From positions 1 to 55,237 of the IMG/VR virus record IMGVR_UViG_3300021964_000087: a DNA stretch of 55,237 bases. One strand, 5' to 3'. Under the pieces are notes generated by a model. That model saw nothing but the letters and a program-made list of their open reading frames with translations. It did not search any database and was not told where the DNA came from. A program made the position numbers and the translations under genes. The stretch is from a virus (taxonomy: Duplodnaviria; Caudoviricetes). Each line of letters begins with the position of its first letter. The first letter of the stretch is position 1. This document shows positions 1-55,237 of this stretch, piece by piece.

Positions 1-56
1 GTTGAGCGATTTTGCTGTTCCGCTAGTTTTGCGCGGATTTCTGCTAATGATGCCAT
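1..56 (-). CDS. Single-stranded DNA-binding protein (T4 gp32-like), 5' end only; runs off the window
   Basis: Reverse strand reads MASLAEIRAKLAEQQNRS..., with SD AAGGAGG at 64-70 and a consensus promoter upstream. The N-terminus resembles gp32 homologues of T4-like phages, but only 18 codons are visible. Confidence 0.6.
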   Translation of the reverse strand, partial: MASLAEIRAKLAEQQNRS

Positions 57-116
57 TTTGTAGCCTCCTTTGTTTGCCTAATAAAAAATGTCATTTATGC
101 CTAATGCATACTTACT

Positions 117-145
117 ATTATATGCAATGTTATTTATCTTGTCAA
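117..145 (-). promoter_or_regulatory. Sigma70-type promoter (TTGACA-17-TATAAT) with a nested TAAATA late-promoter motif
   Basis: Minus strand: TTGACA agataaataacattgca TATAAT. Both hexamers are perfect with a 17-nt spacer, directly upstream of the gp32-like gene. Confidence 0.85.
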
Positions 146-187
146 CAGGAATTTTAACTAAAAGTGAATTTGTTTAACCAAACTAGG

Positions 188-397
188 TTAAATTTTTAGA
201 TCTGCACAAATTTCTATTTGTGTAACGGTTAGTTCTTTTAAATCTCGTTGGCAGTCTACGCCGTGTATTTCGATTGGTTCTAAAACAATATCTGGATCGC
301 CCCAGCGTTCGTCCCACGGTCCGTGCCAAATCAAAAAAGCAAAAACAACTAGAACAACTACAAGTCCCACAGGACTAGGTTGTGGTGCTTTGGCCAT
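188..397 (-). CDS. Small hypothetical membrane protein
   Basis: 69 aa with one hydrophobic stretch (VGLVVVLVVFAFLIW); SD AGGAG upstream. Confidence 0.65.
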   Translation of the reverse strand: MAKAPQPSPVGLVVVLVVFAFLIWHGPWDERWGDPDIVLEPIEIHGVDCQRDLKELTVTQIEICADLKI

Positions 398-408
398 ATT
401 ATAATCTC

Positions 409-573
409 CTAAACGCAGTCGCCTGTGTCTAATAATCTAATATAAACTCCCCGATCGTATTCTTTTTTAGACATCCATTCGCCTTTACTATAAACACAAA
501 AGGTTCCGTCTTGTGCATATGCTTGTTGTCCTTCAAACGGATCGGAAACTTCTTTTACTATAATTTCTTTCAT
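409..573 (-). CDS. Hypothetical protein (start revised to MKEIIVK)
   Basis: The ORF-track start at 609 lies inside a terminator hairpin. An AAGG SD-like site precedes the ATGs at 579/573. Confidence 0.55.
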   Translation of the reverse strand: MKEIIVKEVSDPFEGQQAYAQDGTFCVYSKGEWMSKKEYDRGVYIRLLDTGDCV

Positions 574-594
574 ATTCATTCCTTTTGGGAATTT

Positions 595-625
595 AAAAAA
601 CTGCTCCACCTTGTAGGCAGAGCAG
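595..625 (-). terminator. Rho-independent terminator downstream of pqqA
   Basis: Minus strand CTGCTCTGCCT-ACA-AGGTGGAGCAG followed by TTTTTT. Confidence 0.75.
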
Positions 626-643
626 GTGATACCTAAAACGCTA

Positions 644-715
644 TTACTTGTTCATTACATACATTGTAACTTCAAAGCCAAAGCGCATTTCTTCTGCTGT
701 AGGTTTAGTCCACAT
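644..715 (-). CDS. pqqA: Pyrroloquinoline quinone precursor peptide PqqA (23 aa, MWTKPTAEEMRFGFEVTMYVMNK)
   Basis: Translated by hand; below the ORF-track size cutoff. It has the PqqA pattern MW.KP.....R.GFEVTMY with the E-x-x-x-Y cross-link motif, a strong SD (AAGGAG), a double stop (TAA TAG) and its own terminator. Confidence 0.93.
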   Translation of the reverse strand: MWTKPTAEEMRFGFEVTMYVMNK

Positions 716-823
716 AATGTTTCTCCTTGTTAAGATTAAATTATGTAAACAGTTCACGGGAGAGATGAATCAGGTCCCGCTTGAGTCTACCAAAATAAAA
801 GTGCAACATTTCTGTTACACTCT

Positions 824-862
824 TATTTAATACTATTATAGATTGTTTTTAAGAAAAATCAA
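824..862 (-). promoter_or_regulatory. Tandem promoters for pqqA: sigma70-like (TTGATT-16-TATAAT, 835-862) and late-type TAAATA (824-829)
   Basis: Both motifs are read directly in the intergenic region upstream of pqqA. Confidence 0.6.
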
Positions 863-882
863 TAGTGAAAATCATTAAAACA

Positions 883-1464
883 CTATAAGCCTATATTAAA
901 ACTAATTGCTATTTTTTCTCCGGCTGGTTGAAGTCCATTACCGTGTAGCATATCATTTTTAAAAATTAAAAGAGTTCCGGGTAAGCATTCGAAGGCAATT
1001 TCTTCTGCTGTAAATAAATTTGGATTTTGCATCTGTATTTTGTATTGCTTTGGATCATCATAAAAATGTAAAAAACAATTCTGTGGTGCTTTTACATAGT
1101 ATACTCCTGATAATAAGCAATCTCCGTGATTATGCGGAAAGAGGAAATCATTTTCGTTACTAATATTAAACCACATTTTGTGAAACTTACACTCCTCTAT
1201 CAAATGATGATCATAATCAAGAGTTTTCATAAATTCAATTGAATAATCAAATATAGATTTTGATAGATAATTTAATTTAGGGTCTTTATTAAGTGTATTA
1301 ATAGTTTCTGCTGTTGAGTTAACATTTAGTGTATTTGATCTTTTAGTTTCATGTAATTCACAATAATTTTTTAGAACCTGTTCAGTTTCTGGGAGTTTAT
1401 CTAAGTGTAGATTTGGTATTTGATATACTGGTTTAGGGAATAAAGAATGTAATTTTGGTTCCAT
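883..1464 (-). CDS. 2OG-Fe(II) oxygenase, TIGR02466-like
   Basis: LFPKPVY N-terminus, WFN...PHNH...SGVYYV, G.LLIF...LH, and C-terminal IAISFNI; HxH...H iron triad. Confidence 0.8.
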   Translation of the reverse strand: MEPKLHSLFPKPVYQIPNLHLDKLPETEQVLKNYCELHETKRSNTLNVNSTAETINTLNKDPKLNYLSKSIFDYSIEFMKTLDYDHHLIEECKFHKMWFNISNENDFLFPHNHGDCLLSGVYYVKAPQNCFLHFYDDPKQYKIQMQNPNLFTAEEIAFECLPGTLLIFKNDMLHGNGLQPAGEKIAISFNIGL

Positions 1465-1508
1465 TAATGTTATTTAACACATAAACATTCTGGAACCAAA
1501 GAAAAAGA

Positions 1509-3689
1509 TTAAAAACCGCTAAGTGCTTTAATGCGTTCTAGTTCTTCTAGTTCTTCTGCGCCTTGTTCTTGTGCAGGTGCCATTCTCTCTACAAACTTAC
1601 GAGCAACCTGTTCAGCCTGTTCGCCAAACTTTTTGCCAACCATTGTGCATACGCCTTCTGGACCTTTTGGAAAAGTTCCTGTAGCACTATCATAAAAAGA
1701 TTTAATAAATTCTGCCACGCCTTCTAGTGTGTGTTCTTCACCATCTGATGTCTTAAACTTGGTGCCTTTTTTAGCGCCTTGTGACTTAAGGTCCTGAACT
1801 TTTTTACTGAATTCATTACCTTCAGTTTCTTGGCTTTCCATATCCATAACATCGCCTGCAATATCACCGTGAAACTCTTGACTGTCAATTTCGTGTCTCA
1901 CTTTATCAAAGCCATCTGTTTTAATCTTTTCAATATAGTCTTTGTAAATCATATCTGCATAGGATTCGTCTGGCTCATTGCTACCTGTGATTTCATCTTC
2001 AAGTCGTTTAATGCATTCTTCTTCATCGTTACAGTCTTGAATAATTTCCATTCCTGTAGTAACTGCTAAATCCCAAGCATTACCGCCTTCTGCAACTTCA
2101 ACTGATTCTTCTTTGTTAAGTAATTCTTCTTGATGTTTTTTAAGTTCTTCAATGCTATCAAACTCGCCTGTAATCTCATTGTCTTTAATGCTAAAGAATT
2201 TGCCATCTTTATTAATAGCAGCAAGTCCGTATTTGTTCATACCCATTGACATATCTTCTTGCTGTGGTTCAACTTCGTCTGCTCCAACTGCTGGCTCATC
2301 AACCATGTCGCCAAAATCCAATTGGTCAAGAACGTCAGGAGCATTTTCTTCTACCCAAGCCTTGACCATTGGACGAACGTCCTGTTCTGGCTCTGCCTTC
2401 TTGATGTCCTGTTCTAGTTTTGGATCTTCGATAATGCCTTCTAAACTTGTAATAGCATTTGTGCCATCTACGCCTGCTTGGAATTCCGTGTTTAGTAGTC
2501 CATTCAATTTTTTAATTAGGTCTGCCTTTTCTTCTTCGTCAGCCATTGTTAGAGGTGATTCCTCACCTAGGTTATTAACCCAACTTTCAAAGCCTGATAA
2601 TGGATCTTCTGAAACTTTTTCTTCTGATTGTTCTTCTTCTACTTTACCTGTCATCCCGACTATGTCGTCATAGCCTACACTCTCTTCTTCTTTCATTAAT
2701 CTGTATAATACTGGAAATACTGAAGTTAGGTCTTCCTTAAAGTTCTTAACCGTGAATTTTTCTTTGTATTCTTCCATCACGTCATCTGGAACTTCCATAG
2801 CCTCTGGTGCCTGGAATTCTGTTACATAGTTTTCATAGTGTGCTTGTTTTGATAGTCTAGCAACTCTTTCTCTTAGTCCATCCAATTGTGCCTTGCTGCG
2901 TTCAACGATGTTATTAGTGTCGGAGTTCATTAAATCGTTTCTCACGCAGTAGTTTGTAAAACTCTTTAGTTGTGCAATTTCTTCGCTCATCTTGATGATG
3001 CTTTCGCCGATAGCGTCATATGGTAACCCGCCGTTAGCCACGTGTCTCTGCATTGCTCTTGCACCCGCTAGGTGAATGAAAGGATACTTAAATCTTTCCC
3101 CGTCTTGATTTTCAACGAACAGTGCAGAAATATTTCTACTTCTATCACCTGGTTTTTGTTCAAAGTCATCAGCAAGTTTCTTGCTGTGCTTAATTATTAA
3201 TCTAGTGTCCATTAACTTCTGGAAACTCTGTGTCTTGGTTCCATAAAGATTACTCTCATTCATTACTGCTTCTCCGACGGGTTTTGTTATTGTATCGTTA
3301 TCCGATTGTGGTGTAGAGTGTTGGCTAAGGAACGCATAATCACGCTTATCTAAATTATCCTTTGCAATATCTCTAGTGTCAAACGCTAATAATCTGCGCT
3401 TTGCAAACATTCTTAATTCTTTTAGGAAACCATACCAATTGCCTTTTTGATCTTGATCCATTCCTTCGGTAATACCATTTGAAAAGTAAACCTTCATTGA
3501 ATTGGGTTCTGCTAAACTAATGCTTACATGTCCTATATTCTTGTCATTTTCTGTATAGTCAAAATCAAAGAATCTAGCATTTTCAGGATTGATCGTGATC
3601 TGTCCTGTTGCTTCGCCTAGTTTTAAACCTGTAAATCTACTTCTAATTTTATAGAAAAGATCTGTTGCTATATTATTGGTTGCATCCAT
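1509..3689 (-). CDS. Large acidic hypothetical protein (possible head-associated/internal protein)
   Basis: 726-aa ORF with an E/D-rich C-terminal half, next to the terminase, with a late-promoter motif 7 nt before ATG. Confidence 0.6.
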   Translation of the reverse strand: MDATNNIATDLFYKIRSRFTGLKLGEATGQITINPENARFFDFDYTENDKNIGHVSISLAEPNSMKVYFSNGITEGMDQDQKGNWYGFLKELRMFAKRRLLAFDTRDIAKDNLDKRDYAFLSQHSTPQSDNDTITKPVGEAVMNESNLYGTKTQSFQKLMDTRLIIKHSKKLADDFEQKPGDRSRNISALFVENQDGERFKYPFIHLAGARAMQRHVANGGLPYDAIGESIIKMSEEIAQLKSFTNYCVRNDLMNSDTNNIVERSKAQLDGLRERVARLSKQAHYENYVTEFQAPEAMEVPDDVMEEYKEKFTVKNFKEDLTSVFPVLYRLMKEEESVGYDDIVGMTGKVEEEQSEEKVSEDPLSGFESWVNNLGEESPLTMADEEEKADLIKKLNGLLNTEFQAGVDGTNAITSLEGIIEDPKLEQDIKKAEPEQDVRPMVKAWVEENAPDVLDQLDFGDMVDEPAVGADEVEPQQEDMSMGMNKYGLAAINKDGKFFSIKDNEITGEFDSIEELKKHQEELLNKEESVEVAEGGNAWDLAVTTGMEIIQDCNDEEECIKRLEDEITGSNEPDESYADMIYKDYIEKIKTDGFDKVRHEIDSQEFHGDIAGDVMDMESQETEGNEFSKKVQDLKSQGAKKGTKFKTSDGEEHTLEGVAEFIKSFYDSATGTFPKGPEGVCTMVGKKFGEQAEQVARKFVERMAPAQEQGAEELEELERIKALSGF

Positions 3690-3702
3690 AGTAAAGTATT
3701 TA

Positions 3703-5292
3703 TCAAAAACCGCCCGATACGAATATTGGCATTGGGAACTCGTCTTCTGTCATTCTCTCCGTCATTTTTTCATATATTTTTGGATCCCAATCAGCCAATT
3801 GATTAGCCATCCTTATGATCAATAGGCAAGCACTTACTAAATCGTCGTGTTCACCTGTTTTAGCATTGTAACCAACACCCGTGGCCACAAATGTCTTTAA
3901 TTCCGATATCAGTGGTTTACTGTTTATCTTCATTTTGTTCTTTTCGATTGCGTTTTTAAATCCGCTACATGCTGTAATTTTAGTCTTGTGTGTTGTGTTA
4001 TATCCTTTACGGAATCTTCTTACATGACCTTTTCTAATTGGTTCGCTTAAGAATAATCCGTGAAAGTTTTCTTCGCCGATGTCCTTAATTACAACAAGTG
4101 CTGCTTCACCTATGGAATTATTTTCACAACTGTAATATATTGTTGGGTTAGCATTCCCTCCAGCAACCTGTTCGTCATATATGTATTTTAGAATACTTTT
4201 TAAATGTCTAATCTGTTGTTGCACAGGAGTAAGGTTATGTCTCCATTCTCCCACTTGTTCCATTGAAGGCATTTCAAATATCTGTATTGCGGCATAGTCG
4301 CCGCCTGTTCCTAGACTAGGATCAAGTGCTAACAAATAAGTTGCTTTAGGATTAATTTTCTTATACCAGCGTGTCTGCCCCATATTCTGAATAGGTTCCA
4401 TGCCTTCTAGTTCTGCAAGTTTAACACTGTTGATTAAGGTTTCATCAAAGATCAAGAATTCGCAGTCAAACTCACGACGGAATCTTTCTTCTCCGATCTT
4501 GGCACGTTCTTCCTGTGCCCATGCTTCATCTCTGTCTGGATGTTCTACCCAGGGTGCGAAGAATGGGAAGAAACCATTTGTGCCTACCACATTGTCATTG
4601 CCATACTCGTCAAATTTTTTGTTTGCTTCGGTCCATATCTGTGCAAATTGGTCCTCGTCCGAGTTTGGTGTGCTTGTAACGATTGCCTTACCACCCGTTG
4701 ATAGTGTAGGTGAAAGTGCAGTCCAAAACTCTCGAGCCTTTTCGGGCGGTTGCACGAATGCAAACTCATCACAGTATATTAATGAAAGTGATTTACCACG
4801 TCCAGTATCTTCTGTTGTGGTAGTTGCCTGTATTCTACTGCCATTATCAAACTCAATTGTGTTTCTGTTGTATGTATAAATGCCTGCACGAATAAAGTCT
4901 GGCAAATTCTCATATCCAAATCTATATCTGTTCATAATGTCCTGCGCACCCGTATACTTGTGTGCAGCAATTAGGACCTGTGCTTCAGGAGTAAACATGC
5001 AATACCATAATAGGTATGCAGCAGCACATGTGGTCTTACCCATCTGTCTTGGCAGCATGGCAATTGTGTATCTATGATCGTGGTATGCCCTTAATAGATC
5101 TTCCTGATATCCATAGGGTTCAAATCGCATGCTCCCCTTGGTAGGGTGCTGAATCTTTATGAAGTTTTTTGCAAAATATAACGGACCGTCAACAGGATCC
5201 ATACACTTTTCCAAGTGAGTAAGTTCCTCTATAGTGTATTTTACTTGACTGTGCGCCTTCTTAATTTGGACGCCATCTAAACTCTTTGCCAT
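3703..5292 (-). CDS. Terminase large subunit (T4 gp17-like)
   Basis: Walker A PRQMGKT, Walker B YCDEFAF, motif III TSTPN, FRREFDCEF, and RNase H-like nuclease residues (LALDP...HDDLV). Confidence 0.95.
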   Translation of the reverse strand: MAKSLDGVQIKKAHSQVKYTIEELTHLEKCMDPVDGPLYFAKNFIKIQHPTKGSMRFEPYGYQEDLLRAYHDHRYTIAMLPRQMGKTTCAAAYLLWYCMFTPEAQVLIAAHKYTGAQDIMNRYRFGYENLPDFIRAGIYTYNRNTIEFDNGSRIQATTTTEDTGRGKSLSLIYCDEFAFVQPPEKAREFWTALSPTLSTGGKAIVTSTPNSDEDQFAQIWTEANKKFDEYGNDNVVGTNGFFPFFAPWVEHPDRDEAWAQEERAKIGEERFRREFDCEFLIFDETLINSVKLAELEGMEPIQNMGQTRWYKKINPKATYLLALDPSLGTGGDYAAIQIFEMPSMEQVGEWRHNLTPVQQQIRHLKSILKYIYDEQVAGGNANPTIYYSCENNSIGEAALVVIKDIGEENFHGLFLSEPIRKGHVRRFRKGYNTTHKTKITACSGFKNAIEKNKMKINSKPLISELKTFVATGVGYNAKTGEHDDLVSACLLIIRMANQLADWDPKIYEKMTERMTEDEFPMPIFVSGGF

Positions 5293-5297
5293 ACTAG

Positions 5298-5334
5298 TAT
5301 TTACTCAAAAAAATAGGGCCCGGAGGCCCTATTT
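5298..5334 (-). terminator. Intrinsic terminator (5307-5334) immediately followed by a TAAATA late promoter (5298-5303) for the terminase gene
   Basis: AAATAGGGCC-TCCG-GGCCCTATTT plus T-run, then gagTAAATActagtATG. Confidence 0.8.
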
Positions 5335-5356
5335 GGATTAGTATGAAAACGTTATA

Positions 5357-6043
5357 TTATGCTGGGCCTTCTAGTGTATAGGTTACACCAGTTGGTGTTC
5401 CAGCAGTCGTTGATATTGCTGCGCCGCCTGCTGTTGCAGATAATGTAAATGTTGTTGATTCATTTGTTGCAATTATATGATAAGTTGTAGGATCACTATA
5501 TCCAGAAATTGCGCCGCCGCCGCCTAATGTTCCGGCAATGGTTAATCTCTGTCCTACTTCTAATGCACCTTGTGTATCTGTGCAAGTAAATTGGCCTGCT
5601 GTTCCCGCAATAACTACACTAGATAACGTTGTTGCAATACTAACAGAAGTTGCCGGAGTCACGGTAGAACCACTAATATCAATATCATTTGGACCGATCG
5701 AAGTGGTTGATGCGCCTCTATCTTTTCCAATTCTTCTAATGCGTGTTTGTAATTCTGCAGCATCTGATTTATTAATGTCTAATGTAATAAACATTGTTCC
5801 TGAATTATCATCAACAACAAAAAACGACATAGGATTTAATTCACTAACAATTGCCTGGACCGCTTCTCTTGAAGCGTCGTCTTCCGCTCTTAGGTCAATA
5901 GCAGATGCGCCTGTATCTTTTATCACAATTTTGTATTGTTTACAATACGGATGATAATTTACATTAACCGTATTATCTAATCCGTTGGCTAAGACTAATA
6001 TTGAACTGCCGCCGCCGATTTGTGTGGTTGTTAAATCTGCCAT
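5357..6043 (-). CDS. Putative virion structural/decoration protein
   Basis: Thr/Gly/Ala-rich C-terminal beta module (TTYHIIATNESTTFTLSATAGG) similar to modules in the 2574-aa tail protein. Confidence 0.55.
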   Translation of the reverse strand: MADLTTTQIGGGSSILVLANGLDNTVNVNYHPYCKQYKIVIKDTGASAIDLRAEDDASREAVQAIVSELNPMSFFVVDDNSGTMFITLDINKSDAAELQTRIRRIGKDRGASTTSIGPNDIDISGSTVTPATSVSIATTLSSVVIAGTAGQFTCTDTQGALEVGQRLTIAGTLGGGGAISGYSDPTTYHIIATNESTTFTLSATAGGAAISTTAGTPTGVTYTLEGPA

Positions 6044-6044
6044 A

Positions 6045-6833
6045 TTATTTTGCTCCTTTAGTTTCTTCTAGTGCTTGTAGAAGTTGATTTCTAATAGAAG
6101 CACGTAGGTCTTCACCTTCTTTCACACGCTGCATTGGATTGTCACCGCCAGCAACCTTAGGATGTGTTCCCTTCATTCTGTTCATGCCGCCTGACATCTT
6201 CTTAGTCATGAAATGAATATCTCTTTCATCTTCATCAGGCTCGTTTTCCCATGCTTCGTCTTTTTCTTTTTTCTCCATGTCATGGTCATCCATGTCATGA
6301 TCACCGTCATTGTCTCTATCAACTGACTTGTGAAGTTTTTCTTCCTCGTCATGATCTTTTTCATGGCGATCTAATTTACCGTCATCATCATAATCGTTGT
6401 CTTCACCTTCGTCGCCCATTGCTTTAATAGCAACCATATCGTCTTCACCGCCTGGCATGTCGTCATTGTCGCCGTCGAAGTCTGGAATTAGTTTATTAAT
6501 AGGTTTAGGCATTGGAGGTCCTTCTGGTGCATCCATTGGTCCATCCATTGGTCCATCCATTCCCGGTGCCATGATAGATAATGTAGGCATCTCTGGCTTT
6601 TCCGGTTGATTGATCATATCCGGATTAACTTTTGTCATTAATCTTAATACATCATCAATAGCGTCACCTTGTGCATTAATGTTAATGCTCATCGAGGCCT
6701 TGTCCTTAGGCTCTGGTGTAGGCATATTTGGTGCCATTGGCATTCCGCATTCTTCTGTGCTTTGCTCTACAGGTGCCTCTGTCTTTACTGTATCCAGTTC
6801 CTGCATTTTGGCTAATAATTCATTAAAGTTCAT
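6045..6833 (-). CDS. Acidic low-complexity protein with EF-hand-like DxDxDG loops
   Basis: DYDDDGKLDRHE, DRDNDGDHDMDD, DFDGDND; Met/Pro-rich MDGP repeats. Confidence 0.65.
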   Translation of the reverse strand: MNFNELLAKMQELDTVKTEAPVEQSTEECGMPMAPNMPTPEPKDKASMSININAQGDAIDDVLRLMTKVNPDMINQPEKPEMPTLSIMAPGMDGPMDGPMDAPEGPPMPKPINKLIPDFDGDNDDMPGGEDDMVAIKAMGDEGEDNDYDDDGKLDRHEKDHDEEEKLHKSVDRDNDGDHDMDDHDMEKKEKDEAWENEPDEDERDIHFMTKKMSGGMNRMKGTHPKVAGGDNPMQRVKEGEDLRASIRNQLLQALEETKGAK

Positions 6834-6834
6834 A

Positions 6835-7425
6835 TTAGTTACTCCCTACAGGACTTTTTACCCCTGCTTTATCTTGTTTTAATTTTGGTGTATCCTGATA
6901 AACATCTGCTTTTAGTTTATCAGTCCCTAATTCTTTTTTTCTTTCTTTTGCTTCTTTAGAAAGTTCTTTTAAAAATCCTTTGTTAAAGTCGTCACCAAAA
7001 TATTCCTTGTGTTTAACTTTCACGCCATCCTTATATTCGTTGTCGTGTAGTAATGCACCTTCATAATCTACATTAGACCCTGCTGTAATTTGATCAATTT
7101 CAGTAGGACTAGCACTGTTTCTTACCTTATAGTAACCTGCTTGACAACAGTCCATTTCAAAAATTTCTTTTTCAATTTCTGTTGTAGTTAGTGGATATTC
7201 AGTCATTACATCAAACATATGAACTTCCATATTCTTAAGTTCTGGAAAATCATGTGGTAGTTCAACAACAGGAGTAGACTTCATCTGTTCAAACTGCATA
7301 ATACCGCGACCTTCCAATCTTGCTTTTAATTCGTCGGCAAAACCTTCAGGCAAGTCACCAGCAATTTTAACCTTAAAACTATAGGTTTTTTTGCTTTCTG
7401 TCAAATATTCTTTAAACGTCTTCAT
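6835..7425 (-). CDS. Hypothetical protein with a T4-like capsid-targeting N-terminus (possible internal head protein)
   Basis: MKTFKEYLTE resembles the T4 internal-protein capsid-targeting sequence MKTYQEFIAE; late motif 5 nt upstream. Confidence 0.55.
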   Translation of the reverse strand: MKTFKEYLTESKKTYSFKVKIAGDLPEGFADELKARLEGRGIMQFEQMKSTPVVELPHDFPELKNMEVHMFDVMTEYPLTTTEIEKEIFEMDCCQAGYYKVRNSASPTEIDQITAGSNVDYEGALLHDNEYKDGVKVKHKEYFGDDFNKGFLKELSKEAKERKKELGTDKLKADVYQDTPKLKQDKAGVKSPVGSN

Positions 7426-7433
7426 ATGTGTAT

Positions 7434-7952
7434 TTATTCCTTTTCGCTTAATTTCTTAATTAATTCATTGCGATCTAGCATAACATATCCCTTTCCATCC
7501 AATACATCGTTAGGATCTTCTGGGGAATCCTTATCAATTTTAAGTTTTTTAAGTTGTAGATCAACTGCTTTTAATTTTTTATCCACTTTTGCTGTTTTGG
7601 CATCAATAGCGTTTTTCAGCATGCTGCTAGCCACTTCGAATATCCGGCCGCTATATCTTACTTCAACATTCATGCCCAAATCCATTAAATCATCGTATGC
7701 TTGTTCTGCTTTTGTGGCTAGATGATCCAGATCTTTTTCTTCCAATTCGGCAAGTTCGCGCATTTGTGGCAAATCTTTTGTAATATTTTGGACAGCACGA
7801 TAACTGTCATCCACGCTTCTAACCTGTTGGTGCTTTTCCTCAACTTCTTCTGCTGTTATTTCCGTTGTAGTGGGTTCAGCAGATTGATTTTCCTGCTCAA
7901 CTGCGGGTTCTTTGTCTTCTAGATTGAATAATTCTTCTAATTTTTTCGTCAT
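7434..7952 (-). CDS. Probable terminase small subunit (gp16-like)
   Basis: Helical 172-aa protein. GRIFEVASSMLK resembles the PRxxEV motif of gp16 homologues; near gp17. Confidence 0.5.
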   Translation of the reverse strand: MTKKLEELFNLEDKEPAVEQENQSAEPTTTEITAEEVEEKHQQVRSVDDSYRAVQNITKDLPQMRELAELEEKDLDHLATKAEQAYDDLMDLGMNVEVRYSGRIFEVASSMLKNAIDAKTAKVDKKLKAVDLQLKKLKIDKDSPEDPNDVLDGKGYVMLDRNELIKKLSEKE

Positions 7953-7990
7953 ATTAACACCAATAGTATTTAACCGTATTACAGGCTCTG

Positions 7991-8587
7991 TTAAAAATTA
8001 TATCCATAAGTTTTAAAATCTAAACTGCATCGATCTTCAACAATTTTTCTTGTTGTTTGATTATAAAACGTTTTATAATGATCGTGTATTGTAACATTGT
8101 TGTTAGGCAATGGATCAAAACAGTTTAACTTTTCTTGTATTATCTTAAAATCTTCATTTATATTTTCCAATCTTAAAATACAATCAATCCTATTAATTTT
8201 TTCTGCCTGAATATCACTTAAAATAGAAGGGTCTGTATCCAGCCATTCTTCAAATGATATTTTATATGTATCTCTAGCCGCCCAGGCTGCTTTATAAGAC
8301 TCTTTTCTTGTAGCACCTTTTTTATATTTTTCAATTCTATCTTCTATTTGCTTAATGTGATAGTTGTATGAACTTACAACTCTTGCAAATGGATTTCTTA
8401 TTATGCAAAATGTAAATCCCATTATATCTCTATTTGTATTCTGTTCCAGTCTTTGGAATGAGCAATGTTTTGCTCCTAATTTGTTACATGTAGTATTTTT
8501 AAATAACCATTTTGTCACACTTGTTCCGCCATTTTTCTTTAAATGAACGAATGTCATTTTTAATGGATGTGTAACTAAAATTGCCAT
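7991..8587 (-). CDS. Sulfotransferase (Sulfotransfer_2-like family)
   Basis: 5'-PSB loop FVHLKKNGGTSV, 3'-PB motif IIRNPFARVVSSY, LRLENINEDF, and C-terminal DF..YGY.F. Confidence 0.8.
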   Translation of the reverse strand: MAILVTHPLKMTFVHLKKNGGTSVTKWLFKNTTCNKLGAKHCSFQRLEQNTNRDIMGFTFCIIRNPFARVVSSYNYHIKQIEDRIEKYKKGATRKESYKAAWAARDTYKISFEEWLDTDPSILSDIQAEKINRIDCILRLENINEDFKIIQEKLNCFDPLPNNNVTIHDHYKTFYNQTTRKIVEDRCSLDFKTYGYNF

Positions 8588-9024
8588 TATCTTTTCTTTC
8601 CTGTGTGAAAGATATCATCCTCACTCACTATTCTGAATCTAACTCTTTTCTGTTTGCACCATGCAGCGGCCGCTTCCCATTTGGCTTGATTCTTAATATA
8701 CTGTTCTTGATTGTATCTACTCTTACCAACCTTTTCTCTCAGAGTTTGATTGGCTGGTTTTACCTCAACCACTTCAGCATTCTTCCTACCATTCTTATCT
8801 TGATAGACAATAAAAAAATCTGGAACGTATATAGAATATTTTCCGGTTAATGGATCTCTATAAGGAATTTGTATGCTTTCGCTTGCCCAACTCTCTACTC
8901 CCGGGTGTTCATCAAGCATTCTCATAAAGACAAATTCCCAACTACTCCTAGCAAGTGGTTTTTTGTTACCTACATACTTGCTTGGGTTTTTCATTTCAAA
9001 TCTACCCTGAGCAAACTTAGGCAT
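8587..9024 (-). CDS. Head completion nuclease (T4 gp4-like, TnsA-type PD-(D/E)xK)
   Basis: NPSKYVG, RSSWE, YVPDF, VEVKP and NQAKWEAA motifs. Confidence 0.88.
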   Translation of the reverse strand: MPKFAQGRFEMKNPSKYVGNKKPLARSSWEFVFMRMLDEHPGVESWASESIQIPYRDPLTGKYSIYVPDFFIVYQDKNGRKNAEVVEVKPANQTLREKVGKSRYNQEQYIKNQAKWEAAAAWCKQKRVRFRIVSEDDIFHTGKKR

Positions 9025-9395
9025 TATGGCACCACGTTACGTTGTTTTGAAACATTTGATATCTGTTGTCTGTATCCTAGAGTTGATGTTGCTGGTCTGT
9101 TGTTGTTAAGTATTTCACTGACTAATGCACTAATTTCTAATTCACCAAAGCCTTTTAAATCATCTAATATAGAAAATACACTTACATTTTCAAGTTTAGC
9201 CTGTTTCAATAATGTTAGAGAAGTAACCTTTGCAGCATCATCGTTAAATCCCTTGGATCTAAAAAAGTTAACAGCAGTGTCAACTTCTGTCGAATTAAAT
9301 TCTAAAGGTTCCTGTCCATAAGTATCAAAAAATAGTTTTGTTCTTGCGGCGCTATCGGTTATTTGTTTTTCAGGTAGATTTGTTTTTGCTTCCAT
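9024..9395 (-). CDS. Hypothetical protein
   Basis: 123-aa ORF translationally coupled (TAATG overlaps) on both sides. Confidence 0.7.
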   Translation of the reverse strand: MEAKTNLPEKQITDSAARTKLFFDTYGQEPLEFNSTEVDTAVNFFRSKGFNDDAAKVTSLTLLKQAKLENVSVFSILDDLKGFGELEISALVSEILNNNRPATSTLGYRQQISNVSKQRNVVP

Positions 9396-10480
9396 TATGT
9401 TGAATCTCCTGTCAGTCTTTTTTGTGATCCTCTTGTGGATGTATTTTGTGGGTCATTCCTGTTGAATATTGCACCGGCTACTCCACTAACTGTGTTAGCC
9501 ACTGCACTGGCTCCTGCAGGGCTTGACAGAATGTTAATCGCTTCTGCTTTTAATCCACCCTTGCTTAATCCTTTAAAATTTTTATATGTATTAACTGCTC
9601 CTATTGCTGTTTTTAGAAAACCCTGTCCGGAACTAAATGCTGTTCCGTCACCAACTGCACCGAATACACTTTCAAGTCCGTCAAGAACGCCACCCGGTCC
9701 TAGCAATGCACCCGTGCCGCCACCTGCTACGTCTAATGGTGATGGTGATCTATCATAATGTAATGTTGCAAATCCCTTAGGTGTTCCTTCAGAAACTGTT
9801 CCAGCACTGTATATCACTGCTTCATATTCTAATGTCATTTTTGATTCAGCAGGTGTCGATGCATCAGCATAATCCATTGACCCGTGTTCCCAAGAAGTTA
9901 TTTTAGGATTAACTAAAGTGTAACCTATAAATCTTCTTCGACCCATTGTGTATAATGTAACGGATTTAAATAATGGTGTTGTTATATCAGCATCTAATCC
10001 GTATCTAAAAAGACTCTCCGGTGTTCCTGAATTTCTATAATGATTGGCATCGTATGCTGTCGTTGGTAATTGTCTATCCTTAACATAGTAGCCGTAATAG
10101 ATTGCCCATAGAGCACTTACAACACCTTGATTATCGTCGTGGAATGAAAAACTAACTGGATCGTAGTTTAGCATCTTATACATAATCTTTTTTCTATTAT
10201 ATTGATTAAATGTTTCTGTTTCGAAATTAAATTTAGGAAGATCAGCAGTTTTAACTAGCAACCCTACTTCATTGGCATGCTTATTTGTAAAATTACTTGC
10301 CTTATGTGCTGTATTATCTATTTCAAGTCTTAGATAATAATTAAACTTTGTTTTAGGTGCAAGACGCAACCCGTCATCAATAAACAATCTTGTAGCGTGC
10401 TGATAGTTAGAAACACGCCCCTTGGGGTTTGTGATACCGGTGAATACGTCTGACAGAAATCTTGTAAATTTGTTGGCCAT
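9395..10480 (-). CDS. Tail tube-fold protein (gp19/gp54-like tube initiator or baseplate-tube junction)
   Basis: VKTADLPKF...NQYNRK...YDPVSFSFHDD...MTLEYE tube-fold pattern; adjacent to the tube gene. Confidence 0.6.
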   Translation of the reverse strand: MANKFTRFLSDVFTGITNPKGRVSNYQHATRLFIDDGLRLAPKTKFNYYLRLEIDNTAHKASNFTNKHANEVGLLVKTADLPKFNFETETFNQYNRKKIMYKMLNYDPVSFSFHDDNQGVVSALWAIYYGYYVKDRQLPTTAYDANHYRNSGTPESLFRYGLDADITTPLFKSVTLYTMGRRRFIGYTLVNPKITSWEHGSMDYADASTPAESKMTLEYEAVIYSAGTVSEGTPKGFATLHYDRSPSPLDVAGGGTGALLGPGGVLDGLESVFGAVGDGTAFSSGQGFLKTAIGAVNTYKNFKGLSKGGLKAEAINILSSPAGASAVANTVSGVAGAIFNRNDPQNTSTRGSQKRLTGDST

Positions 10481-10485
10481 ACTAT

Positions 10486-10527
10486 TATTTAGCCGTAAAA
10501 AAAGCCCGGAAAAAATCCGGGCTTTTT
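10486..10527 (-). terminator. Intrinsic terminator after the tail tube gene, followed by a TAAATA late promoter (10486-10491)
   Basis: AAAAGCCCGGA-TTTT-TCCGGGCTTTTTTT on the minus strand, then cTAAATAatagtATG. Confidence 0.8.
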
Positions 10528-10549
10528 AATTTCAATACTAAAACTAGTA

Positions 10550-11191
10550 TTAACCCTGGCCGCCACCAGCACCAGTTGTTGATTCTCCGATAGTTCTTTC
10601 TACCGCAGCACCAATTCCTATGCCAACGCCAGTTTCGCCTGCACCCCACTGTGTCATGTTATCAAAGCGGATTGTTAGTGCAACCTGCATTGCTTCATTA
10701 GTAGCGTAGTTAGCGTCACCGTAGTCAACGTTAGTTAGGAAACAACCATACAAGTTTGCAGTTTCTAGAACGTTAATTCCAGAAGCGTTGTTACCATTAC
10801 CACCGTCTAATACTTCGATCTTAGTAGTAAATTTATAGTCAATACCAGATCTTGCAGAAGCCTGTTCAACAAAGTCGAACTGTTTCTGGACCTGTTGTCC
10901 AACCATTTTCTGAACTTCACCGCTAGCGTCGTCACGCAAGTTAAGCGTAACAGTTTCAAAGGTATACTTACCTGCTAGGTAAACCTTTGAGTTGTAAACG
11001 TCTAACGGAATTTCTTCAAATCCAACTTTCGGTCTTGCAACATCAACTACCTGTTTAGTAAGTTCAGTAGCAGCAGCAACTCCGAATCCAAGTAAAGTAA
11101 CGCGGAAGCGATACTTTAACTTTGGCATCAAGAGCACTTGGTTGCCTGCGTCTGTTGGAACTGAAAAGTTATTTAATGATGTAATAGGCAT
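10550..11191 (-). CDS. Tail tube protein (gp19-like)
   Basis: PKLKYRFRV, YLAGKYTFETVTLNLRDD, LYGCF..NVDYG, LTIRFDN; directly downstream of the sheath gene. Confidence 0.85.
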   Translation of the reverse strand: MPITSLNNFSVPTDAGNQVLLMPKLKYRFRVTLLGFGVAAATELTKQVVDVARPKVGFEEIPLDVYNSKVYLAGKYTFETVTLNLRDDASGEVQKMVGQQVQKQFDFVEQASARSGIDYKFTTKIEVLDGGNGNNASGINVLETANLYGCFLTNVDYGDANYATNEAMQVALTIRFDNMTQWGAGETGVGIGIGAAVERTIGESTTGAGGGQG

Positions 11192-11194
11192 TTC

Positions 11195-14100
11195 TTATAT
11201 CTCCCCTGTGTTCTTGACACGCAACGGAATGTATATGAACTCAATAGCCTTGACTGGTTCAATCGCAATGTCTACATATAGTTCGTTACGATCGATTCTA
11301 GCCGGAGTATTGTTTGTTTCATCACAAACTACTGCGAAATCGTAAAGAGCTCTAAGACCAACTAATTCAAGCAGTAAACTTTCAACTGATTGTTTGATCT
11401 CGTCTCTTGTGATTTTATCATTTGGTTCAAAGATATACGGACGAGCCAATTTGTTAAGTTGACTACGTAGGTATACTACCAAACGTGCTACGTTAATTCT
11501 GTCTAGTGCAGAAGCATTTCTTGCTCTAGTCTTTTGACCGTAGTTGACTAGTCCAACTCCATTAAAGAATGTAATTGGGTTAATCTTTAGATCATATAAC
11601 GTATCTCTTTGTCCTTCATTAAGTGCAACTGTTTGGAATTCGCCCGTTGCAGCATCAATATATCCTACTGCTGTAGCATTACTGATTCCACCACGTCTTG
11701 TTCCTGCTGGAGCAAACCATGGAAACGATACTTGATCGCTAAGTGCAATAGTTCTCATCATCATGTGTGATGCTGGAACAACTGCATTTGATCCACCTAG
11801 GTCAGTTGTAAATCCATTTGGATAAAACGCACCTAAGTATTCATCGTATGTCACTAATCCATCGTCACCGTTGTCAGTAACTAAATTAGCATTTGAACCC
11901 CAGTTAGTTAGTGTAGTTGCATCTGCTGCTAATCTTAAAGGTGTATCACCAATTACAAATGCTGTTAAGCCTCTGTCAATGTTAAGATTAACTAGGTTAC
12001 TCATTAGTTCTGGATAACCTGGTGCAGAAATAATGTTGAAGTTACGTCTTTCTTCATCACGTATTTGGCTGCTTGTGTCAATTACACTCTTCATTCTTTG
12101 AATAACAACCTTACGCTGTGCCTTTCTTCCGAAAGAACCTGAGCCGTCTTCGTTATTACCTGATTCAGTAACCCAACGGTCAGTTGCGTAGTCAGCCATT
12201 GCTTCATCGTTATTAAAGCGTTGGTTGTCTGCTGTTGTATCAATGTAGTTGTTAGCGTAACGCTTAACGTTACCACCACTTCTACGTAGATTCCATAACA
12301 ACATTCCTTGTGGATACAGTGCAGGATCTGGAGCATCTGGATCTAGGAAGTCTGCCTTCATTAAATCCTTAATAGTTGCTGCTGTGTTACCAGTAGCACC
12401 TGTTAATCCATAACGTGCATCTCCAAATAGGATACCGTCTTCAGTTGTTTGATCAGTCTTGTCAATTAAAACCCATCTGTCTGAAGCAGGACCTGACTGG
12501 TTGCTGTCATACTTGTAAATTGTTGGATAATTTTCAATATCCGCTGTTGAAATCCAAAGATCGCCATCAGCAGTTGTTCCTGATACATAAGGATTTGATG
12601 CAGCCACTGTTGGAGTATAACCAACTCTGTCGCTGACTGCTTCAGTGTATGGACTTGTTGCACTTCTGTAACCTACCCATGTAGTTCCATCATGTATCAT
12701 GATGTCAACATCTGAAAACTCTGGGTTATACCAAAGTTGTCCATCTGCTGGCTCTGCTTCTGGATTATTTGAACTAGCATAAAAATCATTTACTGATAAT
12801 GGTTGCCAGTTTGAAGCAAGATATCTGTTTTCAGCAGTTGAGTCATCAGCACCTGGTGCTAGTTGACTTGCGCCGCCTGTTAGTGAAGCATCTGATAAGT
12901 TATAAAAATTAGCAGTTCCTTCGCCTGTGTCGATATTGTATGGTGTAAACAATGCACCAACAGCATCTCTACCAATGTCACGCATTCTAATTTCACCGCC
13001 TAGTTTGTGTGAAATTGTAATTTCATTGTTTGCTGTGACTGCTGCTTCAACATTTGTTAGTCCTGCTGCATTAATGGCTGCTGCCATTGTATTAGCATCT
13101 GCACTGCTTCCAGAACTTGTAAATTCAACAACTACTGCTGAGTTTAACGTTTCCTGGTTCAGGATCGATTCTTCAATCTCGAACTGATAATCATCTGCTG
13201 TAAGTTGTGTTGCAACTACTGAAGAAGTAACTGTTGTGTATCCTGTGTTTGCTCTACGCCATACACGGAATACTGCTGTTGCAGGTGAACTGTCATATGC
13301 ACTGTGTTCAAAAGCATTTGTTTGAACAAACAAACTGTCTGCTGCAATATTTGCACCAGCGCCGCTTCTGTCTAGTGAGTAAATTGCTGAATGTCCGCTT
13401 GAATAAAGTGGAGCATCTGCTGATACCCAACTAGTTGTTGCTGTATCCCACTTGCTTGCTCTCCATCTAGAACCGTTGTTTGGCTCAGTGGTCTTGATCC
13501 AAATAGAACCAGTTGGTCTAGCATCTGCGTCAGTTCCTGGAGTTCCCTTCCATTGTGGAACCAAAGTATGTGGATTCTGGTAAAGATCAGGACCTTTGTA
13601 TGTTGCCGCACTAATTTCTAGTTCGTCTAGGTCTGCTGTTCCAGCACCAATTGTGATTGTATTGGCATTTGTGTTACTTGTTCCATCTGTATAAATTCTA
13701 ATAGTTGAATTAACATTTTTTGCAGTAACACCTGTGATTCCATAACCATTAATTTGTGTAACAATCTCATCAACTGTATCACCGGTCGTAATTGTAACTG
13801 TTGTGCTATTAATTGTAAAGTTACCTGCTGCTGCTGTAATTTTGGCACTAGTTAATTGAGCAGTAGTAATTGTTGGATGACTTGCTCTCCATTCTGAAGA
13901 ACCAACTAATACCCAATCGCCTGCTGCAACACCTGCTTGTGTGTTACCTGCTGACTTGTAATACATTCTTGCTGGATCTTTGCTAAATGAAAATGTTCCA
14001 GTTGTTGCTGTCCCGACAGTTTCAAATACAACTGCGTAGTCACCAATTGAACCAACTGAACCTAGTGGAGCGTTATTTGAAATTTTTGCTGCATCGTCGT

Positions 14101-14614
14101 CTGTTAAAACAATCGGTTCTTTACTAGCAAATTTCTGACCGCCAGTGGTGCTAATTGCAGCACTGTTCCACTCCTGAATACCCCATGATGTAGAGCCTGT
14201 ATTAATCCACCAAGTCCCGTCTGGGGGATTCGCTCCCGGAGCCTCTGCTGTTCCTTCTAGTTGTCCTAGGTCCATATCTGCTCTAACAATAAAAGCAGCG
14301 TTTGATACGCCTAGTAAACTGTATGCTGCCAATAACCCATATTCATTTAATTCGCTACCATGAATAGGTGTATTGCTCGCTGTCTTTTCGAAGTTTGGAA
14401 CTCCAAAAAGATCTACTAATTCTTTTTGACTTGTCACTTTAAATGCAGAACCTGCATTCGCCGCCGTAGTTGCTGAAGCAACGCCTGTGCCTGCGGCATT
14501 TGTTTTATCTTGGGCTGTTGCCACGACAATTAGTGGAGTTGTTCCCGGTTCAGCCGGGGTGTAAAAACTCTCGTCGATTACCGTAACTTCTACGCCGGGT
14601 GATGTAAGTGCCAT
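11195..14614 (-). CDS. Tail sheath protein (gp18-like) with a large internal insertion
   Basis: N-terminal LTSPGVEVTVIDES; C-terminal PWFAPAGTRRG, LYDLKINPI, ALDRINVARL, FEPND, VVCDETNNTP..IDRNEL. Confidence 0.95.
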   Translation of the reverse strand: MALTSPGVEVTVIDESFYTPAEPGTTPLIVVATAQDKTNAAGTGVASATTAANAGSAFKVTSQKELVDLFGVPNFEKTASNTPIHGSELNEYGLLAAYSLLGVSNAAFIVRADMDLGQLEGTAEAPGANPPDGTWWINTGSTSWGIQEWNSAAISTTGGQKFASKEPIVLTDDDAAKISNNAPLGSVGSIGDYAVVFETVGTATTGTFSFSKDPARMYYKSAGNTQAGVAAGDWVLVGSSEWRASHPTITTAQLTSAKITAAAGNFTINSTTVTITTGDTVDEIVTQINGYGITGVTAKNVNSTIRIYTDGTSNTNANTITIGAGTADLDELEISAATYKGPDLYQNPHTLVPQWKGTPGTDADARPTGSIWIKTTEPNNGSRWRASKWDTATTSWVSADAPLYSSGHSAIYSLDRSGAGANIAADSLFVQTNAFEHSAYDSSPATAVFRVWRRANTGYTTVTSSVVATQLTADDYQFEIEESILNQETLNSAVVVEFTSSGSSADANTMAAAINAAGLTNVEAAVTANNEITISHKLGGEIRMRDIGRDAVGALFTPYNIDTGEGTANFYNLSDASLTGGASQLAPGADDSTAENRYLASNWQPLSVNDFYASSNNPEAEPADGQLWYNPEFSDVDIMIHDGTTWVGYRSATSPYTEAVSDRVGYTPTVAASNPYVSGTTADGDLWISTADIENYPTIYKYDSNQSGPASDRWVLIDKTDQTTEDGILFGDARYGLTGATGNTAATIKDLMKADFLDPDAPDPALYPQGMLLWNLRRSGGNVKRYANNYIDTTADNQRFNNDEAMADYATDRWVTESGNNEDGSGSFGRKAQRKVVIQRMKSVIDTSSQIRDEERRNFNIISAPGYPELMSNLVNLNIDRGLTAFVIGDTPLRLAADATTLTNWGSNANLVTDNGDDGLVTYDEYLGAFYPNGFTTDLGGSNAVVPASHMMMRTIALSDQVSFPWFAPAGTRRGGISNATAVGYIDAATGEFQTVALNEGQRDTLYDLKINPITFFNGVGLVNYGQKTRARNASALDRINVARLVVYLRSQLNKLARPYIFEPNDKITRDEIKQSVESLLLELVGLRALYDFAVVCDETNNTPARIDRNELYVDIAIEPVKAIEFIYIPLRVKNTGEI

Positions 14615-14675
14615 CTAGTTTTCTCCTGGTAATGTATACTTTCTTTTCAATTCATTACGTAATGTATTGTTACTG

Positions 14676-14745
14676 TATTTAGCGGAAACATCAAAAAATG
14701 GTGTGTTATACAGTTAAATATAAAGGGGTTAAAAAGGTGTAAATA
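14676..14745. promoter_or_regulatory. Divergent late-promoter motifs: TAAATA on - (14676-14681, sheath) and on + (14740-14745, HNH-like gene)
   Basis: Motifs read directly in the divergent intergenic region. Confidence 0.6.
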
Positions 14746-14750
14746 TATGT

Positions 14751-15086
14751 ATGAGACCGTTATGTCAGTGCGGTTTAAGGCCGCGAGCAGTAAACTATAA
14801 GAAGGGTAAAAAGACCTACTATAGAAGTCTCTGTGAAGTATGCTTAAACAACGGTGTATATCACGGAGTTCCGAGATGGTATAGAGCCGGATATCGAATG
14901 AAGAATGCCTGCGATAAATGCGGTTTTAAATCAGAGCATTATGAAACTTTTAGAGTGTTTCATGTTGATCAAAACCTCGACAACTGTCGGCATAGTAATC
15001 TAAAAACTGTGTGTGCAAATTGTAGAACAATATTAGCCAAGGAAGGAATACGCTGGAAACAGGGAGATCTAACTCCCGACTATTAG
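14751..15086 (+). CDS. Zinc-binding HNH-like protein
   Basis: CxC, CxxC and CxxC pairs, plus FHVDQNLDN...NLKTVCANC (degenerate HNH). Confidence 0.65.
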   Translation: MRPLCQCGLRPRAVNYKKGKKTYYRSLCEVCLNNGVYHGVPRWYRAGYRMKNACDKCGFKSEHYETFRVFHVDQNLDNCRHSNLKTVCANCRTILAKEGIRWKQGDLTPDY

Positions 15087-15686
15087 TTCTATTTTTTTAT
15101 ACAATTCATCAATAGTTGTATTATTAGTAACTTCGTGATCAAACTCCGTTCCTACCCATGCCCACTCAGAAGCATGAATTTTACGAATCTTCATCTCATT
15201 AATTGATACGTTCGACCCACCATTTGCCCGTATCGCATGATCATACCATTCAGGAAGATTTCCTCTTTTAACCCATACAATTTGTCCGCCAAGATTCTTA
15301 ATGGCTTTAATTTCATTAGGAAATCGAACATCACTAACCACAATATTATCCTTACTCTGACGAAGTTTATTTTCTAAACTAGCAATCCAAATATCGTCAT
15401 GAAATGTTTTACGGCAAACTTCAGTTCCCCAATACTGTAGGACCCAACGTGGTGTAAGAGTTGGCATTGCTAGGCGTTCTGCCCACCAAGGATCTACCTG
15501 TTCGCGCCACTCTCTAGATTCTTTTGTTCTTCCTTCCAGCATGGTCCTATTCCAACCAAAAACTGCTGCTACAGAATCTTTAAGTGAATCTGCAAAACTT
15601 TCTCTACGGAATTCTTTGAAGTTAACCAAATAATCAGCAATGGTATCTTTACCAGACCCGATAAATCCGCAAACGCCTATAATCAT
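15069..15686 (-). CDS. Deoxynucleoside monophosphate kinase (T4 gp1-like)
   Basis: P-loop GFIGSGKDT, SFADSLKD, TPRWVLQYWGTE, SDVRFPNE, HASE. Confidence 0.92.
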   Translation of the reverse strand: MIIGVCGFIGSGKDTIADYLVNFKEFRRESFADSLKDSVAAVFGWNRTMLEGRTKESREWREQVDPWWAERLAMPTLTPRWVLQYWGTEVCRKTFHDDIWIASLENKLRQSKDNIVVSDVRFPNEIKAIKNLGGQIVWVKRGNLPEWYDHAIRANGGSNVSINEMKIRKIHASEWAWVGTEFDHEVTNNTTIDELYKKIELIVGS

Positions 15687-15707
15687 ATAACTCTCCTATA
15701 AAGTTAT

Positions 15708-15735
15708 ATTATAGCGTCTTTAGATTAAATGTCAA
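15708..15735 (-). promoter_or_regulatory. Sigma70-type early/middle promoter for the dNMP kinase
   Basis: TTGACA-16-TATAAT, followed by SD AGGAG. Confidence 0.75.
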
Positions 15736-15739
15736 GTGT

Positions 15740-16081
15740 TTAATAGAAGGGTTTTGGCTGTCCTGGCTTGCCTGTATTGAGTTTTCTTGCCAAAACACTT
15801 GCGGTGTTGATTGATTTTGTTCTTTGCTGTCTGCGTGCTTGTGTGGGTGAAGTTCTAGCACGAGTGGTTTTCATCTTCTGTGCTCTTGCAACATTATACT
15901 GCTGAACACATTTTGAAGGGTGGCTCACTTGTCTTCCTGCTCTTGGACCTACAGAGCATCTAAAGCGAAGTGAAGTTTTACCACCTTTGGCTGTTCCGCC
16001 GGTTCTACCCCATACCATCTTGGCTACTTCGTTGTAGATTTGATCGTGCTCTTCTTCTGTTAAAAATTCTTCTGCTCTCAT
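15740..16081 (-). CDS. Small basic hypothetical protein (start revised to MRAEEFLTE)
   Basis: ATG at 16081 overlaps the gp13 stop (TAATG); Arg/Lys-rich. Confidence 0.65.
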   Translation of the reverse strand: MRAEEFLTEEEHDQIYNEVAKMVWGRTGGTAKGGKTSLRFRCSVGPRAGRQVSHPSKCVQQYNVARAQKMKTTRARTSPTQARRQQRTKSINTASVLARKLNTGKPGQPKPFY

Positions 16082-16839
16082 TAACCTATAATCCAACTGT
16101 ATCCGTGTCCGCCTGCAACCTGTGTGCCAAGTTCCATAGTCAATCTTTCAATATCGTTAAAGCCTTCCTGTTTAATGCTTGCACCATTAAGTGCTGTTCC
16201 GCCTTGTGGTCCTGCGATACTAGCAAATTTCTCACGTGCTTGTCCTAGCATTACCTTACAGTTTGCAAGAGTATAATCCTTAATCCACTGTCCTGAATAT
16301 ACATCTTCAAGTATCACAAAGTCTGGTTTATCGTTATATGCCCACAACAGAACTTCTTCGGTGCCTCTTGGACGCTGCATAATAATTAATTTCTTACTCT
16401 GTGGATTCCAAGTAAAGTTAATGAATGATCCAAACATTTTACCAACTAATTCTTGATACTGAGCAAATAATTCGTATGTTGCTAAACCACCCATGTTAGT
16501 TGAGCTTAACAAATATGTGTTTGTATATGCTAGGTTAAATGGTTCAAAGACAGTGCCGCCTGTTCCGTTACCCGTTCTAGAACCAACGCTTCTTCGATAA
16601 ATTTGTCTTACCTGTTGTATCTCTTTTGGTAGAATATATTCGTTTTGATTTTCTTCCAGGCTTAAAGTAATGTAACTTTCTTCAACCGAGTTGTCAGAAC
16701 GCTGTCTGAATACACCCAGTGCTCTTTTTAATCCTGTTTCGTAGTGTTCTGGATCTAGCTCAACGTCAATCATGCCATCGCCTAGCATGAGTCTAACATA
16801 GTCGAATACTTCTTGTTTTGCTTTGTCTATTTGGCTCAT
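16081..16839 (-). CDS. Neck protein (gp13-like; start revised to MSQIDK)
   Basis: LG..MIDVELD.EH, WIKDYTLA..K..LG..R.KF..I.GP.GG..LNG pattern; late motif 5 nt upstream of the revised ATG. Confidence 0.85.
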   Translation of the reverse strand: MSQIDKAKQEVFDYVRLMLGDGMIDVELDPEHYETGLKRALGVFRQRSDNSVEESYITLSLEENQNEYILPKEIQQVRQIYRRSVGSRTGNGTGGTVFEPFNLAYTNTYLLSSTNMGGLATYELFAQYQELVGKMFGSFINFTWNPQSKKLIIMQRPRGTEEVLLWAYNDKPDFVILEDVYSGQWIKDYTLANCKVMLGQAREKFASIAGPQGGTALNGASIKQEGFNDIERLTMELGTQVAGGHGYSWIIG

Positions 16840-16844
16840 ATAAC

Positions 16845-16875
16845 TATTTATGCCTTGTGCGGAAAACGGTAAATA
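16845..16875. promoter_or_regulatory. Back-to-back late-promoter motifs for gp13 (-, 16845-16850) and gp14 (+, 16870-16875)
   Basis: TATTTA...TAAATA within a 44-bp divergent intergenic gap. Confidence 0.7.
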
Positions 16876-16883
16876 CATATACT

Positions 16884-18215
16884 ATGCCAAGACTCAGTTT
16901 ATATCGCCCGGAAAAGGGCAATGATTATAAGTTCATAGACAAGACTGCCTGGGAAATGTTCCAAGTTGGCGGAACCGATGTGCTTATGCACAAGTATCTC
17001 GGTGCCGAAGCAACAGCGGATACTGTAGGAACTCCATCGCAGCCTAAATATGATACTCTAAACCCCACAAACATACAGGACATGCTATTTCTAGAAAATA
17101 GAGATAGGAAGTATGATCCAGATGTATTTGTCATGCGCGGAGTTTATAATGTTCAGGATATTGACTTTAATCTCAGCCAATTTGGACTGTTTTTACAGAA
17201 CGATACAATATTCATAACATTTCACATAACTGATACTGTAGAAAAACTTGGTAGAAAAATTATTCCAGGTGATGTAATTGAATTACCGCACCTAAAGGAT
17301 GAATACGCACTAAATGATTTAAACTATGCACTCAAGAGATTCTATGTTGTAGAAGACGTAAATCGTGCTGCTGAAGGTTTTAGTGTAACTTGGTATCCAC
17401 ACTTATACAGAGCAAAATGTAAACCGTTGGTAGATTCACAAGAATTTAAGGATATTCTGGATCAAATTGCAGATTCAGAAAACTTCAAAGGTGCGTGGAA
17501 TCCGGATTCGACATACTATCCAGGCGATACCGTTACTGCACCTAATGGTGAAAAATATACCGTTGTTCAAGAAGTTACAGGCATTGCACCACCGGACTTA
17601 ACATATTACAAACCTGCAGACACGCTCAAAGATATTATGAGCACCTATGAAAAGGAAATGCAAATTACCAGTGCAGTTCTAGATCAAGCAGAAGCAGATA
17701 CTCCACAGAGTGGTTACGATACTACAAAACTATATACACTGCAACAAACAGAAGATGGTAAGTCAGAACTTGTATCGGCAGATACTACACTCGACGATGC
17801 TACCATTGATACTGTAACTGCTGATACAGTTTACCAATCAGCAGAAGCAAATGGATACAAGGGATATCTTATTGAAGATGGTATTCCGCCTAATGGTGCA
17901 CCATTTACTCAGGGAATAGCATTTCCGTTAGGGCCTGCTGAAGGTCAATTTCATTTACGAACAGATTATAAACCTACAAGATTGTTCCGTTATGCCAAGG
18001 GCAGATGGAGCAAGGTAGAGGATGATGTGAGAACAAACATTACACACCTAAGCGGAACTGATGTTGAACCGGGAGCAGAGTTTGCTGGCAAAACAGAAAA
18101 AGAAACACAAAAATCATCATTCATTAATAATACAAACGAAAATGTTATCGATGGGCAGACTGTTAAAGAAAAACAGAGTCTATCTAAAGCACTTAGACCG
18201 GAGGCAGATGAATAA
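16884..18215 (+). CDS. Neck/head-closure protein (gp14-like) with C-terminal extension (start revised to MPRLSLY)
   Basis: IQDMLFLENRDRKY, LSQFGL, PGDVIELPH; positioned between gp13 and gp15. Confidence 0.7.
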   Translation: MPRLSLYRPEKGNDYKFIDKTAWEMFQVGGTDVLMHKYLGAEATADTVGTPSQPKYDTLNPTNIQDMLFLENRDRKYDPDVFVMRGVYNVQDIDFNLSQFGLFLQNDTIFITFHITDTVEKLGRKIIPGDVIELPHLKDEYALNDLNYALKRFYVVEDVNRAAEGFSVTWYPHLYRAKCKPLVDSQEFKDILDQIADSENFKGAWNPDSTYYPGDTVTAPNGEKYTVVQEVTGIAPPDLTYYKPADTLKDIMSTYEKEMQITSAVLDQAEADTPQSGYDTTKLYTLQQTEDGKSELVSADTTLDDATIDTVTADTVYQSAEANGYKGYLIEDGIPPNGAPFTQGIAFPLGPAEGQFHLRTDYKPTRLFRYAKGRWSKVEDDVRTNITHLSGTDVEPGAEFAGKTEKETQKSSFINNTNENVIDGQTVKEKQSLSKALRPEADE

Positions 18216-18385
18216 TGCGCATTGAAGAGATACTAGGTTTTGCAAGAACAAACAGTAAGAAGCACACGGTCAAAAGGCGTCCACCTGAAAAGGAAGAGGA
18301 ACCTATTGCACTAAAGATTAAACAGCGACGAGCAGCAGCAGCCAAGGGCGACGAAAAAGCATTTAAACACGGATTTAAAAAATAA
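18215..18385 (+). CDS. Small basic protein, 56 aa (MRIEEILGFARTNSKKHTVKRRPPEKEEEPIALKIKQRRAAAAKGDEKAFKHGFKK), missing from the ORF track
   Basis: Fills the gp14-gp15 gap exactly, with TAATG stop/start overlaps at both ends and GGAGG upstream. Confidence 0.75.
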   Translation: MRIEEILGFARTNSKKHTVKRRPPEKEEEPIALKIKQRRAAAAKGDEKAFKHGFKK

Positions 18386-19809
18386 TGGATTTTTTCTACG
18401 ACGGACAGATTAGAAGATATGTAACACAGTTTATGAGAATCTTCATTGGCTTTAAGTATGAAGCAGGCAATGGAGATCAACAATCAATTCCTGTTATGTA
18501 TGGCGATTTAACAAGACAGGTAGCAAATATTATTAGAGAAAATTCAGAAAATAAGTTACCAACAGTTCCGAGGATGGCGTGTTATGTTACTGGTCTTGAT
18601 ATTGACACTTCACGATTATCAGATCCAACATTTGTAAGCAAGGTTAATATTAGAGAAAGAGATTATAACATCAATCAAGCAGGCGAAAGAGAATATACAG
18701 GTGCACCAGGAAAAAGTGTTACAGTAGAAAGACTAATGCCAACTCCATACAAAATGACCATGAAGTGCGATATATGGACATCTAATACGGATCAAAAATT
18801 ACAGTTGCTTGAACAAATATTAGTTTTATTTAATCCTTCTTTAGAAATACAAACAAATGACAACTATATAGATTGGACTAGTTTAAGTGTTGTTTACCTT
18901 ACAGGAATGAATTTTACTTCAAGGTCAATACCAGCAGGTGCAGATAGCGATATTGATATATGCTCTGTTGATTTTGAAATTCCAGTATGGATTTCGCCGC
19001 CGGCCAAAGTTAAGAAACTAGGAATTGTCCGTAGCATTATTGCAAACATCTTTACCGAAGATGGTGATGTTCAAAATATTTCTTCTTTAATTTACAATCA
19101 AAGCAATTCAAACACCGTTTACGTAAATGCAAGATATCCGGTATTATTGTTTAAGGCAAATAACGGTCAAGACTATGATTACGAACTTACCATACTAGAT
19201 CAGAGTGCAGCAATACAATCATTAGGACTTGATGAAAAAGAATTTTCAAATGGTAAGAAACTTGATTGGAACGGAGTGTTAGCATCACTAGGAAACTTTA
19301 CGGAAGGAACTAGCATGGTTCATTTTCGACAGCCGGATGGAAATGAGATATCAGGAACAGTTGCAATTAATCCTGTTGATCCTTACATATTGTTAGTCAG
19401 TGTTGATAGAGACACGCTAAAAGAAAATACATTAATCAATAGCACACAATATCCAGACGGTAAGGGAACTGTTGATGCTATCGTCGATCCTACTAGATAC
19501 AATCCCATAGATAAACTAGGAACTATTCCTACGGGTCATAGATTCTTGGTATTAGACGACATACCGGATGACGCCGATGCTTGGAAAAATTTGGATAATA
19601 CAAATACCGTTGTAAGGGCTAATTCCATAATTGAATGGAATGGATCAGCATGGTCTATTATATTTGATCCTGCAACAGTTATTTCAATAACGTATGTTTC
19701 TAACTTAACCACAGGAATTCAATACAAATGGGATGGCATGCAGTGGCTTAAATCCTTTGAAGGAGAATATGCTCCAGGTTATTGGAGATTTGATCCAGAA
19801 GGCGCATAA
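18385..19809 (+). CDS. Tail sheath stabiliser / tail completion protein (gp15-like) with C-terminal extension
   Basis: FFYDGQIRRY, IPVMYG, PRM, MPTPY, QLLEQILVLFNP. Confidence 0.85.
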   Translation: MDFFYDGQIRRYVTQFMRIFIGFKYEAGNGDQQSIPVMYGDLTRQVANIIRENSENKLPTVPRMACYVTGLDIDTSRLSDPTFVSKVNIRERDYNINQAGEREYTGAPGKSVTVERLMPTPYKMTMKCDIWTSNTDQKLQLLEQILVLFNPSLEIQTNDNYIDWTSLSVVYLTGMNFTSRSIPAGADSDIDICSVDFEIPVWISPPAKVKKLGIVRSIIANIFTEDGDVQNISSLIYNQSNSNTVYVNARYPVLLFKANNGQDYDYELTILDQSAAIQSLGLDEKEFSNGKKLDWNGVLASLGNFTEGTSMVHFRQPDGNEISGTVAINPVDPYILLVSVDRDTLKENTLINSTQYPDGKGTVDAIVDPTRYNPIDKLGTIPTGHRFLVLDDIPDDADAWKNLDNTNTVVRANSIIEWNGSAWSIIFDPATVISITYVSNLTTGIQYKWDGMQWLKSFEGEYAPGYWRFDPEGA

Positions 19810-19817
19810 GTATTCGT

Positions 19818-20204
19818 ATGCAAAAACGTGTAGGACTACTTTATCTTTCTCTTTCAACAAGAAGAATTCTACTTATTCTAGAAAATGATAAGTGGACTGT
19901 GCCTACATTCTCCAAGGAAAAATCCGTAATAGAAGATAGTCAAGATGTGCAGGAGAAGTTTGCTCAGGGAAAAATTTTACCTATAGAATTGTATCTTTCC
20001 AAGGATAAGGGTTTCGAATACGGAACTTACATATGTCTCGTAAATGAAGAATTTTTAACAACAACAGTTCCTACATTTTGTTGGGCTGACTTAGATTATC
20101 TTCCCAAAAACGTGCATGTAGGACTAAAGAGCACATTAAATAATAACTTAATTAGAACTAAAATCGAAACAGTATTGGAGTTAGAAGATGCTATCACTTT
20201 ATAA
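19818..20204 (+). CDS. Hypothetical protein, possibly a degenerate NUDIX-fold protein lacking the Nudix box
   Basis: GLLYLS..TRRILL...W.VP...F.Y.TY.CLV.EEF...W.....LP..H.GL pattern, without GX5EX7REUXEE. Confidence 0.45.
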   Translation: MQKRVGLLYLSLSTRRILLILENDKWTVPTFSKEKSVIEDSQDVQEKFAQGKILPIELYLSKDKGFEYGTYICLVNEEFLTTTVPTFCWADLDYLPKNVHVGLKSTLNNNLIRTKIETVLELEDAITL

Positions 20205-20475
20205 ATCAGAAAGATTTCAGAATGATTTACACACCTATAAAGAAGAAATTGAAAAAATTTCCGACGATACCGTTAAAAAGAATGTTGAAAATCTAATTTC
20301 AAAATTAGTATCAGAAGTAAAAAGACTAGATTCTCAACACGAAGAAATGATCATCAATAGACAGATGAGTTCAATGTCAGACGATTCAAAGACACGAATA
20401 ATGGAAATTAGAAAATCAATCGATAAAAAATTAAAGGATTGGAACTCAGTTTCTAGATCGAAGCAAAGTCTTTAA
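20188..20475 (+). CDS. Hypothetical coiled-coil protein
   Basis: 95-aa helical ORF with GGAG upstream, overlapping the previous gene. Confidence 0.6.
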   Translation: MLSLYKSERFQNDLHTYKEEIEKISDDTVKKNVENLISKLVSEVKRLDSQHEEMIINRQMSSMSDDSKTRIMEIRKSIDKKLKDWNSVSRSKQSL

Positions 20476-21700
20476 TTAAAATACTTCCTACCATTGCAAC
20501 ATGGACGCTACACTGATATCTGTATCCTCCACTGATAGTTTCGGGTATCTTCCAATATAGTGTTCCTGTAGTTTTTCCTTGTGCATCAGCACCTGTCGAA
20601 ACAGTTCCGTTTTCAGCAACATGGAATAGTCCGGTGTTATAGTTTACTCCAGCAGAGGTTTGTATAAGGAATGGATGTCCTGATACATTGTTTAAATTAA
20701 ATGCTATTGTTGTTCTGTTGATGGCATATACCGTAGGATTATTTGACGTGCCGTATTGATCAAATCTGTATGCAACTGCTCCTGCATTTGTAACTTCGAG
20801 CATAGTAATTGCAGGAAGATAAACCTTGTTGATTGATAAAGATGCAGTGGTTGCATCAGTTAATTCAGAAAAATTATCAACGCCAGGCTGACTGTTCTCT
20901 ATTGTTATTGTGTCAGTGCCGTCGTTAGTTGTTAGTGCAATACCCACTCCTGCTTGAAGGGTCAATGTGTCTGTTGCACTATCCGCAACAACAGTATTTT
21001 GTCCAGTTACTGCTATATGTGCAAAACTGTTAGTAGTTGCGCCGGATGCTGCCGAAATAGTTAAAGTATCAGTTGATGCATCTGTTGACAGTATAATTCC
21101 AGACCCTGCAGAAACTGTCAACGAATTAGACGGTCCAGAAACAATATCCGATTGTCCTGTTACACTAACTCTTTCAAAACCAGAGGCACCATCTGAAGAG
21201 ATTGTTATTACACCTTCCGGATCGCTTGAAGTCGATATACCAGAACCGCCTACTATTTGTAAGACTTCACCAGCATCAATCTGAACCTGCGTAGAATCAT
21301 CAGCAGCAACGGTTATTGCCCCGGATCCACCTCCGCCGCCTCCGGCTTCTCCTAGATTGGCTACTGCTACCCACTGTCCTGCATGTGCAAAATACAATCT
21401 ACCTTCTGCATGAACATGTGCAATCATTCCATGATATGTTGTAGGATTTACTTCACTTTGTAAGTCTGCAAGAGTATCCCAATGAAATCTTATTTTATTC
21501 TTTTGTGCTGTGATATCAACACTGCCATCGCTACTGGTTTTAAATAGTGATTGTCCACCAGCAGTATTACCATCATATAAACGCAGTGTGTTGTTATCTT
21601 GGTCGAAAAATATTTCGCCTCTCAAACCGCTTTTTCGATCAAGATAGTCGGCGTCTCTTGGAATAATTCTTATTGCATTGTAAACTGGTATTTTGGACAT
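20453..21700 (-). CDS. Virion fibre-like protein with a C-terminal cupredoxin-like motif
   Basis: GEIFFD..NNTLRLYDG fibre N-terminus, repeated DTLT..AG.GI.L.T units, GHPF...YQCSVHVAMVG. Confidence 0.65.
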   Translation of the reverse strand: MSKIPVYNAIRIIPRDADYLDRKSGLRGEIFFDQDNNTLRLYDGNTAGGQSLFKTSSDGSVDITAQKNKIRFHWDTLADLQSEVNPTTYHGMIAHVHAEGRLYFAHAGQWVAVANLGEAGGGGGGSGAITVAADDSTQVQIDAGEVLQIVGGSGISTSSDPEGVITISSDGASGFERVSVTGQSDIVSGPSNSLTVSAGSGIILSTDASTDTLTISAASGATTNSFAHIAVTGQNTVVADSATDTLTLQAGVGIALTTNDGTDTITIENSQPGVDNFSELTDATTASLSINKVYLPAITMLEVTNAGAVAYRFDQYGTSNNPTVYAINRTTIAFNLNNVSGHPFLIQTSAGVNYNTGLFHVAENGTVSTGADAQGKTTGTLYWKIPETISGGYRYQCSVHVAMVGSILIKDFASI

Positions 21701-21745
21701 ACTGTATTTATGCGATAAGTAAATATAAGGATTAAGGAAGAACGA

Positions 21746-21985
21746 ATGAATTTAACCATTAATATATTCAAAAATCAAGAAATAAATCCGGCATTTGTCA
21801 AGGGCAATACATCTATTGTTAGCGATAATCTTGGTAAGTTTCAATCGAGCAGTGAGCAAGAAATGCTGTTAAAGAACCTATGGAAAACAAAACATAAATG
21901 TGATCTTGACATAGAAAAAGCAACGCTAACTTTTGATGATTATCAATCTATGATGGTTTTTATGCTTAAAAATTCGTCGGCTTAA
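21746..21985 (+). CDS. Hypothetical protein
   Basis: 79 aa; TAAATA at 21720-21725 and AAGGA SD upstream. Confidence 0.55.
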   Translation: MNLTINIFKNQEINPAFVKGNTSIVSDNLGKFQSSSEQEMLLKNLWKTKHKCDLDIEKATLTFDDYQSMMVFMLKNSSA

Positions 21986-22323
21986 TCGACCCAGAAAGAA
22001 TTTATTTTTAAATCAATACCTAACTTAGAACAAAAAGTTTTTACATCGTTTCCTGCGTTATTACCAGAAAAAACCTTGCTACCATTTTTTCTATCTGAGA
22101 ATACTCCGTAGGTAACAAGATATAATTCAATTCTAGGTTTAGCAGCAACATACACACCGATAGTTCCTGGCAAAAAATAAACTTCTTCCCATAGATCAAT
22201 ATTCGTTATATTGTTGCTTTCGGTAATTTGTATCTGATGAGAATGATAATTCTCAGGAGGTGTTGTTGTTGTTTGACTAGCCCAAACATCCGCGAAAATC
22301 TGCTTGGTTGTTTTGAACAGCAT
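21982..22323 (-). CDS. Hypothetical protein, paralogue of 27564..28031
   Basis: Shared motifs FKTT, D(L/I)WE, GVY.A..P..E.Y.V, LG.DL....W. Confidence 0.65.
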   Translation of the reverse strand: MLFKTTKQIFADVWASQTTTTPPENYHSHQIQITESNNITNIDLWEEVYFLPGTIGVYVAAKPRIELYLVTYGVFSDRKNGSKVFSGNNAGNDVKTFCSKLGIDLKINSFWVD

Positions 22324-22841
22324 TATTCAATAGGACCTTCTTCTACCCCTAGAACTATTCTCATAATTCCTTCCTTATCAAGTTCCCATTCCTGGTTTTC
22401 CTCATTCCATACGTAAGTCTTGTTTATATCTGCTGGATCGCTTGGATCTGGTTTTGGAGCAACGTATTTTTGTCCATCCCATATCCATGAAGGATATGGA
22501 GGTTTTGGTAAGGGACACACAAATTCGTGCATATGATAATGACGTTCTCCTGAATCTTCGGCCCAAAACATTATTTTGTATTTTGAATTATACTTTAACA
22601 TTGTTGGATATTCGTCAAGATACATCAGATCACTCTTTTTAAACCTAATGCCAAGCGGCGGGAAACCTTCAACTTGTTTGAGTTCTTCATCCTCAAAGAT
22701 TTCATATCCAAATTTAAAGTTATCTAGCTCTTTATCAGTTTCAAATTTTATTGCCAAGAATGTTTGTAAAGGCTCTATATTTACATTTTCAACAGTCCAA
22801 TTTTTTTCGTCAATATTGTATTTTGCTTCTATTTTACTCAT
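22323..22841 (-). CDS. Hypothetical protein with a Pro/Trp-rich C-terminal module typical of phage tail-fibre-associated proteins
   Basis: PKPPYPSWIWD...APKPDP...YVWNEENQEW. Confidence 0.6.
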   Translation of the reverse strand: MSKIEAKYNIDEKNWTVENVNIEPLQTFLAIKFETDKELDNFKFGYEIFEDEELKQVEGFPPLGIRFKKSDLMYLDEYPTMLKYNSKYKIMFWAEDSGERHYHMHEFVCPLPKPPYPSWIWDGQKYVAPKPDPSDPADINKTYVWNEENQEWELDKEGIMRIVLGVEEGPIE

Positions 22842-22900
22842 TTTATCCTCTATTCAGTATCAACTGATTGATATAAACTACACATATAAATACTTATCAA

Positions 22901-23545
22901 ATGTGCGTGGATGTATTTAAACAAATGGATATAAAAGTATATGATGTAGTAGGATTTCCTCTCGTAGTAATTGATAATTTCTACAGTGAAAAATCTTGTG
23001 ATAGTATCTGGCAAGAATTATGCTTTTTGAATAGCGACGGTAGAAAATTAAAAATGCCAGAAGATACCGGTGGCGCAATACGCGAACAAGAGTCTGAAAC
23101 TATTTCTTTAAAAAAGAACAAAGGTTTAAGACTCGAGGATGCATACGCAGATAGGAATATTTCAAACATTTTTTTCGAAAATAGAAAAATTTTTGATGAA
23201 GAAATTGTTAAGAAATTAGAATCCATCAGTCCAATTTTTAGATATCTGTCATTATCAAATAGTGACGTAACTATTATGCATTATTATGAAAATAATGATT
23301 ACTATCTTGCACACAGGGACGGTGCTGCTATTACAGCCGTAAGTTGGTTTTATAAATTTCCAAAATCATTTAAGGGCGGCAATTTAAAATTTGAAAATGG
23401 GTTATCCATCGAATGTATTCATAATAGGACTGTTATATTTCCATCATTTTTAGAACATTCTGTGGATGAGATTATAATGGATCAAGAAAAAACAAGTAAT
23501 AATTATGGTAGATATTCCTTAACACATATGATTGGAGTTTATTAA
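22901..23545 (+). CDS. 2OG-Fe(II) oxygenase (prolyl-4-hydroxylase-like)
   Basis: YY...DYY.AHRD, FKGGNL.F, IFPS..EHSV, GRYS; full TATAAATA at 22885-22892. Confidence 0.85.
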   Translation: MCVDVFKQMDIKVYDVVGFPLVVIDNFYSEKSCDSIWQELCFLNSDGRKLKMPEDTGGAIREQESETISLKKNKGLRLEDAYADRNISNIFFENRKIFDEEIVKKLESISPIFRYLSLSNSDVTIMHYYENNDYYLAHRDGAAITAVSWFYKFPKSFKGGNLKFENGLSIECIHNRTVIFPSFLEHSVDEIIMDQEKTSNNYGRYSLTHMIGVY

Positions 23546-23560
23546 TGAAAGTGAGGGAAA

Positions 23561-24196
23561 ATGAGTAGAATGATTAATGGAATTTTTCCAGGAAGAATAG
23601 AGCCATCTGTTATGCTGGCTGGTAATATTGCTGTATATGAAAATATATGGCCAAATCCTGAACAAACTATAGAAGCGGCTAATAATGAATGTGCTAATCC
23701 AGAATCGGGAGCATACTGGCGGAGGGCAGAAACACACGGGCAGGGTGCTCATCAAACACACAGGACAAACAAACTTTTAGATATTACACATTTGGCTACT
23801 GTTAATGATAATAAACTTTTACAGAATATTCACAATCAGTTTTACATGTTATTGATGGCAGCCAGTGTTCCGTATGCTGAAAGATGTCAAATTACTGAAA
23901 CTTTATTTCATGAAGGTTATTGTTTGTTAAAATATTCAAACGATCAGGAATATAAACAACATTATGATACTGATACATCGGGTGGTAGAATTATTTCATG
24001 CATATGCTATCTTAATAATGACTTTGAAGGCGGAGAATTAGAATTTCCTAATTTTGATATTAAAATAAAACCACAGCCTGGAATGTTAATTTTATTTCCA
24101 TCAAATTATGCATATACGCACATTGCACACCCTGTAACTTCAGGAAAAAAATATGCATTAGTAACATGGATTAAAGATAGAGACCTTAACGCATGA
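23561..24196 (+). CDS. 2OG-Fe(II) oxygenase (prolyl-4-hydroxylase-like)
   Basis: LLKY...QEYKQHYD, YLNNDFEGGELEF, LFPSNYAYTHIAHPV..G.KY..VTW. Confidence 0.9.
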   Translation: MSRMINGIFPGRIEPSVMLAGNIAVYENIWPNPEQTIEAANNECANPESGAYWRRAETHGQGAHQTHRTNKLLDITHLATVNDNKLLQNIHNQFYMLLMAASVPYAERCQITETLFHEGYCLLKYSNDQEYKQHYDTDTSGGRIISCICYLNNDFEGGELEFPNFDIKIKPQPGMLILFPSNYAYTHIAHPVTSGKKYALVTWIKDRDLNA

Positions 24197-24798
24197 GTTT
24201 CAAAGACAAAAAATACAGCATAGTTAGGTCAGTTATATCCGATGAATTGAGAGATTTTGTTACTCAGTATGCATTGTTTGACGAAATGCAGGATTTTAAC
24301 TTAGAAAAGGGTGATGGTCAGGTTCCGAATGCTCATTCAAAGTATGGAGACCCGGCAATGGAAACCGTTTTATTGAATCTTAAAAACCCCATGGAAGAGA
24401 CTACTGGATTAGAACTACTGCCGACCTATTCATACTACAGGGTATATAGAAAAGGCGATGATTTAAAACCGCACACTGATAGACCTTCTTGCGAAGTGTC
24501 GGCAACACTTTGTTTTAATTATAGTTATGATGATAATGTATACAACTATCCTATCTTTGTGGAGGGTAAAGAAATTATTCTTAAACCAGGAGATATGGTG
24601 GTATACAGAGGGTTAGAATTAAGTCATTGGAGAGAATCAATGAATGTAGGTGCCGATGATTGGCAAGTGCAGGGATTTTTTCATTATGTTGATGCAAATG
24701 GTCCTTATGCGGAGTGGCAAAATGATAAGAGAAACACAGTCGGTGAGCCTAGAGGAACACCTATTTCCAATCAACAAACACACATGGTTTGGAAATAA
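24193..24798 (+). CDS. 2OG-Fe(II) oxygenase-like protein
   Basis: PTYSYYRVY..GD.LKPHTDRPSCEVS, PGD.VVYRG....HWRE, Q.FFHYV; HxD...H triad. Confidence 0.8.
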   Translation: MSFKDKKYSIVRSVISDELRDFVTQYALFDEMQDFNLEKGDGQVPNAHSKYGDPAMETVLLNLKNPMEETTGLELLPTYSYYRVYRKGDDLKPHTDRPSCEVSATLCFNYSYDDNVYNYPIFVEGKEIILKPGDMVVYRGLELSHWRESMNVGADDWQVQGFFHYVDANGPYAEWQNDKRNTVGEPRGTPISNQQTHMVWK

Positions 24799-25484
24799 TG
24801 TCTATCAACATCTATTGGTGCTGTATCGAAAAGGAATGGATGAGAGCAGAACCTCCTATGCCTATTTTAAATTCTTTCTCTGAAGAAAATAAGTATACAG
24901 AATCTGGTATACTTAGATGTCCGGCAATGAGAGATGAAATGAACAATACGTTTTCGTTAAGTTCCATATATGATTATAATTTTACAATATCAGAAAATGA
25001 TGTTTCAAGTCCTATGTATGATCAAGAATTTTTCAATAAGCACATTATAATTAGATCTGTCAAGGAACGCATTTTTAGTTTTAGCCAAGAAATAATATTT
25101 TTTACGGATGAGCCTTCCCTAATGATGAGTGCAAACTTGCACCCTTATCTAGAAAATAATGAAATAACCAAAAGATGTATTTCATTGCCTGGAAAATTTG
25201 ACATAGGTAAATGGTTTAGAACCGTAGAATACGGATTCAAATTAAATGAAAATTTTAATGAATTTAAAATTAATATGGGTGATGTTTATCAATACATTAC
25301 CTTCCATACAAACGAAAAGATTGTTTTTAAACAATTTTATAAAACAGACAAGATTCAACAAATGCTTTATGATACTAGAGATATCAGATCAAATCGAAAA
25401 AACTTTGTTTTACTTGATTGGTTTTATAAAAAATTTAGATTCAAAAATTTTGTTCTTGATGAAATAAAGAAAAATTTAGTATGA
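24798..25484 (+). CDS. Hypothetical protein within the oxygenase operon (start revised to MSINIYW)
   Basis: TAATG coupling with the upstream gene; RCPA and PGKFDIGKWFR motifs; no clear HxD triad. Confidence 0.65.
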   Translation: MSINIYWCCIEKEWMRAEPPMPILNSFSEENKYTESGILRCPAMRDEMNNTFSLSSIYDYNFTISENDVSSPMYDQEFFNKHIIIRSVKERIFSFSQEIIFFTDEPSLMMSANLHPYLENNEITKRCISLPGKFDIGKWFRTVEYGFKLNENFNEFKINMGDVYQYITFHTNEKIVFKQFYKTDKIQQMLYDTRDIRSNRKNFVLLDWFYKKFRFKNFVLDEIKKNLV

Positions 25485-26110
25485 TGGAAATGATAGACCT
25501 TTTTTCTACAAAAATATACAAAACAAAAATTGATAAAAATTTGTATAATTATGATGAACTTTTGTCAATTATTGAAGAAAATTATAAAATTCAACCAAGT
25601 AGGTTGGACGTAACAGATTTTACTGCTAATACTCATAACTACTATGAGGGATGGAATAACGAAAAATTTAAAAAATTAAATTTAGAATATCTATCAAAAA
25701 TTTATTTTAAAGAAACTAAAAAATTCTTTACTTACTATAAAATTGAAGAGAATGTAGATTGGTCAATGTCGATTGTAAACCTAAGCGCAAGTAAAAAACA
25801 TCAAGGTATTGCTATACACGACCATCTTCCTGCCTTCTATTCAACTGTTCATTATCTAAGATTAACACAAGAGCAGCAAAAAATAAGATTTTTTAATCCG
25901 TTAAGCATAGGAAAATATACAGGGTCTTTATATAATCTTGACAAGATAAAAAACCATATTGATAATTCAAACCTATATCAATCTTGGACTTTTGATGTAG
26001 AAGAAGATGATATGATATTTTTTCCATCATATTTAGAGCATGATGTAGTTTATGGTGAAACTGATGATTTGCGAATTTCTATATCTAATAATATTTATTT
26101 GGAACAATAA
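25481..26110 (+). CDS. 2OG-Fe(II) oxygenase, TIGR02466-like
   Basis: LFSTKIY, HDH...YSTVHYL, FFNP, EDDMIFFPSYLEHDV, RISIS.N. Confidence 0.78.
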   Translation: MMEMIDLFSTKIYKTKIDKNLYNYDELLSIIEENYKIQPSRLDVTDFTANTHNYYEGWNNEKFKKLNLEYLSKIYFKETKKFFTYYKIEENVDWSMSIVNLSASKKHQGIAIHDHLPAFYSTVHYLRLTQEQQKIRFFNPLSIGKYTGSLYNLDKIKNHIDNSNLYQSWTFDVEEDDMIFFPSYLEHDVVYGETDDLRISISNNIYLEQ

Positions 26111-27567
26111 TGAAAGAAATAAAGAAAATTTTAATTGTAGGTGGCGGAACTGCTGGATTAATTACGGCACTAATTCTTAAGAAGCATTTAAACATGCAGG
26201 TTGATGTTGTATATTCCAAAGATATAGGAATTATTGGTGTAGGTGAAGGATCAACCGAACACTTCAGGGATTTCTTACAATTCGTAGGCATCGATCATTA
26301 CGAATTACTTAAACAGTGTGATGCTACATACAAGTCAGGAATAATGTTTAAGGATTGGGGTTCAAAGGATTATCTACATAATGTGGGCGAACCCTTTAAC
26401 AATAGAGTGGGCCAGTATCCTATGGTTTATGCTAATCAAATAGCCAAAGGAGATACAATAGTAACTTCTCCGTTACTATGGAAAAATAAAATTAACAAAT
26501 GGTTTATCAACCAGAGAGAAGAGTTTCCATTTAATCAATTTCATTTTAACACACATAAATTAAACGACTTTCTAATAACCATTGCAAAGGACATGGGCGT
26601 TGGTCTTTATGATGATAAAATCGTAGATGTTATATTAGATGAGTCTGGAGATATAGCATATCTACAAGGAGAAAAAACTCTACATAATTATGACTTCTAT
26701 ATTGATTCAACAGGGTTTAGAAGAATATTAATGAATAAACTAGGTGCTAGGTGGGAGTCTTTTGGAAAATATCTAAAAATGAAGTCTGCAATTACATTTC
26801 CTACAGGAGACACTGAAGAATATAATTTATGGACGCTGGCAAAGGCCATGAAAAATGGATGGATGTTTAGGATCCCTGTTTGGGGTAGGCATGGTAATGG
26901 TTACATATATGACAGTGATTATACCGATGCTGAACAGGCAAAAAAAGAAGTAGAAGAATACTTTGGACATGATATTGAGGTAGGCAAGGAATTTAATTTT
27001 GATCCAGGTAAATTAGATAGAGCATGGATAAGAAATTGTGTTGCCGTAGGACTTAGTGGCAGTTTTGTCGAACCGTTAGAGGCAACTAGTATCGGTTCTT
27101 CCATAGTCCAAAGTTTTATGCTGATGCATAAAATTGTTAATTATGATCAAAACACAATTGACAAATATAATAAATCGTTTGATGACATTCTATACAACAT
27201 AAGAGATTTCATTATTCTACATTATATAAATGATAGAAGAGATTCTGATTTCTGGAAAGACATTAGCAAATTAGAACTTCCAGAGTCGCTATTAAAAAAT
27301 ATAGAAACTTGGAAAAACAAATTACCGCTTGATGAAGATTTTAATACGGTATCAGATTATGTTCTATTTAAGGCTGCAAACTTTACCGTAGTTATGGAAG
27401 GATTAAATCTCTTCAACCGAGAAAACATAATTAAAGAATATAATTCATATCAATATCAATTTAAGGATTATGCCGTAGGAGATTTAAGGCATCATTTTGA
27501 GTTTAATAAATCAATAACAACTATAGGTCACAAAGAATATATTTCCATAATAAGAAAATATTTTTAA
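26110..27567 (+). CDS. Flavin-dependent halogenase, tryptophan 7-halogenase (PrnA)-like
   Basis: GGGTAG FAD motif, IGVGEGS, catalytic-Lys region DATYK.GI.F, IDSTGF, GWMFRIP (variant of WxWxIP), FVEPLEATS. Confidence 0.88.
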   Translation: MKEIKKILIVGGGTAGLITALILKKHLNMQVDVVYSKDIGIIGVGEGSTEHFRDFLQFVGIDHYELLKQCDATYKSGIMFKDWGSKDYLHNVGEPFNNRVGQYPMVYANQIAKGDTIVTSPLLWKNKINKWFINQREEFPFNQFHFNTHKLNDFLITIAKDMGVGLYDDKIVDVILDESGDIAYLQGEKTLHNYDFYIDSTGFRRILMNKLGARWESFGKYLKMKSAITFPTGDTEEYNLWTLAKAMKNGWMFRIPVWGRHGNGYIYDSDYTDAEQAKKEVEEYFGHDIEVGKEFNFDPGKLDRAWIRNCVAVGLSGSFVEPLEATSIGSSIVQSFMLMHKIVNYDQNTIDKYNKSFDDILYNIRDFIILHYINDRRDSDFWKDISKLELPESLLKNIETWKNKLPLDEDFNTVSDYVLFKAANFTVVMEGLNLFNRENIIKEYNSYQYQFKDYAVGDLRHHFEFNKSITTIGHKEYISIIRKYF

Positions 27568-28031
27568 ATATCTTTAGTAGGAAAAATAAAAGTATTTGGG
27601 TCAGGTTTAGGATCATTATATACCCAGGCTTTATCATCAGGAATCCATGTGTTATAAACCTGTAAATCCATACCTAATTCCTTAGCTCTCTTGAATACTT
27701 TTTTCTGAGCACCTTGCCCGTAATAGGTTTCTATTTTTTTAGAATCGACTGAAACTCCATCCACTACCCTTGGTGCATTTCTATTATCATAGCCTGTAAT
27801 TACCATATAAAATTCTGCATAAGGTTGCCAGGCTGCATACACTCCAGCACCGCCCATTCCAATGGATATTACTTCCCAAATATCAACATCTTCTACCGTC
27901 ATTTCTCTTTTGTAGTCCCAGTCGGTTTTTGGTGGTAAAACTACTTTATCCGAATCCATCCAATTTGAATCCCATAATTCGTCCTGATCCACTCTGGTTA
28001 GTATATTGTATGTTGTTTTAAATTGAGGCAT
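27564..28031 (-). CDS. Hypothetical protein, paralogue of 21982..22323
   Basis: Shared motifs listed for 21982..22323; Trp/Asp-rich N-terminal half. Confidence 0.7.
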   Translation of the reverse strand: MPQFKTTYNILTRVDQDELWDSNWMDSDKVVLPPKTDWDYKREMTVEDVDIWEVISIGMGGAGVYAAWQPYAEFYMVITGYDNRNAPRVVDGVSVDSKKIETYYGQGAQKKVFKRAKELGMDLQVYNTWIPDDKAWVYNDPKPDPNTFIFPTKDI

Positions 28032-28102
28032 TTTAAATCCAGTTCGTTATATATGTTTATAGTTGGTCTATAAATACTTTAAATTTATTTATCAGGAAAC
28101 AC

Positions 28103-29695
28103 ATGCTCAAAAATTTAAATAAGATAGTCATAGTAGGAGGCGGTAGTGCAGGATGGATGACTGCTTCCATACTAATAAAGTTTTTTCCAAATTATGATAT
28201 TTCATTGATAGAAAGCCCCGATTATCCTACCGTAGGAGTGGGAGAAAGCACGTTGCTTGGAATACGAAATTACGCAAATTTTCTAGAAATTGATGAAAAA
28301 GATTTCATGTCAAAAACAGATGCTAGTTATAAAATGAGCATTAAATTTACGGATTTTTATGAAAAAAATGACGGTGGATTTCACTATCCTTTTGGGTTTC
28401 CTCATCTAGAGGGAACAAATAGAGGCATATATGATTGGTTTATTAAGAAAGCACTTTATCCTGATACCCCTAATAATGATTTTGCAAGATATTTTTTCCC
28501 ATCAGCAGCGTTATACGAACAGAATAAATTTAGTAACAATTTAGATAACAAATTCTTAGGATGGGATCATCAGCATCATACATCCTATCACTTTGATGCT
28601 ACTAAATTTGGTAATTGGCTTAGAGATAACTATTCAATTCCTAGAGGAGTAAGATTAATTAAATCTACCGTTATTGAGTCAATTGTAGGTAACGATGGAA
28701 TAGAAAAATTAATTCTATCTAACGGTGAATCAATCAGTGCTGATCTATTTGTGGATTGCACAGGGTTTAAGAGTTTGCTATTAGGTAAAGCACTGCAAAC
28801 TAAGTTTAATGATTTTTCTCACATGCTTCCTAACAATAGAGCTTGGGCAACTAGGATACCATATAAGAATCAAGATGAAGAACTAGAACCTTTTACAAAT
28901 TGCACAGCACTAGGGAATGGTTGGGTATGGAACATTCCCAGTTGGTCAAGACTAGGAACGGGTTATGTTTACAGTGATAACTTTATCGACCCAGAAGATG
29001 CTAAAGAAGAATTTAAACAGCATCTAATGTCAGATAAAATGATTCATCCTAGATCGCAACAAGAAGTCGACTCGCTTGAATTTAAGGATATTCCCATGCG
29101 TGTGGGAATACACGACGAGTTGTTTGTGAAAAATGTTGTTGCTATTGGGCTGAGTGCTGGATTTATAGAACCCTTAGAATCGAACGGTTTGTTCAGCGTT
29201 CATAGTTTTCTAGATAAACTGATTAAGGTATTGCTTTCAGGATCAGTAAATCAATTTGATAGAGATTGTTTTAATGCTGCATGCAAAGGACAGTTTCAAA
29301 ATTTTGCTGATTTTGTTGCCATGCACTATGCATTTAGTAAAAGAAACGATACCGAATATTGGAAGGCAAATAACAATAGAGTATATGATCGAGAAATGAT
29401 AAATTTAAAACACAGTCATAACGGAGTGGGATTTTTTGATTATATGAATACCAAAAACTTCAGTAAGGATTCTTTAAGCACAGGCCTTGGATTAATATGG
29501 ATATCCACTGGAATGAATCATCATCTTGTTGATAGCATTGATGTATTAAATTGGCAATATGAGGAAGATGCTAATTTCAAAGAAGATTTTGCGGAGTTTT
29601 TTAATGATCGTCACGAACTCATAAAAAAAGTGTGGGAAGAAGCAAAACTCCAACCCACACTATACGAATATCTTAAGAAAAATATCTATAACTAA
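28103..29695 (+). CDS. Flavin-dependent halogenase, tryptophan 7-halogenase (PrnA)-like
   Basis: GGGSAGW, VGVGEST, DASYK.SI.F, YHFDA, VDCTGF, GWVWNIP, GFIEPLESNG; TATAAATA at 28069-28076. Confidence 0.92.
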   Translation: MLKNLNKIVIVGGGSAGWMTASILIKFFPNYDISLIESPDYPTVGVGESTLLGIRNYANFLEIDEKDFMSKTDASYKMSIKFTDFYEKNDGGFHYPFGFPHLEGTNRGIYDWFIKKALYPDTPNNDFARYFFPSAALYEQNKFSNNLDNKFLGWDHQHHTSYHFDATKFGNWLRDNYSIPRGVRLIKSTVIESIVGNDGIEKLILSNGESISADLFVDCTGFKSLLLGKALQTKFNDFSHMLPNNRAWATRIPYKNQDEELEPFTNCTALGNGWVWNIPSWSRLGTGYVYSDNFIDPEDAKEEFKQHLMSDKMIHPRSQQEVDSLEFKDIPMRVGIHDELFVKNVVAIGLSAGFIEPLESNGLFSVHSFLDKLIKVLLSGSVNQFDRDCFNAACKGQFQNFADFVAMHYAFSKRNDTEYWKANNNRVYDREMINLKHSHNGVGFFDYMNTKNFSKDSLSTGLGLIWISTGMNHHLVDSIDVLNWQYEEDANFKEDFAEFFNDRHELIKKVWEEAKLQPTLYEYLKKNIYN

Positions 29696-29701
29696 ACAAC
29701 A

Positions 29702-30679
29702 CTATTGCGGATATCTAATGATTACGATTCCTGAACCGCCTGTTCCACCGTTTGATGTTCCACCGCCCGTGTAGTAGCCACCACCACCGCCAGCGCCTCT
29801 GCCGTTGGTTCCTGATTCGCCGCCGCCGTTGGGTCTAAACTGTGCATCCGATGAGGAGCCTCTACCAGCGCCGCCTGGATGCCCGCCCTGTGTTGTGGTC
29901 CATGAACTCTGCGTTCCGCTGACGTGGCTTCCGCCACCTCCGCCACCTGCTCTAACAACAGCAGATCCCGAAATTGATGAAGATCTTCCTGAACCGCCCT
30001 GGCGTCCGTTAGGGTTTCCACCACCACCACCGCCACCACCGCCGGTGTGCGTTCCTGATCCAGTGCCGCTTGTGAGGTTTCCACAATTATAACCATTTGC
30101 GCCAGTATTGAACGTCGAACCAGTGTTTGATACTCCTGGTTGTGATGCTGGTCCGCCACTACCAGAGGGATCAGAGGGTCCAGTGCCGCCGCCTCCTGAG
30201 CCGCCTGACTGGCCTGTAGTCGGACCCTGCCATGATCCTCCTCGACCGCCGCCGTTGGCTGTTAAACCGTTAAATGTAGAATTTCCGCCTGCTGTTCCAA
30301 TTGGTGTGCTTGAATAGTTTGTTGAACCTTCACCGCCACCACCGACGCCAACTGGAAATGAACCTGCCGATACTGAGCTCGAGCCTTCAACGTAGCCTCC
30401 GGCTCCACCACCACCACCGATGCAGCCACCACCGCCACCACCGCCAATCAATAACCACTCTATATCAAGTGTTGCTGATTGTAGATGTGCCATGGCTGGG
30501 TTGTTGGCATGGGTGTTTGTTACCGTAAAATTGTGTGCTTCTTCTGTATTGGTAAACATGTGTATAACATATCCACCAGCAGTTATTACTGAGTTACCTC
30601 CAGTAACTTCAAATACATCTGAATTTTTTGTGCTTGCGGGCACATCATGGTTTTTTCTTAGTGAACTTATAAATGGCAT
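29702..30679 (-). CDS. Glycine-rich virion/tail-fibre-associated protein
   Basis: LLIGGGGGGG, multiple poly-Gly runs, and terminal GGSGIVIIRY typical of phage Gly-rich domains. Confidence 0.8.
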   Translation of the reverse strand: MPFISSLRKNHDVPASTKNSDVFEVTGGNSVITAGGYVIHMFTNTEEAHNFTVTNTHANNPAMAHLQSATLDIEWLLIGGGGGGGCIGGGGGAGGYVEGSSSVSAGSFPVGVGGGGEGSTNYSSTPIGTAGGNSTFNGLTANGGGRGGSWQGPTTGQSGGSGGGGTGPSDPSGSGGPASQPGVSNTGSTFNTGANGYNCGNLTSGTGSGTHTGGGGGGGGGNPNGRQGGSGRSSSISGSAVVRAGGGGGGSHVSGTQSSWTTTQGGHPGGAGRGSSSDAQFRPNGGGESGTNGRGAGGGGGYYTGGGTSNGGTGGSGIVIIRYPQ

Positions 30680-30698
30680 ATTTTGTCTCCGTTATACG

Positions 30699-31595
30699 TT
30701 ATGATACTGATAACGTTCCTCCTCCAGTGCTTGTAAATGTAAAGATACTAAATCCTGCCGCTGCACTTGGAGTTCCACCAGTTGCTGATGCGCTAAGATT
30801 CTTAGGAACATCCACAATGTTCCACTCATTAGTTGATCTCTTTCTTATGTAAAATTCTTCGCTTGTTGCAATAGTTCCTGTCTTGTTCAGAGTTACTCCG
30901 CCTTCTGCTGCTATTGTAACTGAGTCTGCTGTTGATGTTCTGTATATATATACCACCGCTCCTATTGGAAAGGCTGCTGTAGCATTACTTGGAATTGTGA
31001 GTGTTGCAGCAGTAGGATTATTCATAGTAACTACTTTGTCCTGATCAGTCAGTGCTAGTGTATGACTTGCAGTGTATGTCACTTCCTGTCTTAGTGATCT
31101 TACCGTTCCGCTAAATGTTCCTTCTACTGCCTCTAATCTTCCCGGATCCGGATAGTATTTTAATCTTGAACTTGCTGTTTTAACATTTAACAGTGTTCCG
31201 CTTGTTGCTAATCCAAAAATAGGATAGTTTGGATCTGTATCCGAAGAATCCTCAGCAATCTGTGCACCTGTTGTTACCCAACTAAGTGTTCCTGATGCGT
31301 TTGATACTAAAGATTGATTTGCTGCTGTTGCATCTGCATCCGGAAGTGTCCATGTTACATTTGATCCAACTGTGGCAGGAGACTTAAATGCAACGTAATT
31401 ACTGCTATCACTATCCGCAAATCTTAAATCGTTGGCTGATCTTATTTGTTGAGGACCATCAACGCTGAAAACACCAGTTCCTTCTGGATCAATTGTAATA
31501 TCAGTGTTGTCTACGGCTGTTAGTGTATTTTCAATGATGGTGAAACCACCCATTCCTGAACCACCTGCTATACCACCATGCTGTCTTCTTGCCAT
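30699..31595 (-). CDS. Tail-fibre-like structural protein
   Basis: TWTLPDAD...L.SNASGTLSW and TLALTD..KV..MN....TLTIP......FPIG fibre motifs. Confidence 0.7.
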   Translation of the reverse strand: MARRQHGGIAGGSGMGGFTIIENTLTAVDNTDITIDPEGTGVFSVDGPQQIRSANDLRFADSDSSNYVAFKSPATVGSNVTWTLPDADATAANQSLVSNASGTLSWVTTGAQIAEDSSDTDPNYPIFGLATSGTLLNVKTASSRLKYYPDPGRLEAVEGTFSGTVRSLRQEVTYTASHTLALTDQDKVVTMNNPTAATLTIPSNATAAFPIGAVVYIYRTSTADSVTIAAEGGVTLNKTGTIATSEEFYIRKRSTNEWNIVDVPKNLSASATGGTPSAAAGFSIFTFTSTGGGTLSVS

Positions 31596-31613
31596 TTTGC
31601 TTTCCTATTGTCC

Positions 31614-31946
31614 TTATGCTGTTGCTGTTTCAATACCCATAGCAGTCACTGAAACACCGGTGTTGCTTGAATAGACTGATAAAATCTTGCCAGCCTGTAA
31701 AACAATACCTGTTCTTTCCAATACACCACTTGGAGCAAGTGTTACATCGTATTCGATGAATTCTGCGTTTGTTGGTGCGCTTGGAGGTGTTTGCGTGGTA
31801 ATTGCTATTCTAACGGTAACATTTGATGCACCCCTATTTAACACGGAAAGTGCTGCTACTGCAAACGTATCCGAAGGGCAAGTATACACCTCAGTGTATG
31901 TTAACCCGGTTAGATCGCGCTGTGTTCCTAATATTCCTGTTGCCAT
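31614..31946 (-). CDS. Small beta-rich virion protein (family of three in this window)
   Basis: VYTCP...VLNR...IEYD..L....VLERTGIVL.AG..L.V. Confidence 0.65.
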   Translation of the reverse strand: MATGILGTQRDLTGLTYTEVYTCPSDTFAVAALSVLNRGASNVTVRIAITTQTPPSAPTNAEFIEYDVTLAPSGVLERTGIVLQAGKILSVYSSNTGVSVTAMGIETATA

Positions 31947-31967
31947 TTATTTGTTCTCCATAGTTAT

Positions 31968-34900
31968 TTATGTCAAAAAGTAGTTAAACGCTATTGGAAG
32001 CCCTGTAACTCCTCCTTGGAAATTAAATTTAGCCTGCATTTTAATTATATCGCCGGTTGTGGTTGTAATTTGATTATTGGCGATATAAACAAATCCAGCA
32101 GTTACGCTGTTAACATTAAGTGATGCACCACCGCCACCAATTTGTGAACTAATGTATGCCTTAATTGCTCTCTGCGTAGGAACAACACTATCACTGTTTG
32201 CAGTAAAGAACGGATCTGTTGAGAATTCAGTAATACTTGCTGAGCCTCCACCTAGTGTTACTTCACCCAGTGTAAGTTCCTGTAGTCCTGAAATATTAAA
32301 TGCATCAGCATTCAATGTTGCAACACCAGTTGATTGTTCAATTGTAAACAGATCACCAACTCTGAAGTTACCATCTTGGTCAGTTGTGGTGTAGAATACT
32401 CTACCTCCATCGCTATCTCTAGTTTCTTGAGCCTGGACTGGAACCTGTGTAGGTGTTCCTGGATAGTTAGTTTCAGTAAAGTTACCAGTTCCGATGTCTA
32501 GGAAATCGTGTCCTGTTAATCTAACCTGAGAATATCTAATCCTAGTAGTAACTGAAGTTCCGTCTGGTGGACTATCAAATACGGTTACGTTAGGTGCTAC
32601 CTGTAGGAATGCAGTGTATGATCCGTCATACTCGCCCAACAATGTAAGAACCTGAACCAATTTATAAACTGTGTTTGGTTTGTGTCCAAACACAACATTT
32701 GAACCAGGAACTGGTCTTTCTGTTAATCTTCTTACCGCAATAAACTGTCCTTCTTGTTGGAATTCTGCATACCCGTCTCCGGTATCTAAGTCAGCACTCG
32801 CACTAATGTAGCCTGTTCCTCTATTAGTCCAACTAGGTTGTGACAATGCTCCATTACCAATTTTAACTTCGGTAGGTGCTTCAAATGTATTATTCGGATC
32901 AGTAATAGTTATAGTTGGTGCTGTCGAATATCCTGAACCAGGTTCAAGCAGTCTAATTGCAAATATTTTATTTTCAGCAACTGCTGCTCTTGCTCTTGTT
33001 GTTGCACCAGCAAGTGTTTGGCTAGCCACCGTTCCAGAAGTGCCTGCTATTGATACAAAAGATCCTGATTGATTTGGATTTCCGTGAACACTGGCTACAA
33101 AACCGTTTGCGCTGGTGCTCATTGTTCTAGAAGTCCATAAAATACCGTCTTCTGATGTAGCACCCGTATTATCTGTATCAGTAACAGCAAGGAATACACC
33201 CTGTCCGTATGTTACATGAGTCCAGTCCTTGGATGCAGGAAGTGTTGTTTCAGTCCAAGTTGCACCGTAGTCTATGCTTATCGCTGCTTTAGTTCCCGTT
33301 GTATTAGAAACTGCAACAAATCTATTGTTACCCCACGCAACTGATGTCCAATCTGAACTTGACAATCCTGAGCCTGATGACCATGTATCACCATCATCAT
33401 CTGAGTATGCAACTGCTGTTCCGCCTGTTGCTATTACTACCCATCTTCCGCCACCGTATGCAACATCTGACCAAGTTGCTGAACTTGGTAGTGCTGTTGT
33501 TGCAGTCCATGTTACTCCGCCGTCTTCTGTAATTGCTGCATTAGTAGTTCCGCCTTCAATGGCCATCCATCTTCCGTCACCGTATGCCACTGCGTTCCAT
33601 GATCCTGTGCTTGGCAAGTTGCCGCCCGCAGTCCATGTTTCGCCGCCATCTTCCGAATAAGCAGTATCGTCAATTCCAGAACCGCCTGCAATCGCTATTA
33701 ATCTTGCTGCAATTGGTTTTGCTTCACCTGCTGTTGTTGTAAATGTTCCAGGACCCGTTGCTGTAAAGAATGTTCCTGCAAGGATTGAAGAAGACCCGAT
33801 CGATAACCAAGGTGTGTCGCCACTGTCTGTTATTTCGTAGGATCTACCAGTCACAAAATTTGTAGCAGTTTCTGTTATTGTTAGTTTTCCACCAGCAATA
33901 CTGGTCCAAGTAGTTGATACTGGAAGTGTTGTAACTGCTGACCAACTATTGCCGTTACCGCTGTAGTTTACAGTGTTACCACTTGCACTCGGAAGAGCAA
34001 GGAAATTTCCGCCTGCTGCATAACCAGCAATATCAACTGCTTGTATTTCTCCATTAACACTGTTTACTGAAGTAATAGTAATTGTTAAATCATTTGCAGT
34101 AGTTGCTCCGCCTAGCGATGTTCCTAAAATCGTTATAGTTTCAAGTCTAGAATAACCAGATCCGCCATCCTTAATCTGAACAACATACTTTGTTCCTTTT
34201 CTGAATATATCAAAAGTAGCATTTTCTCCGTCGCCTGTATATGTGCCAGGAATAGTATTTAAATAACTTGTGTATATAGGAGCATATGCAATATCTGCCC
34301 AAGTAGTTGTTGTTGTCAACGACCTAGCAGTCGAACTAAATGCTGGTGCGGTAAACGAAATCGCTGGTTCAATTGTATATGTTGTTGATGCATCCGGGGA
34401 AGCAATAGTTGTTCCTGGAATAAAGTGATCAAACCCGCTTGAACCGTCTGATTCTTTAACTATACCTGCAATCTTAGTTCCTGAATTGTATGAATCGATT
34501 ATACCATACTGTCCAACACCTGCGCCGCCTGTAAGTATTAATTTCATTCCTATGTATGCTAGACTAGTTTCCGAATCTGTTGCAGCAATGGTGACCGAAC
34601 TTGATGTTCCACCCTGTGCTGTATTTGAATTTGTGATATATCCAAACCCACCATAGTTTCCATCTGCTTCAGGAGCAGTTGTTGAATCGTCAACGTTATC
34701 AAGTAAATCAACAGTAAAGACTGCGCCGTCTCTAAATTCATCAGCAGTTGTAGCCGCATTAGCGCCTGCCCCAAATATTCCCCATGTAGCCTCAGTATAA
34801 TCTGATCCTGCATTGGTAAACTCAAGGCTCACAACCTCGTTGGCTCCGTCAGTAACTGTGTTGCCTATCGTTGCTTCGTATTGGAATTTGTTATCAACTA

Positions 34901-37900
34901 TAGCAGTTCCTGGAGTTTCATCTGCGTCAAAGCCTTCAGCAACAGAACCAAAGTCACCGTATGAGTTGTTACCGTTGGTTCCTCTAATTCTACCACCACT
35001 TTCTGCTAGATATCCAACATGTGAGTAGTATGTAAACACTGATACAAGTTCTGCTCTACCATTGTTAAGAATGTGAGCGCCAATACCGTCACTAATAACC
35101 TGTGTAAAGTCGTTTGATACGATCGAATCATTGCCGCCGGCATGTAGCGATCCGTCAATCTTTTGGCCAGTTGCTGCGTAACCAAACGTTGTATTGTTTT
35201 GAACGTAAGGTGAACGTGCAATAATCCAAGTTCTAAAGTCATCTGGTCCCCAACCTGGATCCAATGAGCAGTATGCACCTGCGGATACTCTTGAAGTTCC
35301 GTATTCGTTTTCTGGAAGGACATCACCGTTCAATCCATCCAAGGTTTGGTTTCTAATACCCGTTCCGTTTCTTAGATAATACATGTCTTCTTCTTGTGAT
35401 CCAAGGACTGCATTAGCATAGTATCTTGAAACATATCTTGATTTATAATTAGAAAGCCATTTAATATCCCATTTAAGTGCATCAATATATGTGTCTACGT
35501 CTCTCTGGCATAGAGTTTCGTTGTATGTAATTTCAACTTCACAACTACCGCTCGCTGTTGTTAGCGTCAACGGTGTATTTGAATTTCTAGTTTCAGAAAT
35601 TGTAAATGTCGTTGAACTTTTTACATCCTGAACATAGTAGGTAGTTCCTGCTGTAATTCCACCAAATGTAGTTCCTGTAAATTCAATCGCTGCATCTCTA
35701 ATTAACCAGTTTGTATTTCCGCTAACCGTAATTATATTAGTTGACGCTGTTGTATTTGTAACAGTGTCGCTGTATTCGTTATCGATGTATGCAGACATTT
35801 CTGCTTTTAGGAATGCTCTATTCTGCTCTAATTTTAATGAAGCATAATCTCTAACTCTTAAATCTGTTTGACACACGCTTCCTTCATTTGTTGATCCGTA
35901 GAATATAGTATCAAGTTTGTCCATTAGAGAAGCAACTCTTGCAGCCGCTGTTGCATTACTATTTAGATATGTTGCAGTATCGCCAGCAATTACTGTTGCT
36001 AGATATTGATATGCTGCTCTTGTTGCTGCCTTTTGTCCTAACGTATACACATCACTTGATGTGCTTCTCAAGTATGATAACCCTGCAATGTGTGTTGCAA
36101 AATCAGTTGATGCATTTCCCGACCCGTCACCTAACATAAAGTCAAACATTACTGCTTCAAGAATTAGTCTTGTATCTCTCTTACACTTGGCTTCGTTGTA
36201 TTCTAATGTAGGATATTCAGTTGAGATATAAGTATCAACCAGTGTTACAAGGGCCTCTTGCTGCGCATCTAAGGTCTCTGCAGCGGTGATAAGTGCTGTT
36301 GTTGAACTTACAGCATTCGTTACTGCTGGTAAATCTTCTTTGTGTGCAGGTATGCTTAACCCAGAACCGTCAACCAGCGTAAATGTAGATCCACCAAATG
36401 TTTCACTAATGGTCATTTCGTCAGTTGCTGGAACAGTAATTACCCAATATTTTTCATTTGCTACTAGATTTTTATCTGATTCAAGCGGAGTTATTGTATC
36501 ACCAACTTGTAGTCCGTGAGCTGCTGCTGTTGAAATAACGTTTGATGCAATATCTGAGATAGTAATACTCGGTAAATCTGCACCTGTTGAATCGCCAGCA
36601 AGTGTATTAAGAATAATATCAAAATTATTTTCTACAAACGTTTCAGCACCTGTGCCTGCATCTGTATTGAAATACTGCGAAACAGTTGATTGTAGTTCTG
36701 AAATATTTGTGTTTCTTACTACTTGGCTTAAAATACTTTTTAAATGTCTGTATGCTGCAATAGTTTGAGGAACCGTTGCTTCTGATAATGCCCTAACTGA
36801 ACTAGTTCCGTCCCAATATGCTCTTGCAGCATTTAAAGTTTGGAAATGTCCGCCATATGTTAGGTCATAACTTAATGCATCAATGATATATCCAACATCC
36901 TGTTTACATTTTGTCTTACTATATTTTAGTGTAGGATAGTTGTTGGTAATATATTGAACAATTTCTTCCTGGAAGAATTTTTTGTTTAGTGTAATATTCT
37001 TTCTCGCAGTTCCGTAGCCAACTAGATATGAACTGTTATATCCTGTAGGATCAACTAGTGTTGTTGTATGTTTTGTTCCAAGTCTAAAATCAACCTGTTC
37101 CTTCATAACATTTACAAGTTTAGCAACTACATCTCCAGTTTCACTATCGTCAGCCAATGGCCATGTTTGATCCTGTGCAGTTGTATTTCCTGAAGAAGGA
37201 GTTACGGTTGTTCCAGCAACCACTTTAGACGCAATGTCTGCAAAGTGATTAAATGTTCCAACAGTATAAAATGCATCAGTAATGTCCGTAGTTCTATCAC
37301 TTGCTGCTGCTGCCCTAACATTTGTAGATCTAACTTCGTCACCTAATATACATGTTTCTGCCGGAACAATAATTGGTAATACTTCTCTGTATTGTCCTGC
37401 TTTAACATTAATTAACACATTAGGAACTAATCTTTCTGGTATAGCACTAGTATCACCTGCTGTGATTGTGTCAGTAACAATTTTCATTAGTGCTGTAATA
37501 GTAGTCGTTACACCTGCTTCTGATGTGTAATCTGTATCAATGTATTGTGCTGCAACAGCAGATGAGTCACTACCGTCTTGGTAAGCAACTGCTGGTGCTT
37601 CGTTTGCTAAAACATTACCAATAATTGTTTGTAAATATGTGTAGGCTGCAACTGACTGTTCTGCTTCTGCTGCTAGACCTGCTCCGGCATAAACTTTATC
37701 TTCTGATGCGTCTGAAAATTCTCCGTCAGCACTAAAACCATTTACAAAAGAAAGTGCCGCTGCCCTTACTTTAAGATTTCCGCCATGGCCGATATCCCAA
37801 ATAAGTCTATCGATGATAAATCCAACGTCTCTTTCACACTTGTATTCATCATAATCAAATCCTGACCAAATTCCAGATCCTGCTGTAACCTGTGCTTCAA

Positions 37901-39692
37901 TCCAACTAGAAGTTTCTCTTTGTAAGAATACTCTATTCATTTCTAATAGACGTTGTGCATTAGGATTTCTTGGTCCGTTTTCTACCTGTTCACAAGCATA
38001 GCGTATTGTTTTAAAAGGTTTATCTAGAGTTACACCATACCCCGGTGCTGGACTATCTGTTCCGCTTGGAGCCACATAGTAAACTTGATCTACTTGTCCT
38101 AGTGTTACCCATTCAGGATATGTTCCATCTGATCTTAAAACTTGTCCTGCTGTTCCGATAGGAAGTCTTGTTGGTCCTGCGCCTGAGTAATAAACTAAAT
38201 CACCCTGTGTTGTAAGAATGTCAGTGTCACTACCAATACTCAATACGTTCCAGTATGTTCCTGTAGTATCTTGATCAGGTCTTGAATTATCTGCGCCGCC
38301 GCCTTCAACTCCAATTGTTGAGCCGTCATCACCTTCTGATCTATGTGCTAATATACAAATATATGCATTTGATCCAAATCTTACAGAGTCCCCTAGCACA
38401 TATTCTACATCATCTTGCCATTCGCCTTGCCAACTTATACCACTGTTTAAAAGATTCCAGTAACTAGAGTTAGGCGGAACTGCTCCTGCTTCTGCAGTCA
38501 TCGATCCACTGGCGGTCGAAAGTGTAAACACTGTCCCGCCTGGAGTTGTTGAAATTGTAAATTGTGTTGGCGATACTACAGTTTTAACGTAATAGGTTGC
38601 ATCGGCTAGTATTCCACCAAAAGTAGTTCCGCTAAATTTAATTGCCATATTGGCAACTACACCCGTTGTGTCATTTGCAGTATAAAGATTTCCTATACTG
38701 TTTGACGCAGTAATAGTCATCGAAGTCGATGGTGAATCTGTTAATGCTCTATAGGTATAACCATTGAGTCTTACAACATCGCCAATCTTGTAACTTGTTG
38801 AAATGCTCCAAGATGCTCTGTATTTTAATCCTTCTGAAAAGATGTCCCAATTGACTGAGGATGTAGATGGTGTTTGACCAGTATTAATAGTTTTTGATAG
38901 GTATTGGTTACCACCATATGTTACAACATCACCGTTTTGATAGGTTGTTGCAACTGACCAGTCATTCTCAAATTCGAATCCTTCTACAAATTGATCCCAA
39001 TAGTTTGATGTAACATCATTTCCAAACGTAGATGCATCAGCAGTGTGTGCAACTATACAAATCCAAGATCCGGCACCCTGTTTGACAACATCATTAACTT
39101 TGTATCTAGTTGCAGCAACCCAGTCTCCCTTGTAGTCCAGACCTTGATTAAATGTCTGCCAGTATATGGTTTGTGCTTCTAATCCAGATGTTATATCTGC
39201 TGAAGAATAGTGTCCTGATACTGCAACGTATGTATATCCGCCATACTTGACTAAATCATTTTCTTTATATCTTGTGTTAGGAGTCCAGTCACCCTTCCAG
39301 TCTAGTCCTTCTGCAAAAATATCCCATTCTGTTTCATTGGCTTCTAAACCTGTTGCTGTTTCTTCTCCCGCCACTCCTGAATCTGTTGCAGAGTTTGATG
39401 TGTGTGAATCTGTGCAGATATATAAATTAGCACCATACTTAACAATGTCCTGTTCCTTGTAGAATGTGCTGATTGTCCAATCACCGCGCCATTCCTGGCC
39501 GTCACTCATTTGATTCCATTTAGTAGGACTGAAGTCTAAATCTGTATAAAAATCCAATGCCGATGTATGTCCTACGGAACAAATATACGTTCTTCCTCCG
39601 TATCTAATTACATCATCAACGTAATATGTTGTAGAAGGAGCCCAGTCGCCCTTCCATACAAATCTAATTCTACCTAGTTTAAATTCTGCCAT
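31968..39692 (-). CDS. Giant modular tail/baseplate-associated structural protein (2574 aa)
   Basis: Seven N-terminal WxGxW...Y...DxVxYGG repeats (CBM5/12-like), four KCxRD helical repeats, a beta-helix-like region, and BNR/Asp-box-like W..VAYG.G.FVA repeats. Confidence 0.8.
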   Translation of the reverse strand: MAEFKLGRIRFVWKGDWAPSTTYYVDDVIRYGGRTYICSVGHTSALDFYTDLDFSPTKWNQMSDGQEWRGDWTISTFYKEQDIVKYGANLYICTDSHTSNSATDSGVAGEETATGLEANETEWDIFAEGLDWKGDWTPNTRYKENDLVKYGGYTYVAVSGHYSSADITSGLEAQTIYWQTFNQGLDYKGDWVAATRYKVNDVVKQGAGSWICIVAHTADASTFGNDVTSNYWDQFVEGFEFENDWSVATTYQNGDVVTYGGNQYLSKTINTGQTPSTSSVNWDIFSEGLKYRASWSISTSYKIGDVVRLNGYTYRALTDSPSTSMTITASNSIGNLYTANDTTGVVANMAIKFSGTTFGGILADATYYVKTVVSPTQFTISTTPGGTVFTLSTASGSMTAEAGAVPPNSSYWNLLNSGISWQGEWQDDVEYVLGDSVRFGSNAYICILAHRSEGDDGSTIGVEGGGADNSRPDQDTTGTYWNVLSIGSDTDILTTQGDLVYYSGAGPTRLPIGTAGQVLRSDGTYPEWVTLGQVDQVYYVAPSGTDSPAPGYGVTLDKPFKTIRYACEQVENGPRNPNAQRLLEMNRVFLQRETSSWIEAQVTAGSGIWSGFDYDEYKCERDVGFIIDRLIWDIGHGGNLKVRAAALSFVNGFSADGEFSDASEDKVYAGAGLAAEAEQSVAAYTYLQTIIGNVLANEAPAVAYQDGSDSSAVAAQYIDTDYTSEAGVTTTITALMKIVTDTITAGDTSAIPERLVPNVLINVKAGQYREVLPIIVPAETCILGDEVRSTNVRAAAASDRTTDITDAFYTVGTFNHFADIASKVVAGTTVTPSSGNTTAQDQTWPLADDSETGDVVAKLVNVMKEQVDFRLGTKHTTTLVDPTGYNSSYLVGYGTARKNITLNKKFFQEEIVQYITNNYPTLKYSKTKCKQDVGYIIDALSYDLTYGGHFQTLNAARAYWDGTSSVRALSEATVPQTIAAYRHLKSILSQVVRNTNISELQSTVSQYFNTDAGTGAETFVENNFDIILNTLAGDSTGADLPSITISDIASNVISTAAAHGLQVGDTITPLESDKNLVANEKYWVITVPATDEMTISETFGGSTFTLVDGSGLSIPAHKEDLPAVTNAVSSTTALITAAETLDAQQEALVTLVDTYISTEYPTLEYNEAKCKRDTRLILEAVMFDFMLGDGSGNASTDFATHIAGLSYLRSTSSDVYTLGQKAATRAAYQYLATVIAGDTATYLNSNATAAARVASLMDKLDTIFYGSTNEGSVCQTDLRVRDYASLKLEQNRAFLKAEMSAYIDNEYSDTVTNTTASTNIITVSGNTNWLIRDAAIEFTGTTFGGITAGTTYYVQDVKSSTTFTISETRNSNTPLTLTTASGSCEVEITYNETLCQRDVDTYIDALKWDIKWLSNYKSRYVSRYYANAVLGSQEEDMYYLRNGTGIRNQTLDGLNGDVLPENEYGTSRVSAGAYCSLDPGWGPDDFRTWIIARSPYVQNNTTFGYAATGQKIDGSLHAGGNDSIVSNDFTQVISDGIGAHILNNGRAELVSVFTYYSHVGYLAESGGRIRGTNGNNSYGDFGSVAEGFDADETPGTAIVDNKFQYEATIGNTVTDGANEVVSLEFTNAGSDYTEATWGIFGAGANAATTADEFRDGAVFTVDLLDNVDDSTTAPEADGNYGGFGYITNSNTAQGGTSSSVTIAATDSETSLAYIGMKLILTGGAGVGQYGIIDSYNSGTKIAGIVKESDGSSGFDHFIPGTTIASPDASTTYTIEPAISFTAPAFSSTARSLTTTTTWADIAYAPIYTSYLNTIPGTYTGDGENATFDIFRKGTKYVVQIKDGGSGYSRLETITILGTSLGGATTANDLTITITSVNSVNGEIQAVDIAGYAAGGNFLALPSASGNTVNYSGNGNSWSAVTTLPVSTTWTSIAGGKLTITETATNFVTGRSYEITDSGDTPWLSIGSSSILAGTFFTATGPGTFTTTAGEAKPIAARLIAIAGGSGIDDTAYSEDGGETWTAGGNLPSTGSWNAVAYGDGRWMAIEGGTTNAAITEDGGVTWTATTALPSSATWSDVAYGGGRWVVIATGGTAVAYSDDDGDTWSSGSGLSSSDWTSVAWGNNRFVAVSNTTGTKAAISIDYGATWTETTLPASKDWTHVTYGQGVFLAVTDTDNTGATSEDGILWTSRTMSTSANGFVASVHGNPNQSGSFVSIAGTSGTVASQTLAGATTRARAAVAENKIFAIRLLEPGSGYSTAPTITITDPNNTFEAPTEVKIGNGALSQPSWTNRGTGYISASADLDTGDGYAEFQQEGQFIAVRRLTERPVPGSNVVFGHKPNTVYKLVQVLTLLGEYDGSYTAFLQVAPNVTVFDSPPDGTSVTTRIRYSQVRLTGHDFLDIGTGNFTETNYPGTPTQVPVQAQETRDSDGGRVFYTTTDQDGNFRVGDLFTIEQSTGVATLNADAFNISGLQELTLGEVTLGGGSASITEFSTDPFFTANSDSVVPTQRAIKAYISSQIGGGGASLNVNSVTAGFVYIANNQITTTTGDIIKMQAKFNFQGGVTGLPIAFNYFLT

Positions 39693-39747
39693 TGTCGTTT
39701 CCGCTTGTTATGTTATATTTATCAATACGTTGCATTGTTACCTACCT

Positions 39748-42700
39748 TTACTCTGGATCAAAAGATCTAAAAAACATTGTTTGAGCCATCATGCTACCAC
39801 TTATTTCTGCGCCTGCTCCTGAAAAATCTGCAAGTTTAGGAATTTGAACTTCAATTCCTGCAACATTACCAATTAAATTAGGACCAACCTTTACAGTTCC
39901 CGCAATAAAACTAGCCGTTAGTAGATCTGATCCACCAACGTTTAACCTATTTTGTAGATAGGCTTTAATTGCTCTCTGCGTAGGAACAATATTATTTGAA
40001 TCAGCGGTAAATGCAGGGTCTGTTGAAAACTCTCTAACAACAGTTCCTGATCCACCTAGTCTTACACCACCTAGCGCAAGTTCTGTTAGACCTTTTAGAT
40101 CAAAGAAGTCTGCACTAATTGTAACGATACCAGTTGCTTGCTCAACCTGGAATAATTCACCTGTTCTAAAGTTACCTGATTGGTCAGTGGATGTATAGAA
40201 TACACGTCCACCATCTAATTCTAAGACTTCATTTTCTGGTGCAGAAGCATAGTTTTCTCCTGATGTGTATATAGTAGGATAATTTGTTTCAGTAAAGTTA
40301 CCGGATCCTACATCCAAGAAGTCATGTCCGCTAATTCTAACCTGTGAATACCTTTCTCTAATTTCAACCTGCGATGTATGTTCTAGGAAATCATCAACAG
40401 TTAATTCGGGAGAAACTCTAAATCTACCAGTTATCGTTCCGTCAGCATCGGTGCTTTCTAATGCTGTTGTAATTACTGTGTAGAAGGTTGAGGTATCCCC
40501 TCTAAATCTAAACTGTGTGCCAGGTCCTGGTAATAACGCTAATCCGCTCACACTAACAAACTGATCGCTCGGTATAACATCGGCAAATCCGTCTCCAAGT
40601 AATGTGACCTGTGTAGTAGATGTTCTATATCCAACACCTCTGTTAATCCAGCTCGGTTGTGCAAGAACTGCATCTCCGGTTCTAACTTCGACATATGCAT
40701 CAGCAGTATTTGCAGGATCAGTAAATGATACAGTAGGAGGGGAAGAATATCCAGATCCAACATTCCATAATCTAACTTTATCTATGGATCCTGCTTCTAC
40801 GATTGCTCTACCTTGAGCCTGCGCACCTGTCAATACTTTAGACCCATGATCTAATCCGTATGCAACTGCTACCCACATTCCTGTGCTGTTTGATTGTGTT
40901 GTAGAATCTCCTAGTGTAATATCCGGATTACCAAATGCAACACTTTCCCATTTCGCATTTTGTGTGAGTGTTCTAGTTGTCCAATGAACTCCATCTTCTG
41001 AAGTTGCTGAAAAATTACTATCAACGGCTGGAGGAATGTCACCTCCTATTGCCCTATTTGTTCCACTATCACCCACCGCAAAGAATACGCCTTGGCCATA
41101 TCTAATTTTTTTCCAGAAGTGGGCTGTTGAACCATCCTGTGTTGGCATTGTTGCTGGTAGCCAATCTTCACCATCAAAACTATAAGCAATTTCGCCGGTT
41201 CCAGATACGGCTACGAATCTATTATTTCCGTATGTGACACTCTGCCAATCTTTTATGGTTGAATCTGCAATTACATCCATTACAAATGTTTGCCATGTCA
41301 TGGTTCCTGTTACTGAACTGTATGTTCCTACAGCCGCAAAGTTACCACTGTTAGCAATTGCTACAAATTTATTCTTTCCATATGCAATATCAACCCATTC
41401 ATTAAAACTAGAATCGCCTATATCCGGAAGTGTAGTTGCCGTCCAATTTTTTCCATCGGTGCTAAATGCGCCAGCATCGCCGTCGCCTGCTATTGCAACA
41501 AATAAACCGCTTGCGCCATTGTTTAATCTACCAAATGTTACAGCATTCCATTGAGAAGAGCTAGGAAGTGATCTAGTAGACCAAGTCTTTCCGTCTTCTG
41601 AATATGCTGCTCCTGTTGATCCTTTTCTTATGGCTACAAACTTATTGTCGCCGGCAGCAATTGATGACCAGTCTGCTGACACAGGAAGAGTTCCTGTAGT
41701 CCAACTATCCCCGTCTTCAGAATAAGAAAATGTATCCCCGTCTGTTTCTATTGCAACAAATCTACCACTTTGAGCTGTTCCTATATGAGTAAATCCTAAA
41801 ATGCTGTTTGTGCTATCGTCTGATGTTGCTGTTATAGTTATTACAACATCGTGTTCACCGTCAACTCCCCCAACATCATCGCCGCTAATTGTAACTGTTT
41901 GTCCTACTTCATATCCTGCACCTGGATTAGTCACTGTTACTTCGTATTTCCTTCCGACCTTATCTACAGTAAATTCTGCGGTAATTGGTATGATTCCTAG
42001 AGTTACTCCTGTTCCTGCGCCGCCGGTTACTGCCAGATATGTTTCTTTGGTTTCGCCATATGCTATATCAACCCATTTTCCGCTATCGCCTAGATTAACA
42101 TCTGAAGCCGTAAACCCAGGGTGACTAAATGTAACTCTAGGTTCAAATCTATATGTGTTATCAGTGAATAATTGTGTTTGGATTGGAGTTCCTGGAATAA
42201 CATGATCCCACCCTGCAGTATCGTCAGTTTCTTTGGCAACGTTCAACACCTTTGAAATAGGATTAAATCCTGTCACATACCCATACTGTCCTGCACCCTT
42301 ACCACTTGTAATAATAACCCTCAACCCAAGTAATTCTGATTCTTCGCTGTCATCGTTTGATGCAAGAGTAAGTGTTGTTGTTGTTCCTAACTGTGCATTG
42401 TTACCTTTCAGCGAATAAGCAAGACCGCCTATTGTTCCTCCACTGTCTCCGGGAGCATTTTTGAGAAGTGCTTCAAAAACAGCATTGTCTCTAAATTCAT
42501 CCTGCACTACTTGTGCATTAACACCTGAACCAACAAATGTGTAATTTGCAAAAGAATAATTCTCTCCTGCATTTTCATATTCTAGTATTAAAATTTCGTC
42601 ATTCACTTCGCCTGCAAAAGCCGATGCAATAGTTGCTTGGGTGGTTCTAGTATCAACTTCTGCAAATGCAGGAGTTTCAGTTGGGTCATTACCATCTGCT

Positions 42701-45372
42701 ACTGCACCAAAACTACCATAGGATGAGTTTCCGTTGGTTGCCCTGATAACTCCGCCGTCTTCAGCGAACATACCAATCTGTGCATAATAGGTAAACACTG
42801 ATACTAATTCTGCACGTCCGTTGTTCAATACCCACGCACCAATTCCGTCGCTACATACTTGCGTAAAATCGTTTGATACTATTGATTTGTTGCCGCCGGC
42901 ATGTAACGCTCCGTCAATTTTCTGTCCAATACAATTGTCACCAAATGTAGTTACGTTTTGTATATATGGAGATCTAGTAGTAATCCACGTTCTATCATCA
43001 TTAGGTCCCCAGCCTGGATCGAGAGATACAAATGATCCACCGGTTGGTCTTTGGTATAGTTCAAATACGTTAGGCGGGTTTAAGGTTCCTGTTAATCCTT
43101 TAGTTGTTAAATCTCTAATTCCTGTTGAATTTCTAACATAGAACATGTCGTCCGAGGAAGATCCTAAAACAGCATTTTTATAATATCTTGCTGCTTCGAT
43201 CATATGATAAGTTCCTGGATACAGTGTATCATTTATAACTGCGTCTACAAAATGTCTGCCAAACTTATCATAATAAAATTCGTCGACAACATACGACGGA
43301 TATGTTTGTTTAACAAATGCAATCATTTCTGCAATTATAAATTCTCTGTTTGCTGTAATAATCTTTTCAATATTTCCGTATGCGTTACTGGAGGTTTCTC
43401 TAGTATTTGTTCCGGATAATGTTGGCTCTGCTCCTGAGCTATCTAAGTAAAATGTAATATAATCAGTAGCCGTATCAACAGTATCTTGCACTTCAGTAAT
43501 AATATCTGTTGGAACAACATCGTCATATTGTTCATTTAGATTAAAGTCAAATACGGGTGGTGAAAAACTAACATTTTCTAAACCACTTACTGATATTATC
43601 TGACTTTGATCATTGCCTGGTGATTTTGTAAAGGATGTTAATTGTAGTATGCTTCCTAATATAGATTTAAGTCTACCCAGTGCTGTTTTTTGATAGGCAC
43701 TATCATTGGCTAATGAAGCAACTGCCGGTAATGGTTTAACTGTTGTTGATCTTAGTTCACTTCCTTGAATTGCTACTCCTGCTGGAACGATGATAGGTAA
43801 AATTTCATGATAGATTCCTGTTGCTACTTTGATCGTTGTTAGCTCATAATCAGTTGATTTTGCAACCTGTTCGCAGGCAAATCTTAAAGTTCTATATGGG
43901 CTGTCAGCACTAGTTCCTCTATCAGAATCAGTTTCGTCGTCTAGTGCAATTCTGTCGTCTGAACTAACATAAACTACTTTTTGTATAACTCCAAACTGTT
44001 TATATCCAACTCTTATTTCGTCAGTAACATGAACAACTTGGTTGGCTGTTCCTATAGGAACGTTGGTTGCACCAAATGTTGATCCGTCACCTGCTAGTTC
44101 TCTTGAAAGATCATATGTTAGTAAATCTCCCGGTGCACTAAGTCCGACATTATCTCCGGCTTGTAACACAAGATCCCAATAATAAAATCCGTTACCATTA
44201 TCTCCCGGATAGTTTGTATTGTCTGCTGGATGGGCTATATTACATCTGTAAACATTACCAAGAAATAATACCAAGTCACCAATTTCATAATTATTAACTG
44301 CTGACCAACTTGATGTCCAATTATCGCCTGCAACCACAATTTCCCAGTTAGATGAATCGAGATAGTCTAGTGTGCTTCCGTCATCTGAACTGATAGTAGT
44401 ATCTAGTAGAGCAACATATAAATATCCGCCTCTTCTTACTAAATCGCCTGTAAGGTAATCAGTATTTGTAGACCAATTTCCTCTTAATCTAACTGCCTTG
44501 GATATCAGTGACCAAGACGTGTCAGGAGATGGTTGACCGTATATTGATGTTGCTGGATTTATATCATTGTTATTGATCTTTGCAACATACACATATCCTC
44601 CATGTCTGACTACATCTCCTACTGCATAGTAAACACTAGAAGACCAATTGTCATAGAAGTTGAATCCTAGAAATTCGTTTTGGAATTTGTCATTATCAAT
44701 TGAAGTTTCAGCAGAGTGTCCTTCTGTGCATCTTAAAATGCTTCCGCCATACTTGACCAAATCGTTCTGTGTGTATCTAATACCGTCAGTCCAATCTCCT
44801 CGATATTGAATTCCTTCGTAGTATACTTCCCATAACTCAGCAGTGCTGTCGTTATTACCATCTTGATTTCCAAGTTCTAAACCTAGTGTTGTTGATAATG
44901 AAGTGTGTTCAGCAATACACTTGTAAACTATACCGTTATACTGGACTATATCTCCAATACCGTATCGTGTAAGTGGAGACCAATCGTTTGCCCATGCTAA
45001 TGCAGAAACATATTCAGCCCATTTATCTGCATTATCTAAAAATGTTGCATCTGAAGTATGACTTTCAATTGCTAGATAAATTACACCCTTGTATAATACT
45101 GTATCGCCTGGGGAATAAAGTTCTCCACTTGGAACCCATGCATGACGGAATTTTCTACCATCTGTCATCTTGATCCATGCTGGTGTGTATCCGCTATCGC
45201 CTGGATTTGCTAGATATTCTTGGTCATTTTGAAAAGCAGATGCTGTGTGTTTTCTAAAACATACCCAGGTAGACCCGCCAAAACTTACAACATCATCTTT
45301 TTGATATTCTTGGCTAGTTGTCCATGCACCTTTCCAGGTATATCTAAGTCTACTTATTTTATATTCTGCCAT
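39748..45372 (-). CDS. Giant modular tail/baseplate-associated structural protein (1874 aa), paralogue of 31968..39692
   Basis: Same architecture; near-identical blocks SLDPGWGP.D.RTWI..RSPY.QN, SIVSNDFTQV.SDGIGA, RYSQVR..GHDFLD.G.GNFTETNYP. Confidence 0.8.
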   Translation of the reverse strand: MAEYKISRLRYTWKGAWTTSQEYQKDDVVSFGGSTWVCFRKHTASAFQNDQEYLANPGDSGYTPAWIKMTDGRKFRHAWVPSGELYSPGDTVLYKGVIYLAIESHTSDATFLDNADKWAEYVSALAWANDWSPLTRYGIGDIVQYNGIVYKCIAEHTSLSTTLGLELGNQDGNNDSTAELWEVYYEGIQYRGDWTDGIRYTQNDLVKYGGSILRCTEGHSAETSIDNDKFQNEFLGFNFYDNWSSSVYYAVGDVVRHGGYVYVAKINNNDINPATSIYGQPSPDTSWSLISKAVRLRGNWSTNTDYLTGDLVRRGGYLYVALLDTTISSDDGSTLDYLDSSNWEIVVAGDNWTSSWSAVNNYEIGDLVLFLGNVYRCNIAHPADNTNYPGDNGNGFYYWDLVLQAGDNVGLSAPGDLLTYDLSRELAGDGSTFGATNVPIGTANQVVHVTDEIRVGYKQFGVIQKVVYVSSDDRIALDDETDSDRGTSADSPYRTLRFACEQVAKSTDYELTTIKVATGIYHEILPIIVPAGVAIQGSELRSTTVKPLPAVASLANDSAYQKTALGRLKSILGSILQLTSFTKSPGNDQSQIISVSGLENVSFSPPVFDFNLNEQYDDVVPTDIITEVQDTVDTATDYITFYLDSSGAEPTLSGTNTRETSSNAYGNIEKIITANREFIIAEMIAFVKQTYPSYVVDEFYYDKFGRHFVDAVINDTLYPGTYHMIEAARYYKNAVLGSSSDDMFYVRNSTGIRDLTTKGLTGTLNPPNVFELYQRPTGGSFVSLDPGWGPNDDRTWITTRSPYIQNVTTFGDNCIGQKIDGALHAGGNKSIVSNDFTQVCSDGIGAWVLNNGRAELVSVFTYYAQIGMFAEDGGVIRATNGNSSYGSFGAVADGNDPTETPAFAEVDTRTTQATIASAFAGEVNDEILILEYENAGENYSFANYTFVGSGVNAQVVQDEFRDNAVFEALLKNAPGDSGGTIGGLAYSLKGNNAQLGTTTTLTLASNDDSEESELLGLRVIITSGKGAGQYGYVTGFNPISKVLNVAKETDDTAGWDHVIPGTPIQTQLFTDNTYRFEPRVTFSHPGFTASDVNLGDSGKWVDIAYGETKETYLAVTGGAGTGVTLGIIPITAEFTVDKVGRKYEVTVTNPGAGYEVGQTVTISGDDVGGVDGEHDVVITITATSDDSTNSILGFTHIGTAQSGRFVAIETDGDTFSYSEDGDSWTTGTLPVSADWSSIAAGDNKFVAIRKGSTGAAYSEDGKTWSTRSLPSSSQWNAVTFGRLNNGASGLFVAIAGDGDAGAFSTDGKNWTATTLPDIGDSSFNEWVDIAYGKNKFVAIANSGNFAAVGTYSSVTGTMTWQTFVMDVIADSTIKDWQSVTYGNNRFVAVSGTGEIAYSFDGEDWLPATMPTQDGSTAHFWKKIRYGQGVFFAVGDSGTNRAIGGDIPPAVDSNFSATSEDGVHWTTRTLTQNAKWESVAFGNPDITLGDSTTQSNSTGMWVAVAYGLDHGSKVLTGAQAQGRAIVEAGSIDKVRLWNVGSGYSSPPTVSFTDPANTADAYVEVRTGDAVLAQPSWINRGVGYRTSTTQVTLLGDGFADVIPSDQFVSVSGLALLPGPGTQFRFRGDTSTFYTVITTALESTDADGTITGRFRVSPELTVDDFLEHTSQVEIRERYSQVRISGHDFLDVGSGNFTETNYPTIYTSGENYASAPENEVLELDGGRVFYTSTDQSGNFRTGELFQVEQATGIVTISADFFDLKGLTELALGGVRLGGSGTVVREFSTDPAFTADSNNIVPTQRAIKAYLQNRLNVGGSDLLTASFIAGTVKVGPNLIGNVAGIEVQIPKLADFSGAGAEISGSMMAQTMFFRSFDPE

Positions 45373-45377
45373 CTGTT

Positions 45378-45746
45378 TTATCCGTTACTTGAGGTTCCTG
45401 TTGGATATTCATAGTTCTGATTTATTCTTTGAACTAACATACCTTCGCTATCTACATAATATAGAATACTTCTATTATCCCATCTATATTGTGTGTAATA
45501 CATATTGTCATATTCTTTTTCGTGATCTGCTTTAACTCCGTCAAAGTAATCAATTCCTGGTTCAAAATCTTCAAAAGTTTCTGCTGGTGGTCCGGGCAAG
45601 TTTAGATCAACACTATCCTTGTCAACAATATTATCAACTCTTCTTAAATAAATTTCGCCATCATCATTGCGTCTAATCATGTATAGATAACGAGGACTAT
45701 CTCCTAGTGCATTTTCAGGGGTTTGTCCAAAATAGTATGTTGACAT
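45378..45746 (-). CDS. Hypothetical protein in the structural operon
   Basis: 122 aa, Tyr/Asp-rich, coupled to the upstream gene. Confidence 0.65.
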   Translation of the reverse strand: MSTYYFGQTPENALGDSPRYLYMIRRNDDGEIYLRRVDNIVDKDSVDLNLPGPPAETFEDFEPGIDYFDGVKADHEKEYDNMYYTQYRWDNRSILYYVDSEGMLVQRINQNYEYPTGTSSNG

Positions 45747-46078
45747 TATGATATCTCCACATAACTTACTGTAACATCAATGCTGTCATCAGTATCTGTT
45801 TCTAGTCTTAACCCTGCCGTTGCAGGCAATATTAATCTTTCACCGTTGGTAATAACTTTAGCACTAGACCCTGGTGGTATTGGAACTTGCCTTGCATAAT
45901 TACCTTGTGTTGAATTTTCATCTACTACATACAAATTACAAACTACCATGTCATAATCTGAAGTATTTGATAGATTGCATCCTACCACTGTTGCTCTAAC
46001 GCCCGCTCCAATTTGTAGAATATCTACCGGAGTTATTCCTACTCCTGTTACTACATCCTGTTTAAATACCGTTGGCAT
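45746..46078 (-). CDS. Small beta-rich virion protein (family of three)
   Basis: TVVGCNLSN...VPIPPGSS....GERLIL.....L.....DDSIDVTVSYVE. Confidence 0.65.
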   Translation of the reverse strand: MPTVFKQDVVTGVGITPVDILQIGAGVRATVVGCNLSNTSDYDMVVCNLYVVDENSTQGNYARQVPIPPGSSAKVITNGERLILPATAGLRLETDTDDSIDVTVSYVEIS

Positions 46079-46084
46079 ATTTCT

Positions 46085-47152
46085 TTATCCTAACATTAAT
46101 GCAAATGACGCACCAATGTCATTCGCTACAATTTCTGATACCGCACCAGAGGAACCTGCTGGAGAAGCCCATGCAGCACCGTCCCATACTTCAATGGCTT
46201 TTGAAGTTGTGTTATATCTTGTCATTCCAACCACTGCATACGCACTTGGTCTTTCTGCGTCTGTTCCTCTCGGAGGAACAAAACCGTTTGTCGTATCAAT
46301 TTTAAAATAACCGTTTCCTGTTTGTGTAATTTGTGTAATTGCGCCGCTCGAAACATTTTCAATTACATTATCAGTTATTTTAAAATTACCTAATCTTACA
46401 CCGCCGGTTCCATTACCGTTGATGTATAAATCTAAACCTGTTGTTGTTGTAATTTCGTTATCACGAAACATCAAATTACCAACATCTAGTGTATCCAATG
46501 TTAAACTGTCTGCAACCACATTGTTAATAAACAATTCCTTCCATCTAAATGTTGGACTTCCTAAACTATAAGTGTTATCAGTTTCAGGAATAAGATCACT
46601 CTTGATAGCAGCATTAATTTGTATTGTATCAGTTAGTGCATCACCAATCGTAATATTGCCGCCAATAGTTACATCTCCATCTGCATCAATATTTCCAGAA
46701 ACATATAAGTTTCCATCAATGTTAGTGGAGGCAAAAACTTCTAGTGTTCCTGTTCCGTTAGGGCGTAGCTCTAGTGTTGCATTTGAATTAGTTGTTGATA
46801 TAGTGTTACCTTCAATTTCAAGATCGTCAACTTGTAATCTTGAATGATAGATAACTGGATCTGCGCCTGACGGCACAAATGAAATAGTGTCTAAATCACT
46901 TGAAATTGTATTGCCGGTAATGTGTAAGTTACCAACATCTACTTGGTTGTCTACTGTTAGTGTTGTAGTTCTTGTGGATCCGGTTACGTGTAGGTCAGTT
47001 GTAGGCGCTGAGTTATTGACACCAATGCGAGCATTGTTTACATCAATATACAAAATATCAGGGTCACTTGCTCCATTTCTAAAGGTTAAATCCACACCAT
47101 CACGTATGAGATTTGCCTTTAAGAGCGGACCACTTATACGACCAATCGCCAT
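46085..47152 (-). CDS. Tail-fibre-like structural protein
   Basis: GRISGPLLKANL.R, LYIDVNN.RIG, repeated I.GNTIS...L.PNGTG, C-terminal PRGTDAERP...GMTRYNT. Confidence 0.7.
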   Translation of the reverse strand: MAIGRISGPLLKANLIRDGVDLTFRNGASDPDILYIDVNNARIGVNNSAPTTDLHVTGSTRTTTLTVDNQVDVGNLHITGNTISSDLDTISFVPSGADPVIYHSRLQVDDLEIEGNTISTTNSNATLELRPNGTGTLEVFASTNIDGNLYVSGNIDADGDVTIGGNITIGDALTDTIQINAAIKSDLIPETDNTYSLGSPTFRWKELFINNVVADSLTLDTLDVGNLMFRDNEITTTTGLDLYINGNGTGGVRLGNFKITDNVIENVSSGAITQITQTGNGYFKIDTTNGFVPPRGTDAERPSAYAVVGMTRYNTTSKAIEVWDGAAWASPAGSSGAVSEIVANDIGASFALMLG

Positions 47153-47254
47153 TTGCTCTCCTTATACACGGGGATCCTGTCCCTCCAACTACCTTACATT
47201 GCGAGTTGACCACAGTAAAAGATTAACGTTGGTCTACGTTAACAATAGTATTTA
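47153..47254 (-). promoter_or_regulatory. Late promoter (47249-47254) plus a structured 5' leader with possible pseudoknot
   Basis: Hairpins TTAACGT/ACGTTAA, TTAC-TGTG/CGCA-GTAA and GGGA/TCCC; loop CAACT is complementary to downstream AGTTG. Confidence 0.5.
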
Positions 47255-47268
47255 GCCAAAAGGAAAGA

Positions 47269-48924
47269 TTAGCCAAGCATTAGGCTGTATATGTCTCCTA
47301 GATCTTCCATAAGAGCAACATTAACTTCTGCGCCGCCACCTGTTGATAGTTCATAACCATCATTAATTTGAGCGCCTACTGTAATGGTTACATCATTTGC
47401 AGGACTAGATCCTCCTGTAAATTCTGTTCCTAGTATTAGAATAGTATCTCCTGTGTTATATCCTTGACCTTGATCTGTGATTGTAACACTGTTTATTGCT
47501 CCTGATGCAATATTAATGGAAAACTCTGCGTTGGTTCCGTTGCCACTAGTGGTGCCGGTAAGCTCTGATTTAGTTTGATTAGTTAATCCTGATACATTTC
47601 CTACTGCTGTTACGATGTTAATTCTTCCTGCGAATGATTCAAGATAGTTTTGGTCAGTATTCCATCTAGTGTCACCTAATTCAGAAGTAGAAGGTCTTTC
47701 TGCATCAGTTCCTGATGGAATAACGAAAGCATTATTTCCCATGAATCTAAGATATCCAATTCCTGTTGAAGTAAAAGTTAATGGAGTCTCTGGAGTGAAT
47801 CTAGGGCCACCACCTATATCCGTTAAATTTTCAATCACATCAACTGTTCCTGTTATAGCAATAGTTCCGGTTGGTGAGGGATTCGATCCTGCACTGTCAT
47901 AATTTACATTAACAGTATAAGTTCCTGAACTATCGCTTCCTGTTGAAGTGCCTGTAATAATAGTTCCTGCTCGTATTCCAATTCCACTTAATAGTGTTCC
48001 AGGAATAAATGATCCTGTTATAGTTCCTCCTACTGTAAGTGTAGTTCCTGATATGCTTGCGGAAGAACTAGATGCTGATATCTCCTGCCAGCGTGTGCTT
48101 TCAATGTAATATATTCCAGTATCAGGAGATAGAACAACAGGATCGTTTGATTGCATTGCAAAAATTTCATTTGTTCTACCATTAAGATGCAGTTGGTCAC
48201 TTATAAAAACTTCTTGTGGATTTATTCTATCAGCATTTACTAAATTATCAGTAACATAAACATTGTCCCATCTTCTTGGACTAGAGTCTAATTGATCTCT
48301 ACCTAAATCCCATAGGTTGTCATCTCCTGGAATAATTGATTGAGAAAAGTCCGGAACAAATTCTACGGTATCTCCTTGGCCTGTATCTGGATCGTATAGT
48401 TCGTCACCTACAGTAAGATTTCCTAGTTTTGTTAAATTTCCGTCAAGTGTTATGTTACCAGTTATATTAAGGTTACCATAAATGTTTGTAGATGAAGATA
48501 CTTCAACGGTTCCTGTTCCATTTGGTTTTAACTCTATTGATTGATTTGAAGTTAGGCCACTAATTGTGTTATCGTTAAATTCTAAATCATCAGAATGCAT
48601 TCTTTGTAATTCAATGTAACTTCCAGCAGTTTGTGGCATTATGTTTATAGGGCCAACAACTGTTGTAAAATAACTATCGGATCTTGGAATAATATTATCT
48701 ATTTTTGCAGTATCATCAACTATCATATTAGTTGTTCGAGTATCACTATTAATATCTAGATCAAACGAAGGAGTATCATCCTTGATACCTATTCGTCCGT
48801 TATTAACATCGATGAATAAGACTGGAGTTGAATCAAACGTTGTGTTTGAAAATTTTAAATCTATATTATTTCTTACTAGGTTTTGTTCTAGTAGCGGTCC
48901 GCCAATTCGCCCCAATTGCGCCAT
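47269..48924 (-). CDS. Tail-fibre-like structural protein, paralogue of 46085..47152
   Basis: GRIGGPLL..NL.R, LFIDVNNGRIG, PSGTDAERP...GDTRWNT; same C-terminal .LMLG. Confidence 0.7.
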   Translation of the reverse strand: MAQLGRIGGPLLEQNLVRNNIDLKFSNTTFDSTPVLFIDVNNGRIGIKDDTPSFDLDINSDTRTTNMIVDDTAKIDNIIPRSDSYFTTVVGPINIMPQTAGSYIELQRMHSDDLEFNDNTISGLTSNQSIELKPNGTGTVEVSSSTNIYGNLNITGNITLDGNLTKLGNLTVGDELYDPDTGQGDTVEFVPDFSQSIIPGDDNLWDLGRDQLDSSPRRWDNVYVTDNLVNADRINPQEVFISDQLHLNGRTNEIFAMQSNDPVVLSPDTGIYYIESTRWQEISASSSSASISGTTLTVGGTITGSFIPGTLLSGIGIRAGTIITGTSTGSDSSGTYTVNVNYDSAGSNPSPTGTIAITGTVDVIENLTDIGGGPRFTPETPLTFTSTGIGYLRFMGNNAFVIPSGTDAERPSTSELGDTRWNTDQNYLESFAGRINIVTAVGNVSGLTNQTKSELTGTTSGNGTNAEFSINIASGAINSVTITDQGQGYNTGDTILILGTEFTGGSSPANDVTITVGAQINDGYELSTGGGAEVNVALMEDLGDIYSLMLG

Positions 48925-48934
48925 GTGTTACCCC

Positions 48935-49612
48935 CTAGTTTGCAAATCCAAAGAATACCGTTACATATTTTGCTACTGGAACTGCTGACGCAAATGTTAG
49001 ATACCAGCCTGTTGGTCTGGCAAGACCTGTTACATCGGGAGTTCCTATACTGGCAGCCGTAAACGTAGTTCCAGGATTATTGTCTGCTGCACCGTGTTCG
49101 CCAACAAAATCAGTTGAGCCAGTTGCAGTTATAATATACTCTACACCTATTGTAAAGTTACCGCTGTCAATTTCTCCTCCACCCGTTCCTGTGCTGGTAG
49201 GATTTTGATTAAGGGTAAAATTAGTTGTTGGAATTTGCATTACGTTTTCAACCAACACTATAACATTATTAGCACTAGCCGGAACGTTTGATAGCGGGCC
49301 AAAAACAGTATCTGATAAATTACCAGGTCCGAATGTTTCGATTGAAATTGCTGTTGCACCCGGAGCTCTCACTGTTTCCCAGTTGCCTCCGACATATGCT
49401 TCGATCTCATTTAAGTCTGTGTTGTATCTAATGGTGCCGTTTGCATCAGTAGGCTGTCTAACACCAGTAAGTTGAGGACGCTGTGCTGTTGTTCCTTTTG
49501 GTAACAACACTCCACCATTAAAATCCATGACTGCTCTACCATAGGTGTTTACTCTAATGGTATTGTCACTAGGACTATAACGAGATGTATATTGTGATTT
49601 TAAAAACTTCAT
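48935..49612 (-). CDS. Virion structural protein
   Basis: LPKGTTAQRP...GTIRYNTD...EAY....W motif shared with neighbours; VLVENVMQIP. Confidence 0.65.
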   Translation of the reverse strand: MKFLKSQYTSRYSPSDNTIRVNTYGRAVMDFNGGVLLPKGTTAQRPQLTGVRQPTDANGTIRYNTDLNEIEAYVGGNWETVRAPGATAISIETFGPGNLSDTVFGPLSNVPASANNVIVLVENVMQIPTTNFTLNQNPTSTGTGGGEIDSGNFTIGVEYIITATGSTDFVGEHGAADNNPGTTFTAASIGTPDVTGLARPTGWYLTFASAVPVAKYVTVFFGFAN

Positions 49613-49621
49613 CTATTTTTC

Positions 49622-49990
49622 CTATACAGGCAGTGAACTAACTGTCACAGTAACCAAATTAGCATCATCGGCCTTAATGTGTATTTCATCTCCGCCATCT
49701 AAAATAATTTTTTCATCGCTAAAGAAAATTGTTTCTCCTGCGGGTATTGCTAAATTTGCAACGATCTGATTTCCAACTACTGGAGTGTTACCACTTTTTA
49801 CTAGGTAGATATCAACTTCAGTTTTGTTAACAGTTTCGTCTGTGATAGTTACAGCGCCAGTATTACAAAGTATAATGTTAGTTACTGCTCTGTCCTGTGC
49901 TGTAACGCCGCCGCCAACTGCTGCACCTGTTGTCGAAGCAGTGAAAACTTTTGTTATACTTGTAGTCGTTAATTGTTGGCTTGTAATCAT
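49622..49990 (-). CDS. Small beta-rich virion protein (family of three)
   Basis: AVTNIILCN...NLAIPAGET....EKIIL..GD.I......VTVTVS. Confidence 0.65.
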   Translation of the reverse strand: MITSQQLTTTSITKVFTASTTGAAVGGGVTAQDRAVTNIILCNTGAVTITDETVNKTEVDIYLVKSGNTPVVGNQIVANLAIPAGETIFFSDEKIILDGGDEIHIKADDANLVTVTVSSLPV

Positions 49991-49999
49991 TGTTTTCCC

Positions 50000-50983
50000 T
50001 TAAAATATCATGCTAAACAGCAATGCTTTATTTTTACTTATCAATTCATCTGTGGTATTATTTGAATTTCTGTAGAATAATCCGGTATCACCAATGCTTG
50101 GTTCCTTGGCATACTGTATTGTTGACCCTGATACAAATGCTGGATCTACAGCAATTTGTTCTAGTTGCAGTCCGTAATTTGTTCTAACCTTACCAGTTCC
50201 GTTGGTTTGTAAGTAAATATTATCGTTTGTATTGTTAACAGAAATAGTAGGATTGTTTGATTCGTTTTGGTTAAATTCTAATCCCTGTATTATTGCTCTG
50301 TTTGCATAAAATTGCGTGTTAAGTGTATTGTCAATTAATACGCTTACTGCACTTTCGCCAAACGTGCTGTAGCCAGTATTATCAATTAGATACTGTAGCG
50401 ACCCCGACACTTCCTTGTCACTAACAATAACTCTTGTGTTATCGTCAATAATTTGGAATGTAGGATTATCTCTAATTGAATCATCTACGTATTTTTTGTT
50501 TGGAATATCGTCATCATCAGTAACTTGATTTTCATAATCGTTAGTTCCTGCTACTGTAATAACACCATCACCGTATCCAATTAAAACTAAATCAGGATCA
50601 CCGCTATCAGTTGTGATCTTTTTGAGTCTTAAAGTTGAATTATTATAATTAAATGTGCTTGCCGGTGAACCGGTTGCTAGATTGAACGAATCATCATTTT
50701 CATCCCAGAAGAACGAAGCGGGATCCAGGCTTCCTCTATCAATCTGTAAACCAGAATATCTTAGAGAAACACCTGCACCCGTTTCGCCATAGTTTAGTTC
50801 AATAATATTGTCTCGAACATTTAAGTTCTCTGCTTCTACTGTAAGAGTGTCACCTTCAACAATAAGGTCAGCGGTAACAATTACTTGTCCTCCAGCGGTT
50901 GGAGGGCCAACATCAAGTTTAATGATACCTCCCTCTCGGGTCTTTATATTATAATCGCCGTTGGTTTGTAGAAACTCAGACAT
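50000..50983 (-). CDS. Virion structural protein (fibre/baseplate-like)
   Basis: L.VEGDT..V...NL.V.DNIIELN.GETG.GV....SG.QIDRG motif; DIPNKKYVDD. Confidence 0.65.
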   Translation of the reverse strand: MSEFLQTNGDYNIKTREGGIIKLDVGPPTAGGQVIVTADLIVEGDTLTVEAENLNVRDNIIELNYGETGAGVSLRYSGLQIDRGSLDPASFFWDENDDSFNLATGSPASTFNYNNSTLRLKKITTDSGDPDLVLIGYGDGVITVAGTNDYENQVTDDDDIPNKKYVDDSIRDNPTFQIIDDNTRVIVSDKEVSGSLQYLIDNTGYSTFGESAVSVLIDNTLNTQFYANRAIIQGLEFNQNESNNPTISVNNTNDNIYLQTNGTGKVRTNYGLQLEQIAVDPAFVSGSTIQYAKEPSIGDTGLFYRNSNNTTDELISKNKALLFSMIF

Positions 50984-50999
50984 TATCTATTCCTATAGT

Positions 51000-51431
51000 T
51001 TACTTCTGAACATCAATGTTAGCAAGTGTGAATCCATCACCTAGGATTGCATCATCACCAGTTGCTGTTAATTGATATGGTAAGTGAATCATTCCTGTTG
51101 GATCGTTATCAGGCTGACAACTTACTGTTCTATTGTGTAACTTGGTTACATAGTATGTTGCTGAGTCATCTAAGTTTGTATCAGCATCATCATCTACCGT
51201 TACGCGAATGTTAAACTCACCTGCTGCCGGTGTTGCTTTTCCTACTAGTTTTAGTTTTTCAGAACTTGAATTGTTCTTAACTAAAAATTGTAGCGATCCT
51301 CTCTGACGATCAATGTATAAAGGATCAGCAATATCACCTGAAATAACGCCGCCTGTTGAAAATCTAGCAGCGGATACTTCGATCTTTGCAGATCCTAGTC
51401 CTATTTTTCTTTTTTGAATTGGTCTTCCCAT
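51000..51431 (-). CDS. Hypothetical virion protein (possible head decoration)
   Basis: MGRPI.K.K N-terminus, RQRGS..FLV, VTKL.NR; strong SD; just downstream of the capsid gene. Confidence 0.6.
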   Translation of the reverse strand: MGRPIQKRKIGLGSAKIEVSAARFSTGGVISGDIADPLYIDRQRGSLQFLVKNNSSSEKLKLVGKATPAAGEFNIRVTVDDDADTNLDDSATYYVTKLHNRTVSCQPDNDPTGMIHLPYQLTATGDDAILGDGFTLANIDVQK

Positions 51432-51522
51432 TTTGTTTCTCCTTAAGTTGACGTTCTAGGTCTACGCGGATGGTTACCGCATAAGTCCGCCCTGCGGCAC
51501 ACTTATTAGACATATGTATTTA
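51432..51522 (-). promoter_or_regulatory. Late promoter (51517-51522) plus a structured 5' leader
   Basis: ATAAGT-gtg-CCGC-agg-GCGG-ACTTAT hairpin, GCGG-taaccat-CCGC hairpin, then CGTAGACC...AACGT before the SD. Confidence 0.5.
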
Positions 51523-51792
51523 TCCTTTGCTCAGAATTGCCATTAACTCTACTTTACTAATTGTGTTCATTAGTGCGTTAATTTTGTCTATTTCTTCCTG
51601 TGCTTTTTCTATGCAGTGATTGCTTTTGGTCTGTTTATAGCGTATGAGATGTTCCATGTAATTTTTCATGTGAACTTCTATTGATGATTGTATGCGCCTT
51701 ACATCATGTGAAAACATGGGAAAGCGTTTTCGCCATTTGTCTAGTTGCGATCTTAACTTGTCAAAATCATTATGACTTGTAATCTCTTGCAT
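51520..51792 (-). CDS. Hypothetical helical protein (start revised to MQEITS)
   Basis: TAAATActagtATG context identical to that of the terminase gene. Confidence 0.6.
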   Translation of the reverse strand: MQEITSHNDFDKLRSQLDKWRKRFPMFSHDVRRIQSSIEVHMKNYMEHLIRYKQTKSNHCIEKAQEEIDKINALMNTISKVELMAILSKG

Positions 51793-51832
51793 ACTAGTAT
51801 TTAACACTCATTTTGCTAGATTGTCAAGCCAT

Positions 51833-51862
51833 AAAAAAAGGGCGACATAAAGCCGCCCTTTT
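51833..51862 (-). terminator. Intrinsic terminator after the major capsid gene
   Basis: AAAAGGGCGGC-TTTAT-GTCGCCCTTTTTTT on the minus strand. Confidence 0.85.
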
Positions 51863-51888
51863 AAACACTCGAAAGTGTAATTTATTGC

Positions 51889-53061
51889 TTACGCAAAACG
51901 TAGGTTCGCTGATGTAACACCAACTTTACCCAAGTAGTCAGCCGCATTACCAAGAGATGATGCAGTGTTTGTTAACTCTACATAACCATATCTTGTCATG
52001 AACGAAACTACTGGTTCAAAAGTTGATGGATCAAGAACCACACCGCTTGACATTAATGGAATGTATGGGCAGTAGAACGCTGCTGCGTCTGATTCGCTTG
52101 AACCTTTGTAACCAATTAACACATCGTCTGATGTAGCATAACCGTTTACATACACCTTCATCGCACTGTTTAGAGTTCCTACAAACTTAGTGTTTGTTGG
52201 TGCTTCAAAAGTGCCTTCAGTTGTTCTTGCGAACGCTGAAGTTGTTGCAGATTGTAACAGAGTTAATACTGTTGGTGAAACAACAGCCCAGTTACCTGCA
52301 CCACGACGTGTTCTTTGAGCAATCAAGTTAGATACTCTGTTGATTTGAACTGCAAGTGCTGCATGCTCATCACCAACAAAAGTAGCAGTTCCTGATACCG
52401 CTGCTTGGTCGTATGTTAACGCTGCTGTGCCAGCAAGCGTGTTAAGTGAACCAATCACCTCTTGATCAATTTCAGCAGTAATCTCTTGTGCAAGAGCTGC
52501 CATGATCTCAGCCTCGATGTCAATACCCTGTTGAGCTTGTGCATCTTGAGCTGCTTCAAAAGTCCAGCGAGCTGACAATTTACGTGTCTTCGCTTCGACT
52601 GTTTGTTTCAAGATTTGGATTGATAGTCTGTTACCTGCCTGTCCTTCTAAAGCGGCTGTTGAAGCGGCCTTATCGTTAGCAGCACCAGAATATCCTTCTG
52701 CAATCTTGAATGGTGATAGTGCTTCTTCACCTGCTACTGTGTCTGTTCCTGATGTTGAATCGAATGCATCAGCATAACGAACACGTAGAGTGTGAATTTG
52801 CCCTACTGGTCCAGTCATTGGTTGAACACCAACTAATTCATTTGCGATGACAGTTGGCATTACACGTCTAATTACTGGTAATATGACGCGGTTTAATGTT
52901 GCGACGTTGCCGGCAGAAGTGGCGCCTGCTGTAGCACTCTCTGACAAATACTTACGGGTATTTTCCAGAGTCGTTGCCATAACAGTTCGCTTGTTACCTT
53001 GAAGACCTTCTAAAAGGGCGTCTTTGGTTTCTGACCAGCGTGACTCTAATAGTTGTGACAT
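51889..53061 (-). CDS. Major capsid protein (gp23-like)
   Basis: LPVIRRVMP..IA.ELVGVQPMTGP, VEAKTRKLSARWTFEAAQD, EI.AEIDQE, TRRGAGN, FYCPYIPL, FMTRYG. Confidence 0.97.
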   Translation of the reverse strand: MSQLLESRWSETKDALLEGLQGNKRTVMATTLENTRKYLSESATAGATSAGNVATLNRVILPVIRRVMPTVIANELVGVQPMTGPVGQIHTLRVRYADAFDSTSGTDTVAGEEALSPFKIAEGYSGAANDKAASTAALEGQAGNRLSIQILKQTVEAKTRKLSARWTFEAAQDAQAQQGIDIEAEIMAALAQEITAEIDQEVIGSLNTLAGTAALTYDQAAVSGTATFVGDEHAALAVQINRVSNLIAQRTRRGAGNWAVVSPTVLTLLQSATTSAFARTTEGTFEAPTNTKFVGTLNSAMKVYVNGYATSDDVLIGYKGSSESDAAAFYCPYIPLMSSGVVLDPSTFEPVVSFMTRYGYVELTNTASSLGNAADYLGKVGVTSANLRFA

Positions 53062-53073
53062 TGTTTGTTCTCC

Positions 53074-54174
53074 TTAAACTTTTAGTCCCGCAAGCCTGCG
53101 GATGTCAAATATCTCAGCGGTTTTTTGCTCCGAACCACCGATTTGTGCTGCCTGTTTATCGCCTGTAATTTCTTTGCCTTCTGTCAACGCTACCTTGTCC
53201 CTCTTCGGCACATTACCTTCCATTACGGCTGGAATGTATTTGTCAAAGGCTGCGTGTAATTTATCTGTTTGAACAGATTCTAAGAGTTCACCCATTACTT
53301 CTTGCTTTTCCTTAGAAAGAGGTGACATCAATTCTGACATTACTTCCTTTCTAGCGGCTGCATCTTTCATGCGTTTGATCTCAGCGTCTTTGCTCTCAAC
53401 CAGTTTCTTAACTTCCTCTGCATTTGCAGTGGCTTCAGCAACCGCTTCTTCTTTCTGTTTTACAACTTTAAGAAGTTTAGAAGTTTCTGATTTTTCATTA
53501 AGATGGCTAGTTGCATATTCACTTGCGAAACTTTCAAAGATTCTACGTCCAAAATCATTTCGACGAGCTGCTTCGATATCCTCTTTTAATTGTGACATTT
53601 CAGAACGCAGTCCTTTTGATACTGTTTCCTGAACGGCTGTTGCTGCTTTAGCAATGAATTCTTTTTTCACCGCTTCAAACTTATCCTTGCTATCTCTAAC
53701 AAGTTTAACTTTGGTTTCAGCAAGATCCTTTTTGTCTGCATGGAACTCTGCGATTTCTTTCGCTAACGAGTCCACTATAAAAGATTCAAGTTTAGCAACA
53801 TTACTTGCTACATTCTTACGATCTTCGCGAAGTTCACCAAGTTCCTTTTTAAGGTTGTTAAGAACAAATGATTCCATTGCTTTAGAATCATCTTTAATTT
53901 TCTTAGCATACTTGGCACGTGCTTCGATAAGTCCTTGACGGTCTTCAGCAAATTCAGATAATTCAGCAGTAATTCTGTCTGAAAGCATCTTTTCTACTGC
54001 TTCTACCATCGCGCCCTTATCATGCTCATACTTCGTTGCGAATTCTTCACGTAATTGTGTAGAAATTGTGTCGCGGTTTTCTTGAACGGCAGTTTCCCAA
54101 GCGGATTCAATCTCCGACTTAGTTTCTTCGGAAATCACGTTGTTTTCGAACAATTGTTTTACAAAATCTAGCAT
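53074..54174 (-). CDS. Prohead core scaffold protein (gp22-like)
   Basis: Long coiled-coil E/K-rich protein between protease and capsid; FGRRIFESF. Confidence 0.85.
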   Translation of the reverse strand: MLDFVKQLFENNVISEETKSEIESAWETAVQENRDTISTQLREEFATKYEHDKGAMVEAVEKMLSDRITAELSEFAEDRQGLIEARAKYAKKIKDDSKAMESFVLNNLKKELGELREDRKNVASNVAKLESFIVDSLAKEIAEFHADKKDLAETKVKLVRDSKDKFEAVKKEFIAKAATAVQETVSKGLRSEMSQLKEDIEAARRNDFGRRIFESFASEYATSHLNEKSETSKLLKVVKQKEEAVAEATANAEEVKKLVESKDAEIKRMKDAAARKEVMSELMSPLSKEKQEVMGELLESVQTDKLHAAFDKYIPAVMEGNVPKRDKVALTEGKEITGDKQAAQIGGSEQKTAEIFDIRRLAGLKV

Positions 54175-54185
54175 TGTGATTCTCC

Positions 54186-54815
54186 TTAAGATTTAAGACC
54201 TTGAATTATTTTTTTCAAGCTCTCTGCTATGTATCGTTGTGCCTGTGCGTCGCCTTGGACTTCTTGTGCTACTTTAAATGCCTCGTAACCACCGTTATTA
54301 TTCATAAGGTGTTCATAAACTGGTGTTGGATAGGCGCCTGGAGCACTTGGTTGTGCTACCACATCCACAGTGATAATTTCAAATCCATTGACATTACCAC
54401 CTGGATCTACTTCGCCTGATCCACGACTAGAAACTCCTAGTTTCACTCCCGACTCCAACATGGTCGAAACTAATTGACCCATTGGAGTTGGAAGCATTTT
54501 AAGTTTTCCGTAGCCGTTAGGACCGTCCATCCACATTTTTGTAATCATGTGGCTAACACGGTCGAGGTTGATACGTAAATCTTGAGGATGATCAACTTCA
54601 CCTAGCACTGAATACCCCCCAGAAATCTGTTCGTTGAGCGTAGTAACAGCCCTGTCAATCTCCTTAGAAGAATAAATGCGTTGATTGGCATTGCGTATAT
54701 CACCTTGAATGCAAATTCCACTCAGGTGTAACGTTTTGCCATTCTCGCCTTCATCACGCTCTACGACGATTTTAGCCTGATCGAAGCTCAGATGTTCTTG
54801 TAGGTTAGTTTTCAA
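54186..54815 (-). CDS. Prohead protease (gp21-like), TTG start
   Basis: GICIQ...RNANQRIY, LGEVDHP, DRVSH, TPMG, LGVSSRGSG, DVVAQPSAP.A; GAGGAG SD before TTG. Confidence 0.93.
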   Translation of the reverse strand: MKTNLQEHLSFDQAKIVVERDEGENGKTLHLSGICIQGDIRNANQRIYSSKEIDRAVTTLNEQISGGYSVLGEVDHPQDLRINLDRVSHMITKMWMDGPNGYGKLKMLPTPMGQLVSTMLESGVKLGVSSRGSGEVDPGGNVNGFEIITVDVVAQPSAPGAYPTPVYEHLMNNNGGYEAFKVAQEVQGDAQAQRYIAESLKKIIQGLKS

Positions 54816-54830
54816 CCTTAGTCTCCTCTA

Positions 54831-55237
54831 TTATCTACGACCACGGAAAATTGATTGCTTGTTATCCGCTGATTCTTTGCTACCTGCTTTTTCAGCACCG
54901 TGTCCTTTTGTGCTGTCCATTTTAGTTGCATTCTTTGAACCTGGCGTGTTAACATTGCCTGCATTCTCTTCTTTAGGTGTAATGTCTGCTAGTCCGCCGT
55001 CATTTTTACCTGACTCTTCACCGCCTTTTGCGATGTTAGCAGCAGTGCCACCCATGTCATTTTTCATGTTATCAACAACTGATTTTTTGTTGTCCGCAGA
55101 TTCCGCACCGCCTTTTGTTTCAGCACCGTGTCCACCTGCTACTTTCTCAACATACTCACGCATTGTTGCTAATTCAGCGTCGCCTTCTGGGTCTGCAGAT
55201 GCTTCAGGAGCAAAAGTTTCTTCTTTTTCTGCATCCA
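54831..55237 (-). CDS. Prohead core protein-like (gp67/68 position), 3' part only; frame is open to the window edge
   Basis: The frame continues upstream of 55163 (...DAEKEETFAPEASADPEGDAELATMREYVEK). Low-complexity, directly upstream of the protease. Confidence 0.6.
   Translation of the reverse strand, partial: DAEKEETFAPEASADPEGDAELATMREYVEKVAGGHGAETKGGAESADNKKSVVDNMKNDMGGTAANIAKGGEESGKNDGGLADITPKEENAGNVNTPGSKNATKMDSTKGHGAEKAGSKESADNKQSIFRGRR

Follow-up and report, generated by a model that had tools for sequence, protein, structure and literature searches.

A stand-alone pqqA gene in a fragment of a jumbo T4-like phage with a predicted Methylophilaceae host

What would a phage gain from encoding PqqA, a peptide that is sacrificed to make the cofactor PQQ, when no gene for the enzymes PqqB to PqqE accompanies it? 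The question is posed by a short gene in the window, as the whole analysed stretch of 55,237 nucleotides is termed here. The sequence-only reading took this gene for a phage-encoded pqqA, placed the phage in a methylotroph, and proposed that it supplies the consumable substrate of PQQ synthesis during infection. Set against sequence comparisons, the identification and the host inference are correct, and the functional reading is plausible.

The pqqA gene and its phage lineage

The 23-residue reading frame claimed at 644-715 of the minus strand is present and intact in both sequence and translation. Its ATG is at 715, the peptide MWTKPTAEEMRFGFEVTMYVMNK is encoded at 647-715 (-), and the stop codon occupies 644-646. 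Members of the PqqA family are short peptides of about 20-40 aa with a conserved Glu-x-x-x-Tyr; the window peptide, 23 aa long, has this form, with Glu15 and Tyr19 in an E-x-x-x-Y motif (E15-V-T-M-Y19), and a W-x-K-P leader is also readable. The Glu and Tyr of this motif are the residues that Barr and colleagues are said to have identified, in 2016, as cross-linked. Both profile models that were run support the claimed identity: PF08042 scores 40.8 bits (cut-off 21.1, model positions 1-19 of 19) and the TIGR02107 equivalog 38.8 bits (cut-off 20, positions 1-21 of 21). Genomic linkage to pqqBCDE, a further feature of the PqqA family, is missing in the window; such linkage is not defining in the host family because most host copies are unlinked. 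On sequence grounds the gene is confirmed as that of a PqqA precursor peptide, borne by a phage. The gene and its surroundings comprise the following features.

595-625 (-): intrinsic terminator with an 11-bp stem, a 3-nt loop and T6, from motif search and folding
644-715 (-): pqqA, 23 codons and stop; Pfam PqqA and TIGR02107 both above curated cut-offs
723-728 (-): Shine-Dalgarno sequence AAGGAG, 7 nt 5' of the ATG, conserved in the alignment of relatives
756-780 (-): leader hairpin GCGGGA ... TCCCGT, in a leader of about 110 nt
824-831 (-): A/T box resembling a T4 late promoter, conserved in the alignment of relatives
835-862 (-): sigma70-like promoter, TTGATT-16 nt-TATAAT, 10 of 12 matches
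868-877 (-): invariant block TAATGATTTT, formed by invariant alignment columns and local to the cassette
883-1464 (-): 2OG-Fe(II) oxygenase, variable cargo directly upstream of the pqqA cassette
1509-3689 (-): 726-aa virion structural protein; the cargo hotspot with pqqA lies downstream of it
3703-5292 (-): terminase large subunit (TerL), the anchor for finding relatives

Phage genes of the same orientation flank the pqqA cassette. Other products encoded in the window are a tail sheath of 1139 aa, a major head protein, a prohead protease, a baseplate protein, a T4 gp15-like sheath stabiliser, and two giant tail-fibre proteins, and the claimed phage origin is upheld by the presence of TerL, sheath, head protein, protease, and tail fibres. 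At the nucleotide level TerL is nearest to that of the PA5oct group, Pseudomonas phages of about 287 kb, with 64% identity. The record is a linear IMG/VR viral contig of 16% CheckV completeness, and a close relative of 114 kb is 32% complete; 16% at 55 kb and 32% at 114 kb therefore indicate a genome of about 350 kb. Judged by its gene content, the window is a fragment of a jumbo T4-like myovirus.

TerL has 409 relatives in IMG/VR, 80 of which were used in the analysis. Within these 80, 11 of the 20 loci with a TerL at least 84% identical extend at least 2.6 kb downstream, and pqqA is present in 10 of the 11, sitting 2.4-3.0 kb past TerL as it does in the window. The exception, L308 (TerL 94% identical), has an unrelated 2.1-kb segment at the pqqA position, and pqqA is therefore dispensable. 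No pqqA was found in the 16 assessable loci (of 20) with a TerL 72-80% identical, nor in the 30 assessable loci (of 40) at 61-66%. The gene is the cargo of one sub-clade, since it occurs in 10/11 close and 0/46 distant relatives. Its site is a variable hotspot that follows the 726-aa virion gene. The 2OG-Fe(II) oxygenase beside it varies too: several relatives have none here, and in one relative an RNA-library contig joins 873 to 1508.

The single RNA library that was found holds 0.06 of the window's words, and contigs of relatives cover 22 of 30 bins, the pqqA bin included. These contigs are mostly 90-95% alike and have loose ends at the borders of the pqqA ORF, which is a gene shared with hosts and other phages. 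A PQQ-dependent alcohol dehydrogenase was found neither in the window nor in five records of close relatives. The one radical-SAM gene in these five records was considered as a PqqE and rejected, its score being 26.5 bits against a cut-off of 381 bits.

Signals of the pqqA cassette

Along the minus strand, the cassette runs from the oxygenase stop codon through TAATGATTTT, the promoter, the A/T box, the leader, AAGGAG, and pqqA to the terminator. Its signals were compared in an alignment of 10 sequences, the window and nine relatives. Two of the signals claimed for the gene hold as described. The strong Shine-Dalgarno sequence is AAGGAG, 7 nt from the ATG, and the gene has its own terminator, whose 11-bp stem and T6 fold with -18.9 kcal/mol (z = -3.12), a value matched by 1 of 200 shuffles. 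One terminator-like site was found against 0.4 expected.

The two claimed promoters stand in part. A sigma70-like site with 10 of 12 matches is present and its -35 region is invariant in all 10 aligned cassettes, the nine relatives included, but the number of such sites in the 600-nt region (2, against 2.3 expected from shuffles) is at chance level. TATAAT occurs at the window's spacing in 6 of the 10 cassettes, the remaining four having a 10-nt deletion. The late-type promoter is borne out weakly. Of the 8 positions of TATAAATA, which we take to be the T4 late promoter consensus, the conserved A/T box at 824-831 (-) matches 6 in the window and 7 in most relatives; however, no exact TATAAATA lies near pqqA, and the three copies found window-wide, against 6.0 expected, represent no enrichment. 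As a window-wide motif TAATGATTTT is not enriched either, with 14 matches at up to one mismatch against 14.5 expected.

The leader hairpin has a 6-bp core in which three pairs are invariant and two are changed on both sides, a modest degree of support drawn from six sequences. The leader motif is present in 9 of 11 close relatives and in 3 of 176 other IMG/VR pqqA genes (at least 176 are known), one of these three being on the same contig as a close relative. It was found in none of 129 cellular pqqA genes among the matches listed and in none of six genes from phage-collection records. Because of this distribution, the regulatory region is assigned to the phage lineage and was not captured with the gene. 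An Rfam search of 300-1200 gave no valid match, the best being a Bacteroides sRNA model at 21 bits, with a threshold of 174.8 bits.

Host subtype, recurrence and selection

The host family was approached through a scan of cellular genomes, one per species, with the back-translated core, which yielded at least 120 loci and 130 peptides among the matches listed. Taxon labels are depositors' record titles, sorted by hand. The core motif alone is not diagnostic, with matches in Methylophilaceae, Methylococcales, Methylophaga, and others, but the peptide taken as a whole is. The C-terminal 15 residues of the window peptide occur in 44 of the 130 listed cellular peptides, 41 of them labelled Methylophilaceae and three vaguely labelled, and in none of the 42 listed peptides from otherwise-named taxa. 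A match to the window at 19 or more of 23 residues is seen in 49 Methylophilaceae-labelled, five vaguely labelled, and no otherwise-named peptides of the 130. The likeness to Methylophilaceae PqqA that the sequence-only reading put forward is thus real and specific, as the 41/3/0 division of the tail among listed cellular peptides attests.

Cellular PqqA of the Methylophilaceae resembles the window peptide in length, in Glu-x3-Tyr, and in the ...YVMNK tail. Its commonest forms are identical to the window peptide at 20-21 of 23 residues, and differ from it at residues 6 and 8 (Thr and Glu in the window). The dispersed pqqA genes of the family are, like that of the window, monocistronic, preceded by a Shine-Dalgarno sequence, often followed by a terminator, and unlinked to pqqBCDE. 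Unlike them, the window gene is virus-encoded, and its promoter and leader are absent upstream of the 129 listed cellular copies.

All 61 Methylophilaceae genomes contain pqqA, in 1-12 places with a median of 5, and 58 of them in at least two places. Genomes as small as 1.2-1.3 Mb have three. In streamlined genomes of the family pqqA lies away from pqqBCDE, and the unlinked gene therefore works in trans. The proposed substrate supply depends on a host that has pqqBCDE, and in this candidate family PqqE is above cut-off in 60 of 61 genomes. According to the available part of PMC4109929, the family has 3-12 pqqA copies against a single pqqBCDEFG; its members are methylotrophs, obligately or nearly so, and methanol dehydrogenase is their chief PQQ enzyme. 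The accessible text of PMC9851590 states that transcription of stand-alone pqqA copies is highest at the peak of PQQ synthesis. The phage host is probably a member of the Methylophilaceae, of the OM43, LD28, or Methylotenera kind.

The gene recurs in other phages. A tblastn comparison of the peptide with 50,697 phage records, the check proposed for the viral side, matched 12 records. Nine are Venkman, MEP301, MEP401, MEP402, P19250A, and four Melnitz genomes (77-91% peptide identity); the others are one uncultured spring-water phage and two contigs named Acinetobacter phage MD-2021a (E = 0.3). All nine cultured Methylophilales or Methylophilaceae phage records that were found carry pqqA, a count outside which stand MEP431-434, Venkman EXVC038S, and HIM624-A, though these are named in taxonomy. 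In Venkman, P19250A, MEP301, and MEP402 the gene falls in an unannotated gap, and in Melnitz and the spring-water phage its place is taken by a hypothetical ORF predicted on the other strand. The six phage-record genes examined are all intact, with an ATG and an SD-like motif. In the T4-like Melnitz, pqqA sits amid structural genes and tRNAs, and it is the only nucleotide stretch that MEP402 has in common with Venkman, MEP301, P19250A, and Melnitz.

A scan of IMG/VR with the core pattern returned at least 120 contigs, and all 120 listed matches lie within intact PqqA ORFs of 23-31 aa. A looser pattern again returned at least 120 contigs, 56 of them new and all 56 PqqA ORFs, for a total of at least 176 pqqA-bearing contigs. 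The genes around these loci are those of phages, yet not every contig is securely viral: only 73 of the 120 listed IMG/VR loci have, within 4 kb, a member of eight annotated phage families (exonuclease, Sak annealing protein, two endolysins, major head protein, primase/helicase, DNA polymerase subunit, and replication initiator). Local context was compared across 127 loci (the 120 listed, six phage records, and the window). Single-linkage clustering chained 120 of the 127 and was uninformative; Louvain communities, based on family content, were therefore used, and these number 34, with the window a singleton. Most of the viral-context proteins that seemed to be shared with 21 cellular pqqA loci were rejected as over-long ORFs containing pqqA or its antisense. 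Genuine sharing is confined to a GroES, a peroxiredoxin, and the flank of one IMG/VR locus, L043, which is cellular because pqqA is followed there by a SoxYZ-like gene, rpoZ, and a CHASE2 cyclase. Among the peptides, 16 of the 120 listed from the first scan and several from the second are not of the Methylophilaceae subtype, and some carriers therefore probably infect other PQQ users.

The viral genes are under purifying selection. Among 118 viral pqqA genes of 23 codons there are 106 unique nucleotide sequences, and pooled Nei-Gojobori estimates give pS 0.57 and pN 0.085, a ratio of 0.15 (0.20 for cellular genes). Where the search pattern imposed no constraint, pN/pS is 0.30 (codons 2-11) and 0.18 (codons 20-23), with pS 0.43-0.81, and the N-terminal leader is more variable than the core (0.30 versus 0.03). 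Of the 23-codon genes, all 118 viral and 75 of the 77 cellular ones are preceded by an SD-like 4-mer. A terminator-like hairpin lies downstream of 76 of 174 viral genes and of 97 of 123 cellular ones, compared with 1-2 after shuffling. With 69 nt and saturated synonymous sites, the number or direction of transfers lies beyond the reach of phylogeny.

The enzymes of the pathway do not accompany the gene. With queries from a streamlined Methylophilaceae genome, no PqqB, PqqC, PqqD, or PqqE was found in the 127 viral sequences (1.1 Mb, window included), in contrast to PqqB in 46 of 120 listed cellular loci by the same search. Across all phage records, no Methylophilales phage matched any of the four; the only true PqqB-E homologues are in two Acinetobacter contigs that carry a whole pqqABCDE operon, and the remaining matches are generic relatives of 21-25% identity. 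Homology search therefore agrees with the claim that pqqB-E are absent from the window, an absence that means little alone because the record is 16% complete; the unseen part of the genome, about 84%, could contain pqqB-E or a methanol dehydrogenase, as is the case in a Lake Baikal virus described below. The stronger claim, that the phage supplies only the substrate, holds for the window and for complete genomes of unrelated phages but is not provable for this phage from the part at hand. The genomes of the cultured phages are complete, and pqqA unaccompanied by its enzymes is therefore a real and repeated state.

Proposed supply of the PQQ precursor and other readings

The best explanation, with a probability of about 0.7, is that the window carries a functional phage pqqA that supplies the PQQ precursor to a Methylophilaceae host. 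The phage would transcribe pqqA during infection as a small unit of its own, with promoter, structured leader, Shine-Dalgarno sequence, and terminator. The peptide would then go to host PqqD and PqqE, which would cross-link Glu15 to Tyr19, and a host protease, PqqB, and PqqC would complete the processing, one peptide being consumed per PQQ. The resulting supply would sustain the periplasmic PQQ-dependent methanol dehydrogenase, and with it energy, while host transcription declines. Expression, processing by the host, and the effect on PQQ and methanol oxidation are the predicted parts of this account. It is favored because the reactive core is identical to that of host PqqA, because the host family multiplies only pqqA, because stand-alone pqqA is transcribed at the peak of PQQ synthesis (PMC9851590, in its accessible text), and because the pqqA-only state recurs in phages. 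By the usual marks of an auxiliary metabolic gene, this is a host-type gene flanked by viral genes, and it is under selection (pN/pS 0.15, synteny in 10/11).

The same supply might serve another purpose, namely other PQQ enzymes or PQQ as a redox agent or antioxidant in place of methanol oxidation. Viral pqqA, pqqD, and pqqE have been classed as phosphate-solubilisation genes, acting via glucose dehydrogenase (PMC13188868, as far as its available text goes), and the listed viral peptides of other subtypes, 16 of 120 in the first scan and several in the second, are in keeping with such uses. For the window this is unlikely, since its peptide is of the Methylophilaceae subtype and methanol dehydrogenase is the main PQQ enzyme there (PMC4109929, available part).

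The gene might also be a passive passenger: a short multi-copy host gene acquired through recombination, or what is left of a site of attachment or recombination, with no benefit to the phage. Its place in a variable cargo hotspot, the close relative that lacks it, and the many dispersed host copies that could act as recombination targets are all compatible with such an origin. The passenger reading is nonetheless distinctly unlikely, given pN/pS of 0.15-0.30 at near-saturated synonymous divergence, with all 176 listed IMG/VR ORFs intact and an SD-like motif before 118 of 118. Equally contrary to it are the position amid structural genes and tRNAs in the T4-like Melnitz, the status of pqqA as the only nucleotide stretch common to otherwise unrelated Methylophilales phages, and a promoter and leader that are particular to the lineage and not of host origin.

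That the peptide is a decoy or regulator, binding host PqqD/PqqE or a sensor so as to block or re-tune PQQ synthesis, is highly improbable. The greater variability of its N-terminal leader compared with the core (0.30 versus 0.03) would fit but lends no direct support, and a decoy would be expected to lose its reactive residues, whereas the entire core, cross-linked Glu and Tyr included, is the same as in host PqqA, and many viral peptides, the two commonest forms among them, have exact cellular counterparts. An artefact in which host DNA was mis-joined to a viral contig, as the cellular flank of at least one IMG/VR pqqA locus (L043) might suggest, is extremely improbable for a cassette that lies between same-strand phage genes, is syntenic in 10 independent contigs of relatives, and belongs to a gene present in sequenced isolates.

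Viral pqqA has a published precedent, and the earlier caveat that it may already be known was well placed (PMC7678222 and PMC13188868). In 2020, a T4-like Methylophilaceae virus population from Lake Baikal, VP_266, was reported to encode PqqA and methanol dehydrogenase (PMC7678222, available text). VP_266 resembles the window's phage in being T4-like and large, in its predicted host family, the Methylophilaceae, and in the role proposed for pqqA; its GC content is about 35%, compared with 31-44% here (same text). The comparison, made by description, differs in that the Baikal viruses have methanol dehydrogenase and radical-SAM genes (same text) and the window has no PQQ-dependent alcohol dehydrogenase. 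A reservoir-sediment study of 2026 counts the pqqA, pqqD, and pqqE of viruses among the genes of phosphate cycling (PMC13188868, available text).

The cultured carriers (Venkman, MEP301, MEP401/402, P19250A, and four Melnitz genomes) share with the window a peptide of 77-91% identity, and pqqB-E are missing from their genomes. They are unlike it in being unrelated phages, small siphovirus-like, Zobellviridae, and Kyanoviridae, with different neighbourhoods. In Venkman and MEP301 pqqA is antisense to its neighbours, and the cultured phages lack the leader of the window.

Cyanophages that carry psbA encode a rapidly consumed component of the energy-harvesting system of the host, which supplies the rest. 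The odds are about even that pqqA is, as a counterpart of psbA, the signature auxiliary gene of Methylophilaceae phages, recruited or exchanged by at least five unrelated phage types (jumbo myovirus, T4-like Kyanoviridae, Zobellviridae, and two siphovirus-like groups), always without pqqB-E, and overlooked. It would have been overlooked because ORFs of 23 codons are below the limits of gene callers. The two differ in that PsbA is a protein subunit and PqqA is a ribosomal peptide sacrificed for a small-molecule cofactor. If this broader proposal is true, then the supply of a sacrificial peptide, and not that of the enzymes, limits PQQ and energy in infected methylotrophs, and in metagenomes the presence of pqqA would readily mark viruses whose hosts are methylotrophs. 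The peptide subtype offers a simple host-family marker for viral contigs.

The methylotrophs OM43 and LD28 are abundant methanol consumers of lakes and coastal seas. Viral infection would directly shape methanol turnover if phages sustain the supply of PQQ. In some viromes, phages of OM43 and LD28 rank with the most abundant (PMC8163748, in the part available), and the existence of cultured phage-host pairs makes the hypothesis directly testable.

Full-text literature searches found nothing on pqqA in OM43 phages, only PMC7678222 on pqqA in Methylophilaceae phages, and only PMC7678222 and PMC13188868 on pqqA as an auxiliary metabolic gene. For PQQ together with Methylophilales phages, the sole matches were the Melnitz paper and its preprint, which mention PQQ as an addition to the medium. 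The main texts, supplements aside, on MEP301, the MEP401/402 lineage, and Venkman contain neither "pqq" nor "pyrroloquinoline". Apparently unreported until now, therefore, are the presence of pqqA in every cultured Methylophilales phage record found, its occurrence without pqqB-E in complete phage genomes, its spread under purifying selection over at least 176 IMG/VR contigs, and the lineage-specific cassette. For the cultured phages, nine public genomes are without annotation for a pqqA that is clearly present. One of these, P19250A, carries an intact pqqA, which contradicts the statement in the available text of PMC7678222 that P19250A has none of these auxiliary genes, a statement in need of correction.

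pqqA in phage and viral records

An intact pqqA lies without annotation in the genome of phage P19250A (KX815270.1, 28085-28153; positions 2501-2569 of locus L004), which contradicts the statement that this phage encodes none of the methylotrophy auxiliary metabolic genes (PMC7678222). The pqqA reading frames of phage Melnitz (MZ577097.1, 76140-76205; locus L003) and of an uncultured spring-water phage (MW202481.1, 2119-2187; locus L007) are each masked by an antisense reading frame that the annotation calls a “hypothetical protein”. All neighbors of the gene are antisense to it in Venkman and in MEP301. Among other viral contigs with pqqA, L030, L127, and L038 carry, within 4 kb of that gene, a putative peroxiredoxin gene (AhpC-like) or a putative GroES-like gene, each named by inspection of its sequence.

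A whole pqqABCDE operon is found in two records named “Acinetobacter phage MD-2021a”, at 108210-111419 of CAKLQF020000010.1 and 419-3628 of CAKLQH020000055.1. Either host DNA has entered a metagenomic phage bin, or these are phages with the entire pathway. In the 72-kb IMG/VR contig L043 (locus 748-4482), pqqA is followed by genes for a SoxYZ-like carrier, rpoZ, and a CHASE2 adenylate/guanylate cyclase, and the same SoxYZ-like gene also comes after pqqA in two cellular loci (L206 and L225). This locus of L043 is of cellular origin; the “viral” contig probably includes DNA that flanked a provirus.

The pqqA leader

Positions 756-877 of the window (minus strand) and loci L313 and L318-L324 of close relatives share the pqqA leader, which has a hairpin whose pairs show compensatory changes. 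They also share the block TAATGATTTT, invariant and located upstream of the -35 element of the pqqA promoter. The leader has been seen in this phage lineage alone, and an Rfam search of the leader region matched no family.

A low-GC island and other genes of the window

The GC content of positions 22901-29695 (plus strand) is 0.31-0.33, compared with about 0.38-0.44 elsewhere in the window. This low-GC island contains genes for oxygenases and for halogenase-family proteins:

22901-23545, plus strand, 2OG-Fe(II) oxygenase
23561-24196, plus strand, 2OG-Fe(II) oxygenase
25481-26110, plus strand, 2OG-Fe(II) oxygenase
26110-27567, plus strand, flavin-dependent tryptophan-halogenase family (308 bits)
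28103-29695, plus strand, flavin-dependent tryptophan-halogenase family (349 bits)

Two exact copies of TATAAATA, the T4 late promoter motif, border the island at positions 22885 and 28069. The island may be a phage-borne cassette that modifies small molecules or peptides.

Two further features of the window are:

31968-45372, minus strand, two adjoining giant tail-fiber genes (2574 and 1874 amino acids), both matching phrog_9851
7991-8587, minus strand, weakly similar to phrog_3347 (E = 4e-7), a phage family of galactose-3-O-sulfotransferase-like proteins
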